Shown: positions 1 to 64,000, counted from the stretch's first letter. The stretch is 64,000 nt of DNA from Pseudolysinimonas sp. (GCF_051954455.1 NZ_JBQCHS010000024.1:44122-108121), one strand, 5' to 3'. A program made the numbers and translations. The notes: generated from the sequence alone by a model not told the origin.

Positions 1-1275
<1,275 letters not shown>

Positions 1276-1290
1276 GTTCTCGCACCTTTT

Positions 1291-1346
1291 GCGACGGGAT
1301 CCGTCGCGTTCTTCACCGAGCGCGACGGATCCCGTCGCATTTTCAT
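1291..1346 (+). terminator. Twin palindromic hairpins downstream of secA; the second is followed by a T-rich run
   Basis: gcgacgggatccgtcgc (1291-1307) and its exact reverse complement gcgacggatcccgtcgc (1322-1338), followed by attttcatt. This is the only T-rich tail in the area. Confidence 0.5.
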
Positions 1347-1413
1347 TGTCGGCGATGCCTCTGCGCTGCTAGTTTCTGATCCACCCGAGCGCTCGAACCC
1401 CCAGGAGATCGCG

Positions 1414-2901
1414 ATGAGTCAGGATGCACCCGCCCGCCAGGATCCGCCCCGCGAAGAGCACCACGAGCTGAGGGCCGACGGCATCACCGCCGCCGGCTCG
1501 ATCGTGATGGCCGTCGCCGGCAGCGCTCCGGCCTACTCGATCACCGCGACCACCGCGGTCCTCATCGCCGCGGCGGGACTCGCCAGCCCCGCCGCCCTGC
1601 TCTGGTGCGGGCTGCCGATGCTCGGCATCGCGTGGGCCTTCGCCTACCTCGGCCGTGCCGACGTCAACGCGGGCGCCGCCTACTCGTGGGTGGGGCGCGC
1701 GCTGCACCCGATCCTCGGATTCCTGGCCGGGTGGGCGCTGGTGGTGTCCGCGACGATCTTCATGGTCGCGGGAGCGCTCCCGGCCGGCGCCGCGACCGTC
1801 TCGCTGTTCGACGAGAAGGCGGCGAGCAACACGCTCCTCGTCACCGTGGTCGGCGCGGTCTGGTTCCTCATCATGGCGCTCGCCGTGCTGCTCGGCGTGC
1901 GGGTGACCGCGCGGGCGCAGTGGATCATGTCCACCGTCGAGGTCGCCCTGCTCGTCGTCTTCGGCGTCCTCGCGATCGTGCGGGCCGCGGGCAGCGACCA
2001 CGCCGGACCGTCGTTCGACTGGAGCTGGCTCGGCTTCAGCCACTTCAGCGGCGTCGGCGGGTTCGTCGCGGCGGCGCTCATCGCGGCGTTCTACTACTGG
2101 GGCTGGGACGTGTCGTCGAACCTCAACGAGGAGACCAAGGACGGCCGCAAAGCGGCCGGACGGGGCGGGATCATCGGCGTCATCATCGTCTTCCTGCTGT
2201 TCGAGGTCTTCACGATCGCGGTGCAGGTGCTCCTGCCGGCCAAGGTCATCGCGAAGAGCGACGGCAACATCCTGTCGCTGCTCGGCGACGTGCTGTGGCC
2301 CGGGATCGGCGGCAAGATCCTCGTCATCGCCGTCGCGCTCTCGACGATCGCCACGCTCGAGACGACGCTCATCCAGGTCACCCGGTCGCTGTTCGCGATG
2401 GGACGCGACCACACGATCCCGCTGGTCTTCGGGCGCGCGCACAAGAAGTGGCGCACCCCCGCATTCGCGACGCTCGTCGTCACCGGGGTGTCGATCATCC
2501 TCTTCATCGGGTCGAACTTCCTCGGCAGCGTGGGCGACATCCTCTCCAACGCGGTGTCGTCGATCGGCATCCAGATCGCGTTCTACTACGCGCTGGCCGC
2601 GATCGCGGTGATCGTCGCGTACCGACGCCTGGTGTTCCAGTCGGTGCGGAACTTCATCTTCATCGCGCTCTGGCCGGGACTCGGCGCCGCGTTCATGGTG
2701 TTCGTGTTCGTGGCCGCCATCCCGAACTCGACGCTGCCCGTCATCCTCATCGGCTTCGGCGCGCTCGCGATCGGCGTCATCCCGCTGATCATCTTCTGGC
2801 GCAAGGGGCGGGCCTACTACGGTCGGCGCCCGCTCGAACTGCCGGAGGAGCTGGTCACCAGCCAGATCGACATCTCGTCCAACGACCCCAAGGTCCAGTG
2901 A
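1414..2901 (+). CDS. APC-superfamily amino acid/polyamine permease
   Basis: 495 aa and about 12 hydrophobic segments. The N-terminal pattern (SIVMAVAGSAPAYS...AYLGRADVNAGAAYSWVGRAL) is typical of APC permeases. An aggag SD lies 7 nt before the ATG. Confidence 0.85.
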   Translation: MSQDAPARQDPPREEHHELRADGITAAGSIVMAVAGSAPAYSITATTAVLIAAAGLASPAALLWCGLPMLGIAWAFAYLGRADVNAGAAYSWVGRALHPILGFLAGWALVVSATIFMVAGALPAGAATVSLFDEKAASNTLLVTVVGAVWFLIMALAVLLGVRVTARAQWIMSTVEVALLVVFGVLAIVRAAGSDHAGPSFDWSWLGFSHFSGVGGFVAAALIAAFYYWGWDVSSNLNEETKDGRKAAGRGGIIGVIIVFLLFEVFTIAVQVLLPAKVIAKSDGNILSLLGDVLWPGIGGKILVIAVALSTIATLETTLIQVTRSLFAMGRDHTIPLVFGRAHKKWRTPAFATLVVTGVSIILFIGSNFLGSVGDILSNAVSSIGIQIAFYYALAAIAVIVAYRRLVFQSVRNFIFIALWPGLGAAFMVFVFVAAIPNSTLPVILIGFGALAIGVIPLIIFWRKGRAYYGRRPLELPEELVTSQIDISSNDPKVQ

Positions 2902-2925
2902 GGCGGACCGCGCCGCCGATCGGAC

Positions 2926-3369
2926 TCAGAGCACGCTGATCGCGGTCGCGCGCCAGCGGCGGTCGAGGCCCTCGAGGCGGATCGCCACGGCGCGCGACCG
3001 GGCGCGGTTGTGGACGACGACGACCGCCTCGACGACGCCGTCGCGCGGCTCGCACACCCGCACCGACCCGAGCGTGAAGGCGGGACGCTGCGGCGCCTGA
3101 CCCTTCGCGTGCCGAGCGCGAGCGGCGAGCACGACCCGCTTCAGCAGCACGCGGTAGACGTCGTCGCTGACCCAGCGGGCGATCTGCTCCAGGTCGCGGG
3201 CGCCGGCGAGGATCTCGACGACGCAGCGCGTGAGGTTCTCGAGCAGGGGCGCGGGGTCGGGGAGGGTGCGGGTCGAGGCGGGCTGGCGCCCGAAGTACTC
3301 CTCGGTGTCGAGCCGCGCATAGGCGCGGTGGACGTTGCGGTCGATGGCCCCCACGACAGCCGTGCTCAT
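2926..3369 (-). CDS. Conserved actinobacterial protein, Rv3235-like (usually found near secA)
   Basis: High-GC3 ORF. I chose the internal ATG at 3369 (MSTAVVGAIDR...). The C-terminal pattern (VCEPRDGVVEAVVVVHNRARSRAVAIRLEG) and the position next to secA match the Rv3235 family as I remember it. Confidence 0.55.
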   Translation of the reverse strand: MSTAVVGAIDRNVHRAYARLDTEEYFGRQPASTRTLPDPAPLLENLTRCVVEILAGARDLEQIARWVSDDVYRVLLKRVVLAARARHAKGQAPQRPAFTLGSVRVCEPRDGVVEAVVVVHNRARSRAVAIRLEGLDRRWRATAISVL

Positions 3370-3512
3370 GCATCCCCCTGCGATCGCTCCGAAAATGGCC
3401 CCCGTACGGGGGTGGTGACACCTAAGCACGACTCATCTCTCGATGTCGAGGGGGAGATCTCCCCTGTGGAGAATCAGGCGGGCGACCCCGGGGCGGTGGA
3501 TACGGTCACCGC

Positions 3513-4082
3513 GTGCGGTGGGACGATCTCTTCGCCGACCTCGAGGGTCAGCTGGAGCAGGGCCTCGGCGCCGAGGACCTCGACCTCGCCGCCGAGGAGG
3601 AGCGCCTGCGCCTCGGCCGCCTGGGGCTGCGCGATCGCCTCGCCGCCCTGGCGGGAGAGGAGCTCGCGCTGGAGCTGCGCGACGGCTCGCGACTGCCGCT
3701 CCGCATCGAGACCATCGGCCGGGACTGGGTCTCGGGCATGGCGGCGGAGAGCCGTGGACGCTCCTGCGTCGTGCCGATCGACGCCGTCGCGGCGATCCTG
3801 CCCGGACCGGACCTCGTCCCGGCGTCGCTCGCGGGCCAGGACGAGCACCCCGACGCGCTCTCGCGGCGTCTCGGCCTCCCGTTCGTGCTCCGCGACCTCT
3901 GCCGCCGTCGCAGCCCGGTCGCCGTGACGACGACCACGCGGGCGCTGCACGGCACCATCGACCGGGTCGGGCGCGATCATCTCGACCTCGCCGAGCACGA
4001 TCCGGGGGAGCCGCGACGCGCCGCAGCGGTCCGCTCGATCCGCATCCTGCCGTTCTCCGTGATCCTGCTGGTGCGGTTCTGA
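3513..4082 (+). CDS. Hypothetical conserved protein
   Basis: 189 aa, GTG start, good GC3 bias, and competing frames are Arg/Pro junk. I recognise no domain. Confidence 0.55.
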   Translation: MRWDDLFADLEGQLEQGLGAEDLDLAAEEERLRLGRLGLRDRLAALAGEELALELRDGSRLPLRIETIGRDWVSGMAAESRGRSCVVPIDAVAAILPGPDLVPASLAGQDEHPDALSRRLGLPFVLRDLCRRRSPVAVTTTTRALHGTIDRVGRDHLDLAEHDPGEPRRAAAVRSIRILPFSVILLVRF

Positions 4083-4088
4083 CCCCGG

Positions 4089-4349
4089 TCAGCGGTCGAT
4101 GAACAGCTCCGGGACGTCGGTGAACTCGGCCTGACGCCAGAGGCCGCTACGACGGCTCTCCTCGTACTTCGCGGCGATGTAGTCCTCGAGCCGGTCCCGC
4201 TCGATCCGCCAGTGGCCGCCGCCCACCTTGATCGCCGGCAGCTCGCCCGAGCGCACCAGACCGTAGGCCTGGCCGGCGGACACGTTGAGGATCTCCGCGA
4301 CATCGGCCAGCGTGAGGAAGCGGCCGAGCGCGCCATCGGATCCCGTCAT
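4089..4349 (-). CDS. Small helix-turn-helix (excisionase/MerR-type) DNA-binding protein
   Basis: The internal ATG at 4349 gives an 86 aa protein. FLTLADVAEILNVSAGQAYGLVRSGELPAIKVGGGHWRIERDRLEDYI is a classic excisionase-family HTH. Confidence 0.75.
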   Translation of the reverse strand: MTGSDGALGRFLTLADVAEILNVSAGQAYGLVRSGELPAIKVGGGHWRIERDRLEDYIAAKYEESRRSGLWRQAEFTDVPELFIDR

Positions 4350-4437
4350 GGCTCCGATTATGGGCGGCGGGGGTGAGCCGCAGCGGGTGTGTGGATAACT
4401 CGCGGAGCCCGGTCGCTGTGCGGGTGAGCATGTCGCC

Positions 4438-5109
4438 ATGACCGACACCGCCTCCGCACCCCCGCTGCGTCGCCGGCCGTTCGCCGACCCGCGTCTGCTC
4501 GTGGGCCTGCTGCTCGTCGCCGCCTCGATCGCCGCGACGGCGGGCATCGTCGCCGCCGTCGACCGCCGCGTGCAGGTGTACGCCGCCGCCGGGCCTCTCG
4601 AGCCCGGGCAGCGGATCGCGGCCTCCGACCTCGTGTCCCGCGGTGTCGCGCTCGACGGATCCGACTCCCTCTACCTCGGCGTCGGCGACGTGCCCCGCGG
4701 AGGTCTCGTCGTGACCCGCGCCGTCGCGCAGGGCGAGCTCGTCCCGGCTGCGTCGGTCGGACGCACGAGCGATGTGGATGCAACCTCGCTCGTCCTGCGC
4801 GTCGCGACCCGGGTCAGCGCCGCGGTCAAGCCGGGAGCGTCGATCGACGTCTGGTCGTCCGCCGCACCGGACCCCGGCGCGACCACCGGCGACGACGCTC
4901 CGGCGACCGCGCCGCCGACGGTGCTCGTCGCCGGCGCGACCGTCGTGCGGGTGCTCGACGAGCAGCAGGCGCTCGCGGTCGACCGCGACGGCAGCGCGGT
5001 CGAGGTCCGACTCCCGCGCGCGCGGGTGGCGCGGGTGCTCGCCGCGCTCGCGGCCGGCGACCAGCTCGCGATCGTGCCGGCCGGCCTCGGGCTGGGGTGG
5101 GGATCGTGA
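4438..5109 (+). CDS. SAF-domain / CpaB(RcpC)-like membrane-anchored protein
   Basis: An N-terminal TM segment (LLVGLLLVAASIAATAGIVAAV) is followed by a SAF-like segment (PLEPGQRIAASDL). The architecture resembles Flp-pilus CpaB. Confidence 0.6.
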   Translation: MTDTASAPPLRRRPFADPRLLVGLLLVAASIAATAGIVAAVDRRVQVYAAAGPLEPGQRIAASDLVSRGVALDGSDSLYLGVGDVPRGGLVVTRAVAQGELVPAASVGRTSDVDATSLVLRVATRVSAAVKPGASIDVWSSAAPDPGATTGDDAPATAPPTVLVAGATVVRVLDEQQALAVDRDGSAVEVRLPRARVARVLAALAAGDQLAIVPAGLGLGWGS

Positions 5110-6350
5110 CCGACGTCGCCCTCGCGCTGCCGCTCGCCGAGGAGGAGACGCTCGCCGCCGATGCGGCCCGGCACGGGCATCGGATCGTCGCGCGCTGCTC
5201 GGGTGGCGACGAGCTCGCCACCCGGCTGGCTGCCGCCGACCCGGAGCTCGTCGTATGCGGCGCGGCACCGCAGTATCTGAGTCCGCGCCTCCTCGACGCC
5301 TGCGATCGACGCGGTGTGCGGCTCGTCGCCCTGGCGGCGGGGCCGACCGAGCGTCGGCAGGCCGCCGTGCTGGGGTTGGTCGACGTGCTCGAGGCTCCGG
5401 CCGGGTGGGAGGCGATCGTCCCGTCGACGGGCGGCCGAGCCGTCGACCTCGCGGGCGCCGACCCGGCCGAGGAGATCCTCGTGCGACCGGTCGGCCGGGC
5501 GCCGGAGCGCGGGCGCGTGATCGCGGTCTGGGGTCCGGCGGGCGCTCCGGGGCGCACCTCCGTCGCGATCGCGCTCGCCGCCGAGTTCGCGCTGCGGGGC
5601 AGCAAGGTCGCGCTCGCCGACGCCGACACGCACGGCGCCGCCATCGCGCCCGCGCTCGGTCTCCTCGACGAGGCGCCCGGATTCGCCGCGGCGTGCCGGC
5701 TCGTCGCCGGGGGCGCTCTCACCAACGCCGAGCTCGACCGCATCGCGCAGCCGCACGGCACCGGGACCCTCCGCGTGCTGACCGGGATCGGGCGGGCGAG
5801 CCGCTGGCCGGAGCTCGGGGCCGACCGCGTCGAGGGTGTGCTCGCGGCGCTCCGCGAGTGGGCGCCGGTGACCGTCGTCGACACCGCGGCGAGCCTCGAG
5901 GAGGACGAGGAGCTCTCAAGCGACCTCGTCGCCCCGCGCCGCAATGCCGCGACCCTCGCGGCGCTCCGGGCCGCGGATCGCGTCGTCGCGGTCGCGTCGG
6001 CCGACCCCGTCGGCCTCGCCCGCTATCTGCGCGTGCACGCCGATCTGCTCGAGCTGGTCGGACCGGACCGCGTCGTCACCGTCGTCAACAAGGTGCGGGC
6101 GAGCGCCATCGGCCTCGGCCCCGCGGCGCAGGTCCGGCAGACGCTCGCGCGGTTCGGCGGGGTCCGCGATCCGCTGCTGGTGCCCTGGGACCTCGCCGCC
6201 TTCGACGCCGCGCTGCTGAGCGGACGCCCCGTCGGCGAGGCGGCGCCCCGCTCCGCGGCGAGCGCGGCGATCCGCGAACTGGCCGATCGGCTCGCGCCGG
6301 ATCCGGCCCCCGCCGTCCGGCGCCCGCGGAGGTTCCGCCGCGCGTCCTGA
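5097..6350 (+). CDS. CpaE/TadZ-like (MinD/ParA superfamily) P-loop ATPase with an N-terminal receiver-like domain
   Basis: The GTG start overlaps the upstream stop. It has a deviant Walker A (VWGPAGAPGRTSVAIALA), followed by ADADTHGAAIAPALGL. Confidence 0.7.
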   Translation: MGIVTDVALALPLAEEETLAADAARHGHRIVARCSGGDELATRLAAADPELVVCGAAPQYLSPRLLDACDRRGVRLVALAAGPTERRQAAVLGLVDVLEAPAGWEAIVPSTGGRAVDLAGADPAEEILVRPVGRAPERGRVIAVWGPAGAPGRTSVAIALAAEFALRGSKVALADADTHGAAIAPALGLLDEAPGFAAACRLVAGGALTNAELDRIAQPHGTGTLRVLTGIGRASRWPELGADRVEGVLAALREWAPVTVVDTAASLEEDEELSSDLVAPRRNAATLAALRAADRVVAVASADPVGLARYLRVHADLLELVGPDRVVTVVNKVRASAIGLGPAAQVRQTLARFGGVRDPLLVPWDLAAFDAALLSGRPVGEAAPRSAASAAIRELADRLAPDPAPAVRRPRRFRRAS

Positions 6351-6419
6351 GCCCCGTCCCGGGCCGCCCGGCATCGGGACCGACGCGGCGACCGTCCGGC
6401 CGCGCCTAGGCTGGATCGC

Positions 6420-7910
6420 ATGTCGACCCTCTCGGAGCTGGCGGTCGCGCAGGGACGCACGGACGCCGACGTCGAGTGGCTGCACCTGCTGGTCGCCGAC
6501 GGTCAGCTCATCGCCGACCTCGCGTTCGCCGACGTCGTGCTCTGGCTGCCCGCCTCCGACGGGGGGTTCATCGCGGCCGCCCACTCCCGGCCGTCGTCGG
6601 CGGCGACCCTCTTCTACCGCGACTTCGTGGGCCAGCCCATCAAGCCGGAGTGGCGGCAGCAGGTCTCCGACGCGTTCGCGACCGGCGAGATCATCGACAC
6701 GGCCGCGCCCGACTGGTACGAGGAGACGCCCACGCGCGTGCGCGCCGTGCCGGTCATGCGCCGGCTCTCGGCGAGCGACGCGGAGACCACGCACACCCCG
6801 ATCGCGGTGCTCACCCGGCACAGCAACCTGAGTGAGGCGCGCACGCCGAGCCGGCAGGAGTTGACCTTCAACCAGTGCGCGAACGACCTGTTCGCGATGA
6901 TCGCGTCGGGCGACTTCCCCGACCTCGGGGCGCCGTCCGGTCCGCGTCGCGGGGCCCCGCGTGCGGCCGACGGCCTCATCCGCCTCGACGTCGACGGGGT
7001 GGTCACCTTCGCGAGCCCCAACGGGCTCTCCGCCTTCAACCGCATGGGATTCCAGGGCGAGCTCGAGGGGGAGTCGCTGGCCGAGGTGACGACCCAGCTC
7101 CTGCAGGGCAAGCTCATCGTCGACGAGTCCCTGCCGCTCGTCGTCACCGGGCGCGCGCCGTGGCGCACCGACATCGAGGCGCGCGGCGTCACGGTGACGC
7201 TCCGCACGATCCCGATCCGCCACCACGAGGAGCGGGTCGGGGCGATCGTCCTGGTCCGCGACGTCACGGAGGTGCGGCACCAGGAGCAGGAGCTCATCAC
7301 CAAGGACGCGACGATCCGCGAGATCCACCACCGCGTCAAGAACAACCTGCAGACCGTGGCGTCGCTGCTGCGCATCCAGTCGCGTCGCGCGCACAGCGAC
7401 ACCGCTCGCGAGGCGCTGACCCAGGCGATGCGCCGGGTCGCGGCCATCGCCGTCGTGCACGACACCCTCAGCCAGGGGCTCAGCCAGAACGTCGACTTCG
7501 ACGACGTGTTCGACCGCGTGCTCATGCTCATCGCCGAGGTCGCGTCGACGCACAACACGACCGTCCACCCGACGAAGAAGGGCAGCTTCGGCGTGCTGCC
7601 GAGCGAGTACGCGACGCCGCTCGCGCTCGCGCTCACCGAACTCGTCACGAACGCCGTCGAGCACGGGCTGGCCGGGCGCGACGGCACCGTGGAGATCTCC
7701 GCCAAGCGGCGCGACGATCAGCTGATCGTCAAGGTGCGCGATGACGGTGTCGGACTGCCCGAGGGGCAGGTCGGATCGGGGCTCGGCACGCAGATCGTGC
7801 GCACCCTCATCCAGGGCGAGCTCGGCGGCACCATCGACTGGCACACCCTCGAGGGCGAGGGCACCGAAGTCACGATCGAGGTGCCGACCCTCTGGATGAC
7901 GCGCAGCTGA
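6420..7910 (+). CDS. pdtaS: PdtaS-like cytoplasmic sensor histidine kinase (GAF-PAS-HisKA_2-HATPase)
   Basis: ITKDATIREIHHRVKNNLQTVASLLRIQSRRA (the H-box of the HWE/HisKA_2 type), plus FIRLDVDGVVTFASPNGLSAFNRMG, nearly identical to mycobacterial PdtaS as I recall it. It sits next to whiB1, as in M. tuberculosis. Confidence 0.85.
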   Translation: MSTLSELAVAQGRTDADVEWLHLLVADGQLIADLAFADVVLWLPASDGGFIAAAHSRPSSAATLFYRDFVGQPIKPEWRQQVSDAFATGEIIDTAAPDWYEETPTRVRAVPVMRRLSASDAETTHTPIAVLTRHSNLSEARTPSRQELTFNQCANDLFAMIASGDFPDLGAPSGPRRGAPRAADGLIRLDVDGVVTFASPNGLSAFNRMGFQGELEGESLAEVTTQLLQGKLIVDESLPLVVTGRAPWRTDIEARGVTVTLRTIPIRHHEERVGAIVLVRDVTEVRHQEQELITKDATIREIHHRVKNNLQTVASLLRIQSRRAHSDTAREALTQAMRRVAAIAVVHDTLSQGLSQNVDFDDVFDRVLMLIAEVASTHNTTVHPTKKGSFGVLPSEYATPLALALTELVTNAVEHGLAGRDGTVEISAKRRDDQLIVKVRDDGVGLPEGQVGSGLGTQIVRTLIQGELGGTIDWHTLEGEGTEVTIEVPTLWMTRS

Positions 7911-8029
7911 CGCGGCGCGTCACGGCATCCACCCACGGGTGCGACGAATCGCACGGGAGCATCGGAGTGGCCGCCGAGGCGCTGCGGAACGGTCGCGCGG
8001 AGGCGCGATCCGAGCGCTCCGGTGCGGGG

Positions 8030-8278
8030 TCAGCTGGCGCGGCGGGCCCGGGCGGCGCGGCGCTTCAGCGCCCGACGCTCGTCCTCGCTGAGGCCGCCCC
8101 AGACGCCCGAGTCCTGGTTCGTCTCGAGGGCGTACTGGAGGCACTGCTCGGTGACGGAGCAGCGGGCGCACACGGCCTTGGCCTGGTCGATCTGGTCGAC
8201 GGCGGGGCCGGTGTTGCCGACGGGGAAGAACAGCTCGGGGTCTGCAGCGAGGCAGGCGGCCTTGTCACGCCAATCCAT
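8030..8278 (-). CDS. whiB1: WhiB1-like Fe-S transcription factor
   Basis: The internal ATG at 8278 gives MDWRDKAACLAADPELFFPVGNTGPAVDQIDQAKAVCARCSVTEQCLQYALETNQDSGVWGGLSEDERRALKRR. This has four Cys plus the GVWGG turn and basic tail. Confidence 0.9.
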   Translation of the reverse strand: MDWRDKAACLAADPELFFPVGNTGPAVDQIDQAKAVCARCSVTEQCLQYALETNQDSGVWGGLSEDERRALKRRAARARRAS

Positions 8279-8474
8279 GTGGTGCTCCTCTGTGTTGCTC
8301 TGACGCGAGCGCACGGCATGGATTCGTGGTTGCGGCCGCGCGCAGCTGAAGGGAATCCGTAGATTTGGGGGATTAGTCTGCGGACTCACCTACCGCGTTG
8401 TAGGCGTCACATCAACCGCCACCAGAGTTTCATACTTGTTACGGCGAATCAATAGTTTCGAATAGGACGACCCT

Positions 8475-8879
8475 GTGAACCGACCCCGCCGTCCGCCCCT
8501 CCTCTGGGTGCTCGTGGGCCTCCTGACGGTCGAGTTCCTGCTCGTCGCGGGCCTCACGGTGCTGCTCGCGGTGTCGCTCGCCGACGGCGGCGCGGGAAGT
8601 CTGGCGAGCGGTGTCGCCCTGACCGTCATCGCCGCGATCGCCGCGATCTGGTTGGGGGCGATGGTCGTGGGGGCGTTCCGCGGTCAGGCGTGGATCCGGG
8701 CGGCGGCCGTGGTCTGGCAGGTCATCCAGATCGCGGTCGGCGTCGGCTCGCTGCTCGGGGCTCTCGCCCAGCCGTGGATCGGATGGCCGCTGACGATCGT
8801 CGGCGTCGGCGCGTTCGTCCTCCTCTTCACACCGTCGGTGGTCGATGCGACCCGGCGCCGCGACGACGCCGCCATGTGA
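8475..8879 (+). CDS. Integral membrane protein, unknown function
   Basis: 134 aa, four hydrophobic helices, GTG start, good GC3. Confidence 0.55.
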   Translation: MNRPRRPPLLWVLVGLLTVEFLLVAGLTVLLAVSLADGGAGSLASGVALTVIAAIAAIWLGAMVVGAFRGQAWIRAAAVVWQVIQIAVGVGSLLGALAQPWIGWPLTIVGVGAFVLLFTPSVVDATRRRDDAAM

Positions 8880-9356
8880 CTAGGCCGCGAGTCCGAGCTT
8901 CTTGCGCAGCGCCGCGACGTGACCGGTGGCCCGCACGTTGTACTGCGCGAGCTGGATGCGGCCGTCCTCGTCGATCACGAACGTCGAGCGGATGACGCCC
9001 ACGACCGTCTTGCCGTACATCGACTTCTCGCCCCACACGCCGTAGGCCTCGTGGACCGCGCGGTCGGGGTCGCTGAGGAGCGGGAAGGTCAGGTGCTCCT
9101 CCTCGGCGAACCTCTTGTTCTTGGCCGGTTGGTCGCGCGAGACGCCGAGCACGGCGTAGCCGGCCGCCGCGAGCGAGCCGAGGCTGTCGCGGAAGTCGCA
9201 GGCCTCCTTCGTGCAGCCCGGCGTCGACGCCTCGGGGTAGAAGTACAGGATCACCTTGCGCCCGCGAAGGTCGGCGAGCGCGACCTCGTCGCCGGCCTGG
9301 TCGACGAGGGTGAAGTCGGGGGCGATGTCGCCCGGCTCGAGGCGTGATGCGGCCAT
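8880..9356 (-). CDS. bcp: Thioredoxin-dependent thiol peroxidase (Bcp / peroxiredoxin Q)
   Basis: GDIAPDFTL...KVILYFYPEASTPGCTKEACDFRD contains the PxxxTxxC peroxiredoxin motif. Confidence 0.9.
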   Translation of the reverse strand: MAASRLEPGDIAPDFTLVDQAGDEVALADLRGRKVILYFYPEASTPGCTKEACDFRDSLGSLAAAGYAVLGVSRDQPAKNKRFAEEEHLTFPLLSDPDRAVHEAYGVWGEKSMYGKTVVGVIRSTFVIDEDGRIQLAQYNVRATGHVAALRKKLGLAA

Positions 9357-9404
9357 GTTCTTCTCCTGTTAGAGTTGATCCCCGGCCCAGTCAATCAGGG
9401 TCGA

Positions 9405-9480
<76 letters not shown>

Positions 9481-9628
9481 CCCCGGTCTCTTCTGCGCCC
9501 CGTTCGCGAGCTTCGTAACAGAGGTACGCATTCGCGTCGCGCCCGCGGACGTCGTGCGAGCCTGTCTGCACTCGGGCGGGAGGCTGGTCCCGCCCCGACC
9601 TCGCAGGTCGGAAGGCGTGAACAGGATC

Positions 9629-10969
9629 ATGAGCACTTCACCCGACGAGCGGGCGGCGGGCTTCACCACCCGTCAGCTGCGCGCCGGCGACGCCGACGGG
9701 TCGCGCATCGCCCCCCGCGCCCTCCCCATCTACCTCACCGCGGGTTTCGAGCTCGCCGACTTCGACGCGGCGGCCGAACAGTTCCACGGCGGCGACGGCT
9801 ACTCGTACACCCGGGTCGCCAACCCGACGACCGATGCGCTCGAGCGTCGGATCGCCGACCTCGAGAGCGGCGCCGAGGCGCTCGTCGTCGGCAGCGGCCA
9901 GGCGGCGACGTCGATCGCGCTCCTCGGGCTGCTGCGCGCGGGCGACCACATCGTCTCGGCGGCGAGCATCTACGAGGGCACCCGCGGGCTCCTCCTCGAC
10001 AACCTCGCCCGGCTCGGCATCACGGTCGACTTCGTCGCCGACGCGGCGGACCTCGGGGCGTGGGAGCGGGCGATCCGGCCCGAGACGCGGGTGCTGTTCG
10101 GGGAGTCGATCCCGAATCCCACGAACGACCTGTTCGACATCGCCGCGGTCGCCGACCTCGCCCACGCCCACGGCATCCCGCTCGTCATCGACAGCACCCT
10201 CGCGAGCCCGTACCTCCTGCGCCCCATCGAGCACGGCGCCGACATCGTGGTGCACTCCGCGAGCAAGTTCCTCGCGGGTCACGGGGCCGTGCTCGGCGGC
10301 GTCGTCGTCGACAACGGCCGCTTCGACGCGGCCCGGTCGGGGGAGCTGTTCCCGCACCTCGTCGCGCGCGACCGGCTCGGCGGCCCGAGCCCGTGGGAGC
10401 GCGCCGGCGGCCGCGCCCGCATCGCCTACCTCCGCGACGTGGTCGCCCTGCGCTTCGGCCCGACGGCGTCGCCGCTCAACGCGTTCCTGATCAACCAGGG
10501 GATCGAGACGCTGTCGCTGCGGGTCGAGCGGCAATCGGCGAACGCTCTGGTTGTCGCGCGGTGGCTCGAGGAACGGCCCGAGGTCGCCTCCGTCGCGTAC
10601 GCCGGCCTGCCGTCGAGCCCGCACCACGCGCTCGCGACGCGCTACCTGCCGAACGGCTTCGGCTCGGTGTTCGCGTTCACGCTGCACGGGGGGCTCGCGG
10701 CGGCGCGCGCGTTCGTCGACGCGCTCGAGGTCTTCACCCACATGACGCACCTCGGCGACGTGCGCTCGCTCGTGCTCCACCCGGCGTCGACGAGCCACAC
10801 CCTCCGGAGCGCCGAGGAGCAGGCGGCGGCCGGCATCCTGCCCGGCACGCTGCGGGTCTCGATCGGCATCGAGGACGCGCCCGACCTGCTCGCCGACCTC
10901 GAGCGCGGCCTCACCGCCGCGCGCGCCGCGGCGCCCGCCGGTCGGACGGCCCACGAGGTGGCCGCATGA
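9629..10969 (+). CDS. metY: O-acetylhomoserine/O-acetylserine sulfhydrylase (PLP-dependent, Cys/Met metabolism family)
   Basis: The internal ATG at 9629 gives FTTRQLRAG...YSYTRVANPTTDALERRIADLE...VVHSASKFLAGHG (PLP lysine in SASK). Confidence 0.85.
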   Translation: MSTSPDERAAGFTTRQLRAGDADGSRIAPRALPIYLTAGFELADFDAAAEQFHGGDGYSYTRVANPTTDALERRIADLESGAEALVVGSGQAATSIALLGLLRAGDHIVSAASIYEGTRGLLLDNLARLGITVDFVADAADLGAWERAIRPETRVLFGESIPNPTNDLFDIAAVADLAHAHGIPLVIDSTLASPYLLRPIEHGADIVVHSASKFLAGHGAVLGGVVVDNGRFDAARSGELFPHLVARDRLGGPSPWERAGGRARIAYLRDVVALRFGPTASPLNAFLINQGIETLSLRVERQSANALVVARWLEERPEVASVAYAGLPSSPHHALATRYLPNGFGSVFAFTLHGGLAAARAFVDALEVFTHMTHLGDVRSLVLHPASTSHTLRSAEEQAAAGILPGTLRVSIGIEDAPDLLADLERGLTAARAAAPAGRTAHEVAA

Positions 10970-12282
10970 GCCGGATGCAGCACCTCGGCTGGTTCCTCGC
11001 GCGCGGCTTCGGCCCGCAGGGCTGGGGCCACCCCTCCCTCGACTGGGACTGGGACTGGACGCGCCCCGACCTGTACCAGCAGTCCGCCCGCGAGCTCGAG
11101 CAGGCGGGCGTCGACCTGCTCATCATCGAGGACGCGCCCTCGCTCGGGAACGCCGCGACGATCGACACCCGCATCCGCCAGGCGTTCGGCGGACCGAAGT
11201 TCGACCCGCTGCTGCTCGCGCCCTACCTGTTCGCGGCGACCCGGCACCTCGGCGTCGCGCCGACGGTCAACCCGGCCGCGTACCTGCCGTACACGGCCGC
11301 GCGCCAGTTCGCCTCGCTCCAGCACCTGAGCGGCCACCGGCTCGGCCTCAACGTCGTCACCGACACCGGGAGCGCGCGGCACTTCGGCACGGAGCCGCCG
11401 CTCGCGCACGATGCGGCCTACGACCGCGCGGAGGAGTGGCTCGACGGCGTGAAGCGGCTGTGGCGCTCGTGGGGCGAGGGGGCGCTCGTCGCCGACTCCT
11501 CGATCCCGCTCTACGCCGACGGCTCGAAGCTCGACCCGGTGCGGCACCGCGGTGAGTACTTCGGGTTCGACGGGCCGCTCAACGCGATCCCGTTCACCGA
11601 CGGCGAGCCCGCAATCGTCTCGCCCGGCGGATCCGGGCGCGGCCTGGCCTTCGCGGGCGCGAACTCCGACGTGCAGCTCGCGCTCGCGCCGCTCGACGTC
11701 GAGTCCGTCCGTGCCTACCGGGCGAGGATCCACGCCGCGGCCGTCGAGCGCGGCCGGCAGCCGTCGGACATCACGATCCTGTTCGCGATCCAGCCGGTGC
11801 TCGTGTCGAGCACCGAGGAGGCCGACCGGCTCGTCGCCGCCTCGGCGCACCCTGACGACGCCGGGATCCGGCTCATCGCCGAGCGTCAGTCGAGCGACCT
11901 CGAGACCGACCTGACCGCGCTCGACCCCGACCGGCCCCTCGACCTCGCGATCTTCGGCGACCACGTCTCGCGCGGCAGCATCAACCGGCTGGTCGGCGGG
12001 GCCGACCCGTCGACGCCCCTGCGCGAGCTGCTCGCGCGCCAGGCCCGTCTCGGCCGGCTCTCCGACCGCTCCGGGTTCGTCGGCACCGCCGACGAGCTCG
12101 CCGACCTCTTCGAGGAGCTCGGCGACGACGCCGACAACGACGGCTTCCTGCTCTGGGGCGACATCCATCCCGTGACCGTGCACCGCATGCTCGACGAGCT
12201 CGCCCCGATCCTGCGGCGGCGCGGGATCCTGCGCCGCGAGTTCGGCGACGGCGGGCTCCTGCAGAACCTGCGGGACTTCTGA
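10966..12282 (+). CDS. LLM-class flavin-dependent monooxygenase (NtaA/SnaA/DszA subfamily)
   Basis: ATGA overlap with the metY stop. MQHLGWFLARGFGPQGWGHP...DLLIIEDAP...LNVVTDTG...YDRAEEWLDGVKRLW is typical of NtaA/DszA-type enzymes. Confidence 0.85.
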   Translation: MSRMQHLGWFLARGFGPQGWGHPSLDWDWDWTRPDLYQQSARELEQAGVDLLIIEDAPSLGNAATIDTRIRQAFGGPKFDPLLLAPYLFAATRHLGVAPTVNPAAYLPYTAARQFASLQHLSGHRLGLNVVTDTGSARHFGTEPPLAHDAAYDRAEEWLDGVKRLWRSWGEGALVADSSIPLYADGSKLDPVRHRGEYFGFDGPLNAIPFTDGEPAIVSPGGSGRGLAFAGANSDVQLALAPLDVESVRAYRARIHAAAVERGRQPSDITILFAIQPVLVSSTEEADRLVAASAHPDDAGIRLIAERQSSDLETDLTALDPDRPLDLAIFGDHVSRGSINRLVGGADPSTPLRELLARQARLGRLSDRSGFVGTADELADLFEELGDDADNDGFLLWGDIHPVTVHRMLDELAPILRRRGILRREFGDGGLLQNLRDF

Positions 12283-12803
12283 CGGCCACCGTCGTCGGCA
12301 TCTCGGGCACGCTGCACGCACCGTCGAAGACCGATCGGGTGCTCGACGCGATCCTCGCGGCCGTCGCGGACCGCACCGGCGCGACCACCGCCACGGTCTC
12401 GGTGCTGGACCACGGGCACGCGATCGTCGACGCGCTCGCGGCCCCGCCGGCTCCCGCGCTCGCCGCCGCTGACGAGCAGGTGCTCGCCGCCGACGCCCTC
12501 GTCGTCGCGACCCCCGTCTACAAGGGGTCGTACACCGGGCTGCTGAAGGCCTTCGTCGACCCGCTCGCGCCGGCCTCGCTCGCGGACGTGCCCGTGCTCC
12601 TCGCCGCGATCGCCGGCGACGACCAGCACGCGCTCGTCATCGACCACGAGCTGCGGCCGCTGTTCGGCTTCTTCGGGGCCGCGGTGCTGCCGCGGGGCGT
12701 CTATGCGCGGGGCGTCGATCTCGCCGACCCGGAGGCGCTCTCGCCCGCGCTCGCGGAGCGGATCGACGCGGCGGCCGAGCGGCTGGCGGCGGCGCTCCTC
12801 TGA
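12279..12803 (+). CDS. NADPH-dependent FMN reductase (SsuE/MsuE-like). The 5' end is uncertain because the first canonical start is the GTG at 12339
   Basis: The in-frame sequence upstream of 12339 reads TATVVGISGTLHAPSKTDRV, the beta1/phosphate-loop N-terminus of this fold, and later there is DALVVATPVYKGSYTGLLK. There is no ATG/GTG/TTG between the in-frame stop and 12339. A CTG at 12279 overlaps the upstream TGA. Confidence 0.65.
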   Translation: MTATVVGISGTLHAPSKTDRVLDAILAAVADRTGATTATVSVLDHGHAIVDALAAPPAPALAAADEQVLAADALVVATPVYKGSYTGLLKAFVDPLAPASLADVPVLLAAIAGDDQHALVIDHELRPLFGFFGAAVLPRGVYARGVDLADPEALSPALAERIDAAAERLAAALL

Positions 12804-12813
12804 CGCCGAAGGG

Positions 12814-13167
12814 TCAAGCGGACGGGGGAGTGCGCGGAGCCCGCGGGGCGCGCGCACGCGGCGCCCGAGCCTGCTTCGGCGCGGGCGCGCTCTCCGGCCG
12901 GTCGATGACCGCCGGAGCCGGAGCCGGAGCTGGAGCCTTCGGGGCCAGCGGCACCGACGCCGCCTCCCGCTGCGCGGCGATGTAGAGCTCCGCGGCCTTC
13001 GTCGCCGTCAGGAGGTAGCGCACGAGGATGACGAGGAACGCGATGATCCCCGCGAGGACGACGAGCGCGACGACCACGGCCACGATCGCCGCCCCGACGC
13101 CGTAGGTCGCGCGGAGCAGCTCGCCGAGCGGGCCGTGCGGTCCGGGGCCCGGCCACGGGCCGTGCAT
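12814..13167 (-). CDS. Small single-pass membrane protein with a Pro/Ala-rich tail
   Basis: The ATG at 13167 overlaps the upstream stop by 1 nt (TGATG). It has a TM helix (AAIVAVVVALVVLAGIIAFLVILV) and high GC3. Confidence 0.5.
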   Translation of the reverse strand: MHGPWPGPGPHGPLGELLRATYGVGAAIVAVVVALVVLAGIIAFLVILVRYLLTATKAAELYIAAQREAASVPLAPKAPAPAPAPAVIDRPESAPAPKQARAPRARAPRAPRTPPSA

Positions 13168-13370
13168 CAGTAGCGCTCCTCGAGCTCCCGCAGCTCGGCC
13201 TGGCGCGACTTCTCGAGCACGTCGCCCACCGCGATCGCGATCCCGATGCCGAGGCTGGCCCACATGAGGACGAGCCGCCAGTCGCGCGGGCCCTCCTTCG
13301 ACGCCCGGGCGAGCCCGATCGCCGGGAAGATCGCGGACCAGATGCCGGGGCTCAGCAGGAACTTGCGCAC
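13167..13370 (-). CDS. Small membrane protein
   Basis: 67 aa, GTG start, two hydrophobic segments, high GC3, translationally coupled to the next ORF. Confidence 0.5.
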   Translation of the reverse strand: MRKFLLSPGIWSAIFPAIGLARASKEGPRDWRLVLMWASLGIGIAIAVGDVLEKSRQAELRELEERY

Positions 13371-13436
13371 GGCTCCACGGTAGCGACGCCCGTCGGAGGC
13401 CGCATCCGTCGCCAGCCGACCCTCAGGTCGATCGCG

Positions 13437-14336
13437 TCACGCGGTGCGCTTGGCCTGGCGCTTGGCCGCCTTGCGCTCCGCGCGCGCCTTCAGCATGTGC
13501 GAGGGGCCGACGCCGAGCGGATCGCGCTCCGCGTGCTCCTGCCCGACGTACTTCTTCGCGTACGCGACCGTCTCGATCAGCACGTCGAGCTTCGGCTGCT
13601 GCTCCTTCTCCTTGCGCGTGATCACCTCGGCGACCACGTTGCCGCTCCAGTGGTTCTCGGCGAGCCAGGTGAGCGTCTCGGCGACGGGCTGGGTGCCGTG
13701 CCCCGGGGGCAGGTGCTCGTCGAGGATCTGCCCCTCGTCGGCCGACCTGCGCCCGTCGCAGAGGTGGATGTGCTTGAGCCGGTCGCCCATCGCCTGCGCC
13801 ATCTGCAGCGAGTCGCGACCCGCGAGCGAGGCGTGGGAGAAGTCGAGCGTCATCGCGTCGACGTCCATCTCGAGCGGATCCGAGCTCGGCTTGTAGGCCT
13901 TGATGCCCCGCCCGCCGACCTTCCACGGGAACATGTTCTCCACGCAGATGTCGACGCCGCTGGACTGCGCCGTCTCGCGCACGACCTTCTCGAAGCGGTC
14001 GGCGTACTCGCCCTGCCAGCGGAACGGCGGGTGGACGACGACCGAGCCGGCGCCGAGGCGAGCGGCGTGCTCCGCCGACTTCTCGAGCTTGATCCGCGGG
14101 TCGCGGCCATAGACGAACGTCGTCAGCAGCAGCACCGGCGCGTGCACCGAGAGGATCGGCATGGTGTACCGCTCGCTCAGGCGGAGCAGGGCGTCGGCGT
14201 CCTGCGTGGTCGGGTCGTTCGTGATCATGACCTCGACGCCGTCGTACCCGGCGAGACGTGCGAGGCGGAAGGCCTGCTCCATCCCCAGCGGATAGACGCA
14301 GGAGGTGCTCATCCCGATCGAAATCATCAGACCCAC
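13437..14336 (-). CDS. Sugar phosphate isomerase/epimerase (xylose-isomerase-like TIM barrel)
   Basis: GYDGVEVM...SVHAP...GAGSVVVHPP...ICVENM...LKHIHLCDG is the motif succession typical of AP-endonuclease-2/xylose-isomerase-like TIM barrels. The exact start is uncertain (14336, 14327 or 14312). Confidence 0.8.
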   Translation of the reverse strand: MGLMISIGMSTSCVYPLGMEQAFRLARLAGYDGVEVMITNDPTTQDADALLRLSERYTMPILSVHAPVLLLTTFVYGRDPRIKLEKSAEHAARLGAGSVVVHPPFRWQGEYADRFEKVVRETAQSSGVDICVENMFPWKVGGRGIKAYKPSSDPLEMDVDAMTLDFSHASLAGRDSLQMAQAMGDRLKHIHLCDGRRSADEGQILDEHLPPGHGTQPVAETLTWLAENHWSGNVVAEVITRKEKEQQPKLDVLIETVAYAKKYVGQEHAERDPLGVGPSHMLKARAERKAAKRQAKRTA

Positions 14337-14422
14337 AACCTAACCGAGCGACGTGACGGGGGCGTGACACGCACAGGAACTGCGTGGACCGCTCGAGGGA
14401 TTCGGTGCGGGGGCAGGATCGG

Positions 14423-15190
14423 ATGGTGACGGTCTTCCGCAAGCAGCGCGCCGACGCGCCCCCGGGCTTCTTCGCGGCGGAGGCGGCCGGGCTGCGCTGG
14501 CTGGCCGAGGCCGAGTCGGTCGGCGGGGCCGCCGTCGTCGCGGTGCGCGGCGTGGGGGAGGGCTGGATCGAGCTCGACCGTCTCGCGTCGGCGCGCCCGA
14601 CGGCGGAGGCGGCGCGCGTCTTCGGGGCGGCGCTCGCGCGCACCCACGCGGCTGGTGCCGCGGCGTTCGGCGCCGCCCCCGGCGACGGTCCGTGGTTCAT
14701 CGGCCGGCAGGAGCTGCCGTGCGATCCGAGCGCGACCTGGGGCGCGTTCTACGCGGCGCAGCGGGTGCTGCCGTTTGCGCGCCGCGCGCACGAGCGGCGC
14801 CACCTCGATGCCCGCGGCCTGGCCGTCGTCGAGGAGGCGTGCGCGCGGATCGCGTCGGGCGCGCTCGACGACGACGAGCCGCCCGCGCGCCTGCACGGCG
14901 ATCTCTGGAACGGCAACGTCGCGTGGACGCCCGCGGGGGCCGTGCTCATCGACCCCGCGGCGCACGGCGGTCATCGCGAGACCGACCTGGCGATGCTCGC
15001 CCTGTTCGGCCTCCCGTTCCTCGACGTCGTGCTCGACGGCTACGACGCGGCGGCGCCGCTGCGGCCGGGCTGGCGGGATCGCGTGCCGATGCACCAGCTC
15101 CACCCGCTCGCCGTGCACGCCGCGTCGCACGGCGCGGCCTACGCGGAGCCGCTCGCCGCCGCTGCTGAGAGCACGCTCGGACTCGGCTGA
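14423..15190 (+). CDS. Fructosamine/ketosamine kinase family protein
   Basis: FFAAEAAGLRWL...LHGDLWNGNV...LIDPAAHGGHRETDLAML is the fructosamine-kinase catalytic signature. Confidence 0.8.
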   Translation: MVTVFRKQRADAPPGFFAAEAAGLRWLAEAESVGGAAVVAVRGVGEGWIELDRLASARPTAEAARVFGAALARTHAAGAAAFGAAPGDGPWFIGRQELPCDPSATWGAFYAAQRVLPFARRAHERRHLDARGLAVVEEACARIASGALDDDEPPARLHGDLWNGNVAWTPAGAVLIDPAAHGGHRETDLAMLALFGLPFLDVVLDGYDAAAPLRPGWRDRVPMHQLHPLAVHAASHGAAYAEPLAAAAESTLGLG

Positions 15191-15203
15191 TAGCGTCGGG
15201 ACC

Positions 15204-16676
15204 ATGGACGACGAGACGTACCCCTTCGTCGTCGTCAGCAACCGCCTCCCGGTCGATCGTGTCGTCGACGAGGACGGCACGGAGCACTGGCGCCAGTCGC
15301 CCGGCGGCCTGGTCACCGCCCTCGAGCCCATCATGCGCGAGGCCGACGGAGCCTGGGTCGGCTGGGTCGGCGCCCCCGATCTCGAGCACGAGCCCTTCGA
15401 TCACGACGGCATCCGCATCGTGCCGGTCGCGCTCAGCGAGGACGACATCCAGCGCTACTACGAGGGCTTCAGCAACGACACCCTCTGGCCGCTGTACCAC
15501 GACGTGATCGCGCCGCCGAGCTACCACCGGATCTGGTGGGACAGTTACGTCAGCGTCAACCAGCGCTTCGCCAACGCGGTCGCGGCGGTCACCTCCGAGA
15601 ACGGCACCGTCTGGGTGCAGGACTACCAGCTGCAGCTCGTGCCGCGGATGCTGCGCCAGCTCCGCCCGGACCTGACCATCGGGTTCTTCAATCACATCCC
15701 GTTCCCGGCCTACGGCATCTTCAGCCAGCTGCCCTGGCGCACGCAGATCGTCGAGGGCCTCCTCGGCGCCGACGTCATCGGCTTCCAGCGCTCCGCCGAC
15801 GCGGGCAACTTCTCCCGGGCGGTACGGCGCCTCGTCGGCTACCCGGCGAAGAGCCCCGTCATCGACGTGCCCGCACGCGGCGACAGTCCGGCGCGCAGGG
15901 TGGTCGCGCGGGCCTTCCCGATCTCCATCGACGCGGCGGGATTCGAGGAGCTGGCGCACCGCCCCGAGGTCGAGGCGCGCGCCGCGCAGATCCGCCACGA
16001 TCTCGGCGACCCGAAGCGGATCCTGCTCGGCGTCGACCGGCTCGACTACACCAAGGGCATCGGCCACCGGCTGAAGGCCTACCACGAGCTCCTGCAGGAC
16101 GGCCGCGTCGACGTCGAGGACGTCGTGCTCGTCCAGGTCGCGAGCCCGAGCCGCGAGCGCGTCGACACCTACCGTCAGCTGCGCGACGAGGTCGAGCTGA
16201 CCGTCGGCCGCATCAACGGCGACTTCGGCGGGATCGGCCGCGAGGCCGTCAGCTATCAGCACCACGGTTTCCCGCGCGAGGAGATGGCGGCGCTCTACCT
16301 CGCGGCCGACGTCATGCTCGTCACGGCCCTCCGCGACGGCATGAACCTCGTCGCGAAGGAGTACGTGGCGGCGCGGTTCGACGAGGACGGCGTGCTCGTG
16401 CTCTCCGAGTTCACCGGGGCCTCCGACGAGCTGCGGCAGGCGGTGCTCATCAACCCGCACGACATCGACGGGATGAAGGACGCGATCGTCCGGGCGATCG
16501 AGATGCCTCGGCCCGAGCGGCGCCGGCGGATGCGGGCGCTGCGCAAGCGCGTGCGCGACAACGACGTGGCGCACTGGTCGCGGGAGTTCCTGCGCACGCT
16601 GGCCGAGCACTCCCGCGGCGGGTCCGACCCGCTCGGCGAGCTCGAGTGGACCGTCGACCGGGCCCCGCGGAGCTGA
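15204..16676 (+). CDS. otsA: Alpha,alpha-trehalose-phosphate synthase
   Basis: FVVVSNRLP...SPGGLVTAL...WVQDYQLQLVPRMLR...GFFNHIPFP...GVDRLDYTKG...LVTALRDGMNLVAKEY. Confidence 0.93.
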   Translation: MDDETYPFVVVSNRLPVDRVVDEDGTEHWRQSPGGLVTALEPIMREADGAWVGWVGAPDLEHEPFDHDGIRIVPVALSEDDIQRYYEGFSNDTLWPLYHDVIAPPSYHRIWWDSYVSVNQRFANAVAAVTSENGTVWVQDYQLQLVPRMLRQLRPDLTIGFFNHIPFPAYGIFSQLPWRTQIVEGLLGADVIGFQRSADAGNFSRAVRRLVGYPAKSPVIDVPARGDSPARRVVARAFPISIDAAGFEELAHRPEVEARAAQIRHDLGDPKRILLGVDRLDYTKGIGHRLKAYHELLQDGRVDVEDVVLVQVASPSRERVDTYRQLRDEVELTVGRINGDFGGIGREAVSYQHHGFPREEMAALYLAADVMLVTALRDGMNLVAKEYVAARFDEDGVLVLSEFTGASDELRQAVLINPHDIDGMKDAIVRAIEMPRPERRRRMRALRKRVRDNDVAHWSREFLRTLAEHSRGGSDPLGELEWTVDRAPRS

Positions 16677-16677
16677 C

Positions 16678-17451
16678 GTGGACGAACCGCTGGATCCCGG
16701 GCTCGTCGACGCCCTCCGCGCCTTCGCCGGGCCGGGCCGGGTGCTCGTCGCCCTCGACTTCGACGGGACCCTCGCCCCGATCGCCGACCATCCGGGCGGG
16801 GCGCGGACGCTGCCCGCCGCGCACGACGCGATCGAGCGGCTGCTCGCGGCGCCCGAGACCGAGGTCGCCTACGTCAGCGGCCGCTCGCTCGCGAGCCTCG
16901 TCGACGCCGCCCGGCCGCCGGCGGGGTCGCTGCTGGTCGGGTCGCACGGGATCGAGGTGCGCCTCGACGACGGGGCGGAGCCGCTCGCCCTGCACGACGA
17001 CGAGCGCGCCCGGGTGCGGGAGCTCCACGACCTGCTCGAGCAGGTCGCCACCCGTCACGAGGGCGTCTGGGTCGAGGACAAGCCGGCCGGATCCGCGCTC
17101 CACACCCGGCAGGCCGACGACGACGTCGCGGAGACGGCCGAGCGGGAGGCGCTGGCGGAGACCGAGGCGCGGCTGCCCGGCCTCACCTCGCGGGGCGGCA
17201 AGAGGATCCTCGAGTTCTCCGTCCGCGACGCGACGAAAGGGGACGGGCTCGACCTGCTGCGCGCGCATGTCGGCGCCGACCGTGTGCTCTACGCGGGCGA
17301 CGACCTCACCGACGAGGACGCGTTCGCGGTGCTGCGCGACGGCGACGTCGGGATCAGGAGCGGGCCCGGGGAGACGCGCGCCGCGTTCCGCGTCGCCGGT
17401 CCCGAGGAGATGGCGGCCGCGCTCGCGCTTCTCGCCGACGCCCGCGCCTGA
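16678..17451 (+). CDS. otsB: Trehalose-phosphate phosphatase
   Basis: It starts 2 nt after the otsA stop. HAD motifs are present: LDFDGTLAPI, SGRS, KGDGL and GDDLTDEDAF. Confidence 0.88.
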   Translation: MDEPLDPGLVDALRAFAGPGRVLVALDFDGTLAPIADHPGGARTLPAAHDAIERLLAAPETEVAYVSGRSLASLVDAARPPAGSLLVGSHGIEVRLDDGAEPLALHDDERARVRELHDLLEQVATRHEGVWVEDKPAGSALHTRQADDDVAETAEREALAETEARLPGLTSRGGKRILEFSVRDATKGDGLDLLRAHVGADRVLYAGDDLTDEDAFAVLRDGDVGIRSGPGETRAAFRVAGPEEMAAALALLADARA

Positions 17452-17600
17452 GGGACTGCCGCCGCGCGCCCCAGCCGAGCATGCCACGCCGCTGGGCCGA
17501 GTACGCCTGCGCATCCGCGAGCCCTCAGCGACGAAGGTTCAGGGGAGGCCCGCCGAGTCGCGGTCCGGCGCGAGCGGTGTGCGGCGCGTCTCCTGAAGTT

Positions 17601-17663
17601 TCGACGGGGGGCGGAGCCGAGGGGGCGCATCGACCGGGGGCGGAGGGGAGGGGCGCTTCGACG
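17601..17663 (+). repeat. Imperfect tandem repeat (29 + 28 nt) rich in G-tracts, in the ilvD 5' leader
   Basis: tcgacggggggcggagccgagggggcgca / tcgaccgggggcggaggggaggggcgct / tcgacg. There are five runs of at least 4 G between 17606 and 17653. Confidence 0.7.
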
Positions 17664-17728
17664 TGGCGGAATCCGGTCGCCGCTCCCGCGCGTCGGTGGC
17701 GCCCGCGCGGCGGCGCTACCCTCGTCAC

Positions 17729-19450
17729 ATGCCGGAAACAACGCCCGAATCGGCCGCGCCCGCCGTCGACTGGAAGCCGCGCAGCCGCACCGTCACCGAC
17801 GGCATCGAGGCCATGACGAGCCGCGGGATGCTCCGCGCGGTCGGCATGGGCGATGAGGACTGGGAGAAGCCGCAGGTCGGCATCGCGAGCTCCTGGAACG
17901 AGATCACCCCCTGCAACCTGAGCCTCGCCCGCCTCGCGCAGGCCGCCAAGGAGGGCGTCCACTCCGGCGGCGGCTACCCGCTGCAGTTCGGCACCGTCTC
18001 GGTCTCCGACGGCATCTCGATGGGCCACGAGGGGATGCACTTCTCGCTCGTCAGCCGCGAGGTCATCGCCGACTCCGTCGAGACGGTCATGCAGGCGGAG
18101 CGCCTCGACGGCTCGGTGCTGCTCGCGGGATGCGACAAGTCGATCCCCGGCATGCTCATGGCCGCCGCCCGGCTCGACCTGGCGAGCGTCTTCCTCTACG
18201 CCGGGTCGATCGCGCCCGGCTGGGTGCGCCTCTCCGACGGCTCGGAGCAGGACATCACCATCATCGACTCCTTCGCCGCGGTCGGCGCCGTGCAGGCCGG
18301 CCTCATGAGCGAGGAGGACGCGCACACGATCGAGTGCGCCTTCGCGCCCGGCATGGGCGCGTGCGGCGGCATGTACACCGCCAACACGATGGCGTCGGTC
18401 GCCGAGGCGCTCGGCCTCTCGATCCCCGGCAGCGCGAGCCCGCCGGCCGCCGACGGACGCCGCGACTACTACGCGCGCCGCTCGGGCGAGGCCGTCGTCG
18501 AGCTGCTGCGGAAGGGCATCACCGCGCGCCAGATCCTCACCAAGGAGGCGTTCGAGAACGCGATCGCCGTCGGCATGGCGCTCGGCGGGTCGACGAACAT
18601 CGTGCTGCACCTCCTCGCGATCGCCCACGAGGCGGGGGTCGAGCTCGACCTCGACGACTTCAACCGGATCGGCGCCAAGGTCCCGCACATCGGCGACCTG
18701 AAGCCGTTCGGCCGCTACGTCATGAACGACGTCGACCGTCGCGGCGGCATCCCGGTGCTCATGAAGGCCCTGCTGGATGCAGGCCTCCTGCACGGCGACT
18801 GCCTCACCGTGACCGGCAAGACCATGGCCGAGAATCTCGCCGACATCGACCCGCCGAAGCTGGACGGCACGGTGCTGCGCACCCTCGAGGACCCGATCCA
18901 CGCGACCGGCGGCCTCACGATCCTCAAGGGCTCGATGGCGCCCGAGGGGGCGGTCGTCAAGACGGCGGGCTTCGACAAGGCGACCTTCGAGGGCCCGGCG
19001 CACGTGTTCGAGCGCGAGCGTGAGGCGCTCGACGCGCTCGCCGCCGGCCGGATCGCGAAGGGCGAGGTGGTCGTCATCCGCTACGAGGGCCCCAAGGGCG
19101 GTCCCGGCATGCGGGAGATGCTCGCGATCACCGCCGCCATCAAGGGCGCGGGGCTCGGAGCGGATGTCCTACTATTGACGGACGGACGATTCTCGGGCGG
19201 CACAACCGGCCTCTGCATCGGCCACATCGCACCCGAGGCGGTGGACGCTGGTCCCATCGCCTTCGTGCGCGACGGAGATCTGATACGGGTCGATATCGCA
19301 GCACGGACGATCGACCTACTCGTCGACGCCTCCGAGCTGGAGAGCCGCCGTTCCGGCTGGGCTCCCCTTCCCCCGCGTTACACCCGCGGCGTCCTCGCGA
19401 AGTACTCCAAGCTCGTGCGCTCCGCTGCGGAGGGCGCGGTCACGGGGTAG
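17729..19450 (+). CDS. ilvD: Dihydroxy-acid dehydratase
   Basis: The internal ATG at 17729 gives SRTVTDG...[10 protein letters not shown]...[12 protein letters not shown]...[11 protein letters not shown]...[23 protein letters not shown]. Confidence 0.95.
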
Positions 19451-19483
19451 CCGCGTCCCGCCTCCGATCTCAAGGACACCTCC

Positions 19484-22829
<3,346 letters not shown>

Positions 22830-22844
22830 CCCTCACCGATTGAC

Positions 22845-22884
22845 GCAGAAGCCCTGTGCGGGAGAGCCCGCACAGGGCTTCTGC
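22845..22884 (+). terminator. Perfect 18-bp-stem hairpin downstream of ilvC
   Basis: gcagaagccctgtgcggg-agag-cccgcacagggcttctgc. It has no U-tail, which is common in high-GC actinobacteria. Confidence 0.75.
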
Positions 22885-22921
22885 GCATGATGGCGGTCGG
22901 CGCGGGCGTAGGGTCGCGAGC

Positions 22922-23551
22922 ATGGAGCATGCGGGCACGACCGTCACCACCCTCGACGAGCTCGAGGAGATCGTCGGCCTTCCTACGGCGCGCGCGGCCG
23001 CCAAGGTGCGCGACCGGCTCCACCCCGTCGACGAGGCCTGGATCGCCGCCACCCCGCTCGCGTTCGTCGCGACCCGCGGCGACGACGGCGGCCTCGACGT
23101 GTCGCCGAAGGGCGACCCGGCGGGCTTCATCCGGGTGCTCGACGACCGGACCGTCGCGATCCCGGAGCGGCCGGGCAACCGGCGCGTCGACGGCTTCCGC
23201 AACGTGCTCGCCGACCCGCACGTGGGCCTCATCCTGACGATCCCCGGCCGCGGCGACACGCTGCGCATCAACGGCCGCGGCACGATCCTGCGCGACGCGC
23301 CGTTCTTCGACGACATGGTCGTCAAGGGGCACCGCCCCCTGCTCGCCCTCGTGGTCGACGTCGACGAGGTGTTCTTCCACTGCTCGAAGGCGTTCCTGCG
23401 CTCGGCGGCGTGGGATCCCGAGACCTGGACACCGGACGCCGCGCCCCGTCGCGCCGTCATCGCGCACGAGGTCGAGCGGCCCGACGACAGCGTCGCCGAC
23501 CTCGACGCGTACTACGGCGCCTCGTACGCGGAGGGCATCTACCGGGGCTGA
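22922..23551 (+). CDS. PPOX-class (pyridoxamine 5'-phosphate oxidase-like) FMN-binding protein
   Basis: The ATG at 22922 gives VDEAWIAATPLAFVATRGDDGGLDVSPKGD...ERPGNRRVDGFRNVLADPHVGLI...RINGRG, as in the MSMEG_1061-type PPOX family. Confidence 0.75.
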   Translation: MEHAGTTVTTLDELEEIVGLPTARAAAKVRDRLHPVDEAWIAATPLAFVATRGDDGGLDVSPKGDPAGFIRVLDDRTVAIPERPGNRRVDGFRNVLADPHVGLILTIPGRGDTLRINGRGTILRDAPFFDDMVVKGHRPLLALVVDVDEVFFHCSKAFLRSAAWDPETWTPDAAPRRAVIAHEVERPDDSVADLDAYYGASYAEGIYRG

Positions 23552-23578
23552 GCCAGCGGATACGGCGGGGACGGCGGC

Positions 23579-24724
23579 TCAGTACCGCGGCAGCTCCGGG
23601 TCGACCTGCACCGCGTAGGCGTCGATCCCGCCCGTGAGATGGCGCACCCGGGTGAAGCCCGCGCGCTCGAGCATGCCGAGAGCGCGCGAGGACCGCACGC
23701 CGTGGTGGCAGTACACGACGAGCGGTGCATCCCGATCGAGCTCGTCGAGCCGCTCCGGCAGCCGCCCGAGCGGGATGTGCACGGCGCCCGGCAGGGACAC
23801 GAAAGAGACCTCGGGATCCTCGCGCACGTCGAGCAGGACGGGCACCGGCTCGTGCACGCCGAGGGTGCTCGCCCCGGCCAGGAGCTTCGCCAGCTGCGGC
23901 GCGGTGACCGAGTGCGAGGTGTCGGGTTCCGGGATCGTCGTGCGCTCCTCGATGGAGCCCGGCCGCGGCGCGCCGTCCTCGCGGTGATACGTGAACTCCT
24001 GGAACGAGCCCGTGCGCGCGTCGTAGACGACGGCGCGGCCGAGGAGCGGATCGCCGCTTCCGCTCAGGAGCTTGAGGGTCTCGGCCGCCATGATGCCGGC
24101 GACGACCGAGCAGACCGCGGGCAGCACCCCGGCCGAATCGCCGTCGGCGTCCTCGACATCGTCGGTCGACGCGTCCTCCGGGTGCAGGTCGCGGTAGTCG
24201 ACCCCCCGCTCATCCCAGGCGACGCCCGCCCGGCCGACCCAGCCGAGCGCCGATCCCCAGACCATCGGGATGCCGCGGACCGCCGCCGCGTCGTTGGCGA
24301 GGTAGCGGGTCGCCCGGCTGTCGCTCCCGTCGACCAGAACGTCCGCGTCGAGGAGCAGGTCGAAGGTCGCGCCCTCGACGAAGCGCTCGACCCGGGCCGT
24401 GAGGTCCGCGTCGGGGGCGAGGCGGCGCAGCGCGTCGACCGCGGCCTCCGCCTTCGGCCTGCCGATGTCGTCGACGCCGAACAGGGTGTGCCGATGCAGG
24501 TGCGACTCCTCGACACGGGCGTCGTCGACGACCGTGATCCGGCCGATCCCGGCGCCCGCGAGCGTCGACAGGACGGCCGAGCCGATGCCTCCCGCCCCGA
24601 CCACGACGACGTGCGCGGACGCGAGGCTCTCCTGCCCGCTCGCGCCGAATCCCTCGAGCGCGCGCTGGCGGACGAACCGCGTCGCCCCGGGATCCACCGC
24701 CATGCCTCGATTCTGGTGGAACAT
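23579..24724 (-). CDS. MoeZ/MoeB-like E1 adenylyltransferase fused to a C-terminal rhodanese domain
   Basis: VVVVGAGGIGSAVLSTLAGAGIGRITVVDDARVEESHLHRH is the ThiF/MoeB nucleotide fold. The C-terminal LLDVRE...VVYCHHGVRS is a rhodanese active-site loop. An alternative start lies at 24703. Confidence 0.8.
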   Translation of the reverse strand: MFHQNRGMAVDPGATRFVRQRALEGFGASGQESLASAHVVVVGAGGIGSAVLSTLAGAGIGRITVVDDARVEESHLHRHTLFGVDDIGRPKAEAAVDALRRLAPDADLTARVERFVEGATFDLLLDADVLVDGSDSRATRYLANDAAAVRGIPMVWGSALGWVGRAGVAWDERGVDYRDLHPEDASTDDVEDADGDSAGVLPAVCSVVAGIMAAETLKLLSGSGDPLLGRAVVYDARTGSFQEFTYHREDGAPRPGSIEERTTIPEPDTSHSVTAPQLAKLLAGASTLGVHEPVPVLLDVREDPEVSFVSLPGAVHIPLGRLPERLDELDRDAPLVVYCHHGVRSSRALGMLERAGFTRVRHLTGGIDAYAVQVDPELPRY

Positions 24725-24746
24725 CCCGAGGTGCGCTCGGCGCCGG

Positions 24747-25433
24747 TCAGTCGGTGTGCGGGCGTCCGATCGTTCCGAGCACCGTGACGACGCCCGTGAT
24801 GACCGCGGCGAGGAGCGCCGGCCAGCCGAGCCCGAGGCGCAGAAGCAGGGCGCCCGCGGCGGCGCCGGCTCCGATCAGCAGGATCGCGCCCGCACGCCGG
24901 GCCCACGGGTGCGTCGCCGTGCCGCGCCCGAAGCGCGAGTCGAAGGCGAGGCCGACGAGCGTCGAGGTGACGACGACGGTCGTGATGTCGGCGACGCCGA
25001 TGTGCCGTGCCGCGCCCGCCTGCATGCCCATCGCCAGCGCGAGCAGCCCGGTGACGACGTAGGCGAGGGCCTGCGGACGCGAGTCGGCGCTCGCGAACGC
25101 CAGGATCGCCGCCGCGAGGAGGAGGAGCGAGACGACGCCGAGCAGCACCGTCGTGCGCAGCGACCAGCCGGCCGGCAGCCCGCGGAGCGTGCGCCCGGAG
25201 ATCGCCGCGCCGACGAGGAAGAGCGCGAGCGCGAGCAGCGGACCCCAGATCGGGAGCCCGTCCGCCCCGGTGAGCGCCATGGCCAGGATGACGACGTTGC
25301 CGGTCATGTTGCCCGTGAAGACGCGATCGAGCCCGAGGTAGCCGACCGCGTCGGCGACGCCCGTCGAGAACGTCAGCGCGAGCATGAGTCCGAGGTGCAG
25401 GCCCGCGGGATGGTCGCGGAGTCGGGACGCCAT
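24747..25433 (-). CDS. YoaK/DUF1275-family membrane protein
   Basis: The ATG at 25433 gives LALTFSTGVADAVGYLGLDRVFTGNMTGNVV, typical of DUF1275, with six hydrophobic helices. Confidence 0.7.
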   Translation of the reverse strand: MASRLRDHPAGLHLGLMLALTFSTGVADAVGYLGLDRVFTGNMTGNVVILAMALTGADGLPIWGPLLALALFLVGAAISGRTLRGLPAGWSLRTTVLLGVVSLLLLAAAILAFASADSRPQALAYVVTGLLALAMGMQAGAARHIGVADITTVVVTSTLVGLAFDSRFGRGTATHPWARRAGAILLIGAGAAAGALLLRLGLGWPALLAAVITGVVTVLGTIGRPHTD

Positions 25434-25466
25434 AGGCTGCAAGCTACCGGAGTCGCGGAGGGCCCC

Positions 25467-26516
25467 TTGACCGTGTTGCAGCCGGGCGCGGGGCCGATCC
25501 GCGCCGACGTCTATCTCCCCGCCGAGCCGGCCCGCCTGTTCTGGGGACGGCTGCCCTGCGCCGTCGACGAACCCGTGCTCGAGGTCGATCCGGGCGTCGA
25601 GGTGACCGTCGACACGCTCAGCCACGAGGGCCTCCTCGACGACCAGGGGTCGGATCCCGCCGCCTACTTCGGGCGCTTCGATGTCGAGGGCGTGCTCGAG
25701 GACGCGATCGCGCTCGCCGCGACGCGCACCCGCCACGTCGACGACGGCCCGCACGTCGTCACCGGTCCGATCCGGGTCCGCGGCGCGCGGCCCGGCGACG
25801 TGCTGTCGGTGCGCATCGTCGAGCTCCTGCCGCGCGTGCCCTACGGCGTCATCTCCAACCGGCACGGACGCGGCGCTCTGCCCGGCGAGTACCCGCTCGG
25901 CGGCGAGAGCGTCAGCGTCTTCGCGCGCGCCGACGGCGATCAGGGGGTCATCGACCGGGTCGAGGGCGGACCGGCGCAGGCGCGCTTCCCGCTCGCGCCG
26001 TTCCTCGGCCTCATCGGCGTCGCCGCGCCCGGAGCGGTCCGGCCGCACTCGGTGCCGCCGGACCGCTTCGGCGGCAACATCGACATCAACCTCCTCACCG
26101 AGGGGGCCACCCTGCACCTGCCCGTGCTCGCCGACGGCGCCCTCGCCTACGTCGGGGATCCGCACTTCGCGCAGGGCGACGGGGAGGTCGCGCTCACGGC
26201 GTTCGAGGCCTCGCTCCGGGCGACCGTGCGCTTCGATCTGACGCCCGGCGACGAGCCGTTCGCCCGGTTCGTGCAGGAGTTCGGCCCGGTCGCCGAGACC
26301 GACGAGCTCATCTGCCCGACGGGCCTGGACCCCGACCTCCGCGACGCGATGAAGAAGGCGGTCCGCGCCTCGATCGCCTACCTCACGACGCTGCACGGCT
26401 TCGACCACGAACACGCGTACGCCTACCTCAGCGCGGCGACCGACTTCCGCATCTCGCAGGTCGTCGACCGCACCACCGGGGTGCACGCCGCGATCCGCAA
26501 GGCCGACCTCGCGTGA
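25467..26516 (+). CDS. Acetamidase/formamidase (FmdA/AmdA) family amidohydrolase
   Basis: GPHVVTGPIRVRGARPGDVL...PFLGLIGVAP...GGNIDINLLTEGATLHLPV...GDPHFAQGDGEV. The start is uncertain: TTG 25467 or GTG 25473 sit behind a ggaggg SD, and ATG 25410 would overlap the divergent yoaK start. Confidence 0.8.
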   Translation: MTVLQPGAGPIRADVYLPAEPARLFWGRLPCAVDEPVLEVDPGVEVTVDTLSHEGLLDDQGSDPAAYFGRFDVEGVLEDAIALAATRTRHVDDGPHVVTGPIRVRGARPGDVLSVRIVELLPRVPYGVISNRHGRGALPGEYPLGGESVSVFARADGDQGVIDRVEGGPAQARFPLAPFLGLIGVAAPGAVRPHSVPPDRFGGNIDINLLTEGATLHLPVLADGALAYVGDPHFAQGDGEVALTAFEASLRATVRFDLTPGDEPFARFVQEFGPVAETDELICPTGLDPDLRDAMKKAVRASIAYLTTLHGFDHEHAYAYLSAATDFRISQVVDRTTGVHAAIRKADLA

Positions 26517-28084
26517 CGGGGCGGCACGCCGCGGCGCCCGAGCCTGAGCCGGAGGGGCTGCGGGAGGCCGTCCTCGGGTACGAGGCGGCGCTCATGGCCG
26601 ACGACGTGGCGAGCCTCGACGACTGGTTCGAGTCGGGACCGGAGACCCTCCGCGGCGACGCCGGCGGGCTCCTCGTGGGTCACGAGGCCATCGCCGCGTT
26701 CCGGCGGTCGCGAGGCGGGGCGGCGAAGCGCACGATCTCGCGGCTCGAGATCCGGGCTCTCGCCGACGACCTCGGCGTGGCGGTGCTCGTGGTCGACCCG
26801 GCGGCGGGCGGCCACGGGATGCTGACCCAGGTCTGGCGCCGCGCCGGCGGCCGTTGGCGGATCGTCGCGGCGCAGGTGGCCGCGCCCGCCCCCGCCGTCG
26901 AGGGGCGGGTCTGGCGGGTGGCGGGCGCGCCGCTCGTCGCCGCACCGGCGGGTACCGGCGACGCACCGCTGGCCGGGCGCTCGGTCGCGGTCAAGGACCT
27001 CTTCGCCGTGGCCGGATTCGCCATCGGCGCCGGCAACCCGGCGTGGCTCGCCGAGGCGGCGCTCGAGTCCGCGACGGCGCCCGCCGTGCAGCGGCTGCTC
27101 GAGGCCGGGGCGACGATCGCGGGCATCGCCCGCACGGACGAGTTCGCCTACGCGATCGCCGGCGTCAATGCGCACTACGGCGCCCCGCCGAACGCCGCGG
27201 TTCCCGGCGCGATCCCGGGCGGCTCGACGAGCGGGCCGGCGTCGGCCGTCGCCCTCGGGCAGGCCGACATCGGGCTCGGCACCGACACGGGCGGATCGGT
27301 CCGCGTCCCGGCCTCCTACCAGGGGCTCTGGGGCCTCCGCACGACGCACGGCGCGGTCGACCGCGCCGGTCTCCTCCCGCTCGCCCCGAGCTTCGACACC
27401 GTCGGCTGGCTGACGCGCGACGCCGCGACGCTGCGGGCCGCCCTCGTCGCGACGCTCGGCGAGACGACCGAGCCGCTCGGCGATCCGCTCGTCGCGCCCC
27501 GGCTCGCCTCCGTCGCCGACGCCGCCGTGACGGCGGCCTTCGGTGAGGCGGTCCGCGCCCTCGGCATCCCCGAGGCGATCGATCCGGGTGACCTCGACGA
27601 GCTGTTCGAGACGTTCCGCGTCGTGCAGGCGGCGGAGGCCTGGGCGAGCCACGGCGCATGGCTCACCGCGCACCCGGGGGCCGTCTCGGGCGCGGTCGCG
27701 GAGCGTTTCGCGATCGCCTCGCGGGTCACCGCCGGTCAGGAGGCCGCGGCCCGCGACCGCCTCGCGGCGCACCGGGAACGGCTCGACGCGCTGCTCGGGG
27801 ATCGCGTGCTCGTGCTGCCGTCGGCGTCGTCCGCGGCACCGGCGCTCGGCTCCGATCTCGAGGCGGCGCGCGCGGCCACGATGCGGCTGACCTGTATCGC
27901 GGGCATCACCGGGCGCCCGGGGCTCTCGGTGCCCCTGCTGCGCGTCCCCGCTCCGACCGGCGGCGACGCGCCGGTGGGGCTCGGACTCGTCGGACCGAGG
28001 GGATCCGACCTCGCGCTCGTCGACGTCGGAGCACGCATCGCGGCCGACCTCGCGCGACACGCGGCCGAAACACCGCGCGACTAG
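26513..28084 (+). CDS. Fusion protein: N-terminal AtzH-like/DUF3225 (NTF2-fold) domain plus C-terminal amidase-signature (AS) amidase
   Basis: GTGA overlap with the upstream stop. The N-terminal roughly 125 aa (YEAALMADDVASLDDWF...WRIVAAQV) is SnoaL/NTF2-like. The AS triad context is SVAVKDLF, GGSTSGPASAV and GTDTGGSVRVPAS. Confidence 0.8.
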   Translation: MTGRHAAAPEPEPEGLREAVLGYEAALMADDVASLDDWFESGPETLRGDAGGLLVGHEAIAAFRRSRGGAAKRTISRLEIRALADDLGVAVLVVDPAAGGHGMLTQVWRRAGGRWRIVAAQVAAPAPAVEGRVWRVAGAPLVAAPAGTGDAPLAGRSVAVKDLFAVAGFAIGAGNPAWLAEAALESATAPAVQRLLEAGATIAGIARTDEFAYAIAGVNAHYGAPPNAAVPGAIPGGSTSGPASAVALGQADIGLGTDTGGSVRVPASYQGLWGLRTTHGAVDRAGLLPLAPSFDTVGWLTRDAATLRAALVATLGETTEPLGDPLVAPRLASVADAAVTAAFGEAVRALGIPEAIDPGDLDELFETFRVVQAAEAWASHGAWLTAHPGAVSGAVAERFAIASRVTAGQEAAARDRLAAHRERLDALLGDRVLVLPSASSAAPALGSDLEAARAATMRLTCIAGITGRPGLSVPLLRVPAPTGGDAPVGLGLVGPRGSDLALVDVGARIAADLARHAAETPRD

Positions 28085-28096
28085 CCTGACGGCACC

Positions 28097-29323
28097 ATGA
28101 GCCCCGCCGTCCCGCCGCCGATCGACCCGCCCGCGCGCCTCCTCATGGGGCCGGGCCCCATCACGGCCGATCCGCGCGTGCTCCGCGCCATGTCGGCGCA
28201 GCTGGTCGGCCAGTACGACCCGGCGATGACGGCGTACATGGCCGAGACGCAGGAGCTCTACCGGGGGGTGTTCCGAACCCGGAACGACGCCACGCTGCTG
28301 GTCGACGGGACCTCGCGGGCCGGGATCGAGGCGGCGCTCGTCTCGCTCCTCGCGCCCGGCGACCGGGTGCTGGTGCCGATCTTCGGGCGGTTCGGGCACC
28401 TGCTGCGCGAGATCGCGGAGCGCTGCGGCGCCGAGGTCCACGTCATCGAGCGCGAGTGGGGCACCGTCTTCACCGCGGCCGAGATCGAGGCGACGCTCGC
28501 CGAGGTCCGCCCGAAGCTGCTCGCGGTCGTGCACGGCGACACCTCGACGACCGTCGCGCAGCCGCTCGAGGAGCTCGGCGCCCTCGCCGCGAAGCACGGC
28601 GCGCTGCTCTACACCGACACGACGGCGTCGCTCGGCGGCAACGAGTTCTGCGCCGACGAGTGGGGCGTCGACGTCGCGACCGCCGGGCTGCAGAAGTGCC
28701 TCGGCGGCCCGTCGGGCTCGGCGCCGATCACGCTGTCGGAGGCGGCCGTCGCGGTGGTCCGGGGACGCACGAGCGTCGAGGCCGGCATCCGGTCGGCGGG
28801 CGATCCCGTCAACCCCGACCCGATCCGCAGCAATTACTTCGATCTGGGCCAGATCCTCGCGTACTGGGGCCCGCAGCGGCTCAACCACCACACCGAGGCC
28901 ACGACGATGCTCTACGGCGCCCGGGAGTGCGCGCGCCTCGTGCTCGAGGAGGGCCTCGACGCGCGCATCGAACGGCACCGCGTGCACGGTGCGGCGATGA
29001 CCGCCGGGCTCGTCGGCCTCGGGCTCGACCTCTTCGGCGACCAGAGCGTGCGGATGCACAACGTCGTCGGCGTGCGGATCCCCGACGGGATCGACGGCGA
29101 CGCGGCCCGCGCCGCGCTGCTGGCCGACTACGGCATCGAGATCGGCACGAGCTTCGGCCCCTTGCACGGCAAGGTCTGGCGCGTCGGGGTCATGGGCTAC
29201 AACGCCCGGCGCGACACCGTGCTGACGACGCTCGCCGCACTCGAGCAGATGCTCCGCCGCGGCGGCGTCGCCGTGCGGGCGGGCGCGGGCGTCGACGCGG
29301 CCCTCGAGAGCTACGCGGCATGA
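28097..29323 (+). CDS. pucG: Class V aminotransferase, (S)-ureidoglycine--glyoxylate / alanine--glyoxylate aminotransferase-like
   Basis: LLMGPGPITADPRVLRAM...VVHGDTSTTVAQP...GLQKCLGGPSG (PLP Lys in QK). The gene symbol rests on context with allC only. Confidence 0.7.
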   Translation: MSPAVPPPIDPPARLLMGPGPITADPRVLRAMSAQLVGQYDPAMTAYMAETQELYRGVFRTRNDATLLVDGTSRAGIEAALVSLLAPGDRVLVPIFGRFGHLLREIAERCGAEVHVIEREWGTVFTAAEIEATLAEVRPKLLAVVHGDTSTTVAQPLEELGALAAKHGALLYTDTTASLGGNEFCADEWGVDVATAGLQKCLGGPSGSAPITLSEAAVAVVRGRTSVEAGIRSAGDPVNPDPIRSNYFDLGQILAYWGPQRLNHHTEATTMLYGARECARLVLEEGLDARIERHRVHGAAMTAGLVGLGLDLFGDQSVRMHNVVGVRIPDGIDGDAARAALLADYGIEIGTSFGPLHGKVWRVGVMGYNARRDTVLTTLAALEQMLRRGGVAVRAGAGVDAALESYAA

Positions 29324-29366
29324 CCGGTGCGATTCGTCGCACGCGCGGCGGCATTCCCGGCCGCGG

Positions 29367-30641
29367 ATGCGACAGAGGGCCGCGGCCGTGAGCGCGATCC
29401 TGCGCGGCGCCGCCGCGGCGGAGCGCGTGCTCGCGCGCGCGGACGAGCTCGCGGCCCTGTCGCGGACGTCGGGCGGCATCGATCGCCGCTACCTCACCCC
29501 GGAGCACCGCGCCGCGAACGCGCTCACCGCCGGCTGGCTCGCCGATGCCGGGCTCGTCGCCTGGCAGGACGCGGCCGGCAACCAGTGCGGACGGGTGCCG
29601 GGCGCGCCGGTCGACGCTCCCGTCGTGCTGCTCGGCTCGCACCTCGACTCCGTGCCGAACGCCGGGCGGTACGACGGGATCCTCGGGGTCCTCGTCGCCC
29701 TCGAAGTCGCCGAGCGCCTGCGCGACGACGCGACGACACTGCCGTTCGCGCTCGAGATCGTCGGGTTCGCCGACGAGGAGGGCACCCGCTTCGGAGCCAC
29801 CCTGCTCGGCTCGCGGGCCGTCGCCGGCACCTGGGACCCGGCGTGGGCCGAGCTGCGCGACGAGAACGGCGTCACCCTTCGCGAGGCGGCGCGCGGCTTC
29901 GGCCTCGACCCCGACCGGGTGGGTGAAGCGTCCCGCGCCGGCGAGCTCGTGGCCTACCTGGAGGCGCATATCGAGCAGGGGCCGCGTCTCGAGCGGGCCG
30001 ACCGGGCGCTCGGCGTGGTCACCCGGATCGCCGCGGCCGAGCGCCGCCTGCTCACGCTGAGGGGGGAGACCCGTCACGGCGCCACCCCGTGGGACATGCG
30101 CCACGACGCGCTCCTCGGCTTCGCGGAGGCCGATCTCGCCATCGAGCGCATCGTGCGCGACGCGGGCGCGTACGCCACCGTCGGGCACGTGGCGGTCCAG
30201 CCCGACGCGGTCAACGTCATCCCCGGCCTCGCCGAGTTCAGCCTCGACCTGCGCGACGCGACGGAGGAGGGCCGCGACGCTGCCTGGGAGCTGGTGCACG
30301 CCGAGCTGGTGGGCCTCGCCGACGCGCGCGGGCTGCGGCTCGACGTCGCCTCGACCCACCGCGCCGACGCGTGCATCGCCGATCCTCGGCTCCGGAACGC
30401 GATCGCGACCGGCATCGCGGCCACCGGCGACGCCGAGCCGATGGAGCTGTTCAGCGTCGCGGGCCACGACGCGATGGCGATCGCCGCGGCCGCGCCGGTC
30501 GCGATGCTGTTCGTCCGCTGCGCCGGCGGCATCAGTCACGCCCCCGAGGAGTCGGTGCGCGCTGACGACGTCGCCCTCGCGATCGACGCGCTCGAGGCCG
30601 CGGTGCGCGACCTCGCCCGCGGCGCCGCATCGGCCTCCTGA
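29367..30641 (+). CDS. allC: Allantoate amidohydrolase (M20 family, N-carbamoyl-amino-acid amidohydrolase-like)
   Basis: GSHLDSVPNAGRYDGILGVLVALEV...VGFADEEGTRFG...SVAGHDAM...RCAGGISHAPEE. Confidence 0.8.
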   Translation: MRQRAAAVSAILRGAAAAERVLARADELAALSRTSGGIDRRYLTPEHRAANALTAGWLADAGLVAWQDAAGNQCGRVPGAPVDAPVVLLGSHLDSVPNAGRYDGILGVLVALEVAERLRDDATTLPFALEIVGFADEEGTRFGATLLGSRAVAGTWDPAWAELRDENGVTLREAARGFGLDPDRVGEASRAGELVAYLEAHIEQGPRLERADRALGVVTRIAAAERRLLTLRGETRHGATPWDMRHDALLGFAEADLAIERIVRDAGAYATVGHVAVQPDAVNVIPGLAEFSLDLRDATEEGRDAAWELVHAELVGLADARGLRLDVASTHRADACIADPRLRNAIATGIAATGDAEPMELFSVAGHDAMAIAAAAPVAMLFVRCAGGISHAPEESVRADDVALAIDALEAAVRDLARGAASAS

Positions 30642-30690
30642 CGCGCGCGTCCCGCTGGCGCGTGCAGGGCGGCCGGACGGCGGGGCCGCG

Positions 30691-31200
30691 TCAGCGGTCG
30701 ATGTCGGCGCCGTCCCAGAGGTCGCCGCACTCGACGTCGTCGGCTCCGTGGGTGCGCAGGTAGGGGCCCGCGCCCCGGTCGCCGTGCACCGATGCGGCGA
30801 TCGCCTTCCAGTGGTCGCGCCCGAGCAGCACCGGGTGCCCGGGGCGCCCGTCGTAGACCGCCCGGCGGAGGGCGGCCGGGGTGGCGCCGGCGGCGACGCG
30901 CGCGGCCGCCGCGACCGGCATCCCGGGGAGGTCGACCAGCGTGACGAGCGCCGCATCGCCCGAGGCCGCCGCCAGCCCCGCCCGGAGCGATGCGGCGACG
31001 CCCTCGTCCCAGTCCGCCGCGACGACGACCTCGGCATCCGTCGGCACGATCGCCGCCCCGAGCACCGCGATCACGCGGTCGCAGCCCGCCTGACGCAGCA
31101 CGTCGACCGCGTGCGCCAGCCAGCCCTCGCGGAGGGCTTTCGGACCGCCGGCGCGCGTGCCGGCGCCGGCCGCCAGCACGATCCCGACGAGGCCCGTCAT
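30691..31200 (-). CDS. MobA/MocA-like nucleotidyltransferase (probable molybdenum cofactor cytidylyltransferase)
   Basis: The ATG at 31200 gives GIVLAAGAGTRAGGPKAL...VTLVDLPGM...GRPGHPVLL. It is near the xdh genes. Confidence 0.7.
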   Translation of the reverse strand: MTGLVGIVLAAGAGTRAGGPKALREGWLAHAVDVLRQAGCDRVIAVLGAAIVPTDAEVVVAADWDEGVAASLRAGLAAASGDAALVTLVDLPGMPVAAAARVAAGATPAALRRAVYDGRPGHPVLLGRDHWKAIAASVHGDRGAGPYLRTHGADDVECGDLWDGADIDR

Positions 31201-31216
31201 CGCTACAGTTGAGCAC

Positions 31217-31690
31217 ATGATCGCGCCGTCCGAGGAGCAGCTCGGGGCCGCGCTCGGGGTGCGGCGCTGGGTCGACGAGATCGCGGCCGGCGCGCCCTAC
31301 CCGGACCTCGCGGCGCTGCTGGACGCCGCTGCCGCCGCGACGCCGCTCAGCCCGGGCGAGATCGACGAGGCCATGGCGCACCACCCGCGGATCGGCGAGC
31401 GCCCGTCGGGCGAGGGCGCCGCGCAGGCCTTCAGCCGTCGCGAGCAGGCCTCCGCGGACGCGGACGATGCGGAGGCCAACGCGGCGATCGCGGCCGGCAA
31501 CGCCGCCTACGAGGAGCGCTTCGGCCGGGTCTTCCTGATCCGCGCGGCGGGCCGCACGCGCGCCGAGATCCTCGCCGAGCTGCGGCGCCGGCTCGAGCTC
31601 GACGACGCGACGGAGCTCGCGATCGTCGGCGAGCAGTTGCGCGAGATCGCGCTCCTGCGGCTCCGCTCGACGTTCGAGGCGGCGGCGTGA
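31217..31690 (+). CDS. uraD: 2-oxo-4-hydroxy-4-carboxy-5-ureidoimidazoline (OHCU) decarboxylase
   Basis: The ATG at 31217 gives AHPRIGE...YEERFGRVFLIRAAGRTRAEIL...EIALLRL. Confidence 0.85.
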   Translation: MIAPSEEQLGAALGVRRWVDEIAAGAPYPDLAALLDAAAAATPLSPGEIDEAMAHHPRIGERPSGEGAAQAFSRREQASADADDAEANAAIAAGNAAYEERFGRVFLIRAAGRTRAEILAELRRRLELDDATELAIVGEQLREIALLRLRSTFEAAA

Positions 31691-32004
31691 GCCGGATCAC
31701 GACCCACGTCCTCGACGCGGTCCGCGGCCGGCCGGCGGCGGGCGTCGCGGTCACGCTGAGCGGGCCCGGCGGCACGGTCGCGACCGGCGCGACCGACGAC
31801 GACGGCCGCATCCGCGAGCTCGGCCCGGAGGAGCTCCCGGAGGGCGACTATCGGATCGAGTTCGCGACGGGCGCGTGGTTCGACGCGCAGGGCGTCGACG
31901 CGTTCTACCCGCGCGTCGTCATCGACTTCCGGCTGGGCTCCGGCCACCACCACGTGCCGCTGCTCCTGTCGCCCTTCGCGTACTCCACCTATCGCGGGTC
32001 CTGA
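31687..32004 (+). CDS. uraH: 5-hydroxyisourate hydrolase (transthyretin-like)
   Basis: ITTHVLDAVRGRPAAGV...YHVPLLLSPFAYSTYRGS (the C-terminal YRGS signature). GTGA overlap with uraD. Confidence 0.9.
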   Translation: MSRITTHVLDAVRGRPAAGVAVTLSGPGGTVATGATDDDGRIRELGPEELPEGDYRIEFATGAWFDAQGVDAFYPRVVIDFRLGSGHHHVPLLLSPFAYSTYRGS

Positions 32005-32021
32005 GCCGCGCGGACGCCGGC

Positions 32022-32486
32022 TCAGTACGCCGTGCGGGCCTCGTGCGCGAGCCACGCGTCGAAGGGGGCGGCGGCGTCGGCGGGGCGGTCCTCCTCGATC
32101 GTGACGTGCCACTCGGAGCGGGGCCGCTCGAACAGCTCGTAGAAGGCCCGGTCGTCGAAGCCGCCGCGGGCGGCGTCGTGCCGGTCCGCCGCGTAGACGA
32201 CCCTGTCGATCCGCGCCCAGAGCGCCGCCGACAGGCAGAGCGGGCACGGCTCGCACGAGGTGTAGAGCGTGGCGCCCTCGAGCGAGAAGGCGCCGGCCGC
32301 CGCGCAGGCGCGCCGGATGGCGACGACCTCGGCGTGCGCGGTGGGGTCGTTGTCGCGCGTGACGCGGTTCTGCCCCTCGGCGAGCACCGCGCCGTCCGCC
32401 CCGACGACGAGCGCGCCGAACGGGCCCCCGCCCGACGCGACGTTGTCGACCGCGAGCTCGACCGCGCGGTCCAGGTGGCCCGTCAT
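32022..32486 (-). CDS. CDA-fold nucleoside/nucleobase deaminase (guanine deaminase GuaD-type by context)
   Basis: The ATG at 32486 gives GGPFGALVV...HAEVVAIRRA...TSCEPCPLCLSA, a zinc-binding H(C)AE/PCxxC motif. Confidence 0.72.
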   Translation of the reverse strand: MTGHLDRAVELAVDNVASGGGPFGALVVGADGAVLAEGQNRVTRDNDPTAHAEVVAIRRACAAAGAFSLEGATLYTSCEPCPLCLSAALWARIDRVVYAADRHDAARGGFDDRAFYELFERPRSEWHVTIEEDRPADAAAPFDAWLAHEARTAY

Positions 32487-33373
32487 GCCGCACCCAGCGA
32501 CGCGCGCCACGCCTCGTGCGCCGCGGGGGCGTCCTCCCGCGAGATGGCGGCCTCGATGAGGCCGTAGGGCCGGTCGTCGGCGTGGAACACCTCGCCGTGC
32601 TGCTCGATGCCGAAGCGGCCGATGTCGTAGTCGAAGTGGTGCTTGTTGGGCGCCGTCAGCCGGATCTCCACGATCTCGGGATGCCGGTCCAGCACCGCCG
32701 TGCCCATGTGCCACAGCGTCTGCTGCAGTGCGAGCGAGTGCAGGGTCGCGAACTGCTCGATCATGAGCGCTCGCGCGGCGTCGTAGGAGGCGTCCCAATC
32801 GACGTCGGTCCCGGCGTAGCGCCACTTCACGTCGAGCGAGGTCGCCATGATCCGGTCGTCGGTCTCCGGGAGGGTCGTGTACCCGTCCTTCAGGAAGCCG
32901 TGGAACTCGGATCCGGTCGACTTGAGGATCACGAGGTCCTTGAGCCCCGCGATCACGTACTCGCCGGTCGCGTCGACGGTCACGGCCGCGGTGCGCACCT
33001 CCTGCCCCTTCCGCAGGAAGGTGTGGTCGTGCTCGGCGCCGCCGACCACCGCGCGCTCCCAGGCGTACTCCTCGATCTCGATCCGGGCTCCCGTCACGGG
33101 CGCGGTCTCGGCGACGAAGTGCCGGGCGAGCTCGAGTCCGTACTGCTCGATCGTCGCGATCCCCTTCTCCTTCGCGAAGGCGTAGGCGGTGTTCTTCTGC
33201 GTGTCGGTCGGCAGCACCTTCGACTGGTCGCCGACGAGGTACGCGTCGGCGAAGTCGCCGCGCAGGGCGGTCGTCACGTTGAGGTCGACGATCTCGTGCC
33301 GGGCGGTGTCGCGCACGATCCGCACGACGCGCGACTCGGCCTTGCCGTACTGGTGCTCGAGGCGGTAGGTCAT
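32483..33373 (-). CDS. pucL: Factor-independent urate hydroxylase (uricase)
   Basis: YGKAESRVVRIVRD...VLPTDTQKNT...LKSTGSEFHGF...SLALQQTLW...APNKHHF. Confidence 0.9.
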   Translation of the reverse strand: MTYRLEHQYGKAESRVVRIVRDTARHEIVDLNVTTALRGDFADAYLVGDQSKVLPTDTQKNTAYAFAKEKGIATIEQYGLELARHFVAETAPVTGARIEIEEYAWERAVVGGAEHDHTFLRKGQEVRTAAVTVDATGEYVIAGLKDLVILKSTGSEFHGFLKDGYTTLPETDDRIMATSLDVKWRYAGTDVDWDASYDAARALMIEQFATLHSLALQQTLWHMGTAVLDRHPEIVEIRLTAPNKHHFDYDIGRFGIEQHGEVFHADDRPYGLIEAAISREDAPAAHEAWRASLGAA

Positions 33374-34686
33374 CAGCGGGTCCTTTCGAGGAGATGTCCG
33401 AGGTCGGGGGCGGCGCCCCGCAGCCAGGTGCGGCGCACCTCGCCGCGCAGCTCCCGACCGTCGTAGGCGCTCACGGGGTTCCGGTGCAGCAGCTCGCCGG
33501 CGCGGATCACGCGGCGCGCGTCGGGGGCGAAGACGGCGAGGTCGGCGTCGGCGCCCGGCGCGATCGCGCCCTTCGCGGGGGTGAGGCCCGCGAACCGGGC
33601 GGGGGCGGACGACATCCACTCGACGACGCGCTCGAGCGGGACACCGCGCCCGCGCGCCGCCGTCCAGACGGCCGACAGGCCGAGCTGGAGCCCCGCGATC
33701 CCGCCCCAGGCGACGCCGAAGTCGCCGTCGCCGGCGAACTTGAGCTCCGCGGTCGAGGGGGAGTGGTCGGTCACCACGAGGTCGATGTCGCCGTCGAGCA
33801 GCCCCCGCCAGAGCGCGTCGCGGTTCTCCTCGGAGCGGATCGGCGGCGCGCACTTGTACTGGGTCGCCCCGTTCGGCACGCCCTCCGCGGCGAGCGAGAG
33901 GTAGTGCGGACAGGTCTCGACCGTGATCGGCAGCCCCTCGGCGCGCGCGGCGCGCAGCTCGGGGAGGGCGGCGGCGGACGACAGGTGCAGGATGTGGGCC
34001 CGCGCGCCCGTCCGACGCACGCCCGCGATCACGTTCGAGATCGCCGCGACCTCCGCCTCGTCGGGCCGCGACGCCACGTAGCGCCCGTAGTCGGGTCCGC
34101 CCGCGTTCGCGTGGTCGTGGAGCACGCGGGGGTCCTCGGCGTGCACGATGAGCAGCCCTCCGAATCCGGCGATCTCCTCGAGCGCGGCGTCGAGCTGCCG
34201 CGCGTCGAGGTGTCCGAACTCCGGCACCCCGCTCGGCGCCAGGAAGCACTTGAACCCGAAGACTCCGGCCTCCCAGAGGCCGCGCAGCGATCCCAGGTTC
34301 TCGGGCACGGCGCCGCCCCAGAAGCCGACGTCGATCCGCACCGCGCCGCGGGCGGCCTCCTGCTTGACCCGGAGGTTCTCGACCGTGGTGGTCGGCGGGA
34401 TGCTGTTGAGCGGCATGTCGAGCACGGCGGTCACCCCGCCGGCCGCGGCGGCCGCGGTCGCGGAGGCGAAGCCCTCCCAGTCGGTGCGGCCCGGCTCGTT
34501 GATGTGCACGTGCGTGTCGACGAGCCCTGGCAGCAGGACCTCGTCGGGGGCGAGTACGACGGTCTCGGCGGCCGGCTCGGGCCCGGCGTCGAGGGTCGCG
34601 ACCCGCCCGTCGCGCACGCCGACGGCCGCCTCGCGGAAGGCGCCGTCGACGAGGGCCCGCCCGCGGACCACGAGGTCGAGGCTCAT
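33373..34686 (-). CDS. allB: Allantoinase
   Basis: LPGLVDTHVHINEPGRTDWEGF...FKCFL...IVHAED...HILHLSS...VTDHSP. Confidence 0.9.
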   Translation of the reverse strand: MSLDLVVRGRALVDGAFREAAVGVRDGRVATLDAGPEPAAETVVLAPDEVLLPGLVDTHVHINEPGRTDWEGFASATAAAAAGGVTAVLDMPLNSIPPTTTVENLRVKQEAARGAVRIDVGFWGGAVPENLGSLRGLWEAGVFGFKCFLAPSGVPEFGHLDARQLDAALEEIAGFGGLLIVHAEDPRVLHDHANAGGPDYGRYVASRPDEAEVAAISNVIAGVRRTGARAHILHLSSAAALPELRAARAEGLPITVETCPHYLSLAAEGVPNGATQYKCAPPIRSEENRDALWRGLLDGDIDLVVTDHSPSTAELKFAGDGDFGVAWGGIAGLQLGLSAVWTAARGRGVPLERVVEWMSSAPARFAGLTPAKGAIAPGADADLAVFAPDARRVIRAGELLHRNPVSAYDGRELRGEVRRTWLRGAAPDLGHLLERTR

Positions 34687-35693
34687 GCGGCCAGCTCCGC
34701 GCCGATCTCGCCGAGGGCCGTCGCGTAGGCGACGTCGTCCCCGGGGGAGCGGCCCGGCCCGCCGGAGAGGTTCACGCCGACCACGCCGTCGAGGGCGAGC
34801 AGCTCACGCCCGAGCGCCACCGCCGCCTCGGCGCCCGCGGCCCGCGGGTCGGCGGCCGCGAGGATGCCGTCGAGGTACCCGGCCGGCAGCGCGAGGGCCG
34901 TGAAGCTCCGCAGCAGCTCCGCGCTCCCCCGGTCGACGACGACCGGGATGCACGGGATGAAGTCCATCGCGACCCCGAGCGCTCTCGCCTCCGCGATGAA
35001 CCGCGCGACGGGGCCGACCCCGCCGGCGTGGTTGACGAAGCAGACGACGGCACCGGCGCGCTCCTTCTCGCGCAGCCGCGCGGCGCGACGCCCGATCGGC
35101 GGCGCGGCGGGCGACTCGGCCACCGAGACGCGCAGGCCGGCGGCCCGGGCGAGCGCGGCGAGCCCGGTGCTGTCGAGATCGAAGACGGGGGCGGCGTCCG
35201 GTCGCGAACCGGTCAGCGTGTGGTCGCCCGTGACGCAATGCACCCCGAGGACCCCGGCGTCGGCGAGCGCCGCGAGCTCGCCCTCGAGCGCGACGCGGTT
35301 GCGGTCGCGGCAGGTGAGCCCGCTCCACACGGGGAGACCGGCATCCATGAGCAGGCGTGCGCGGTAGGCCGGCGGGAACTGCACCCGCTCCGCACCCGAG
35401 TCGCCGGCGAGCACGGCGCCCACCCGGCCGCGCAGGGCGTCGGCGCACGCCGCGAGCGAGGCCCGGTCCATCGGCCGCGCGGGGAGGTCCGCGACGACGA
35501 TCCGGTCGAGCCCGGAGGGACCGCCGCGCGCCTCGGGTCCCGGCCAGGTCACGGTCGGCTCGTCGACGAAGGCGCAGCGAAGGCCCCCGATCTCGCAGCC
35601 GCCGTCGTCGGCGACGCCGCCGCACGGGCCGAACGTCATGTGCTTGGGGCAGGCGGTGCCGGCGCTGCGGGGATCGAGCAGGTCAGCCCGCAC
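34683..35693 (-). CDS. MetF-like (methylenetetrahydrofolate reductase fold) protein with an N-terminal four-Cys motif
   Basis: GTG start at 35693. CPKHMTFGPCGGVADDGGCEIGGLRC gives the spacing C-x8-C-x8-C-x6-C. It is followed by an MTHFR-like barrel (LTCRDRNRVALEGELAALADAGVLGVHCVTGDH). Confidence 0.65.
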   Translation of the reverse strand: MRADLLDPRSAGTACPKHMTFGPCGGVADDGGCEIGGLRCAFVDEPTVTWPGPEARGGPSGLDRIVVADLPARPMDRASLAACADALRGRVGAVLAGDSGAERVQFPPAYRARLLMDAGLPVWSGLTCRDRNRVALEGELAALADAGVLGVHCVTGDHTLTGSRPDAAPVFDLDSTGLAALARAAGLRVSVAESPAAPPIGRRAARLREKERAGAVVCFVNHAGGVGPVARFIAEARALGVAMDFIPCIPVVVDRGSAELLRSFTALALPAGYLDGILAAADPRAAGAEAAVALGRELLALDGVVGVNLSGGPGRSPGDDVAYATALGEIGAELAA

Positions 35694-36318
35694 GGCGCGT
35701 CACCGTCCAGCCGTCCCCGCCCCGGGTGTCGGCGTGCCGGGCGTACTCGAGCCGGCGGGAAGCGGTCGCGGGGTCGCCCTGCCAGAAGGCGAGCCGGTGC
35801 GGCACGACGCGGTAGCCGATCCAGCTCGGCGCCGGGGCGAAGCCGTCCGCGTGCGCGGCTGCGAACCCCGCCCACGCCGAGCGGCGGTCGTCGAGCGGCA
35901 GGGTCGCGAACTCGTCGGTGTTCTGCCAGGCGAGCTGCTGGAGGTACGGGGAGCGGCGGGCGTACGCCGCGCGATCCGCCTCCGCACCGGCCGGCTCGGC
36001 GCGACCCTGCACGACGAGCTGGTGCGCGTCGGCGGCGAGGTGCATGACGAGCGCGACCGCGGGGTCCGCGGCGAGCTGCGCCGCCTTCCGCGACCGCGCG
36101 TCGGTGTGCAGCAGGAAGCCGTCGCGGCTCCAGCCGCTGAGGAGCACGGTCCGCGCGTCGGGCACGCCGCCGTCGAGGGTGGCGAGGGTCATGGTGGGAC
36201 GCACGGGGTCCTCGTCGTCGGGCAGCCAGGCGGCGACGAGCTCCCACGGGTCGGTCGGCGGCTCGTCCGGCAGGTGGAGGACCGCGGTGGCGCCGGCGCG
36301 GGCGGCCGCGGGGCTCAC
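35683..36318 (-). CDS. Pyridoxamine 5'-phosphate oxidase (PdxH-like) family flavoprotein
   Basis: DPWELVAAWL...MTLATLDGGVPDARTVLL...FLLHTDARSRKAAQL...GYRVVPHRLAFWQG...RRLEY. Confidence 0.7.
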   Translation of the reverse strand: MSPAAARAGATAVLHLPDEPPTDPWELVAAWLPDDEDPVRPTMTLATLDGGVPDARTVLLSGWSRDGFLLHTDARSRKAAQLAADPAVALVMHLAADAHQLVVQGRAEPAGAEADRAAYARRSPYLQQLAWQNTDEFATLPLDDRRSAWAGFAAAHADGFAPAPSWIGYRVVPHRLAFWQGDPATASRRLEYARHADTRGGDGWTVTRRAG

Positions 36319-37097
36319 GCGGCGCCGCCGCGGAAGCCGGCGATCTCGTGCAGCGCCTCGACGCCGCTGCGGATGCCGCGCTCCACGAGCTCGGCGCCGT
36401 GCTCCGCGTTCGCGCCCGTCGCGTCGCCGATCACCCCCGCGGGGTCGAAGTCGTTCGAGAGCCAGCCGAAGCTGACCGCCCCGCCGTTGAACTTGAGGTG
36501 GCGCAGCGCCGCCACGTCCTCCGGGATCCAGCGCGCGGCCTTGCTGATGTCGACGAGGTCGGGGCGCAGGTGCAGGATCACGCTCGTCTCGCCGTAGCCG
36601 CCGTGGATGCCGAGCCCCTTCTCGTCGGGCGACCCGTTCGCGCCGTCTCCCGCGGCTCCCGCCCCGGTGCCCATGAGGAAGGTGCGCAGCCCGTAGAGGC
36701 GCCGGATCTCGCGGAGCGCGACCTGCAGGAGGGCGACGTTGCCGCCGTGCCCGTTGAAGAACACGAGCGTGCGCGCCGGGGTCCGCGACACCGACTCGCC
36801 GATCTCGACGACCGTGCGCATGAGGGTCTCCCAGCCGATCCAGACCGTGCCCGGCGCCCAGTGGTGCTCGTCCGACTTCGAGTAGGCGATCGCCGGCAGC
36901 CGCCAGACATCGAGGCCGTCCTCGACGGCGGCGTCGACGAGCCGGCGCGAGATGAGGTCGGCCATGAGGTAGTCGGTGGCGAGCGGCAGGTGGGGTCCGT
37001 GGTGCTCGATCGACCCGACCGGCAGGACGACGACGGAGTCCGACGTGAGCGTGTCGGCGAGCACGGGCCCGGCGAGCTCGGTCAGCTCGCGCGTCAT
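36315..37097 (-). CDS. Creatininase-family amidohydrolase (creatininase / ArfB / MftE superfamily)
   Basis: VVLPVGSIEHHGPHLPLATD...FFNGHGGN...GIHGGYGETS. Confidence 0.8.
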   Translation of the reverse strand: MTRELTELAGPVLADTLTSDSVVVLPVGSIEHHGPHLPLATDYLMADLISRRLVDAAVEDGLDVWRLPAIAYSKSDEHHWAPGTVWIGWETLMRTVVEIGESVSRTPARTLVFFNGHGGNVALLQVALREIRRLYGLRTFLMGTGAGAAGDGANGSPDEKGLGIHGGYGETSVILHLRPDLVDISKAARWIPEDVAALRHLKFNGGAVSFGWLSNDFDPAGVIGDATGANAEHGAELVERGIRSGVEALHEIAGFRGGAA

Positions 37098-38488
37098 CGG
37101 GTCGCCCCCGGCGCGGCGGCCTCCTCGGCGGCCTGCGCCGCGGCCCCGAGCACCTTGGTGTGCTGCCGGCCGGTCTCGACCGTGGGCTCCGCGAGCTTGC
37201 CGGGGTTGAGTAGCCCGTGCGGGTCGGTCTCGGCCGCCAGCTCGGCCGTGCGCTCCGGCTGGTAGTCGACGAACCACTGGTGCGGGTTGTGGAATCCGAT
37301 GCCCAGCTCGCGGATCTTCGCGAAGCCCGCGTAGACGTCCTCCGCGCCCGTGTAGCGGCCTGCGAGCATGCCGATCGGGCCCTGTTGCTGCCCCTCGATG
37401 TGCAGCATCCCGCCGGGGTAGATCGCCTGCAGCTCGTCGACCCGGTCGATGAGCCCCTCGCCGCCGACCTCGACGTGGAAGTAGGTGTCGGGGTAGGCCT
37501 TCTGCAGCCACTCGATCGGGTGGTTGTAGCTCGTCATGGACACCCGCATGGTGTGCTGCGCCCCCTCCTTCACCGCCTCCACCCGGCCGCCGGCCTCCTC
37601 GACGAGGCGCGTCGCCTCGGGGACACTGGCGACGTCGAGGATCGCGCGCAGGCTCGCGCGCCCGGCGGGCAGCCCCTCGTCGGCGGGCAGCGCCTCCGCG
37701 AGCGTCGGCTGGTCGCCGGAGACGAGGCGCGGGGTCGGCTGCAGCTGCGAGAACGTGCGGATGAGGCGGAAGGCGTCGTGGTAGTCCTCGAAGCTCGCGT
37801 AGAACGCGCGCCACTCCTGCAGCGGCTCGAGTGCGACCTTGACCCGCGCGATGATGCCGGCCGTGCCGTAGTTGTGGATGTACGGCTCGGTCGCCTCGCC
37901 GACCAGGTGGATGAGCTCCGCGTCCGGCACCGCGTGCACGACGTCGGCCTCGAGCACGTATCCGGTGTGCAGCATGCCGTTCTTGATCGACCCGGTGCCG
38001 CCGGAGCCGCCCGAGACGAAGCCGCCGATCGTCGAGTTGGCCGTCGACGGGTACATGAGCACCTGCTGGCCGGCCCGGTTCGCGGCCTGCTCGACCGCGA
38101 CCATCGTCGCACCGGCCTCCGCGACGAGCCAGCCGTCACCGACCTCGCTGATGGCGCGCGCCTTCGAGGTGTCGAGAACGAGTCCGCCCTCGAACGGGAT
38201 CGACTGCCCGTAGTTGCCGGTCCCCTTGCCGCGGGGCGTGATCGGGACGCCGTGGCGCACGGCGGCTCCGACGACGAGCGCGATCTCCTCCGCCGATCCC
38301 GGGTAGGCGACAAGCTGTGCGCGACCGAGCGGCAGCTGCTCGCTGATCACGGGGGAGAGGTAGGAGCCGTCGCGCGACGCCCGGTCGAGGGCGGCGTCCT
38401 CCGTGCTCACCGCCTTGTCGCCGATCAGCTCGCGGAGCTCGGCGGCGAGGGCCTCGATGGTCGGGGCGTCGACGCGGGTGGTGCTCAT
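37094..38488 (-). CDS. FAD-binding oxidoreductase (PCMH/VAO-type, FAD_binding_4)
   Basis: The ATG at 38488 gives VAYPGSAEEIALVVGAAVRHGVPITPRGKGTGNYGQS...STIGGFVSGGSGG. Confidence 0.8.
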   Translation of the reverse strand: MSTTRVDAPTIEALAAELRELIGDKAVSTEDAALDRASRDGSYLSPVISEQLPLGRAQLVAYPGSAEEIALVVGAAVRHGVPITPRGKGTGNYGQSIPFEGGLVLDTSKARAISEVGDGWLVAEAGATMVAVEQAANRAGQQVLMYPSTANSTIGGFVSGGSGGTGSIKNGMLHTGYVLEADVVHAVPDAELIHLVGEATEPYIHNYGTAGIIARVKVALEPLQEWRAFYASFEDYHDAFRLIRTFSQLQPTPRLVSGDQPTLAEALPADEGLPAGRASLRAILDVASVPEATRLVEEAGGRVEAVKEGAQHTMRVSMTSYNHPIEWLQKAYPDTYFHVEVGGEGLIDRVDELQAIYPGGMLHIEGQQQGPIGMLAGRYTGAEDVYAGFAKIRELGIGFHNPHQWFVDYQPERTAELAAETDPHGLLNPGKLAEPTVETGRQHTKVLGAAAQAAEEAAAPGATR

Positions 38489-38499
38489 GGTGGTGCCTT

Positions 38500-39264
38500 T
38501 CAGTGCATGACCATCCCGCCGGTGACGTTGATCGCCTGGCCGGTCAGGTAGTCGGAATCGGAGGAGGCGAGGAACAGGGCGACGCCCGCCACGTCGGAGG
38601 GCTCGCCGAGCCGGCCGAGGGGCGACCAGCTCGACCAGAGCGCCACGTCCTCCTCGGTGCGGGTCGCGGCGCCCATGTCGGTGAGGATGAAGCCGGGGCA
38701 GAGCGCGTTCGCGGTGATGTGGTGGCATCCCCACTCCAGCGCGGCCGCCCGCGTGAGGGCGACGACCGCGGACTTCGATGCGGCGTAGTGCGCCTCGTTC
38801 GCGCCGCCCTTCTTGGCGGCCATGCTCGCCAGGTTGATGATCTTGCCGCCGTGGTCGGCGTCGAGCCAGTGGCGCGCCGCCGTCTGCATGGTCGTGAGCA
38901 TCGCGCGGGCGTTGATCGCGAACATGCGGTTCCAGTCCTCGACGGTGATGTCGAGCAGCGGCTTCAGCTGCAGGATGCCGGCCGAGTTGACCAGCACGTC
39001 GAGGCCGCCGAGGCCCATGATCGCGGCGCGCACGGCGTCCTCGGTGCCGGCGGGGTCGAGCAGGTCGACCTCGTGGAAGGCGCCGCCGATCGAGTCCGCG
39101 GTGGCGCGCCCCTCCTCGGCGAGGCGGTCGAGGATCGCCACCCGTGCGCCCTCCCGGGAGAAGCGGGCGGCGATCTCGCCGCCGATGCCGCGGGCCCCGC
39201 CGGTGACCACGACCCGCGCGCCGTCGAGGCGTCGGGAGGCGGGCACCGGCAGGGCGTCGTTCAT
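38500..39264 (-). CDS. Classical short-chain dehydrogenase/reductase (SDR)
   Basis: VVVTGGARGIGGEIA, NSAG, and YAASKSAVVALTR (YxxxK). Confidence 0.9.
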   Translation of the reverse strand: MNDALPVPASRRLDGARVVVTGGARGIGGEIAARFSREGARVAILDRLAEEGRATADSIGGAFHEVDLLDPAGTEDAVRAAIMGLGGLDVLVNSAGILQLKPLLDITVEDWNRMFAINARAMLTTMQTAARHWLDADHGGKIINLASMAAKKGGANEAHYAASKSAVVALTRAAALEWGCHHITANALCPGFILTDMGAATRTEEDVALWSSWSPLGRLGEPSDVAGVALFLASSDSDYLTGQAINVTGGMVMH

Positions 39265-39283
39265 CGCGAGCGGATCCGTCGGC

Positions 39284-40462
39284 TCAGAAGCCGAGGCTGA
39301 TCTTCTTGTCGATGAACTCGTTGGTGAAGAGATCGCTCGCCTTCAGGCCGGCCTTCGGCGCGGAGCCGGTGGCCGTGAAGATCGGCGTGTCGATGTCGAT
39401 GATCTTCTGGATGCGCGACTCGTCCATGTCGCCGACGTAGCCGTTGTCCCCGTCGGACGCGATCTTGAGGTCCTTCATCGTCTTCACGCCGTACGCCGCG
39501 ACCTGCGCGTCGTAGACCCAGCCGTTGTTGTAGGCGGTCACGAGGTCGACGATCAGCTTGTTGGCCGCGGTCGGGTCCTTGAAGTAGTCCACGTCGGCCT
39601 GCTGCAGGACCGGCACGAGCTTCTTGAGGCACGGCGTCAGCTTCTCGAGGTCGCCGGTGCGCACCGAGAGCGCCTCCGGGTAGATCGGGTAGCCGGCGTC
39701 GTTGATGGTCTGGAACGCGACCTTCTTGTTCCAGGCCGCGACCTCGTGCGAATAGATGTACGGCTCGGCGGTCGCGAAGCCCTGCTGGCCCGAGACGCCC
39801 TTGTCGGCGACGAACTTCGCCGGGGTCCCGTCGTAGCTGCCGTCCGTCTGGCTCTCCTTGAGGATGCCGGCGCCGGTCAGGTACGACATGTACGCCGCGC
39901 CCTTGAAGTACCGCACGGTCGCGCCGGGCTTCAGCGCCTCGCCGAGCTCCTTGATGGTCTTGACCTTCGGGTAGACCGACGGGTCCCACATGATCATCTG
40001 CGGGGACGTGTCGTTCTCGGCCATGACCGCGGTCATCGGGAACTTGTCGCTGAACTGCACGGCCTCGTCGGTCGAGATGTAGCCCATCGTGATCGACTTG
40101 TCGGAGTAGACCTGCGAGCTGACCGTCTGGTAGCCGATGGCGGGGCCGCCGGAGCGGACCTCGATCTTGACCCCGGTGGGGGCGCCCTGCGAGTAGAGGT
40201 CGCCCGTGACGATCTTCTTGTCGGAGTCGATCTTGGGGTTCGGTCCGACCATCTCGTAGAGCTGGCCGTGGTCGGCCTCCGGGTTCCAGTCGGTCTGGAA
40301 CACGATCGTCGAGGGGCAGACGCTCGCGAGGTCGACCTTGGCGCCCTTGGCGGCGGCCGGGGTCGAGTCGCCGCCGCTGCCGCCGCCGGAGCAGGCGGCG
40401 AGCAGGGCGGCGCTCGCCGCGGCGAGGCCGATCACGGCGAGGATGCGCGGTCTGTGGTGCAT
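39284..40462 (-). CDS. ABC transporter substrate-binding lipoprotein, NitT/TauT (SsuA/ThiY/NMT1-like) family
   Basis: The ATG at 40462 is followed by a signal peptide with lipobox (LLAACSGG). FQTDWNPEADHGQLY resembles the ThiY/NMT1-type fold as I recall it. Confidence 0.75.
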   Translation of the reverse strand: MHHRPRILAVIGLAAASAALLAACSGGGSGGDSTPAAAKGAKVDLASVCPSTIVFQTDWNPEADHGQLYEMVGPNPKIDSDKKIVTGDLYSQGAPTGVKIEVRSGGPAIGYQTVSSQVYSDKSITMGYISTDEAVQFSDKFPMTAVMAENDTSPQMIMWDPSVYPKVKTIKELGEALKPGATVRYFKGAAYMSYLTGAGILKESQTDGSYDGTPAKFVADKGVSGQQGFATAEPYIYSHEVAAWNKKVAFQTINDAGYPIYPEALSVRTGDLEKLTPCLKKLVPVLQQADVDYFKDPTAANKLIVDLVTAYNNGWVYDAQVAAYGVKTMKDLKIASDGDNGYVGDMDESRIQKIIDIDTPIFTATGSAPKAGLKASDLFTNEFIDKKISLGF

Positions 40463-40524
40463 GGGATCTCCTGTCGGGAACGTGAGGTGGAGCAGGGGAT
40501 GGTGCGGTGGTGCCGGTGGTGGGA

Positions 40525-41376
40525 TCAGAACTCGTACCAGCGGCCGATGGCCAGCCGGGCGAGGGCGCCGAAGACGACGAACACCAGGACGCCGAGGAGC
40601 GACGCGGTGAGGATCGCGGCGAAGGTGCCGGGGCCGTTGAGGCGCGAGGTGGCGACCTGGATGAGGACGCCGAGGCCCGGCGTCCCGCGCTGGAAGAACT
40701 GGTCGCCCACGATCGCGCCGATGACGCTCAGGCCCGCCGCCGTCCGCAGGCCGACGAAGATCGACGGGAGCGCCGCGGGGAAGCGGAGCTTCACGAGCGT
40801 GGTCAGCCGGCCGGCGCCCTGCAGCTGGAACAGCTCCCGCTGCCCCTTGTCGGCCGAGAGCAGGCCGAACAGGGTGTTCGACACGAGCGGGAAGAGCGAG
40901 ATCATCGTCGTGACGAGCACCCGGCTGAAGAACTCGTAGCCGAACAGGGTGCCGATGAGCGGCACGAGCGCGAGGATCGGGATGCACTGCAGCACGACCG
41001 CGTACGGGTAGAAGGAGCGCTCGACCCACTTCGCCTGCGCCATGAGCGTCGCCCACAGGACGCCGATCACGATCGCGGCCGCGAGGCCGGTGAGGGCGAC
41101 CAGGCTCGAGTTGAGCAGGTTCTGCCGCAGCTGCGGGCCGAAGAAGGGGTCCCAGAGCTGGGCGACCACCTGGTGCGGGTACGGCCAGAGCCAGGTCTGC
41201 TTCTGGACCTTGTCGTAGTAGAAGGCGATCAGGTAGGCGACGCCGACGAGGCCGATGAAGACGACGACCGGCTGCCAGACCGACATGTAGCGACGGCCGC
41301 GGTAGACCGCGCGGCGCAGCTCGCGGGTCTCGTTGCGCTCGACGGCGGTCGTCGAGGAGACCAGGGATCCGGACAT
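40525..41376 (-). CDS. ABC transporter permease (NitT/TauT type)
   Basis: Six TM segments and an EAA-like loop (SADKGQRELFQLQGAGRLTTLVKLRFPAALP). Confidence 0.85.
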   Translation of the reverse strand: MSGSLVSSTTAVERNETRELRRAVYRGRRYMSVWQPVVVFIGLVGVAYLIAFYYDKVQKQTWLWPYPHQVVAQLWDPFFGPQLRQNLLNSSLVALTGLAAAIVIGVLWATLMAQAKWVERSFYPYAVVLQCIPILALVPLIGTLFGYEFFSRVLVTTMISLFPLVSNTLFGLLSADKGQRELFQLQGAGRLTTLVKLRFPAALPSIFVGLRTAAGLSVIGAIVGDQFFQRGTPGLGVLIQVATSRLNGPGTFAAILTASLLGVLVFVVFGALARLAIGRWYEF

Positions 41377-42143
41377 CAGCTGTGCCCCTCTCGGAGAGCG
41401 TGCGAGACCTGGCCGACGAGCTCGGCGAACTCGGCGGTGAAGCGGATGTCGGGGTCGCGCGGCATCGGGAACGGCACCTCGAACTCGTCGACGATGGTGC
41501 CGGGCCGGCCCGACATGACGATGACGCGGGTCGAGAGGTAGACCGCCTCCGACACCGAATGGGTGATGAACAGCCCCGCGAACCGCTTCTCGACGAAGAG
41601 CCGCAGCAGCTCGTCGTTGAGGCGCTCGCGGGTGATCTCGTCGAGGGCGCCGAACGGCTCGTCGAAGAGGAAGAGCTCGGGGTCGAGGGTGAGCGAGCGC
41701 GCGAGCGAGGTGCGCATCTTCATGCCGCCCGAGAGCTGCTTCGGCAGGCTCTTCTCGAAGCCGGTGAGGCCGACGAGGTCGATGGCCTCCTGCGCCTTCG
41801 CGGCGCGCGCCGCCTTCGGCGTCCTGTGCAGCTCCGCGAGCAGCTCAACGTTGCGCTGCACGGTGCGCCACTGCAGCAGGGTCGCGTCCTGGAACACGTA
41901 GCCGATGCGGTTCGTCGTCGTCGTCGCGCTGCCGTGGCTGTGCTTCTCGAGCCCCGACGCGATCCGCAGCAGCGTCGACTTGCCGCAGCCGGACGGTCCC
42001 ACCACGGTGACGAACTCGCCGCGCTTCACGGTCAGGTCGACGTCGTGCAGTGCGACCACCCCGTTCGGGAAGGTCATCTCGACGTCGCGGAAGTCGAGCA
42101 GGGTGTCGGTCGCGGTGGCGGCCGGGGGAGAGATGACGCTCAT
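41376..42143 (-). CDS. ABC transporter ATP-binding protein
   Basis: Walker A GPSGCGKST, signature LSGGMKMR, Walker B LFLFDEP. Confidence 0.9.
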   Translation of the reverse strand: MSVISPPAATATDTLLDFRDVEMTFPNGVVALHDVDLTVKRGEFVTVVGPSGCGKSTLLRIASGLEKHSHGSATTTTNRIGYVFQDATLLQWRTVQRNVELLAELHRTPKAARAAKAQEAIDLVGLTGFEKSLPKQLSGGMKMRTSLARSLTLDPELFLFDEPFGALDEITRERLNDELLRLFVEKRFAGLFITHSVSEAVYLSTRVIVMSGRPGTIVDEFEVPFPMPRDPDIRFTAEFAELVGQVSHALREGHS

Positions 42144-43372
42144 CGAGCTGCCTCCAGGAGGGGGGAGCGGGCGGATGCCGGCGCGGCGACGTGCCGGGTG
42201 AGCTCGGACCGGGCGACGATCCGGCCGGCGTGGAGGACGATGCGGTCGGCCGGCGCGCTCGCGACGACCTCGGCGAGCCCGGAGGCGCGCACGGCGAGCA
42301 GGTCGGCGGCGGCACCCGGGACGGGTCCGGCGGCGGGCAGGCCCATGACCTCGCGGGCGCCGTCGGCGACGAGGCCGTACGCCTCGTCGATCGTCAGGTG
42401 CCCGGCGACGACGAGCAGCATGGCGGTCTCGAGCGCGTCGCCGCGGCCGAGCGGGTTGAAGGGGTCGCGCACGTTGTCGGCGCCGGCGGCGACCCGGGCT
42501 CCGGCGTCGAGGAGGGTGCGCAGCGCGGTGAGGCCGCGCGGGGTGCCGACCGGCGACTCCCAGCCCTGGAGGTAGAGGTTGGTGATCGGGTTCGCGATCA
42601 CGCCGACGCGCGAGGCGACCACCTCGGCGACCACGGGGGCGAGCTCCGCGTCGGTCATCATCCCGAGGCGCACGCAATGCCCTGCGGAGACGTTCTGCGG
42701 CCAGTCGCGCACGATGCGGGCGAACTCGAGGAGGGTGTCGGCGCCATCGAGGCTCTCGTCGGTGTGCAGGTCGACCGGGGTCCCGCGGCGCTCGGCGATC
42801 GCGAGGAGGCGGCGGAGGTCGGTGACCGGGTCCGCCGCGAGGTGCGGGGCGCCTCCGACCGCGTCGACCCCCGCGTCGAGCGCGGCCTCGACGGCCGCGT
42901 CCGGCGCCTCGGGGCCGGCGAGGGCCACGAGCTCCAGGTCCATGAGGCCCGCCAGGTGCTCGCGTACCGTGACCAGCGCGCGCACCCCGCGCAGGGCGTC
43001 GCCGGTCGTGAGGATGTCGACGTGGGTGCGGATCGCGGTCGTGCCGTTCGCGAGCATCTCGAGCGCCTGCGCGAGGGCGCGTTCGGCGATGTCGTCCTCG
43101 GTCATCGAGATCGTGTGCGCCTTCCAGGAGGCGATGGCGAGGCCGAGGTCGCCCATCGGCGGCTGGATCGCATCCCAGGAGCGCGCCTTGTCGAGGTGGG
43201 CGTGCGGGTCGGCGGCCGCGGTGAGCAGGGTGTAGCCGGTGAGGTCGAGCTCGTCCGGTCCGACGGTGCCGCCGGCGGCCGGGACGACGGCCTCCACGCG
43301 TCCGCGCGCGAGCCTCACGTCGACCGTGCTGCCATCGGCGAGAGCGGCGCCGCGCAGGGCGCTCACCGGCAT
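42140..43372 (-). CDS. CodA-like amidohydrolase (cytosine/creatinine deaminase family)
   Basis: The ATG at 43372 (alternative GTG at 43387) gives AAADPHAHLDK...IRTHVDI...VDLHTDES...SAGHCV...AAGADNVRDPFNPLGRGD. Confidence 0.78.
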   Translation of the reverse strand: MPVSALRGAALADGSTVDVRLARGRVEAVVPAAGGTVGPDELDLTGYTLLTAAADPHAHLDKARSWDAIQPPMGDLGLAIASWKAHTISMTEDDIAERALAQALEMLANGTTAIRTHVDILTTGDALRGVRALVTVREHLAGLMDLELVALAGPEAPDAAVEAALDAGVDAVGGAPHLAADPVTDLRRLLAIAERRGTPVDLHTDESLDGADTLLEFARIVRDWPQNVSAGHCVRLGMMTDAELAPVVAEVVASRVGVIANPITNLYLQGWESPVGTPRGLTALRTLLDAGARVAAGADNVRDPFNPLGRGDALETAMLLVVAGHLTIDEAYGLVADGAREVMGLPAAGPVPGAAADLLAVRASGLAEVVASAPADRIVLHAGRIVARSELTRHVAAPASARSPLLEAAR

Positions 43373-43437
43373 CGGCAGCTCGGGCACGGGCGGCTCCTCG
43401 GGGGCGGGGAATGTTGATGGGCTCAACACCCCTGACG

Positions 43438-43458
43438 CTAGAAACCGTTCGTTTCGAG
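43438..43458. promoter_or_regulatory. 21-bp imperfect palindrome (candidate operator) in the divergent promoter region
   Basis: ctaGAAACcgttcGTTTCgag has a perfect GAAAC-N5-GTTTC core. It is followed by a 12-nt direct repeat, ctgcggccgacc, at 43491-43502 and 43508-43519. Confidence 0.4.
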
Positions 43459-43564
43459 CGTGTGACGGATCCGTCTCGGCACGTAAACTCCTGCGGCCGA
43501 CCGTCTTCTGCGGCCGACCCGCTGTGGTTGTCTGTCCACGCCCGCCCCGCGAGAGGAGTCCGCC

Positions 43565-44158
43565 GTCAGCACCATCGACGCCGCGCCCGATGCCGCCGCC
43601 GCCCAGATCGGCCCCCGGATCCGGCGCGTCCGGCACACCCGCGGGCTCACCCTGGTCCAGCTGGCCGACCGCGCCGAGCTCTCGCATCCCTTCCTGAGCC
43701 AGCTCGAACGCGGCCTCGCGCGGCCGAGCTTCACCTCGCTCGAGCGGATCGCCCGCGCCCTCGGCACGAGCCAGCTGGAGCTGCTCGCCGGCGCGGAGGA
43801 GGACGCGGATGCGCGCCGCGACCAGCCGGCCGTGAGCGTCGTCCGCCGCGGCGACGGCACGCAGGGCGCCTACGGCGAGGGCGACGCGCGCATGCTCGTC
43901 CACGGCCACCGCCGCTTCCACCCGATGGAGATCACGGGAGCGAACCGCGACTGGGGCGTGCTGTTCTCGCACGCCGAGGACGAGTTCCTGTACGTGCTCG
44001 ACGGCCGCATCGAGCTCGACCTCGGGCCCGAGGGGATGTTCGTGCTCGCGACCGGCGACGCCGTGCACTGCGACGGTGGGGTGCCGCACCGCTGGCGTGC
44101 GATGGGTGACGAGGGCTACCGGCTGCTCGTGGTCAAGGACGCGCCCCGGCGGCTGTGA
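43565..44158 (+). CDS. XRE-family HTH plus cupin transcriptional regulator. The start codon is unresolved: the first canonical start is GTG 43832, which would delete the HTH
   Basis: In one frame: IGPRIRRVRHTRGLTLVQLADRAELSHPFLSQLERGLARPSFTSLERIARALG (HTH_3), then a cupin (FLYVLDGRIELDL...GDAVHCDGGVPHRW). A gagaggag SD lies at 43551-43558. The codon 6 nt downstream is GTC (43565). Confidence 0.6.
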   Translation, partial: VSTIDAAPDAAAAQIGPRIRRVRHTRGLTLVQLADRAELSHPFLSQLERGLARPSFTSLERIARALGTSQLELLAGAEEDADARRDQPAVSVVRRGDGTQGAYGEGDARMLVHGHRRFHPMEITGANRDWGVLFSHAEDEFLYVLDGRIELDLGPEGMFVLATGDAVHCDGGVPHRWRAMGDEGYRLLVVKDAPRRL

Positions 44159-44168
44159 GGATGATGCC

Positions 44169-45116
44169 GTGAACCGCCCCCGCTCCTCCGACGTCGACCC
44201 GGTCGTGCTCGCGCGGACGGACGTCGCCGACGGCCTCGCCGTCCTCGAGCTCGGCCTGCCCGACGGCGCGCCGATGCCCTCGTGGGAGCCGGGCGCCCAT
44301 GTCGACGTGCTGCTGCCGTCGGGTCTCGTGCGGCAGTACTCGCTGTGCGGCGACCCCGATGCGCCCACCTGGCGGCTCGGGGTGCTGCGCGAGGCGGGCG
44401 GCCGCGGCGGCTCGGCGGAGGTGCTGCGGATCGCGACCGAGGGCCGGGTGCTCCGGCTCGCGGGACCGCGCACCCACTTCTCCTTCGACGCCCGGTCGTC
44501 GGCGCCCGCGCTGCTCATCGCCGGTGGCATCGGGATCACGCCGATCGCCCCGATGGCGGCTCTCGCCGCGGAGGCCGGGGCCGACTACGTGCTGCACTAC
44601 GCGGGCCACGACGGCCGGATGGCGCTCGTCGACGCGCTGCGCGCGCGGCACGGCGACCGGCTCGTCCTGCACGTCGACGCGCGCCCGGACGTCGGGGCGC
44701 TCATCGCCGGGAGTGCGCCGGACGCGATCGTGTACTGCTGCGGTCCCGCGTCGCTCATCGATGCGGTCGAGGCGGCGTGCCTCGCCCGCGGCCGCGAGTT
44801 CCGCACCGAGCGGTTCGAGGCCGAGACGCTCACCCCGCCCGTGTGGGACGGTCCGTTCGAGGTCGAGCTGGAGGCCTCGGGGCTGACCCTGGAGGTGCCG
44901 CCGGAGCGCAGCGTGCTCGAGGTCGTCGAGGAGGCCGGCGTGCTCGTGCTCTCGTCGTGCACGGAGGGCACCTGCGGCACCTGCGAGACTCCGGTGCTCG
45001 AGGGCGAGGTCGACCACCGCGACTCGATCCTCACCCCCGCCGAGCGCGCGCGGAACGACGTCATGTTCGTGTGCGTCTCGCGCGCGGCGTGCCCGCGTCT
45101 GGTGCTCGACCTCTAG
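44169..45116 (+). CDS. PDR/VanB-family oxidoreductase (flavin reductase domain plus C-terminal plant-type 2Fe-2S)
   Basis: GTG start. RQYSLCG, LIAGGIGITPI and CTEGTCGTCETPV...FVCVS. Confidence 0.8.
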   Translation: MNRPRSSDVDPVVLARTDVADGLAVLELGLPDGAPMPSWEPGAHVDVLLPSGLVRQYSLCGDPDAPTWRLGVLREAGGRGGSAEVLRIATEGRVLRLAGPRTHFSFDARSSAPALLIAGGIGITPIAPMAALAAEAGADYVLHYAGHDGRMALVDALRARHGDRLVLHVDARPDVGALIAGSAPDAIVYCCGPASLIDAVEAACLARGREFRTERFEAETLTPPVWDGPFEVELEASGLTLEVPPERSVLEVVEEAGVLVLSSCTEGTCGTCETPVLEGEVDHRDSILTPAERARNDVMFVCVSRAACPRLVLDL

Positions 45117-45124
45117 CTCGGCTG

Positions 45125-45139
45125 GCCGGGTCGCCCGGC
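45125..45139. terminator. Short hairpin between two convergent stops
   Basis: gccggg-tcg-cccggc lies between the stops at 45116 (+) and 45139 (-). Confidence 0.3.
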
Positions 45140-46437
45140 TAGAGGGGGCGACCGACCCTCCGGCGCAGGCCGTCCGCGATCGCGTGCTCGTCGCCCGTCA
45201 CGAGTTCCCCGCCGCGCACGACCCACCGCCCCGCGACCATCACGTCGCGCGGCCGCCGCCCGGGCGAGGCCCAGAGCAGGCCGGCGACCGGGTCGGCGAC
45301 GCCCGCGTCCGCGACCCCCGACACGTCCCAGACGCACAGGTCGGCCGCGGCGCCCGGCCGCAGGTGCCCGAGCTCCGGTCGGCCGAGGCCGACGGCGGAG
45401 CCGGTGGTCGCCATCGCGAGCACCTCGCGCGCCGGCAGCTGCGGTCCGACGAGCGCGGAGACCTGCAGCGCCAGTCGCGCGTCCGCGAGCAGGTGTCCCG
45501 CGTCGTTGGACCCGCCCCCGCTCGTGCCGAGCCCGACGACGACGCCGGCCTGGCGGAGCGCCGCGACCGGCGCGATGCCCCAGCCCATCGGCACGTCGCA
45601 GCCCGGCGCGTGCGTGGCGCTCGCCCCCGAGACCGCGACCCGGGCCACCTCGTCGGGGGTCGGCTCGACGAGGTGGGCGATCGTGACGTCCGGCGCGAGC
45701 CACCCCCACTCGTCGAGCAGGTCGAGCGGGCGGCGACCGTAGCGCTCGAGGGCGATCGCGACGTCGACCTGCTCGTTCGCCTGGGTGCGGCGCCGCAGAC
45801 CGTGCCGCGCGGCGATCTCGGCGAGCACCCGGAACGTCGCCTCGCCGTCGGAGTGGACGCCCGCCGGACCGACCGCGAGCTGCAGCATGCCGTCCGTGGT
45901 CCGCGCGGCGAGGGCGGCGACGATCGCCTCCGCGCTCTCCTCGACGACGTCGGGCGCATGGCGCGCGGACCCGCGGACGAAGACCAGCCGGCCCCCGAGC
46001 TCCCGCGCGGCGTCCGCCCCCGCGACGGCGATCCCGGTCGGGTCGCCGTCGGCCGGCCAGTTCAGCTGGTGGTCGGCCACCGTGGTGACGCCGTCGAGCA
46101 GACCCTCCGCGACGCCCGCGAGGGTCGTCACGCGGGCGAGCTCGGGATCCATCCCCGCGGCGGAATACGCGGTCGCCATCGCCGGCAACCAGGCCGCCAT
46201 CGGCACGCCGCGCGTGCCGGGCAGCGTGCGGAAGGCCGACTGCAGGAGATGGTGGTGCGCGTTCACGAGCCCGGCGGTGACGACGCAGCCCCCGACGTCG
46301 AGCGTCTCGTGCGGGGTGGTGGACGGGTCGGCCGGCGCCGAGGCGACGACCGTGTCGTCGATCCACAGCTCGGTCGTGTCGGAGCCCGGGTCGCGGGCGT
46401 CGCGGACGATGGCGGTCGCGCCGGTCAGTCGCAGCAT
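45139..46437 (-). CDS. Amidohydrolase-superfamily deaminase, 8-oxoguanine deaminase-like
   Basis: AGLVNAHHHLLQSAFR...VHSDGE...AHLVEP...THAPGCD...GLGTSGGGSND. Confidence 0.72.
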   Translation of the reverse strand: MLRLTGATAIVRDARDPGSDTTELWIDDTVVASAPADPSTTPHETLDVGGCVVTAGLVNAHHHLLQSAFRTLPGTRGVPMAAWLPAMATAYSAAGMDPELARVTTLAGVAEGLLDGVTTVADHQLNWPADGDPTGIAVAGADAARELGGRLVFVRGSARHAPDVVEESAEAIVAALAARTTDGMLQLAVGPAGVHSDGEATFRVLAEIAARHGLRRRTQANEQVDVAIALERYGRRPLDLLDEWGWLAPDVTIAHLVEPTPDEVARVAVSGASATHAPGCDVPMGWGIAPVAALRQAGVVVGLGTSGGGSNDAGHLLADARLALQVSALVGPQLPAREVLAMATTGSAVGLGRPELGHLRPGAAADLCVWDVSGVADAGVADPVAGLLWASPGRRPRDVMVAGRWVVRGGELVTGDEHAIADGLRRRVGRPL

Positions 46438-46457
46438 GAAACGAGCCTGACATCCGC

Positions 46458-47414
46458 ATGTGTCAGCCTGATGTCGTGCTCGAGATCGCCGACCGCCTGC
46501 TCGCCCGGCTGGACGCCGGCGCGACGCTCGCGGTCGCGACCGTCGTGCGCGTCGAGGGGAGCATGCCGCGCACCGTCGGCACCTCGATGGCGTGGGACGG
46601 CGAGCACGTCATCGGCAGCATCGCCGGCGGCTGCGTCGAGGGCGCGGTCGTGGAGCTCGCGCAGCAGGTGCTCGAGGACGGGGTGGTGCGGTCGGAGCGC
46701 TTCGGCGTCTCCGACGACACGGCGTTCGGCTTCGGGCTGAGCTGCGGCGGGGTCGTCGGGGTGCGGGTCGCGCTGCTGCGACCCGACGACCCGGTCGTCC
46801 CGCGCCTGCGCGACGCGGCGGCGGGGAGACCGGCGCGGGTCGTCATCGCGCCCGACGGCCACCGCATCGAGCTGTGCGCCGACGGGGTCGTCGACGAGGT
46901 CGTACCGCCGGCGCGGATGATCGTGCTCGGCGCCATGGAGTTCTCGGCCGCGCTCGCCGCCGCCGCCCGCGCCGTGGGCTACCGCGTCACGATCGTCGAC
47001 CCCCGAGCGCTCTTCCTCACGCCCGAGCGGTTCCCCGACGCCGAGCTCGTCGTGCGCTGGCCGCCGGAGCACCTCGTCGCGACGCCGATCGACGAGCGGA
47101 CGGTCATCTGCGTGCTGAGCCACGACGACCGCTACGACGCGGAGGCGATCCTCGTGGCGCTCCGCTCGCCGGCGGCGTTCGTCGGCGCGATGAGCTCGCG
47201 GCGCACGCTCGAGCGCCGGCGGGCCGCGCTGCGCGAGCTCGGGGCGACCGATGACGAGCTGGCCCGGCTCCACGCGCCGATCGGCCTCGACCTCGGCGCC
47301 GTCACCCCCGCCGAGACGGCGGTCTCGATCCTCGCCGAGATCCTCGCCGCCCGATCCGGCCGCGCGGGCGAGTCCCTCCGCACCACGACGGGCGCCATCC
47401 ACTCCGCCGGCTGA
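46458..47414 (+). CDS. xdhC: XdhC-family molybdoenzyme maturation protein
   Basis: ATVVRVEGSMPR...GSIAGGCVEGAV...MIVLGAMEFSAALA...LSHDDRYD...HAPIGLDLGA. Confidence 0.85.
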   Translation: MCQPDVVLEIADRLLARLDAGATLAVATVVRVEGSMPRTVGTSMAWDGEHVIGSIAGGCVEGAVVELAQQVLEDGVVRSERFGVSDDTAFGFGLSCGGVVGVRVALLRPDDPVVPRLRDAAAGRPARVVIAPDGHRIELCADGVVDEVVPPARMIVLGAMEFSAALAAAARAVGYRVTIVDPRALFLTPERFPDAELVVRWPPEHLVATPIDERTVICVLSHDDRYDAEAILVALRSPAAFVGAMSSRRTLERRRAALRELGATDDELARLHAPIGLDLGAVTPAETAVSILAEILAARSGRAGESLRTTTGAIHSAG

Positions 47415-47422
47415 GGAGCGCC

Positions 47423-50062
47423 TCACCCGACGGGGTCCGCCAGACGCCAGAGCCGGTCGCGCGACATGGGCAGCTCGGTCGGCCGCACGCCGAGGGCGTC
47501 CCGGATCGCGTTCGCGAGCGCCGGGGCCACCGGGTTGTAGGGCGCCTCGCTCATCGACTTCGCGCCGAGCGGCCCGCGCTCGTCGACCGTGTCGGCGAAG
47601 AGCACCCGCAGTCGCGGGACGTCCGAGAACTTCGGGACACGGTAGGCGCGGAAGGCGGCCTCCACCACCTCGCCGTCGCGCACCCGCACCTCCTCCTGGA
47701 GGGCCGATCCGAGCCCCTGGGCGAAGCCTCCCTCGATCTGCCCGCGGAGCTGCTCCGGGTTGAGCACGCGGCCCGCGTCGGCGGCCTGGACGGCGTCGAG
47801 CACGCGCACCTCCCCGGTCTCGGGGCGCACGGCCACCCGGAAGCCCTGGGCGTTGAAGGCGACGTTGCGGTGCGCTCCGTCCGACCTCGCCGATGCCGCG
47901 CGCGGCCCGCCGTCGCGCAGCTGCGCCGCGAGCGTCGCCGCCGCCTCGTGCACCGCAGCCCCGGCGACGACCACGCCCGTCGACCCGTAGGCGCCGGTGT
48001 CGTGCCCGGCCACGTCGGTGTCCGACTGTCGGATGCGGATGCGGTCCGGCGTCGTGCCGAGCGCGGTCGCCGCGAGCTGCGCGTGCACCGTCGTCGAGCC
48101 GTTGCCGAACTCGGCCGTGCCGACCTCGAGCTCGTACTCGGCGCCGTCCGCGCCCCGCTCGTCGAGCGCGCGGATCCGCACCTCGGCGATATGGCCGCGC
48201 GGGGGGATGGTCGCGATCATCGCGAGCGCGATGCCCGATCCGATGCGCCAGCCCGACGCCGCGAGCTCCGCCGCCTCGGCCTTTCCGCGCCCCTCGGCGA
48301 GCGCTCCGGCGACGAGGTCGAGGCACTGCGTGCCGCCGTCCGCCCCGCGGTACTCGATGTCGCCCGGGTCGTCGTGGCTCGTGAGCAGAGGCTGGCCGGG
48401 CAGCACGACGTTGCGGCGACGCAGTTCCACGGGATCCATCCCGAGCTCCCGCGCGAGCTCGTCCATCGCCGACTCGACCGCGAAGATCACCTGGCCGAGG
48501 CCGTAGCCGCGGAAGGCGCCCGCCGGCGGGTTGTTCGTGTAGACCGAGTGCGCATCCACCCGCACGTTCGCGCATCGGTAGACCGCGATCGACTCGTGCA
48601 CCGAGTGATACATCACCCCGACGCCGTGGTTGCCGTAGGCGCCGGTGTCCATCCGCTGGTCGACGTGCACGGCCGTGAGCCGCCCGTCCGCGTCGGCCCC
48701 GAGCGTGACCCGCACGCGCATGGGATGCCGCAGCGGCGCCGCACGGAACTCGTCCTCGCGCGTGAACTCCCATTGCACCGGCTGCCCGGTCGCCAGCACC
48801 GCCAGCCCGACGACCCCCTCCGTGAGCATCTCCTGCTTGCCGCCGAACCCGCCGCCGACCCGGGCCGTGAAGACCCGCACGCTCCCGGGTTCGCGACGCA
48901 GGATTCGGGCGAGCTCGTCGCGCACGAGGTACGGCACCTGGGAGGAGGTGCGCACGACGAGGCGCCCGTCGTCGTCGAGCCAGCCTCGGCTGGCGTGGGT
49001 CTCGAGAGCGGCGTGCGTCACGCGGCTCGTGCGCCAGGTGCCGGTGACCGTCGCGGCGGCGGTCGCGAGGGCGGCCGCGACGTCGCCGCGCTCCTCGTGG
49101 ACCTCGGCGACGGTGTTCCGCTCGGGCGCGGCGGCGCGCGAGTCGGCGCCCAGCTCGGGGTGCACGAGCGGCGCGCCCGGCGCGTCGGCCTCGTCCGGGT
49201 CGAGGATCGCGGGCAGCGGCTCGTACTCCACCCGGATGAGCTCCCGTGCGCGCTCCGCGAGCCCGATCGAGTCGGCGACCACCGCCGCGACCCGTTGCCC
49301 GCGGAACCGCAGGACGGGGTCGAACAGCAGGGTGTCGTCCGGGTCGTCCAGGCGGTTCTGGTGGCGGCCGGTGGAGTGGAGGACGCCGGGATCGTCGCGG
49401 TGCGTGAGCACGGCCTGCACCCCGGGCAGTGCGAGGGCCGCGCTCGCGTCGATCGCGACGATGCGGGCGTGCGGATGCGGGCTGCCGAGCACCGCCAGGT
49501 GCAGCAGCCCGCCGGTCGTCGCGACATCGTCGAGCGTGTACGGCTCGGTGCCGGTGACGACCCGCCGGGCGGCGGGGGCGGCGAGCGAGCGGCCGGCGGC
49601 GTCGCCGGCGGGCGCGGTCGTCTCGACGTTCGCGACGCCGTGCAGCGCGTCCTCGATCGCCCGGTATCCGGTGCAGCGGCAGAGGTTGCCCTTGAGGGCG
49701 TGCGGCAGGTCGGCGAGCTGCTCCGCGTCGAGCGCCGAGGCGGTCACGACCATGCCCGGGGTGCAGAACCCGCACTGGAACGCCGCCGCCTCGACGAAGG
49801 CCCGCTGGACCGGGTGCGGATCCCCCGGCGTGCCCAGGCCGGCCGCGGTCACGACCTCCGCGCCGTCGACCCGGTGCGCCGGCACGAGGCACGAGTGGGT
49901 CGGGCTCCCGTCGAGGAGGACGGAGCAGGCGCCGCAGTCGCCCGCGTCGCATCCCTTCTTGACGCTCGTGATCCCGTGCTCCCGGAGGAGGGTGCGGAGC
50001 ACCTGCCCGGGCCGCGGCTCGGCCTTGAGCGGCGCCCCGTCGACGGTCAACCGCACGCTCAT
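47423..50062 (-). CDS. Xanthine dehydrogenase-family protein with fused [2Fe-2S] small-subunit and molybdopterin-binding large-subunit domains
   Basis: The ATG at 50062. N-terminal part: [14 protein letters not shown]...[10 protein letters not shown]...CRCTGY. It continues without a stop into the a/b-hammerhead and Mo domains (GGGFGGK...; GAFRGYG...; C-terminal [18 protein letters not shown]). Confidence 0.88.
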
Positions 50063-50880
50063 GCCGCCAGCTCCTCGCGCAGCTCCTCCGCCAGCAGGCG
50101 CGCCATGGCGTGCCGCCAGTCGGGGGCGCCGTGCGGATCGTCGAACCACTCGCCGATCGCATCGACGGCGTCCGCGAGCTCCGCCGCGGTGGGGATGCCG
50201 GGGAAGAGGAGCCGGTGCGGGCGCGGCGTCGCGGCGGTGACGGTCGCGGTGAAGCCCGCGTCGTCCACGGTCGCGACGACCACGGCGCCGGAGCGGCCGA
50301 GCTCCGCGAGCGAGATGCGTCGGAGCGCCGAGCGGGCCCGGAGCGCGGCGGCGGGCACCTCCAGCGCCCGCAGGACCTCGCCGGGGGCGAGCGCGGTGGT
50401 GCGGTCGCCCGTCACCAGCTCGGCGACCGGCTCGCGGCGCTCGCCGCCGTCCGGCATCCAGATGAGGGCGTCGGCGCCGAGCCCGGCGAAGAGGGAGGTC
50501 ATCGGTCCGGCCGGGAGCGCGAGGCAGATGTTGCCGCCCACGGTCGCGACGCGGTGGATCTTCCACGAGCCGAGGAGCGCGTCGACCGCGGGCGCGAAGA
50601 GCGGATGCCCGCCGGCGGCCGGATCCGCCGTGGCCAGCCGCTCGAGCGTGCAGGTCGCGCCGACCCGGAGACCGCCGTCCGGCAGCGGCTCGAGCGCGGG
50701 CCAGCCGAGCCCGGTCAGGTCGACGAGGCCCCGCACGCCCGGCTGCGGCTCCGAGTAGAGCCAGGTGCCGCCTGCCAGCACGCGCTCGCCGGGCGCGAGG
50801 GCGAGGTCGCCGCGCCCGCGGGCGACCCGGACGCTCTCGACGTCGACCAGATCCATGTCGAGGGAGTCAACATCACCCAT
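50059..50880 (-). CDS. Xanthine dehydrogenase-family FAD-binding subunit (CO-dehydrogenase flavoprotein-like)
   Basis: ATGA overlap with the downstream FeS-Mo gene. LAGGTWLY...[16 protein letters not shown]. Confidence 0.82.
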
Positions 50881-50952
50881 GTGTCGGCCACGTAACACCC
50901 GGGTCGGGTCGCCGCGGCGAGGGCGCCGGGGCGGCGATGCGAGGATGGACGC

Positions 50953-51423
50953 GTGGCCCGCCCGACCGACCCCGAGCCCGGGGACGACGACCTCGACGCC
51001 GAGGCGCTCACCTGGGCGGGCGACGAGGAGCAGGGGCGCGCGCGTCCGCGGCTCGCGGAGCCGGACGCCGACGCGGTCTCGACGCTCGAGGCGGCGGGCG
51101 ATGACGACGAAGCCCTCGACGAGGACGACGGCCCGGCTCCGGACGTCGCGGGCAACGTCGCGATCGCGCTGTTCGGCATCCTCTACCTGGCCGTCACGGT
51201 CGGCTGGATCTACTCGGTGCAGCTCGCGACCACGCCGCCGGGCGGATTCCCCGGGCCGGTCGTCTGGCAGTTCGGCACCTTCACCGCGATCATCGGCGCC
51301 CCCGTCTGGTTCGGCGCGGTCGTGGCGCTGACGCGCGGACGGATCGGGCTCCGGCTCGGCTGGTTCGCGCTCGGCCTGGGCCTGCTGCTGCCCTGGCCCG
51401 TCATCCTGGAGCTCGCCGGATGA
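50953..51423 (+). CDS. Membrane protein with an acidic N-terminal region
   Basis: 156 aa, GTG start, three C-terminal TM helices, high GC3. Confidence 0.5.
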   Translation: MARPTDPEPGDDDLDAEALTWAGDEEQGRARPRLAEPDADAVSTLEAAGDDDEALDEDDGPAPDVAGNVAIALFGILYLAVTVGWIYSVQLATTPPGGFPGPVVWQFGTFTAIIGAPVWFGAVVALTRGRIGLRLGWFALGLGLLLPWPVILELAG

Positions 51424-51746
51424 GCGACGACGCCCTCGAGATCGCACCTCCCGCGTCGCGCGTGACGACGTGGGTCACGGCCGTCGTGTTCGCGGTCCTG
51501 TTCGCGGCGCCGCTCTTCTACGCCGTCTCGAACCTCGTCGAGTACCCGGCCGTGGTCGGCGGCCGGACGCCGTGGTGGTTGCTGATCCTCGGGGTGATCG
51601 CGCCGGTCGCGCTCTACGTCGGGGGTCTGCTGATCGGCCGTAGGAGGACGCCGGTGCTGCGCCTCGTCGTGCTGGCGGCGGCCCTCGGGGCGGCCAATGC
51701 GCTGACGATCGCCGAGATCGCGATCGCGCCCTTCCTGCTCGCCTGA
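51420..51746 (+). CDS. Small membrane protein
   Basis: ATGA overlap with the previous ORF. Three TM helices. Confidence 0.5.
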   Translation: MSDDALEIAPPASRVTTWVTAVVFAVLFAAPLFYAVSNLVEYPAVVGGRTPWWLLILGVIAPVALYVGGLLIGRRRTPVLRLVVLAAALGAANALTIAEIAIAPFLLA

Positions 51747-51747
51747 G

Positions 51748-52152
51748 TCAGCGGAGCGCGCCGGCGAGCGGCGCGGTCGCGACGAGGACGACGGCGATGA
51801 GCACGAGCTGGAGGAGGAGCCGCGGCGTGTAGGCGATGGCCGCTCGCCCGAAGCGGCTCGGGTCGGCGGCGGCGACCGCGTTCGCCGGGAACACCGCCAC
51901 GAGGAACACGACGAGCGCGATCCCGGTGACGAACCGCAGGAGCGGCCAGGGGATCAGGAGGCCGGCCGCGGCCGCCAGCTCGCAGACCCCGGTCGCCGCG
52001 ACCAGCGCCCCGCGCCACCGCCGGAGGCGCGGGGGGATCATGGCTCGCATCCCGCGCGCGACGGCGGGCACGAAGTGCCCCACGCCCATGCCGGCGAACG
52101 CTACGGCCAGCGCGATCCGGAGCACGAGTTGCACGATCGCGAGTGGGTCCAC
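51748..52152 (-). CDS. DoxX-like membrane protein
   Basis: GTG at 52152. Four TM helices. GVGHFVP...GVCELAAAAGLLIP resembles DoxX-type proteins. Confidence 0.5.
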   Translation of the reverse strand: MDPLAIVQLVLRIALAVAFAGMGVGHFVPAVARGMRAMIPPRLRRWRGALVAATGVCELAAAAGLLIPWPLLRFVTGIALVVFLVAVFPANAVAAADPSRFGRAAIAYTPRLLLQLVLIAVVLVATAPLAGALR

Positions 52153-52224
52153 GTGGTCATGGTGCCACTCCGCGCGCCGGTAGGCTGTGGGGCACCCCTT
52201 GCTCGCCGACGTAGAGGATCCTCC

Positions 52225-53820
52225 GTGGCCAAGCCGGTCGTGCTGATCGCCGAAGAACTGTCGCCCGCCACCGTCGAGGCCCTCGGGCCCGACTTCGAGA
52301 TCCGGTCCGTCGACGGCACGGACCGTCCGGCTCTGCTGGCGGCGCGCGCCGACGCGGACGCGGTGCTCATCCGGTCGGCGACCAAGATGGACGCGGAAGC
52401 CATCGGCGCCGCCGCGCACCTCCGGGTCATCGCCCGCGCGGGCGTCGGTCTCGACAACGTCGACATCAAGGCGGCGACCACCGCCGGCGTCATGGTCGTC
52501 AACGCGCCGCCCTCGACCAGCGGGAGCGCCGCGGAGCTCACGATCGGCCACATCCTCAGCCTCGCCCGGCACATCCCGGCCGCCCACGGCAGCCTCGCCG
52601 CGGGGGAGTGGAAGCGCTCCAAGTACACCGGCACCGAGCTGTTCGAGAAGACGCTCGGCATCATCGGGCTCGGCCGCATCGGCGCGCTCATCACCGCGCG
52701 CATGCAGGCGTTCGGGATGGAGGTCGTCGCGTACGACCCGTACGTGACCGCGGCCCGCGCCCAGCAGCTCGGGGTGCGTCTGGTGAGCCTCGACGAGCTC
52801 CTCGCCGAGTCGGACTTCGTCACGATCCACATGCCGAAGACGCCCGAGACGACCGGCATGATCGCGGGACCGCAGCTCGCGGCCATGAAGAGGACCGCCT
52901 ACATCGTCAACGTCGCCCGTGGCGGCCTGATCGACGAGGCGGCGCTCGCGCAGGCGCTCCGCGACGGCGAGATCGCCGGCGCCGGCATCGACGTCTTCAC
53001 GAGCGAGCCGCCCACCGACGACGTGCTGACCTCGGCCCCGAACATCGTCGTCACCCCGCACCTCGGCGCGTCGACCGACGAGGCGCAGGAGAAGGCCGGC
53101 GTCTCGGTGGCGCGGAGCGTGCGCCTCGCCCTCGGCGGCGAGCTGGTGCCGGATGCGGTCAACGTCGCCGGCGGCGCGATCGACCCGTTCGTGCGCCCCG
53201 GCATCGCCCTCGTCGAGAAGCTCGGCCAGATCCTTGCGGCGGTCGCCGGCCACGGCCCGCTCACCGATCTCGAGGTCGACGTGCGCGGGGAGCTCGCGGC
53301 CTACGACGTCAGCGTGTACCGCCTCGCCGCGCTCAAGGGCTACTTCACCAATCTCGTCACCGAGAGCGTGTCGTACGTCAACGCGCCGGTGCTCGCCGAG
53401 CAGCGCGGGATCGCCTCCACGCTGACGACGGCCGAGGAGAGCAAGGACTACCGCAACACGACGACGCTGCGCGGCGTCCTCGCCGACGGGACCTCGGTCG
53501 AGGTCGCGGGCACGCTGTCCGGCACGAAGATGGTCGAGAAGCTCATCGGCCTGAACGGCTACGACATCGAGGTGCCGCTGGCGGAGCACCACATCGCCAT
53601 GTTCTACGCCGACCGACCCGGCATCGTCGCGGTCTACGGCAAGGAGTTCGGCGAGGCCGGCATCAACATCGCGGGCATGCAGATCGCCCGCCGCAGCGCC
53701 GGTGGCCAGGCCCTCTCGATCGTGACGGTCGACTCGCCGGTGCCGGACGAGGTGCTCGAGCGGGTGCGCACGGCGATCGACGCGGACGAGCTCCGCGAGA
53801 TCGACATCGTCGAGGCCTGA
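52225..53820 (+). CDS. serA: D-3-phosphoglycerate dehydrogenase (long form with ASB and ACT domains)
   Basis: The GTG at 52225 sits behind an agagga SD. VGLDNVD...GIIGLGRIGALI...VNVARGGLIDE...TPHLGAST, with a C-terminal ACT domain (MFYADRPGIVA...). Confidence 0.93.
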   Translation: MAKPVVLIAEELSPATVEALGPDFEIRSVDGTDRPALLAARADADAVLIRSATKMDAEAIGAAAHLRVIARAGVGLDNVDIKAATTAGVMVVNAPPSTSGSAAELTIGHILSLARHIPAAHGSLAAGEWKRSKYTGTELFEKTLGIIGLGRIGALITARMQAFGMEVVAYDPYVTAARAQQLGVRLVSLDELLAESDFVTIHMPKTPETTGMIAGPQLAAMKRTAYIVNVARGGLIDEAALAQALRDGEIAGAGIDVFTSEPPTDDVLTSAPNIVVTPHLGASTDEAQEKAGVSVARSVRLALGGELVPDAVNVAGGAIDPFVRPGIALVEKLGQILAAVAGHGPLTDLEVDVRGELAAYDVSVYRLAALKGYFTNLVTESVSYVNAPVLAEQRGIASTLTTAEESKDYRNTTTLRGVLADGTSVEVAGTLSGTKMVEKLIGLNGYDIEVPLAEHHIAMFYADRPGIVAVYGKEFGEAGINIAGMQIARRSAGGQALSIVTVDSPVPDEVLERVRTAIDADELREIDIVEA

Positions 53821-53824
53821 CGCC

Positions 53825-53892
53825 GTCCGCCCGGGGCGGACATGCGAACGCGCCGCCCGCCGGCTCGACACCGGGCGGACGACGCGTTCGCG
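53825..53892. terminator. Nested GC-rich hairpins between convergent serA and a small membrane gene
   Basis: gtccgcc-cgg-ggcggac (53825-53841), then gcgaacgcg...cgcgttcgc (53844-53892) enclosing ccgcccg/cgggcgg. Confidence 0.5.
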
Positions 53893-53902
53893 CGTGCAGG
53901 CC

Positions 53903-54154
53903 TTACGGCATCGGGTCGACGTTCGTGGTGCTGCTGCGCACGCTGTTGCCCGTGGCGGGGTCGACCGCGGTGCGCTCGACCGTCGTGGCGCCGCGGCGGC
54001 GCATCATCGCGACGAGGCCGACGATGAACAGGACGGCGCCGGCGATCATGAGGATGATGCCGATGATCCACATGCTCACCCCCGGCACCGCGAACGAGAC
54101 GCCGAACGCGAGAATCGCTCCGACGACGAACAGCAGGACTCCTCCGACGACCAT
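53903..54154 (-). CDS. Small two-TM membrane protein
   Basis: The ATG at 54154 is preceded by gaaggag. The product is MVVGGVLLFVVGAILAFGVSFAVPGVSMWIIGIILMIAGAVLFIVGLV. Confidence 0.6.
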   Translation of the reverse strand: MVVGGVLLFVVGAILAFGVSFAVPGVSMWIIGIILMIAGAVLFIVGLVAMMRRRGATTVERTAVDPATGNSVRSSTTNVDPMP

Positions 54155-54359
54155 GGTCAGCTCCTTCTTCCTGTCCGGATCCCGGACGTGGTTGCGGATG
54201 GGAAGGAAGCTATGGCCGCTGGATGAGAACGGCCTCATCTCCGGGGCGGGCGGCCCGCGGGGATAGGCTGGGACGATCGGACGACGCCCGGAATCACGGG
54301 CCTGTCGCCCTGTCTGGACGTCACCTGGGCGTTCGGTCGACCGCAACGGAACGGAGCCC

Positions 54360-55409
54360 GTGGACGTGACCCGCCGCATCGATCTGGCCGTCATCCCGGG
54401 GGACGGGATCGGGCGTGAGGTCGTGCCGGAGGCGGTCGCGACGCTGCGCGCGGCCGTCGGCGACGACGTCGACATCGACACGACGGAGTACCCCTTCGGC
54501 GCGGGGCACTTCCTCGAGACCGGCGAGATCCTCTCGGACGACGACCTCGCGACGCTGGCCCGGCACGAGGCGATCCTGCTCGGCGCGGTCGGCGGCGACC
54601 CGCGCGACGCGAGGCTCGCGGGCGGCATCATCGAGCGCGGCCTGCTGCTCAAGCTCCGGTTCGCGTTCGACCACTACGTGAATCTGCGCCCGACGCGCAT
54701 CTTCCCGGGCGTGGCCTCCCCGCTCGCCCGGCACGGCGACGTCGACTTCGTCGTCGTGCGCGAGGGCACCGAGGGGCCGTACGTCGGCAACGGCGGGCGC
54801 TTCCGCACCGACACCCCCGCCGAGGTCGCCACCGAGGTGAGCATCAACACGGCGTACGGCGTGGAGCGCGTGGTGCGCTACGCCTTCGAGCTCGCCTCGC
54901 GCCGCCGCAAGCGCCTCACCCTCGTCCACAAGACCAACGTGCTGACCAACGCCGGCCAGCTCTGGAGCCGGCTCGTGCGCGCCGAGGCGGAGCGGCATCC
55001 CGAGGTCGAATGGGACTACCTGCACGTGGACGCGGCGACGATCTTCCTCGTCACCGACCCGGCGAGGTTCGACGTGATCGTCACCGACAATCTCTTCGGC
55101 GACATCCTCACCGACTTGGCCGGCGCCATCAGCGGCGGCATCGGGCTGGCGGCGTCGGGCAACATCAACCCCGACGGCGCGTTCCCTTCGATGTTCGAGC
55201 CCGTGCACGGATCGGCCCCCGACATCGCGGGGCAGCAGAAGGCCGACCCCACGGCCGCGATCCTGTCGACCGCCCTGCTCCTCGACCACCTCGGGATGCC
55301 GGAGCCGGCCCGCCGGATCGAGGGCGCCGTCACGGCGGACCTCGCGAACCGCTCCGCCCCCCGCTCGACGAGCGCGATCGGCGACGCGATCCGCTCCCGA
55401 CTCTCCTGA
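54360..55409 (+). CDS. leuB: 3-isopropylmalate dehydrogenase
   Basis: [13 protein letters not shown]...NLRP...VVVRENTEG-like [11 protein letters not shown]...[23 protein letters not shown]. Confidence 0.93.
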
Positions 55410-55420
55410 AAGGCGCACCC

Positions 55421-56536
55421 ATGGCGATCAACCTCCTCCCGATGGCGAACCAGGACCTGCTGTGGCAGGTCATCCCGAGCGAGGCCGCGAAGTCGGCCGA
55501 GGAGCGCGCGGAGATCCTGAAGGCGCCCGGATTCGGCAAGCACTTCACCGACCACATGGTCGACCTGTGCTGGTCGGAGCGCGGCGGCTGGCACCGCCCC
55601 CGGGTCATGCCGTACGGGCCGATCTCGATCGAGCCGGCCGCGGCGGTGCTGCACTACGCGCAGGAGGTGTTCGAGGGCCTGAAGGCCTACCGCCACGCGG
55701 ACGGATCGATCTGGACCTTCCGCCCCGAGCAGAACGCCGCCCGCATGCAGCGCTCGGCCCGCCGTCTCGCGATGCCGGAGCTGCCGACCGAGTACTTCAT
55801 CGACTCCCTCAAGCGGCTCATCGCCGTCGACGGCGCTTGGGTTCCGTCGGAGCCGGAGACTTCGCTCTACCTGCGCCCCTTCATGTGGGCGAAGGAGGCG
55901 TTCCTCGGCGTGCGCGCGGCGAAGAAGATCAACTACAACCTCATCGCGTCGCCGGCGGGTGCGTATTTCACGTCGGGCCCCGAGCCGCTGTCGATCTGGC
56001 TCTCCACCACCTGGACCCGCGCGGGTCACGGCGGCCTCGGAGCGGCGAAGACGGGCGGCAACTACGCCGCGTCGCTGCTGCCGCAGGAGGAGGCGTACGA
56101 GAACGGGTGCCAGCAGGTGCTGTTCCTCGACGCGCAGGAGGGCAAGTACCTCGAGGAGCTCGGCGGCATGAACGTCGTGCTCGTCACGAAGGACAAAAAG
56201 CTCATCACGCCGGACTCCGACTCCATCCTCGAGGGGATCACCCTCGACACGATCCTGCGGCTAGCCGCCGATCGCGGCTACGCGATCGAGCAGCGCAAGG
56301 TCTCGATCGACGAGTGGCGCACGGGCGTGGAGTCGGGCGAGATCGTCGAGGCGTTCGCGTGCGGCACCGCGGCGGTGATCACGCCCATCGGCGAGATCAA
56401 GAGCCCCGACTTCGGCATCTGGATGAAGGAGCCCGAGGGCGAGCGCGTCTCGATGCAGCTCCGCGCGGAGCTCCTCGACATCCAGTACGGCCGCGCCGAG
56501 GACCGCCACGGCTGGCTGGTGCGCCTCGACGCGTAA
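55421..56536 (+). CDS. ilvE: Branched-chain amino acid aminotransferase
   Basis: FGKHFTDHMV...LHYAQEVFEGLKAYR...LYLRPF...AKTGGNYAASLL...EGITLDT...ACGTAAVITPIG. Confidence 0.93.
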   Translation: MAINLLPMANQDLLWQVIPSEAAKSAEERAEILKAPGFGKHFTDHMVDLCWSERGGWHRPRVMPYGPISIEPAAAVLHYAQEVFEGLKAYRHADGSIWTFRPEQNAARMQRSARRLAMPELPTEYFIDSLKRLIAVDGAWVPSEPETSLYLRPFMWAKEAFLGVRAAKKINYNLIASPAGAYFTSGPEPLSIWLSTTWTRAGHGGLGAAKTGGNYAASLLPQEEAYENGCQQVLFLDAQEGKYLEELGGMNVVLVTKDKKLITPDSDSILEGITLDTILRLAADRGYAIEQRKVSIDEWRTGVESGEIVEAFACGTAAVITPIGEIKSPDFGIWMKEPEGERVSMQLRAELLDIQYGRAEDRHGWLVRLDA

Positions 56537-56659
56537 CCGCTCCGCTCCTTGCGAGCGGTCACCCTGGCACGGTCCTCCCCAGCTCGCACCGTTCCGGGTT
56601 GACCGCTGATCGGGTGACCCGGCGCACGGCGACGGCGACGCCACGTCGATAGTCGACGG

Positions 56660-57553
56660 ATGACCGGCCGCGTCGAACTCCCCGGGGAGCTCCCGGAGGC
56701 GTTCACCGTGCCGGAGGCGCGGGCGGCAGGCGTGTCGCGCGGGCGGCTCCGGGCGGGAGACCTCCGTCGGCCGTTCCGCGGCGGTCGGTCCCTCGTCGAT
56801 GACCGCCTCACGGCGCTCCTGCCGCTGATGCGCGACGATCATGCCTTCGCCGGTCCGACGGCGGCGCGGCTCCACCGACTCCCCATCCCGAGGCGATGGG
56901 AACGGGATGATCGGGTGCACGTCGTGGCACTGACCGATCGGAGGATGCGGCGCCCCGGTGTGGTCGGAACGCGATCGGTCGTGGTCGGCGTCACCCGGGT
57001 GCGGGGGCTCCCGGTGCTCGATCCGGTGAGCACCTGGGTCTCGCTGAGCACGATGCTCGAAACCGACGAGCTCGTGGCGGTCGCCGACCGCATCGTGACG
57101 GGGGACCGCGACTCCGTCGCGACGGCGACCCTCGACGACCTGCGATCCGCTGTCGATCGCGTTGGTCGTCGTCGTGGCGTCGTCGGGCTCCACACCGCGT
57201 TGCCGTGGGTCCGCGTCGGAGCGTGGTCGCCGGCCGAGACGGCACTCCGGCTGCTGATCGTGCGTGCCGGACTCCCGGAGCCGGAACTGAACGCCGTCGT
57301 GCCGCTCGCCGACGGTGGAGTCGTCCGCCCGGATCTGTCCTGGGCGAGTCGGCGTGTCGCCGTCGAGTACGACGGCTCGGCCTTCCACGGGCGCGACCGA
57401 TGGGATCGCGACGCCGCCCGGCATGAGCGGCTGGTCGACGCCGGGTGGCTCGTGGTCCGGGTCCGAGCCGACGACCTGTACCGGCATCCGGACCGTCTCG
57501 TGGCCCGCCTCCACGTCCGCCTCGCCAGTCGAGCGGTCACTCCGGCACGGTGA
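56660..57553 (+). CDS. AbiEi-N-like / DUF559 (Vsr-like endonuclease fold) domain protein
   Basis: The N-terminus (FTVPEARAAGVSRGRLRAGDLRRPFRG) and the C-terminus (RPDLSWASRRVAVEYDGSAFHGRDRWDRDAARHERLVDAGWLVVRV) match the very common actinobacterial DUF559 architecture. Confidence 0.62.
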   Translation: MTGRVELPGELPEAFTVPEARAAGVSRGRLRAGDLRRPFRGGRSLVDDRLTALLPLMRDDHAFAGPTAARLHRLPIPRRWERDDRVHVVALTDRRMRRPGVVGTRSVVVGVTRVRGLPVLDPVSTWVSLSTMLETDELVAVADRIVTGDRDSVATATLDDLRSAVDRVGRRRGVVGLHTALPWVRVGAWSPAETALRLLIVRAGLPEPELNAVVPLADGGVVRPDLSWASRRVAVEYDGSAFHGRDRWDRDAARHERLVDAGWLVVRVRADDLYRHPDRLVARLHVRLASRAVTPAR

Positions 57554-57611
57554 CGAGGCCGCCGGACCGTGCGGGAGTGACCGCTCGAGTGAGGAGGGGA
57601 GAGGAACCGGG

Positions 57612-58223
57612 TCAGGGCGCGATGCGGCGCGCGAAGGACGCGATCGCGGCGGCGGCCGCGTCGAGGTTCTCGGCGAGGGTGCGGCCCGAGGCCGCGCGGG
57701 GGCGGAGGCCGTGGTCGCCGTCGGGCGCCCACGAGATCGTGATCGCGGGGGAGAGCGCGTAGCCCGCGACCTCGGCGGAGGTGCCCATCGGATCCCGCTC
57801 GCCCTGGCAGATGAGCGCGGGCGTCGCGAGCGTCTCGAGGTGCGCCGTGCGGGGCTGCTCGAGCCGGCCAGGCGGGTGGAACGGGTAGCCGAGGCAGACG
57901 AGCCCCCGCACCCCGAGGGAGTCGGCGACCATCGACGCGACCCGCCCGCCGTACGACTTGCCGCCGACGAGCGGCGGCCGACCGGCCTCCTCCCACGCGG
58001 CGCGGTACTCGTCGAGCACCCGGTCGGCCCGCGGCACGGGCGGGCGCCGACCGTCACGCCGGGCGGCCATGTACGCGAACTCGAACCGCAGGACCCGCAC
58101 CCCCGCGCCGGCGAGCCGGGCGGTCGTGTCATCCATCCAGCCGGAGTCCATCGGGGCTCCCGCGCCGTGCGCGAGCAGCAGGGTCGGGCCGTCGTCGGGG
58201 CCGTCGACGAGGAAGCGAGTCAT
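57612..58223 (-). CDS. Alpha/beta-fold hydrolase (KANL3/Tex30-like, dienelactone-hydrolase-like)
   Basis: LLLAHGAGAPMDS...VGGKSYGGRVAS (nucleophile elbow)...QGERDPMG...DGDHGL. Confidence 0.72.
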   Translation of the reverse strand: MTRFLVDGPDDGPTLLLAHGAGAPMDSGWMDDTTARLAGAGVRVLRFEFAYMAARRDGRRPPVPRADRVLDEYRAAWEEAGRPPLVGGKSYGGRVASMVADSLGVRGLVCLGYPFHPPGRLEQPRTAHLETLATPALICQGERDPMGTSAEVAGYALSPAITISWAPDGDHGLRPRAASGRTLAENLDAAAAAIASFARRIAP

Positions 58224-58246
58224 GCCCTCAACGGTAGGCTCGACGG

Positions 58247-59023
58247 GTGAAGGTCGCGCGTTTCGCCGTCGACGGCGAGGACCCCCGGTACGGCATCGTG
58301 GACGACGACGAGCTCGTCGTCCTGCAGAGCGACCCGATCTTCGCCGGCTTCGCGACGACGGGGGAGCGCGTGCCGCTCGCCGACGCCCGCCTCCTCGCCC
58401 CGGTCATCCCGCGATCCAAGGTCGTGTGCGTCGGCCTGAACTACGCCGAGCACCGCGCCGACATGGCCGGCGTCGACGCCCCCGAGAACCCGCTGATCTT
58501 CCTGAAGCCCAACACCGCGGTCGTCGGGCCGGGGGACGTCATCCGGATCCCGCCGGTCGAGGGCCGCATCACGCACGAGGGCGAGCTGGTGGTCGTCATC
58601 GGCCGGATCGCCAAGCAGGTGAAGGCCGAGAACTGGGCCGACTACGTCTTCGGCTACACGATCGGCAACGACGTGAGCGCCCGCGACCAGATGTTCGCCG
58701 ACGGCCAGTGGGCGCGCGCGAAGGGCTACGACACCTTCGCCCCGATCGGCCCGTGGATCGAGACCGAGCTCGACCCCGACGACCTCGAGATCCAGACCTA
58801 CGTCGACGGCGAACCGCGCCGGCACGGCAACACGAAGGATCTCATCCACAAGATCCCGGAGCTGATCGCGTACATCTCCGACGTGTGGACCCTGCTGCCG
58901 GGCGACATCATCATGACCGGCACCCCGTCCGGGCTCGGCGGCTTCGTCGACGGACAGACCGTCGACATCGACATCGCGGGCATCGGACGGCTCAGCAACC
59001 CCGCCCGCAACCGCGACGCCTGA
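58247..59023 (+). CDS. Fumarylacetoacetate hydrolase (FAH) family protein
   Basis: KVVCVGLNYAEH...IFLKP...EGELVVVIG...GYTIGNDVSARD...GDIIMTGTPSG. Confidence 0.88.
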   Translation: MKVARFAVDGEDPRYGIVDDDELVVLQSDPIFAGFATTGERVPLADARLLAPVIPRSKVVCVGLNYAEHRADMAGVDAPENPLIFLKPNTAVVGPGDVIRIPPVEGRITHEGELVVVIGRIAKQVKAENWADYVFGYTIGNDVSARDQMFADGQWARAKGYDTFAPIGPWIETELDPDDLEIQTYVDGEPRRHGNTKDLIHKIPELIAYISDVWTLLPGDIIMTGTPSGLGGFVDGQTVDIDIAGIGRLSNPARNRDA

Positions 59024-59030
59024 GCGCGGC

Positions 59031-60050
59031 GTGAGCACCCGTCTGGCCTGGGGGCCCGGAGTCCTGCTCGCGGCCGTCGGCGCCGCCCTCGGCTGGGTCG
59101 TGCACGCGGTCGCGCCCGTGGTCCCGTGGCTCACCGCGTCGCTCGTCCTCGGCGTCGTCGTCGGATGCATCCCGCCGCTCCGCCGGCTGCTGGACGGGGT
59201 GTTCCGGCCCGGTCTCGCGGTCGCCTCGCGCCGGCTGCTGCGGATCGGCATCGTGGTGCTCGGCCTGCAGCTGAGCCTTCTCGACATCGCCCGCCTCGGC
59301 TGGATCGCGGTGATCGTCATCGTCGTGCTCGTCGCGGTCGGATTCGGCGTGGTCTACCTGCTCGGGCGCGCCTTCCGGCTGCCCGGCGACGAACCGGTGC
59401 TGCTCGCCGCCGGATTCTCGATCTGCGGCGTCTCGGCCGTCGGCGCGATGAGCGCGGCCCGCCGCTCGGACCCGGAGGACGGCGGCGCGCCCGTCGCGAT
59501 GGTGACGCTCTTCGGCACGGCGGCGATCGCCGTGCTGCCGGCGCTCGCCGTGCCGCTCGGCCTCGGGCAGGGGCGCATCTACGGGGACTGGGTGGGGGCG
59601 AGCATCCACGACGTCGGCCAGGTGGTGGCGACCGCCGGCTCGGCCGGGGCCGCCGCGCTCGCCGCGGCCGTCGTGGTCAAGCTCACCCGCGTGCTCATGC
59701 TCGCGCCGATGGTCGCGATCGCCTCCGTCGCGACCCGTCGCCGGATGCGTGCCGCGGGGGAGGACGTGCGCGGCCCCCTGCCGCCCGTCGTGCCGCTGTT
59801 CATCATCGGGTTCGTCGTCGCGGTCCTGATCCGCACGTTCGCCGGCGGCGCACTCCCGCCGGTGGTGTGGGACATCGCCGGCACTGTGCAGTCGGCCCTC
59901 CTCGCGACGGCGCTGTTCGGGATCGGCGCCTCCCTCCGCCTGGAGCGCCTGATCCGCAGCGGCTGGCGCGCCCTCGTGACCGGCGCGATCGGCTGGATCG
60001 TGATCCTCGGCCTCGCGCTGCTCGTGCCGCTCGCCGTCTCGCTGGCGTAG
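59031..60050 (+). CDS. YeiH/UPF0324-family membrane protein (putative sulfate exporter family)
   Basis: About ten TM segments. RIGIVVLGLQLSL...AAGFSICGVSAV is characteristic of the family. Confidence 0.75.
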   Translation: MSTRLAWGPGVLLAAVGAALGWVVHAVAPVVPWLTASLVLGVVVGCIPPLRRLLDGVFRPGLAVASRRLLRIGIVVLGLQLSLLDIARLGWIAVIVIVVLVAVGFGVVYLLGRAFRLPGDEPVLLAAGFSICGVSAVGAMSAARRSDPEDGGAPVAMVTLFGTAAIAVLPALAVPLGLGQGRIYGDWVGASIHDVGQVVATAGSAGAAALAAAVVVKLTRVLMLAPMVAIASVATRRRMRAAGEDVRGPLPPVVPLFIIGFVVAVLIRTFAGGALPPVVWDIAGTVQSALLATALFGIGASLRLERLIRSGWRALVTGAIGWIVILGLALLVPLAVSLA

Positions 60051-60060
60051 GACGGCCGCC

Positions 60061-60915
60061 GTGGTCGCGGTCCTCGGGCTCGTCAGCGCCGTGATCTTCG
60101 GCGCCTCCGACTTCTTCGGCGGGCTGGCCGCGCGGCGCATGTCGCCGCTGCTCGCCAGCGCCGTCGGCGGGGTGGTGTCGGTGACGGGAGCCGCGATCGC
60201 CGTCGCGATCGAGCAGCCGGTCTGGACGGTGCCCGACGTGCTCCTGTCGATCGGCGCCGGCATCCTCGGCGGCATCGGCACGTGGACCTTCTACGCCGGG
60301 CTCGCGATCGGCCCGATGAGCATCGTCTCGCCCGGCGTCGCCATGATCTACGCCGTCGTGCCGGCGATCGCCGGCATCGCGCTCGGCGAGCGGTTCTCGC
60401 CCCTCGGCTACGTCGCGCTCGTCGTCGTGGTGGGCGCCGCGCTGCTGCTCGCGGTGCCGCGGCAGCGCGACGGCGGCCGCCTGACGACGCGGGCGATCGT
60501 GCTCGGTACGGTCGCCGGGCTGTCGTACGGCGGCTACCTCATCCTCCTCGACCGCACGAGCACCCGGTCAGGTCTCATGCCGTTGCTCGTCGAGCTGAGC
60601 GCGGGGTTCGTGATCTTCGTCGGTGCGCTCGCGCTCAACCGGCTCCGCCGCGGTCCCGCCGAGCTCGCCGCACTCCGCGACCGTCGCGTCGTCGGGCAGG
60701 CGCTCCTCGGAGGCCTCTTCCTCGTGGTCGCCAACATCCTGCTCGTGATCGGGCTTCACCTCGGCGACCTCGCCGTGATGGGCGTGCTGAACTCGCTCTA
60801 CCCGCTCGGCACGATCCTGCTCGCGCTCGCCGTGCTGCGCGAGCGGCTCGGGAGGCTGCAGATCGCGGGCGTCGTGCTCGCGTTGGCCGCGTCGGTGGTG
60901 CTCGCCGTCTCCTAG
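60061..60915 (+). CDS. DMT/EamA-like transporter
   Basis: GTG start, ten hydrophobic helices, SAVIFGASDFFGG at the N-terminus. Confidence 0.7.
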   Translation: MVAVLGLVSAVIFGASDFFGGLAARRMSPLLASAVGGVVSVTGAAIAVAIEQPVWTVPDVLLSIGAGILGGIGTWTFYAGLAIGPMSIVSPGVAMIYAVVPAIAGIALGERFSPLGYVALVVVVGAALLLAVPRQRDGGRLTTRAIVLGTVAGLSYGGYLILLDRTSTRSGLMPLLVELSAGFVIFVGALALNRLRRGPAELAALRDRRVVGQALLGGLFLVVANILLVIGLHLGDLAVMGVLNSLYPLGTILLALAVLRERLGRLQIAGVVLALAASVVLAVS

Positions 60916-60937
60916 CGGGGAGCGGGTGGCCGGCGCC

Positions 60938-62299
60938 CTACGGCGCGAGCGCTCCGGTGGTCGCCCCCTCCTCGGTGTCGAGGGCGATGTCGCGGGTCTC
61001 GCGCACGAAGAGCAGCGCGATGAAGGTGAGCACCGCGGCGCCCGAGAGATACAGCCCGACGAGCAGGATGTTCCCGTCCGCCTGCCACAGGAACGCCGCC
61101 GCGATGAACGGGGCGAGCGAGGCGCCGAGGATCGACGAGACGTTGTAGGAGATGCCCGACCCCGTGTAGCGCGTGCGGGTCGGGAACAGCTCCGGCAGGA
61201 GCGCCCCCATCGGCCCGAACGTCATGCCCATGAGAGCGAGCCCCACCGCGAGGAAGAGCGCGGTCAGCACGGGGGAGCCGGCGGTCTGGGCGAACCAGAG
61301 CTGGAACGTCAGCCCGAACAGGATGATGAGCGCCGTCGTCACGAGCAGCACGCGGCGGCGCCCGAAGCGGTCGGAGAGCCGGCCGGCGATCGGCGTGAAG
61401 ACGCCGAAGAACACCACGCCGACGAGCAGCAGGAGCAGGAACGTGTTCTTGTCGTACCCGAGGCCGTGCTTGGGGGAGGTCGGGTTCGGCGAGGTGCCGT
61501 AGTTCAGCGTGAACGTCGTCATGAAGTAGAAGAGGACGTACGTCGCGAGCATGATGAAGACGCCGAGGATGAGCTCCCGCCAGTTCGAGCGCAGCACCGC
61601 GCCGAGCGGCACGCGGACGATGGTCCCGCGCTCGCGCGCCGCCTGGAACACCGGCGCCTCGACGAGCCGCAGCCGCACGTAGAGGCCGACGGCGACGAGC
61701 ACCGCGCTCAGCAGGAACGGGATCCGCCACGCCCAGGTCGCGAAGGCGTCGGCCGGGAGCGCGAGCCCGAGGATCAGGAACAGCCCGTTGGCGAGCAGGA
61801 AGCCGATCGGCGCCCCGAGCTGCGGCGTCGAGCCGAAGAAGCCGCGCCGCCGCTCCGGCGCGTTCTCGGTCGCGAGGAGCGCCGCCCCGCTCCACTCGCC
61901 GCCGAGCCCGATGCCCTGCCCGAACCGCATGACCGCGAGGAGCGCGGGCGCCGCGATCCCGGCGGTCGCGTAGGTCGGCAGCACGCCGATGAGGAAGGTG
62001 GAGATGCCCATCGTGAGCAGCGACGCGACGAGCGTCGTCTTCCGCCCCACGCGATCCCCGAAGTGCCCGAACAGGATCGAGCCGATCGGGCGGGCGAAGA
62101 AGGCGAGGGCGAACGTGACGAGCGAGGAGAGCGTGGCGGCCGCCGGATCCTCCGACGGGAAGAAGAGCGCCGGGAACACGGCCACCGCGGCCGTCGCGTA
62201 GACGTAGAAGTCGTAGAACTCGATCGACGTGCCGATGAGGCTGGCGATCACGACCCGGGATCGCGGATTGACGGGGGCGGTCGCGGCGGCGCTGCTCAT
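60938..62299 (-). CDS. MFS transporter, metabolite:H+ symporter (MHS) family
   Basis: [16 protein letters not shown]...[19 protein letters not shown]...[13 protein letters not shown] is the MHS signature pattern. Confidence 0.85.
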
Positions 62300-62336
62300 C
62301 GGACCACACTATTCCCGCTCCGATACCCTCGGAGTC

Positions 62337-63872
62337 GTGCCCGAGCTCCCCGTCACGACCGCCGCCGGATCCGACATCCGGGTGCGCTTCTGCCCCTCGC
62401 CGACCGGCACGCCGCACGTCGGCATGGTGCGGACGGCCCTGTTCAACTGGGCGTACGCGCGCCACACCGGCGGCACGTTCGTGTTCCGGATCGAGGACAC
62501 GGATGCCGAGCGCGACTCCGAGGAGAGCTACCTGCAGCTGCTCGACGCGCTGCGCTGGCTCGGCCTCGACTGGGATGAGGGCCCCGAGGTCGGCGGCCCG
62601 CACGCGCCCTACCGCCAGTCGCAGCGCGGGCACATCTACCAGGACGTCATTGCGCGTCTGCGCGAGGCCGGTCACCTCTACGAGAGCTACGTCACGCCCG
62701 AGGAGATGGAGGCCCGCAACCGCGCAGCCGGCCGCGACCCGCGCCAGGGCTACGACAACCACGAGCGCGACCTGACCGACGAGCAGCGCGCCGCCTACCG
62801 CGCCGAGGGCCGGCAGCCGTCGCTGCGGCTGCGGGTACCCGACGTCGACCTGAGCTTCGAGGACCACATCCGCGGCCACGTGACGTTCGCCGCCGGGAGC
62901 TTCCCCGACTTCGTCCTCGTGCGCCCGAACGGTGCCCCGCTCTACACGCTCACCAACCCGGTCGACGACGCGCTCATGGGCATCACCGACGTGATCCGCG
63001 GGGAGGACATCCTCTCGTCGACCCCGCGCCAGATCGCCCTCTACCTCGCGCTCATCGACATCGGCGTGACCACCTTCGTGCCGCGGTTCGGCCACATGCC
63101 GCTCGTGCTGGGGGAGGGCTCCAAGAAGCTGTCGAAGCGCGACCCGGAGTCGAACCTGTTCCACCACCGCGAGCGCGGCTTCATCCCCGAGGGACTGCTC
63201 AACTATCTGGCGCTCCTCGGCTGGTCGATCGCGGCCGACCGCGACGTGTTCAGCCGCGAGGAGCTCGTCGCGGCGTTCGACATCCGCGATGTCAACGGCA
63301 ACCCGGCCCGGTTCGACCAGAAGAAGGCCGACGCGATCGACGGCGACCACATCCGCATGCTGGAGCCCGACGACTTCGCGCGACGGATCGTTCCGTACCT
63401 CGAGGGCCTCGTCGCCGATCCGCCGACCGCGGAGCAGGAGGCGATCCTCCGCGAGGCGGCGCCGCTCGTCCAGGAGCGCATCACCGTGCTCGGCGAGGCG
63501 CGCGGGATGCTCGCGTTCCTCTTCACTCCCGGCGACGCGATCGAGTACGCCGACGACGCTCTGCCCAAGCCGAAGGACCGCGACCAGGCGCAGCTCGTGC
63601 TCGACGCCGCCGTCGCCGCGCTCGAGCAGCTGGACGACTTCTCCGCCGCCGCGACCGAGGCGGCCCTCCGCGCCGCGCTGACGACCCCGGTCGAGGAGGG
63701 CGGCGCCGGCCTCAACCCGCGCATCGCGTTCGGGCCGCTCCGCACCGCGCTCAGCGGCCGCCGGATCAGCCCGCCGCTGTTCGAGTCGATGGAGATCCTC
63801 GACAAGGAGGAGACGCTCGCGCGCCTCGACCGCTACCGCGCGTTCCTGCAGCGCTGGGTGCCCGAGGCCTGA
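62337..63872 (+). CDS. gltX: Glutamate--tRNA ligase
   Basis: GTG at 62337. [23 protein letters not shown] (HIGH-type motif), RIEDTD, and KLSKRD (KMSKS-type motif). Confidence 0.93.
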
Positions 63873-63945
63873 CCCCGCGCACGGCGGGAGCAGGCCTCTC
63901 CGTACGGTAGAGTCGTTCCTCGGTCCGGTCGCCCGGATCGCACCG

Positions 63946-64000
63946 TGGGGTATGGTGTAATTGGCAACACGGCTGATTCTGGTTCAGTTGTTCTTGGTTC
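63946..64000 (+). tRNA. tRNA-Gln (anticodon CTG), 3' end cut by the window edge
   Basis: Acceptor tggggta, D arm gtgt-aattggca-acac, anticodon arm gctga-ttCTGgt-tcagt, and the start of the T arm (cttgg ttc). The position after gltX is the usual actinobacterial arrangement. Confidence 0.85.

What the first reader, a model, noticed from the sequence alone, without database searches (positions are those of the whole stretch)
25467..30641. Formamidase-family amidase plus AtzH-domain::amidase fusion, coupled to pucG-like and allC: possible undescribed oxalurate/oxamate branch of allantoate degradation
What the sequence shows:
- Four co-directional genes: an FmdA/AmdA-family amidase, then (GTGA overlap at 26513) a 523-aa fusion of an NTF2-like AtzH/DUF3225 domain to an amidase-signature domain with an intact Lys / cis-Ser / Ser context.
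- Twelve nt later comes a class V aminotransferase, then an M20 allantoate amidohydrolase.
- I find no ureidoglycine aminohydrolase, ureidoglycolate lyase/hydrolase, urease or oxamate transcarbamylase in the window.

Established knowledge:
- AllC yields (S)-ureidoglycine.
- PucG-type aminotransferases convert it with glyoxylate to oxalurate plus glycine.
- AtzH and the AS amidases AtzE/AtzF act on carboxylated urea compounds (1,3-dicarboxyurea, 1-carboxybiuret, allophanate) that are chemically close to oxalurate.

Inference: the fusion protein may hydrolyse oxalurate or a carboxy-urea intermediate, and the FmdA-like enzyme may hydrolyse the resulting oxamate or formamide-type amide. That would give a fully hydrolytic, urease-independent route.
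Basis: partly seen in the sequence, partly recalled or inferred. Interest (0 to 1): 0.6.

Follow-up and report, generated by a model that had tools for sequence, protein, structure and literature searches.

The report
Actinobacterial urea-free oxalurate breakdown operon
A four-gene operon inside a purine-degradation island most likely finishes allantoate breakdown without making urea, using an untested fused amidase and a formamidase-like enzyme in place of the Klebsiella HpxWXYZ proteins; the route is known in outline, but these enzymes are not.

Summary
Window 25467-30641 holds four co-directional, tightly packed genes: an FmdA/AmdA-family amidase, a 523-aa AtzH-like::amidase-signature (AS) fusion, a close orthologue of Klebsiella HpxJ / B. 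subtilis PucG, and an AllC-type allantoate amidohydrolase. They lie next to allantoinase, uricase, HIU hydrolase, OHCU decarboxylase and xanthine dehydrogenase.

The genome (2.99 Mb, 100% complete) has none of these over threshold: ureidoglycine aminohydrolase, ureidoglycolate lyase, urease, urea carboxylase, AllG or GGT/HpxW. Oxalurate made by the aminotransferase therefore has no other visible outlet.

The route itself is already outlined in the Klebsiella HPX system (hpxJK plus hpxWXYZ). The enzymes are what differ:
- The AS domain belongs to a short-amidase clade (PRK08310-like), separate from AtzE/HpxY.
- It is fused to the HpxZ/AtzH-like domain, and no HpxX/AtzG was found.
- An FmdA-like enzyme stands where HpxW would be.

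The FmdA-like/fusion pair is conserved across Actinomycetota (67 of 80 loci), and some relatives fuse it into one protein.

Most likely mechanism (inferred, untested): oxalurate to N-carboxyoxamate (AS domain), to oxamate (AtzH-like domain), to oxalate (FmdA-like enzyme).

Verdict: a new variant of a known kind. First readers of this scan noted the same fusion in two other genomes.

The parts
25467..26516 (+). FmdA/AmdA-family amidase (349 aa). Proposed oxamate amidohydrolase, standing in for GGT-type HpxW.
   Evidence: PF03069 at 105 bits, but only 72.9 bits against the formamidase equivalog cut-off of 500. The family motifs GGNID and GDPHFAQGDGE are invariant in 25 orthologues. It lies next to the fusion in 67 of 80 related loci. 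It is fused in frame to the fusion in P0038, P0143 and P0154.
26513..28084 (+). AtzH-like::amidase-signature fusion protein (523 aa). Proposed oxalurate amidohydrolase plus N-carboxyl-removing domain.
   Evidence: Domains. The AlphaFold2 model has mean pLDDT 92.9 and pTM 0.80. The best fold match is AtzE 6C62. Its start overlaps the FmdA-like stop (GTGA).
26561..26881 (+). AtzH/HpxZ-like NTF2-fold domain (aa 17-123)
   Evidence: PF11533 at 71.6 bits; NCBIfam HpxZ at 59.5 bits, below its cut-off of 135. It is 36% identical to Klebsiella HpxZ. AtzH residues Tyr22, Arg46 and Arg73 align with Y23, R47 and R73. Those residues are kept in 113, 118 and 119 of 119 homologues.
26951..28054 (+). Short amidase-signature domain (aa ~147-514), PRK08310-like
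   Evidence: NF006169 at 365.3 bits (cut-off 391). AtzE family scores 140-142 bits, allophanate hydrolase 133-143 and GatA 140. K161, S238 and S262 are invariant in 119 of 119 homologues. The tree places it in a clade apart from AtzE+HpxY and from AtzF.
28097..29323 (+). Ureidoglycine aminotransferase, orthologue of HpxJ/PucG
   Evidence: PDB 3NNK (Klebsiella ureidoglycine-glyoxylate aminotransferase) at 558.9 bits and 3ISL (PucG) at 448.3 bits. It is 61% identical to Klebsiella HpxJ by tblastn.
29367..30641 (+). Allantoate amidohydrolase (AllC/HpxK/PucF type)
   Evidence: NF006775 at 473.7 bits (cut-off 479) and TIGR01879 at 303 bits (cut-off 204). It is the only member of this M20 subfamily in the genome.
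24747..25433 (-). Divergent DUF1275 (YoaK-like) membrane protein. A conserved neighbour of unknown role.
   Evidence: PF06912 at 120.9 bits. It is present, mostly divergent and upstream of the FmdA-like gene, in 30 of 80 related loci.
31157..34686 (.). Upstream pathway genes that feed the operon: OHCU decarboxylase 31157-31690 (+), HIU hydrolase 31687-32004 (+), guanine deaminase 32022-32510 (-), uricase 32483-33373 (-), allantoinase AllB 33373-34686 (-)
   Evidence: Pfam. TIGR03178 allantoinase at 532.8 bits, cut-off 357.85.

Best explanation
The four genes form the last part of a urea-free purine and allantoin nitrogen-salvage route.

Proposed steps:
1. AllC converts allantoate to (S)-ureidoglycine, NH3 and CO2.
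2. The HpxJ/PucG orthologue transfers the amino group to a 2-oxo acid. Glyoxylate is available because the genome has isocitrate lyase. The product is oxalurate.
3. The amidase-signature domain of the fusion hydrolyses the terminal ureido amide of oxalurate, giving N-carboxyoxamate and NH3. This mirrors AtzE acting on 1-carboxybiuret.
4. The rigidly attached AtzH/HpxZ-like domain removes the N-carboxyl group, giving oxamate and CO2. This mirrors AtzH acting on 1,3-dicarboxyurea.
5. The FmdA/AmdA-family enzyme hydrolyses oxamate to oxalate and NH3. It fills the role of the unrelated GGT-type HpxW of Klebsiella.

Shown here: gene identities, intact catalytic residues, conserved synteny, gene fusions, and absence of the alternative enzymes searched for.

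Inferred: the substrates, and which of the two amidases acts first.
For: 1. Identity of the flanking steps. The aminotransferase scores 559 bits against Klebsiella HpxJ (3NNK) and 448 against PucG. The M20 enzyme is AllC-type and unique in the genome. Allantoinase, uricase, HIUase, OHCU decarboxylase and XDH are in the same window.
2. No other outlet found. The 100%-complete genome has no UGlyAH, no ureidoglycolate lyase (26), no urease (27), no GGT/HpxW (28), no AllG (57) and no urea carboxylase carboxyltransferase part (90).
3. Homology to the Klebsiella and atrazine modules. The N-domain is AtzH-like and hits NCBIfam HpxZ. It keeps AtzH Tyr22, Arg46 and Arg73. [quoted passage not shown] This was confirmed on locus L103.
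4. Synteny. In the 80 best loci from named Actinomycetota, the FmdA-like gene is adjacent in 67, hpxJ is within 6 kb in 49 and allC in 46. An independent arrangement reads AT5-AllC-allantoinase-fusion-NCS1 permease-racemase.
5. Unbiased sample. In 121 evenly drawn genomes of the class, 5 have an HpxJ orthologue. All 5 have a homologue of the fusion within about 5 kb. None of 14 HpxJ-positive genomes has UGlyAH over the cut-off.
6. Rosetta-stone fusions. FmdA-AtzH-AS occurs as a single protein in three 50%-identity clusters (P0038, P0143, P0154). P0038 sits in the same synteny as this window. There is also an FmdA-AS fusion (P0164) and a reversed AS-AtzH fusion (P0212).
7. Step assignment. An unfused amidase of the same short-AS clade (P0180, 41% identity) lies directly after a GGT gene. 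That GGT is 52-63% identical to Klebsiella HpxW. This suggests that GGT-type and FmdA-type enzymes are alternative partners for the same amidase.
Against: - No enzyme of this module has been assayed. In the papers I could search, even Klebsiella HpxXYZ has only an inferred function.
- The AS domain is not an orthologue of HpxY/AtzE. It is 29% identical, scores 140 bits against a cut-off of 425, and forms a separate clade.
- The HpxZ equivalog cut-off is not reached (59.5 against 135).
- The FmdA-like/fusion pair also occurs without allC or hpxJ nearby in about 31 of 80 loci. On a Rhodococcus plasmid it sits among transporters and flavin monooxygenases. A more distant fusion sits beside an isochorismatase-type (BiuH-like) gene. 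Substrates may therefore differ between clades.
- Some relatives lack the AtzH domain (L096).
- Six of 11 genomes in which the FmdA-like gene is not adjacent to the fusion have no FmdA-like orthologue at all.
- No oxalate-consuming enzyme was found; there is no oxalyl-CoA decarboxylase. The fate of the end product is open.
Confidence: 0.6

Rival explanations
1. Same pathway, but with the two amidases in the opposite order. The FmdA-like enzyme deamidates the ureido group of oxalurate. The AtzH-like domain removes the N-carboxyl group. The short AS domain then hydrolyses oxamate to oxalate, acting like a malonamidase.
For: The domain order in the triple fusions is FmdA-AtzH-AS, which would match the reaction order. 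The short AS domain resembles malonamidase E2, which hydrolyses a small carboxy-amide, in size and fold (TM-score 0.80 by target).
Against: All characterised partners of AtzH-type proteins are AS amidases that act on the terminal ureido amide (AtzE; PMC6219798). The best fold match is AtzE. A clade-mate amidase sits next to a close HpxW homologue. Under this rival, that locus would carry two oxamate hydrolases and no oxalurate enzyme. Loci with the fusion but no FmdA-like gene still sit in allantoin operons.
Confidence: 0.2
2. The FmdA-like/fusion pair does not act on oxalurate. It acts on another carboxylated or acylated urea, such as allophanate, 1-carboxybiuret, or a triuret/biuret-type side product of urate oxidation. 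It is only co-located with the allantoate genes.
For: The pair is portable. It occurs without allC or hpxJ in about 31 of 80 loci and on a Rhodococcus plasmid. A distant fusion neighbours an isochorismatase-family (BiuH/TrtA-like) gene. AtzE and AtzH themselves act on carboxybiuret-derived compounds.
Against: This genome would then have no enzyme for the oxalurate made by its HpxJ orthologue. All 5 of 5 HpxJ-positive genomes in an even sample have the homologue within 5 kb. The genes are translationally coupled with hpxJ and allC in one operon. No biuret hydrolase or cyanuric acid hydrolase gene lies in the operon.
Confidence: 0.12
3. The fusion is an allophanate hydrolase-type enzyme that disposes of urea-derived allophanate, with the FmdA-like enzyme acting as an ordinary formamidase or acetamidase.
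For: Weak AS-family similarity to allophanate hydrolases (133-143 bits; fold matches to AtzF).
Against: The scores are far below the allophanate hydrolase cut-offs of 487-511. The fusion forms a clade separate from AtzF. The genome has no urea carboxylase and no urease. It has no enzyme searched for that would produce urea from ureides. The FmdA equivalog scores 72.9 against a cut-off of 500.
Confidence: 0.04

Closest known systems
Klebsiella HPX pathway, oxalurate branch (hpxK, hpxJ, hpxW-hpxX-hpxY-hpxZ)
   Same: - The logic and chemistry are the same: allantoate amidohydrolase, then ureidoglycine aminotransferase, then oxalurate, then oxamate, then oxalate, with no urea formed.
- HpxJ is orthologous (61% identity). 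HpxK/AllC is homologous (48%).
- An AtzH/HpxZ-like domain is present (36% identity to HpxZ), coupled to an AS amidase.
   Different: - The AS partner belongs to a different AS clade from HpxY/AtzE (29% identity).
- It is fused to the HpxZ-like domain rather than encoded separately.
- No HpxX/AtzG small subunit was found (the control genomes gave no signal, so this is not proof of absence).
- The GGT-type oxamate amidohydrolase HpxW is absent from the genome. A conserved FmdA/AmdA-family enzyme takes its place in the operon.
AtzEG-AtzH of the Pseudomonas sp. ADP cyanuric acid operon (PMC6219798)
   Same: An AS amidase deamidates a terminal ureido group, and an NTF2-fold AtzH then removes the resulting N-carboxyl group. 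AtzH Tyr22, Arg46 and Arg73 are conserved here. AtzE is the best structural match for the AS domain.
   Different: The substrate context is purine and allantoate rather than cyanuric acid. There is no AtzD, AtzF or AtzG. The AS domain is short: it lacks about 55-70 N-terminal residues present in AtzE, HpxY and AtzF. It scores 140 bits against the AtzE family cut-off of 425.
E. coli oxamate branch: AllFGH oxamic transcarbamylase plus AllK carbamate kinase (PMC11326118)
   Same: It also disposes of oxalurate without urease, in a urease-negative organism.
   Different: It is phosphorolytic and yields ATP, it leaves oxamate, and its proteins are unrelated. AllG is absent from this genome.
B. subtilis PucF/PucG
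   Same: An allantoate amidohydrolase is paired with a ureidoglycine-glyoxylate aminotransferase (PucG 3ISL, 448 bits).
   Different: From my own knowledge, B. subtilis is thought to use PucG as a branch point, and no oxalurate hydrolase has been assigned there. In this window the aminotransferase appears to be the only route.
PRK08310-type short amidases and malonamidase E2
   Same: The AS domain scores 365 bits on NF006169 (cut-off 391). It groups with unfused amidases of about 385-410 aa. Its fold is close to malonamidase E2.
   Different: It carries an N-terminal AtzH-like domain. No member of this clade is characterised, as far as the papers I could search show.

Membership tests
Amidase signature (AS) family, PF01425 | Pfam match over gathering score, with the Lys / cis-Ser / Ser catalytic triad | tested here: met
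   159.9 bits against a cut-off of 27. K161, S238 and S262 are present and invariant in 119 of 119 homologues. The fold matches AtzE, MAE2 and GatA.
AtzE family amidohydrolase (includes Klebsiella HpxY) | Score over the NCBIfam cut-off (TIGR02715 425.75; NF006631 461), and clustering with AtzE/HpxY | tested here: not met
   140.3 and 142.5 bits. It is 29% identical to HpxY. AtzE+HpxY form their own clade with 100/99 support, outside the short-AS clade.
AtzE family amidohydrolase (includes Klebsiella HpxY) | A small GatC-like partner subunit (AtzG/HpxX) encoded next to it | tested here: inconclusive
   There is no room for a small ORF between the operon genes. NF033624 HpxX gave no match in the genome, but the control genomes gave no signal either.
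AtzH-like / HpxZ (PF11533; NCBIfam NF033625) | Pfam match over gathering score, with the residues needed for AtzH catalysis (Tyr22, Arg46; also Arg73) | tested here: met
   71.6 bits against a cut-off of 27. Y23, R47 and R73 align with AtzH Tyr22, Arg46 and Arg73 and are conserved in the family.
AtzH-like / HpxZ (PF11533; NCBIfam NF033625) | Equivalog-level match to HpxZ (cut-off 135 bits) | tested here: not met
   59.5 bits; 36% identity to Klebsiella HpxZ.
Allophanate hydrolase (AtzF/DUR1,2 type) | Score over the NCBIfam cut-off, a C-terminal allophanate hydrolase domain, and a urea carboxylase partner | tested here: not met
   133-143 bits against cut-offs of 487-511. The protein ends with the AS domain. 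Urea carboxylase matches are limited to biotin carboxylase and biotinyl parts. It forms a clade separate from AtzF.
PRK08310 amidase (NF006169) | Score over the curated cut-off of 391 bits | tested here: not met
   365.3 bits, just under the cut-off, covering model positions 20-393 of 395. It is the nearest curated family, but the model describes unfused proteins.
Formamidase FmdA (NF045496) / FmdA_AmdA (PF03069) | Pfam family membership; equivalog-level match to formamidase | tested here: inconclusive
   The Pfam test is met (105 bits against 27). The formamidase equivalog test is not met (72.9 against 500). It is a family member but not a formamidase orthologue. The nearest solved structure, 3B9T, carries no functional name in its entry title.
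Ureidoglycine aminotransferase (HpxJ/PucG) | Close full-length similarity to the two characterised enzymes, and adjacency to an allantoate amidohydrolase | tested here: met
   3NNK at 558.9 bits over residues 9-406; 3ISL at 448.3 bits. The next gene is AllC.
Allantoate amidohydrolase (AllC) | Score over the curated cut-offs | tested here: met
   TIGR01879 hydantase subfamily at 303 bits against 204. NF006775 at 473.7 against 479, marginally under. It is 48% identical to Klebsiella HpxK.
Oxamate amidohydrolase HpxW (GGT family, PF01019) | A GGT-family protein in the cluster or genome | tested here: not met
   No PF01019 match in the genome. No GGT in any of 80 related loci.

The most novel reading that the evidence does not exclude
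FmdA-like enzyme, AtzH-like domain and short AS amidase together form a self-contained, portable 'acyl-urea stripping' unit. It would run acyl-urea to N-carboxy-amide to amide to acid, releasing both ureido nitrogens as ammonia without urea. It would work without an AtzG-type subunit and is sometimes one polypeptide. It would contain the first oxalurate amidohydrolase to be pinned down and the first oxamate amidohydrolase of the FmdA/AmdA family. Different actinobacterial clades would reuse it for other N-heterocycle breakdown products.
Probability: 0.35. Interest if true: 0.7.

Novelty: new variant of a known kind. Interest (0 to 1): 0.55.

Why it matters
- **A missing step.** Oxalurate to oxamate is the least documented step of urea-free purine nitrogen salvage. 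In the papers I could search, it is only inferred even for Klebsiella HpxXYZ.
- **A simpler system to test.** This actinobacterial version packs the step into one soluble 523-aa protein that gives a confident model. It has a conserved partner that probably replaces HpxW.
- **Annotation.** Close homologues of the fusion were found in 80 loci across Microbacteriaceae, Cellulomonas, Nocardioides, Streptomyces, Pseudonocardia, Micromonospora, Arthrobacter and Rothia. Sources currently label them only 'amidase' or 'AtzH-like domain-containing protein'. A direct assay would let these genes be annotated.
- **Physiology.** It would explain how urease-negative actinobacteria recover all four nitrogens of allantoin.
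- **Ecology.** It predicts oxalate as an end product of purine degradation in soil and plant-associated actinobacteria.

Tried and rejected
- **Complex prediction.** A predicted complex of the fusion with the FmdA-like enzyme (collected) returned 'no answer'. It is not used as evidence either way.
- **Promoter and terminator scan** of 24600-31300 found nothing. This is unsurprising at 75% G+C.
- **Complementary GGT.** I looked for a GGT/HpxW gene in related loci that lack the FmdA-like gene. None was found in any of the 80 loci, so GGT is not the local substitute in Actinomycetota.
- **Silent controls.** The allantoicase (PF03561) and HpxX (NF033624) searches of the genome gave no hit, but the control genomes were also silent. 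These absences are weak.
- **Papers not held.** Hicks and Ealick 2016 on HpxW, and French and Ealick 2010 on HpxJ. Statements about them rest on how other papers cite them and on my own knowledge.
- **ESM Atlas.** The look-up of the FmdA-like protein returned only generic 'acetamidase/formamidase' clusters.
- **Short contigs.** The contexts of unfused amidases P0121 and P0131 were on contigs too short to be informative.
- **Allophanate hydrolase reading.** Considered and rejected; see the fourth rival explanation.

Full report
**1. Observation**

The window is about 73% G+C. Codon-position G+C singles out four consecutive + strand genes:
- 25467-26516 (GC3 0.95)
- 26513-28084 (0.93)
- 28097-29323 (0.97)
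- 29367-30641 (0.95)

The first two overlap by GTGA. The second and third are 12 nt apart, and the third and fourth 43 nt apart.

Pfam and NCBIfam identify them as follows:
- An FmdA_AmdA-family protein. It scores 105 bits on Pfam but only 72.9 against the formamidase equivalog cut-off of 500.
- A 523-aa protein with an AtzH-like domain (aa 17-123) followed by an amidase-signature (AS) domain (aa ~147-514).
- A class V aminotransferase.
- An AllC-type M20 amidohydrolase.

**2. Surroundings**

The operon sits in a complete purine-catabolic island:
- MobA-like cytidylyltransferase (30691-31218, -)
- OHCU decarboxylase (31157-31690)
- HIU hydrolase (31687-32004)
- guanine deaminase (32022-32510, -)
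- uricase (32483-33373, -)
- allantoinase AllB (33373-34686, -; TIGR03178 532.8 bits)
- further on, XdhC and xanthine dehydrogenase subunits (46458-50898)

A DUF1275 membrane protein gene (24747-25433, -) is transcribed divergently from the FmdA-like gene, with only 33 nt between the two starts.

**3. The flanking enzymes are the known ones**

The aminotransferase matches the solved Klebsiella ureidoglycine-glyoxylate aminotransferase HpxJ (3NNK) at 558.9 bits and B. subtilis PucG (3ISL) at 448.3 bits. It is 61% identical to Klebsiella HpxJ. The M20 enzyme is the only member of its subfamily in the genome.

**4. The genome offers no other outlet**

The assembly is 2.99 Mb in 35 contigs and is rated 100% complete.

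| Enzyme searched | Result |
|---|---|
| Ureidoglycine aminohydrolase (TIGR03214) | none |
| Ureidoglycolate lyase (PF04115) | none |
| Urease alpha subunit | none over threshold |
| GGT-family protein (HpxW type) | none |
| AllG, oxamic transcarbamylase | none |
| Urea carboxylase | only biotin carboxylase and biotinyl parts matched |
| AtzH-like domain | only the one in the fusion |
| Isocitrate lyase | present, so glyoxylate is available as amino acceptor |
| Oxalyl-CoA decarboxylase | none |

Ureidoglycine can therefore only go through the aminotransferase. The resulting oxalurate has no candidate enzymes other than the two amidases of the operon.

**5. The route is already outlined**

Esquirol et al. 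[quoted passage not shown]

I fetched the Klebsiella locus (L103). It holds:
- hpxZ, annotated 'oxalurate catabolism protein'
- an AtzE-family amidohydrolase (HpxY)
- hpxX
- a GGT gene (HpxW, frameshifted in that record)
- hpxU
- an ABC transporter
- HpxJ
- HpxK

HpxW is cited as a characterised oxamate amidohydrolase (PMC5270733, citing Hicks and Ealick 2016). PMC12625717 calls hpxY an 'oxalurate amidohydrolase'. I found no paper that assays HpxXYZ. The pathway logic is therefore known in outline, but its central step is biochemically unproven.

**6. The enzymes here are not the Klebsiella ones**

AtzH-like domain:
- It is 36% identical to HpxZ.
- It keeps the AtzH residues reported as needed for catalysis. 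Tyr22, Arg46 and also Arg73 align with Y23, R47 and R73.
- These are conserved in 113, 118 and 119 of 119 homologues.

AS domain:
- It is only 29% identical to HpxY, whereas HpxY is 54% identical to AtzE.
- It scores 365 bits on NF006169 (PRK08310 amidase, cut-off 391). It scores about 140 bits on AtzE, allophanate hydrolase and GatA.
- In a maximum-likelihood tree of 47 AS domains, the short amidases form a clade (support 94/92). That clade is separate from AtzE+HpxY (100/99) and from AtzF. All N-terminal AtzH fusions fall in one sub-clade (100/98).
- The domain lacks the roughly 55-70 N-terminal residues that AtzE, HpxY and AtzF have before the catalytic Lys.

Other points:
- The AlphaFold2 model is confident (pLDDT 92.9, pTM 0.80). 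A short linker and a strand (134-142) bridge the two domains.
- The best fold matches are AtzE, a Thermus amidase and malonamidase E2.
- No HpxX/AtzG-like ORF was found (weak control).

**7. Comparative evidence for the functional link**

- Named homologues are annotated only as 'AtzH-like domain-containing protein', 'DUF3225 domain-containing protein' or 'amidase'.
- The 80 best loci in species-representative genomes come from Microbacteriaceae, Cellulomonas, Nocardioides, Streptomyces, Pseudonocardia, Amycolatopsis, Micromonospora, Arthrobacter, Rothia and others.
- In those loci the AtzH part is present in 78. The FmdA-like gene is adjacent in 67. hpxJ is within 6 kb in 49 and allC in 46. 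Urate genes are frequent.
- A more distant fusion (P0141) sits in a differently ordered allantoin operon: aminotransferase, AllC, allantoinase, fusion, NCS1 permease, racemase.
- In an even sample of 121 genomes of the class, 5 have an HpxJ orthologue. All 5 carry a homologue of the fusion within about 5 kb. Three further genomes match only the AS part.
- None of 14 HpxJ-positive genomes has UGlyAH over the cut-off. Related genomes are not independent, so these counts are descriptive.

**8. Fusions**

- Three clusters at 50% identity encode single proteins with the order FmdA-AtzH-AS (P0038 866 aa, P0143 960 aa, P0154 904 aa).
- One cluster encodes FmdA-AS (P0164), and one has the reversed order AS-AtzH (P0212).
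- P0038 lies in the same synteny as this window: ThiF/rhodanese, then the triple fusion, aminotransferase, M20, MobA-like, OHCU decarboxylase, HIUase, deaminase, uricase and allantoinase.
- This is classical Rosetta-stone evidence that the three activities act in one process.

**9. Which amidase does which step**

An unfused clade-mate of the AS domain (P0180, 41% identity) lies directly after a GGT gene. That GGT is 52-63% identical to Klebsiella HpxW.

The simplest reading is that the short AS amidase carries out the oxalurate step. It would then partner either an HpxW-type or an FmdA-type oxamate amidohydrolase, which is a non-orthologous displacement.

By analogy with AtzE and AtzH:
- The AS domain would deamidate the ureido group of oxalurate to N-carboxyoxamate.
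- The AtzH-like domain, with its two conserved arginines suited to a dicarboxylate, would remove the N-carboxyl group to give oxamate.
- The FmdA-like enzyme would give oxalate and NH3.

The opposite order (FmdA-like first, AS last) is not excluded. It fits the domain order of the triple fusions and the resemblance to malonamidase.

**10. Caveats**

- The pair is portable. About 31 of 80 loci lack allC and hpxJ nearby.
- A Rhodococcus plasmid has the pair among transporters and flavin monooxygenases.
- A distant fusion neighbours an isochorismatase-family gene.
- One relative has the FmdA-like gene plus a short AS gene without the AtzH domain (L096). This is consistent with N-carboxyl loss being partly spontaneous.
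- Six of 11 genomes in which the FmdA-like gene is not adjacent to the fusion have no orthologue anywhere.
- The fate of oxalate is unknown.

**11. Verdict**

The variant is real, widespread and uncharacterised:
- a different AS clade
- fusion to the AtzH-like domain
- no AtzG/HpxX found
- an FmdA-family enzyme where HpxW would be

First readers of this scan noted the same fusion in two other genomes.

Noticed in passing
window 24747-25433 (-): A DUF1275 (YoaK-like) membrane protein is transcribed divergently from the FmdA-like gene, with only 33 nt between the two starts. It is conserved at that position in 30 of 80 related loci. It might be a transporter for a pathway intermediate or for the end product (oxalate or oxamate), but this is unknown.
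   Followed up: partly
L121:7001-9601 (protein P0038); also P0143, P0154, P0164: Natural single-polypeptide fusions FmdA-AtzH-AS (866-960 aa) and FmdA-AS (793 aa). P0038 lies in the same purine synteny as this window.
   Followed up: partly
L083:6542-8107 (protein P0212): A reversed domain order (AS then AtzH) in a TetR-controlled cluster with two branched-chain-type ABC importers and a weak polysaccharide-deacetylase-family hit, which could be a PuuE-type allantoinase. This looks like an independent fusion event.
   Followed up: no
L096 (G098:C10:1479-5678): A Microbacteriaceae-like genome has the FmdA-like gene followed after 66 nt by a short AS gene with no detectable AtzH-like domain, next to urate genes. 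The AtzH-like part therefore seems dispensable in some lineages.
   Followed up: partly
L120 (Rhodococcus sp. PD04 plasmid NZ_CP142144.1, 147944-150570): The FmdA-like/fusion pair is plasmid-borne. It is embedded among peptide-type ABC and MFS transporters and LLM flavin monooxygenases, without allC or hpxJ. This suggests reuse of the module for another substrate.
   Followed up: no
L091:8001-10305 (protein P0200): A distant AtzH::AS fusion overlaps the start of an isochorismatase-family (BiuH/TrtA-like) gene in a nucleoside-catabolic cluster (PfkB, PNP_UDP_1, cupin, amidohydrolase). This is a possible biuret or triuret-type context.
   Followed up: no
L085:5379-8194: A close homologue of Klebsiella HpxW (52-63% identity) is followed directly by an unfused short AS amidase and preceded by an NMT1-type ABC importer. 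No AtzH-like gene was found by tblastn. This may be a two-gene oxalurate/oxamate module in another phylum.
   Followed up: partly
P0157 (882 aa), P0191 (638 aa), P0243 (1063 aa): Further odd architectures of the same short-AS clade: Amidohydro_1-AS, GntR/FCD-AS and ABC exporter-AS. Some may be merged gene calls.
   Followed up: no
L103 (Klebsiella pneumoniae CP125156.1, filed as a plasmid, 5.37 Mb): This record is a chromosome-sized replicon in the plasmid collection. Its hpxW (GGT) gene matches in two frames, which indicates a frameshift near locus position 5886. Its hpxK is not in the gene table.
   Followed up: partly
window 36315-37277 (-) and related loci: A creatininase-family gene occurs near the FmdA-like/fusion pair in 9 of 80 loci (Streptomyces, Pseudonocardia, Amycolatopsis) that lack allC and hpxJ. 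In this window it belongs to the neighbouring twelve-gene operon already noted by the scan.
   Followed up: no

Follow-up and report, generated by a model that had tools for sequence, protein, structure and literature searches.

Twelve minus-strand genes between positions 32022 and 43372 of the window (the whole 64,000-nucleotide stretch of Pseudolysinimonas sp. DNA that was analysed), here numbered g1 to g12 in the direction of transcription, join an allantoinase, a uricase and a guanine deaminase to an ABC importer and six enzymes that the initial annotation could place in no urate or allantoin route. The locus therefore raises the question of whether these genes form one system and, if so, what compound enters it. 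We found that the proximal genes belong to a widely conserved, separately regulated module, and its fusion to urate genes suggests that purine degradation is fed here by a route not yet described.

Structure of the gene string and its purine genes

Independent re-derivation of start and stop codons confirmed the head-to-tail packing of the twelve genes (Table 1), in which the GC content at the third codon position is 0.94 to 0.99. The 1-nt TGATG overlaps at 41376 and 33373, the 11-nt overlap at 35693/35683 and the intergenic gaps of 62, 19 and 11 nt were as originally read. The 4-nt overlaps described as ATGA are of that form at g1/g2, g6/g7, g9/g10 and g11/g12, whereas the g7/g8 overlap is GTGA, with a GTG start at 36318. 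A terminator scan of the minus strand gave no site within the string, in agreement with the earlier reading. An inverted repeat that covers the stop codons of g12 and the convergent HIU hydrolase gene was not called by the scan; it lacks a T-run and is a possible bidirectional terminator. Because overlaps of 1 and 4 nt are the norm in other operons of the window (for example at 10966/10969, 12279/12282, 31687/31690 and 50059/50062), the packing was taken as evidence of an operon and of nothing unusual.

The three distal genes are ordinary purine catabolism, as had been proposed: g10 and g11 scored above curated cutoffs, and g12 matched guanine deaminase 1WKQ/1TIY over its full length (152.7 bits, E 6e-44). 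The purine set of the window comprises XDH, XdhC, MocA, uricase, HIU hydrolase, OHCU decarboxylase, allantoinase, allantoate amidohydrolase, a class V aminotransferase and a GuaD-type guanine deaminase. The XDH-family genes carry the Pfam domains FAD_binding_5, Fer2_2, Ald_Xan_dh_C and MoCoBD_1/2, and their operon likely starts with the ATG at 50856.

Table 1. Positions of genes and sites at the locus, with the basis of each assignment
Feature	Position	Strand	Basis or remark
Inverted repeat TGAGCCG-N9-CGGCTCA	32002-32024		Sequence reading
g12, CDA-fold guanine deaminase, B. subtilis GuaD type	32022-32486	-	PDB 1WKQ/1TIY match
g11, cofactor-independent urate oxidase (uox)	32483-33373	-	TIGR03383, 351 bits (cutoff 168)
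g10, allantoinase AllB	33373-34686	-	TIGR03178, 533 bits (cutoff 358)
g9, MetF-fold TIM barrel, N-terminal four-Cys MetV/MTHFR_C-type motif	34683-35693	-	AF2 and Foldseek
g8, PNPOx-fold FMN protein	35683-36318	-	PNPOx_N and PNP_phzG_C
g7, creatininase-family metallo-amidohydrolase	36315-37097	-	Pfam Creatininase, 206 bits
g6, VAO-type FAD flavoprotein	37094-38488	-	FAD_binding_4
g5, short-chain dehydrogenase/reductase, accessory	38500-39264	-	adh_short_C2, 199 bits
g4, lipoprotein substrate-binding protein, ThiY/NMT1/TauA fold	39284-40462	-	AF2 model and Foldseek
g3, ABC permease	40525-41376	-	BPD_transp_1; SsuC/TauC-like
g2, ABC ATPase, NitT/TauT type	41376-42143	-	Pfam ABC_tran
g1, CodA-like metallo-aminohydrolase	42140-43372	-	Cytosine deaminase equivalog, 184 bits (cutoff 403)
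Palindromic operator TGTTGATGGGCTCAACA, TGTTGA-N5-TCAACA	43412-43428		g1/xre divergent promoter region
XRE-family HTH and cupin regulator (xre), divergent from g1	43565-44158	+	NCBIfam HTH matches
NAD(P)H-flavin reductase (fnr), C-terminal plant-type [2Fe-2S] ferredoxin domain, phthalate-dioxygenase-reductase-like	44169-45116	+	NCBIfam
Second amidohydrolase-superfamily aminohydrolase, TrzN/8-oxoguanine-deaminase-like	45139-46440	-	NCBIfam and PDB matches
XDH-family genes	47423-50856	-	FAD subunit 50059-50856; fused 2Fe-2S/molybdopterin subunit 47423-50062

Importer and enzymes of the proximal genes

The description of g1 to g9 as an uncharacterised module was upheld: their linkage is recurrent, they reach the superfamily level only, the tests for named enzymes (CodA, creatininase, ArfB, MftE and PdxH) failed, and in the literature we found no described pathway and no paper assigning the module a function. 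All of the initial family calls were reproduced by Pfam or NCBIfam with the exception of the g4 binding protein, for which sequence searches of Pfam, NCBIfam and the PDB gave no match; the likeness of g4 to ThiY/NMT1 holds at the level of the fold and not at that of the sequence. The AF2 model of g4 (pLDDT 87) had the thiamin-binding protein 4NMY as its best Foldseek match, followed by ThiY (3IX1), with TM values of 0.74 to 0.75 at about 15% identity, and the g4 family has at least 3489 members. The g2 ATPase matched the SaoA, NtrCD and TauB-like models of NCBIfam, every one under cutoff.

The g1 protein retains the metal ligands and is 25% identical to E. coli CodA and 35% identical to a deaminase encoded in a pterin/lumazine cluster of Paracoccus. 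A cytosine deaminase was ruled out by the score (Table 1) and by the replacement of CodA Gln156 by Gly and of Asp314 by Asn. The nearest relatives with an annotated context are in the Paracoccus pterin/lumazine-to-xanthine cluster and in Aminobacter, beside PuuD/PuuE. A GTG at 43387, 6 nt past GAGGAG, may replace the ATG at 43372 as the start of g1.

The g6 flavoprotein, with invariant motifs that include TPRGxGTGNYGQ, is the signature enzyme of the module. It matched PDB 6V42/6V43 over its full length (152 bits), a Hoeflea phototrophica protein (A9D9D1) that all sources name only generically and on which our literature search found no paper. For g7 the curated models gave 134 bits for MftE (cutoff 172), 74 for creatininase (cutoff 235) and 19 for ArfB (cutoff 180), so that the proposed analogy to ArfB and its formamidopyrimidine substrate is weak. 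Creatininase was also rejected on the metal ligand Glu122, which is Gly in the NGHGGN motif of g7. Similarly, g8 keeps the FMN-contact residues but not the PdxH substrate residues K72, Y129, S137, R197 and H199, and PdxH was ruled out (85 bits against a cutoff of 180).

Two Pfam matches of g9 were each under threshold; its AF2 model (pLDDT 88) best matched MetF in Foldseek (E 6e-11, 19% identity). Of the four cysteines, C24, C33 and C40 do not vary and at least 90% of sequences have C15, and relatives of g9 were found in 352 species genomes. It is accessory but recurrent. The g5 gene is missing from the Nocardioides and Luteimicrobium copies and from many metagenome copies of the module, and both g5 and g9 are missing from several copies that are otherwise complete.

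Regulatory region, extent and distribution of the module

The boundaries first drawn around the string proved too narrow: the XRE-cupin regulator, the Fer2-FNR reductase, the second aminohydrolase and a conserved operator travel with the module. The operator palindrome has an exact match in the window, compared to a chance expectation of 0.13 at up to two mismatches, and in 1.59 Mb of related loci 35 of 38 matches lay 45 to 150 nt upstream of g1 orthologues. It marks the module promoter in dozens of genomes and heads module operons in metagenome loci, including a relocated ABC operon. A site with one mismatch, TGTCGAGGGAGTCAACA, is present upstream of the XDH operon (50856-50872); in other genomes no copy of the palindrome was seen to precede allB, uox or XDH, the retrieved flanks mostly ending short of these positions. 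Separately, the only other window copy of the heptamer TTACGTG precedes the XDH operon.

The xre orthologues carry HTH_3/HTH_31 and Cupin_2 domains and are syntenic with g1 in most loci, and the XRE-cupin protein is presumed to be the repressor that binds the palindrome. Because there is no in-frame ATG, GTG or TTG upstream of its HTH, we infer a start at GTC 43565, 7 nt past AGGAG. The adjoining fnr gene, conserved in this position, matched PaaE-, BenC- and GbcB-type reductases in NCBIfam, and its orthologues have DmmA-like_N, NAD_binding_1 and Fer2 domains. The second aminohydrolase scored 252 bits with the 8-oxoguanine deaminase model NF006055, under the cutoff of 532, and 196 bits with PRK12393; PDB matches were TrzN (200 bits) and 3HPA (178 bits). 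Its orthologues (61 to 75% identity, most 64 to 75%) flank the module in many loci.

The comparison of gene neighbourhoods showed that the single twelve-gene operon is not the general unit but a fusion peculiar to the Pseudolysinimonas lineage. Most Microbacteriaceae keep g1-g8 apart from g9, which is on the opposite strand, and have a divergent allB-uox-guaD set as a third unit. Well beyond this genome, the module is again linked to uricase, allantoinase and guanine deaminase. In Psychromicrobium the order is XDH-XdhC-amidohydrolase-fnr-xre followed by g1-g8-uox-guaD; in Luteimicrobium it is g8-allB-uox-guaD, where g8 overlaps allB; and a distant lineage (g6 at 34% identity) has the module, XDH, guaD, uricase and HIUH in collinear order. 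XDH is on one side of the module and uricase on the other in at least three families of actinobacteria and one distant lineage, and many metagenome contigs have the same association. On the other hand, about half of the long module-bearing contigs have no purine gene within 10 kb, and Cellulomonas marina, Spongisporangium, Dermatophilaceae, Agromyces, Microbacterium and Nocardioides have g1-g8 (with or without g9), xre and fnr but no accompanying purine genes. A reduced module is present in alphaproteobacteria, where the Hoeflea and Mesorhizobium clusters (identities: g1 30%, g2 45%, g3 38-40%, g4 24%, g6 28-36%, g7 33-39%) add RidA and two flavodoxin-like FMN reductases; there were no purine genes beside the module in the two loci examined.

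On this evidence, the 11.35-kb string combines two units. The first, unit A, has a core of g1, g2-g4, g6 and g7, joined in actinobacteria by g8, with g5 and g9 as accessory genes, and it takes in the divergent regulator, the reductase and the second aminohydrolase; the homologues in Hoeflea and Mesorhizobium suggest that this core is ancient. The second, unit B, comprises the ordinary urate-to-allantoate genes allB-uox-guaD. The two are joined head to tail in the Pseudolysinimonas lineage, and therefore a transcript from the operator-controlled promoter ahead of g1 probably covers all twelve genes.

A proposed feeder role and its alternatives

We propose, with about even confidence, that the module is a feeder for the uptake and processing of an amino-oxo N-heterocycle of the purine type, unit A being joined to unit B. 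An amino-substituted oxo-N-heterocycle, such as a purine that is oxidised or alkylated, or a 2-amino-4-oxopyrimidine compound resembling pterin or lumazine, would be taken up by g4 and the ABC importer, and this compound or its product would bind the cupin of the regulator, with derepression at the palindrome. Exocyclic amino groups would be removed by g1 and the second aminohydrolase. The g6 protein may dehydrogenate or hydroxylate the ring or a substituent, with g8 and/or the Fer2-FNR reductase as redox partners (in alphaproteobacteria, the two FMN reductases), and g7 may open a cyclic amide or remove an N-acyl group. The product would then be passed to xanthine dehydrogenase, uricase and allantoinase, whose genes lie on either side of the module. 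Among the substrate ideas of the initial annotation, which included FapyGua, creatinine, B6 and pterin, only the general one of an N-heterocycle feeding purine catabolism has comparative support. In favour of the feeder reading we count the separability of the module and its dedicated operator, the independent recurrence of the link to purine genes, the Paracoccus and Aminobacter neighbourhoods of g1 relatives, the matching protein families under the proteobacterial xanthine/urate riboswitch, and the operator-like site and TTACGTG heptamer that precede the XDH operon of the window. Counting against the feeder role, g12 already accounts for guanine deamination, and XDH, uricase, HIUH and OHCU decarboxylase make up a known route with no step missing, so that standard purines do not require the module. 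In addition, the nearest structural relatives of g4 bind thiamin or aminopyrimidines rather than purines, and g5, g8 and g9 have no specific chemistry to account for them in this scheme.

An unlikely alternative is that a non-purine N-heterocycle, such as a creatinine-, imidazolone- or hydantoin-type five-membered ring or a thiamin-derived aminopyrimidine, is degraded as a nitrogen source and that the purine neighbours merely reflect clustering of nitrogen-scavenging genes. The founding activities of the g1 and g7 superfamilies are both on creatinine, g4 is structurally closest to thiamin- and formylaminopyrimidine-binding proteins, the alphaproteobacterial and several actinobacterial copies have no nearby purine genes, and other lineages add RidA, isochorismatase and amidase as partners, reminiscent of small-heterocycle ring cleavage. 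However, the recurrence of the XDH-module-uricase arrangement and the departure of g7 from creatininase argue against it, profile searches did not find creatinase, sarcosine oxidase, N-methylhydantoinase, TenA or thiamin genes, and no TPP riboswitch was found. We regard as decidedly unlikely an actinobacterial pterin/lumazine-to-xanthine route in which other enzymes stand in for the DHLI isomerase and the UbiD decarboxylase used by Cupriavidus. It would fit the XDH-family molybdoenzyme, XdhC and MocA-like gene that flank the module, the folate/pterin-binding MetF fold of g9 and the similarity of g1 to the CDA-like deaminase of the Paracoccus cluster, which has the architecture of Cupriavidus cluster I; g8, g6 and g5 could oxidise the C6 side chains of natural pterins. 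Yet the 35% identity of g1 is no closer than that to a purine-cluster homologue, g9 is dispensable in many copies, the Amidohydro_2 isomerase, UbiD and UbiX were not found in the window, and Doi et al. report that Actinomycetota, a Microbacterium among them, have another cluster, one that does contain DHLI.

The initial annotation had envisaged import of a formamidopyrimidine (FapyGua or FapyAde) or formylaminopyrimidine, ArfB-like deformylation by g7 and conversion of the product to urate. This is very improbable despite the ThiY-like fold of g4, the membership of ArfB in the creatininase family and the 8-oxoguanine-deaminase-like gene in the conserved unit: g7 is nearer to MftE than to ArfB, no enzyme present would plausibly re-close triaminopyrimidines or convert them to urate, and g6, g8, g9 and the reductase are left unexplained. 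Salvage or biosynthesis of a cofactor (vitamin B6, thiamin, folate or a mycofactocin-like product) in place of catabolism is barely tenable, since the curated equivalog scores are all under cutoff, g8 lacks the PdxH substrate residues, the mftA-D/F context is absent, the uricase linkage is repeated, and two aminohydrolases with an inducible-type repressor/operator layout are typical of catabolism; in its favour are the PNPOx, MetF and Thi5/ThiY-like folds of g8, g9 and g4 and MftE as the best curated match of g7.

With regard to known systems, the feeder role that we favour can be set beside several. Creatinine catabolism has the CodA-like aminohydrolase and creatininase-family superfamilies in common with the module, but its creatinase, N-methylhydantoinase, carbamoylsarcosine amidase and sarcosine oxidase were not found here, g7 lacks Glu122 (74/235 bits) and g1 lacks CodA Gln156 and Asp314. 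The ThiXYZ formylaminopyrimidine importer is of the same NitT/TauT ABC type and binding-protein fold (ThiY 3IX1 being the second-best structural match), but identity is about 15%, g4 has no NMT1 Pfam match, and there is neither a thiamin salvage context (YlmB, TenA, ThiD) nor a TPP riboswitch. The Hoeflea phototrophica 6V42/6V43 protein, annotated as an 'FAD/FMN-containing dehydrogenase', is a g6 homologue inside the alphaproteobacterial counterpart of the module, in which RidA and two flavodoxin-like reductases replace g8, fnr, g5 and g9.

The pterin/lumazine cluster I of Cupriavidus sp. LA-1 (PMC12391406) is a feeder of another N-heterocycle into xanthine, like the role proposed here, and, as in the window, a deaminase occurs in it together with an XDH-family molybdoenzyme, XdhC and MocA. 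Its markers DHLI (an Amidohydro_2 pair), UbiD/UbiX decarboxylase and a GTPase chaperone are absent from the window, and the families of g6, g7, g8 and g9 are absent from cluster I. The puc cluster of B. subtilis and the hpx cluster of Klebsiella resemble the window set from XDH through uricase, allantoinase and GuaD, but they have NCS1/NCS2 permeases where there is an NMT1-fold ABC importer here, and they lack the VAO-type flavoprotein and the creatininase-family, PNPOx-like and MetF-like proteins; in the window, the importer and six extra enzymes are placed between XDH and uricase. In Proteobacteria, the xanthine/urate (NMT1-motif) riboswitch controls NMT1/TauA-type binding proteins, PRK12393-like (8-oxoguanine/guanine-deaminase-like) amidohydrolases, TadA-like deaminases and PDR-like reductases (PMC7373994). 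The riboswitch operons have dioxygenases where the module has the g6/g7/g8 trio, and the NMT1 RNA motif was not detected. The regulon ties the same protein families as are present here to purine oxidation, with regulation by RNA there and, presumably, by a protein (XRE-cupin) and a DNA palindrome here.

The twelve-gene string and its surroundings

Third-position GC (0.94-0.99, in a window of ~73% G+C) and an independent walk along start and stop codons reproduced the twelve minus-strand genes, g1 to g12, that the initial annotation had called. The junctions between them were also as described, except that the g7/g8 overlap is GTGA and not ATGA, since g8 starts with GTG. A minus-strand scan inside the string found no terminator-like site, as had been claimed; an inverted repeat (7 bp, lacking a T-run) covers the stop codons of g12 and of the convergent HIU hydrolase gene. 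The tight packing indicates an operon, and the twelve genes are presumably co-transcribed, yet such packing is ordinary for this Pseudolysinimonas sp. genome because 1- or 4-nt overlaps are frequent at other same-strand junctions of the window.

The assignment of the three distal genes to textbook purine catabolism was verified by score or similarity in each case. The g10 protein passed the equivalog test for the allantoinase AllB (TIGR03178, 533 bits relative to a cutoff of 358), as did the g11 protein for factor-independent urate oxidase (TIGR03383, 351 bits, cutoff 168). The g12 protein is a GuaD-type guanine deaminase of the CDA fold, with full-length similarity (residues 5-146 of 154) to the Bacillus subtilis enzyme (1WKQ/1TIY, 152.7 bits, E 6e-44).

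The string is part of a purine/heterocycle island of ~28 kb between ilvC and serA that looks like an insertion. The neighbourhood around the island is given over to branched-chain amino-acid biosynthesis (ilvD, ilvB, ilvN, ilvC ... serA, leuB, ilvE). Past g12, at lower coordinates, there are genes for HIU hydrolase, OHCU decarboxylase, a MocA-like nucleotidyltransferase, allantoate amidohydrolase, a class V aminotransferase, an AtzH-like/amidase fusion and an FmdA/AmdA-family amidase. Upstream of g1, at higher coordinates, lie a divergent XRE-cupin regulator gene (xre), a Fer2-FNR reductase gene (fnr), a TrzN/8-oxoguanine-deaminase-like amidohydrolase gene, xdhC and a two-gene xanthine-dehydrogenase (XDH)-family enzyme. 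The genes within the twelve-gene stretch are as first described; the unit runs 3 kb further than the extent originally given. The two amidases may belong to the same pathway as the module, by which we mean g1-g8 (with or without g9), xre, fnr and the second amidohydrolase, and the ThiF/MoeB-rhodanese fusion plausibly serves XDH in molybdopterin sulfur transfer. By GC3 the strand choice is ambiguous between the FmdA/AmdA-family frame and a minus-strand frame.

Coordinates of features in the window and in the alphaproteobacterial loci
Feature	Position	Strand	Remark
tRNA gene	9405-9477	+	sole Rfam match in the window
ilvC	21801-22829		borders the island
Purine/heterocycle island	22913-51195
Second PNPOx-fold protein	22913-23551	+	island edge
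ThiF/MoeB-rhodanese fusion	23579-24733	-	island edge
Alternative frame	24747-26345	-	strand ambiguous by GC3
FmdA/AmdA-family amidase	25212-26516	+	adjoins allantoate-degrading genes
AtzH-like domain fused to amidase-signature enzyme	26546-28084	+	adjoins allantoate-degrading genes
g12 to g1	32022-43372	-
Operator site at g1	43412-43428
TTACGTG heptamer	43480-43486		upstream of operator site at g1
xre 5' end	43487-43832
Second amidohydrolase	45139-46440	-
Operator-like site at XDH	50856-50872		one mismatch
TTACGTG heptamer	50889-50895		upstream of operator-like site at XDH
serA	51781-53820		borders the island
Cluster with 6V42/6V43 protein, locus L087	4507-12574		conserved Hoeflea-Mesorhizobium
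Cluster with 6V42/6V43 protein, locus L088	4518-12583		conserved Hoeflea-Mesorhizobium

Identity of the proximal proteins

None of the nine proximal proteins has a characterised close homologue. Each of g1-g9 matched at the superfamily level only and failed the test for a named enzyme, and a full-text literature search found no description of the cluster, which bears out the earlier view that these genes lie outside known urate and allantoin routes.

The g1 protein is 25% identical to Escherichia coli CodA and falls below the cytosine deaminase (EC 3.5.4.1) equivalog (NF005759, 184 bits relative to a cutoff of 403). The metal ligands and proton shuttle of CodA (HxH, His214, Glu217, His246 and Asp313) are invariant in the alignment A4, as H57, H59, H203, E206, H232 and D299 of g1. 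In g1 and its orthologues, CodA Gln156 is replaced by Gly and Asp314 by Asn; from CodA structures, we take these two to be the pyrimidine-recognising residues. The g7 protein belongs to the creatininase family (PF02633, 206 bits, cutoff 31) and is below the creatininase (EC 3.5.2.10) equivalog (TIGR04448, 74 bits compared to 235). Five creatininase active-site residues are retained, and the binuclear-site ligand Glu122 of the H-Y-E motif is replaced by Gly (NGHYEN of Pseudomonas putida aligns with NGHGGN). The score of g7 against the mycofactocin peptidase MftE was 134.5 bits (TIGR03964, cutoff 172), and radical-SAM or mft genes (mftABCDF neighbourhood) were found neither in the window nor in the related loci. 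Similarly, g8 is below the equivalog of PdxH, the pyridoxine/pyridoxamine 5'-phosphate oxidase (TIGR00558, 85 bits compared to 180). The alignment A6 shows no variation at the FMN-core residues R67, S87, R88, K89 and Q111 (E. coli numbering), and zero of five residues that, judging from PdxH structures, presumably bind substrate and phosphate (K72, Y129, S137, R197 and H199) are conserved in g8 or its orthologues. The residue and score tests thus rule out g1, g7 and g8 as a true cytosine deaminase, creatininase and PdxH, respectively.

Two of the proteins were placed by their predicted structures. In the AlphaFold model of g9 (pLDDT 88), a MetF barrel follows a conserved four-Cys motif, and the best 50 Foldseek matches were all of the TIM-barrel MTHFR fold (E 6e-11, TM up to 0.76, ~19% identity); the PF02219 score was 19.1 bits, under the cutoff of 24, and there was no match among PDB sequences. 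The g9 sequence is the same as that of a protein deposited from Pseudolysinimonas sp. (Microbacteriaceae). For g4, the binding protein (SBP) of the ABC importer, there was no match to Pfam (including NMT1), NCBIfam HMMs or PDB sequences. Its model (pLDDT 87) has the periplasmic-binding-protein fold of the NMT1/THI5/TauA group (Foldseek matches 4NMY and 3IX1, TM 0.74-0.75) and is nearest to a thiamin-binding SBP and ThiY at ~15% identity.

The VAO-type FAD protein g6 matches PDB entries 6V42/6V43 across its full length. The 6V42 entry, from Hoeflea phototrophica, carries a generic name only and was discarded as a source of function. In Hoeflea and Mesorhizobium, the cluster that encodes this homologue contains genes for a creatininase-family protein, RidA, an NMT1 SBP, an ABC ATPase, a permease, an amidohydrolase, the FAD protein (FAD_binding_4) and two flavodoxin-like reductases, and it appears to be uncharacterised. 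Its products include homologues of six module proteins (g1, g2, g3, g4, g6 and g7); therefore, the core is old and spans phyla.

The second amidohydrolase scores under the 8-oxoguanine deaminase equivalog (NF006055, 252 bits compared to 532). Its best PDB match is TrzN, the triazine hydrolase of Arthrobacter (200 bits), ahead of 8-oxoguanine deaminases, and because of this ranking the module-linked family may be a candidate natural stock from which the xenobiotic triazine hydrolase was recruited.

Distribution and control of the module

A scan with g9, taking one genome per species, found relatives in 352 species. We fetched 80 loci and compared them by a tblastn matrix and by gene-order strings. 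Among these loci, the collinear 12-gene string was confined to Pseudolysinimonas, Schumannella and others like them. The commonest Microbacteriaceae layout, with arrowheads for strand, was <guaD <uox <allB >g9 (0.6-8 kb of unrelated genes) <g8...<g1 >xre >fnr, and therefore consists of three transcription units. Copies of g1-g8 with xre and fnr and without purine genes were found in Cellulomonas, Agromyces, Microbacterium, Spongisporangium and one Dermatophilaceae genome. Three further cases came from contexts anchored on g4. The Nocardioides copy is without g5, g9 and purine genes; that of Psychromicrobium has the order XDH-XdhC-amidohydrolase-fnr-xre, followed by g1-g8-uox-guaD; and in Luteimicrobium allB overlaps the end of g8. 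The SDR gene g5 and g9 are accessories.

The genes between g9 and g8 in other genera (a TPP-dependent decarboxylase, a kynureninase-like gene and transporters) were set aside as pathway clues, being unrelated insertions. In Herbiconiux (loci L027, L058, L010, L022 and L014) the insert is a TPP-dependent 2-keto-acid decarboxylase gene, which in some of these loci has a kynureninase-like gene alongside; it probably represents an aromatic amino-acid or auxin-type cassette that is unrelated to the module.

The module recurs in 80 more loci obtained by a metagenome scan with the g6 alignment, and in about half of the long contigs purine genes lie within 10 kb; g9-like genes also stand next to g1 in lineages of 40-45% identity. 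In a distant lineage, with 34% identity to g6, the module, XDH and uricase genes form a single collinear cluster: a g1-like deaminase, an FMN reductase, an ABC importer with an NMT1 SBP, an isochorismatase-family hydrolase, an amidase, a creatininase-family hydrolase, the FAD protein, an 8-oxoguanine-deaminase-like amidohydrolase, XdhC, three XDH subunits, a CDA-fold deaminase, uricase and HIU hydrolase. Within its copy of the module, the distant metagenome locus L166 carries both an amidase and a hydrolase of the isochorismatase family. The proposal of a new twelve-gene system holds in part: the candidate system is real and conserved, and its linkage to uricase recurs elsewhere, but among the fetched loci the exact string is limited to Pseudolysinimonas, Schumannella and the like, and the operon of twelve genes represents a local fusion.

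The module has an operator of its own. Using k-mer conservation across 28 g1/xre intergenic regions, we found the palindrome TGTTGA-N5-TCAACA directly 3' of a TAnnnT-like element. It occurs 38 times in 1.59 Mb of related loci, 35 times at a distance of 45-150 nt upstream of g1. The metagenome loci likewise have it upstream and, once, ahead of a relocated ABC operon; therefore, importer and enzymes belong to a single regulon that has its own regulator, presumably the XRE-cupin protein acting as a repressor. Another inverted repeat upstream of g1, GAAAC-N5-GTTTC, is not conserved in orthologous regions and was rejected as the operator. Within the window, an operator-like site with the sequence TGTCGAGGGAGTCAACA abuts the probable ATG start codon of the gene for the FAD subunit of XDH, and the only two TTACGTG heptamers in the 64 kb are each upstream of an operator site, which hints that XDH and the module may be co-regulated. 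Riboswitch control (xanthine/NMT1 motif or TPP) was rejected, as neither motif gave an Rfam match at gathering or permissive thresholds; for the xanthine riboswitch NMT1-motif RNA this applied to both the window and the alphaproteobacterial loci.

At the 5' end of xre, in-frame ATG, GTG and TTG codons are all absent upstream of the HTH. There is a strong Shine-Dalgarno sequence (AGGAG or GAGGAC), and 5-7 nt after it comes GTC or GTT, in the place that GTG or ATG occupies in other genera. The same pattern is found in the related loci L030, L051, L065, L016, L020, L017, L035 and L004, and a canonical start is absent altogether in 6 of 31 orthologues. These features point to a possible conserved non-canonical GUC/GUU initiation codon, which perhaps keeps repressor levels low.

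Possible substrates and significance

We give about an even chance to the reading that the module, as a separately regulated unit, takes up and pre-processes an amino-substituted N-heterocycle, most likely of a purine-type class that enters catabolism at xanthine or urate. Import by g2-g4 would be followed by deamination by g1 and the second amidohydrolase, and flavin-dependent dehydrogenation or hydroxylation by g6 with g8 and/or the Fer2-FNR protein; lastly, g7 would open a cyclic amide by hydrolysis or remove an acyl group. The purine-type class is favoured because the module has repeatedly and independently been placed between XDH and uricase, and because the nearest context-annotated relatives of g1 are in a pterin/lumazine-to-xanthine cluster and a PuuD/PuuE purine cluster. 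It is also favoured because the characterised Cupriavidus pathway is a precedent for feeder routes and because like protein families are controlled by a proteobacterial xanthine/urate riboswitch, which governs NMT1/TauA-type SBPs, PRK12393-like amidohydrolases, TadA-like deaminases and PDR-like reductases (PMC7373994).

A different heterocycle, for instance a creatinine/hydantoin-type ring or a thiamin-derived aminopyrimidine, would fit the many module copies without purine neighbours and the structural relatives of g4, which bind thiamin or pyrimidines; set against the recurrent placement beside XDH and uricase, we consider it plausible though rather unlikely. A pterin-specific route is more doubtful still. 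Cluster I of the Cupriavidus pterin/lumazine pathway comprises a DHLI Amidohydro_2 pair, a UbiD/UbiX decarboxylase and a GTPase chaperone (Doi et al. 2025, PMC12391406), but none of these genes, including those for the defining DHLI and UbiD enzymes, was present among the scanned genes of the 64-kb window. The initial annotation had proposed a substituted aminopyrimidine or ring-opened purine as substrate and had noted, among other points, that the creatininase superfamily includes ArfB, the deformylase of a formamidopyrimidine (Fapy) nucleotide; the likeness of g7 to ArfB amounts to 19 bits (NF033501, cutoff 180), and the Fapy model is very improbable. Cofactor salvage, at odds with the residue tests and with the catabolic style of regulation, is the least probable of these explanations.

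Returning to the purine-type reading, we propose more tentatively, and as somewhat doubtful, that g6, g7, g1 and the NMT1-fold importer, with lineage-specific flavin partners, would form a new enzymatic route from an abundant modified purine or related heterocycle to an XDH/uricase intermediate, including a new creatininase-family reaction. Candidate substrates would be oxidised guanine products (imino- or guanidino-hydantoins), N-alkylpurines and pteridines, and the new reaction may be the opening of an imidazolone/hydantoin-type or pyrazinedione ring. Identification of the substrate would give a function to thousands of database proteins named only by superfamily, would yield a new ligand-responsive regulator/operator pair, and would probably add a feeder branch to the turnover of nitrogen heterocycles in soil and water.

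Purine catabolism is regarded as a closed textbook pathway. Here, six to nine uncharacterised enzymes, an importer, and a presumed repressor with its operator are wedged between XDH and uricase in several actinobacterial families and one distant lineage, and the core extends to the alphaproteobacteria, from which the 6V42 crystal structure comes. All of the parts are from known superfamilies, and the combination of importer, repressor, hydrolases and flavoenzymes follows the logic of a catabolic operon, with a real chance of new chemistry in the module.
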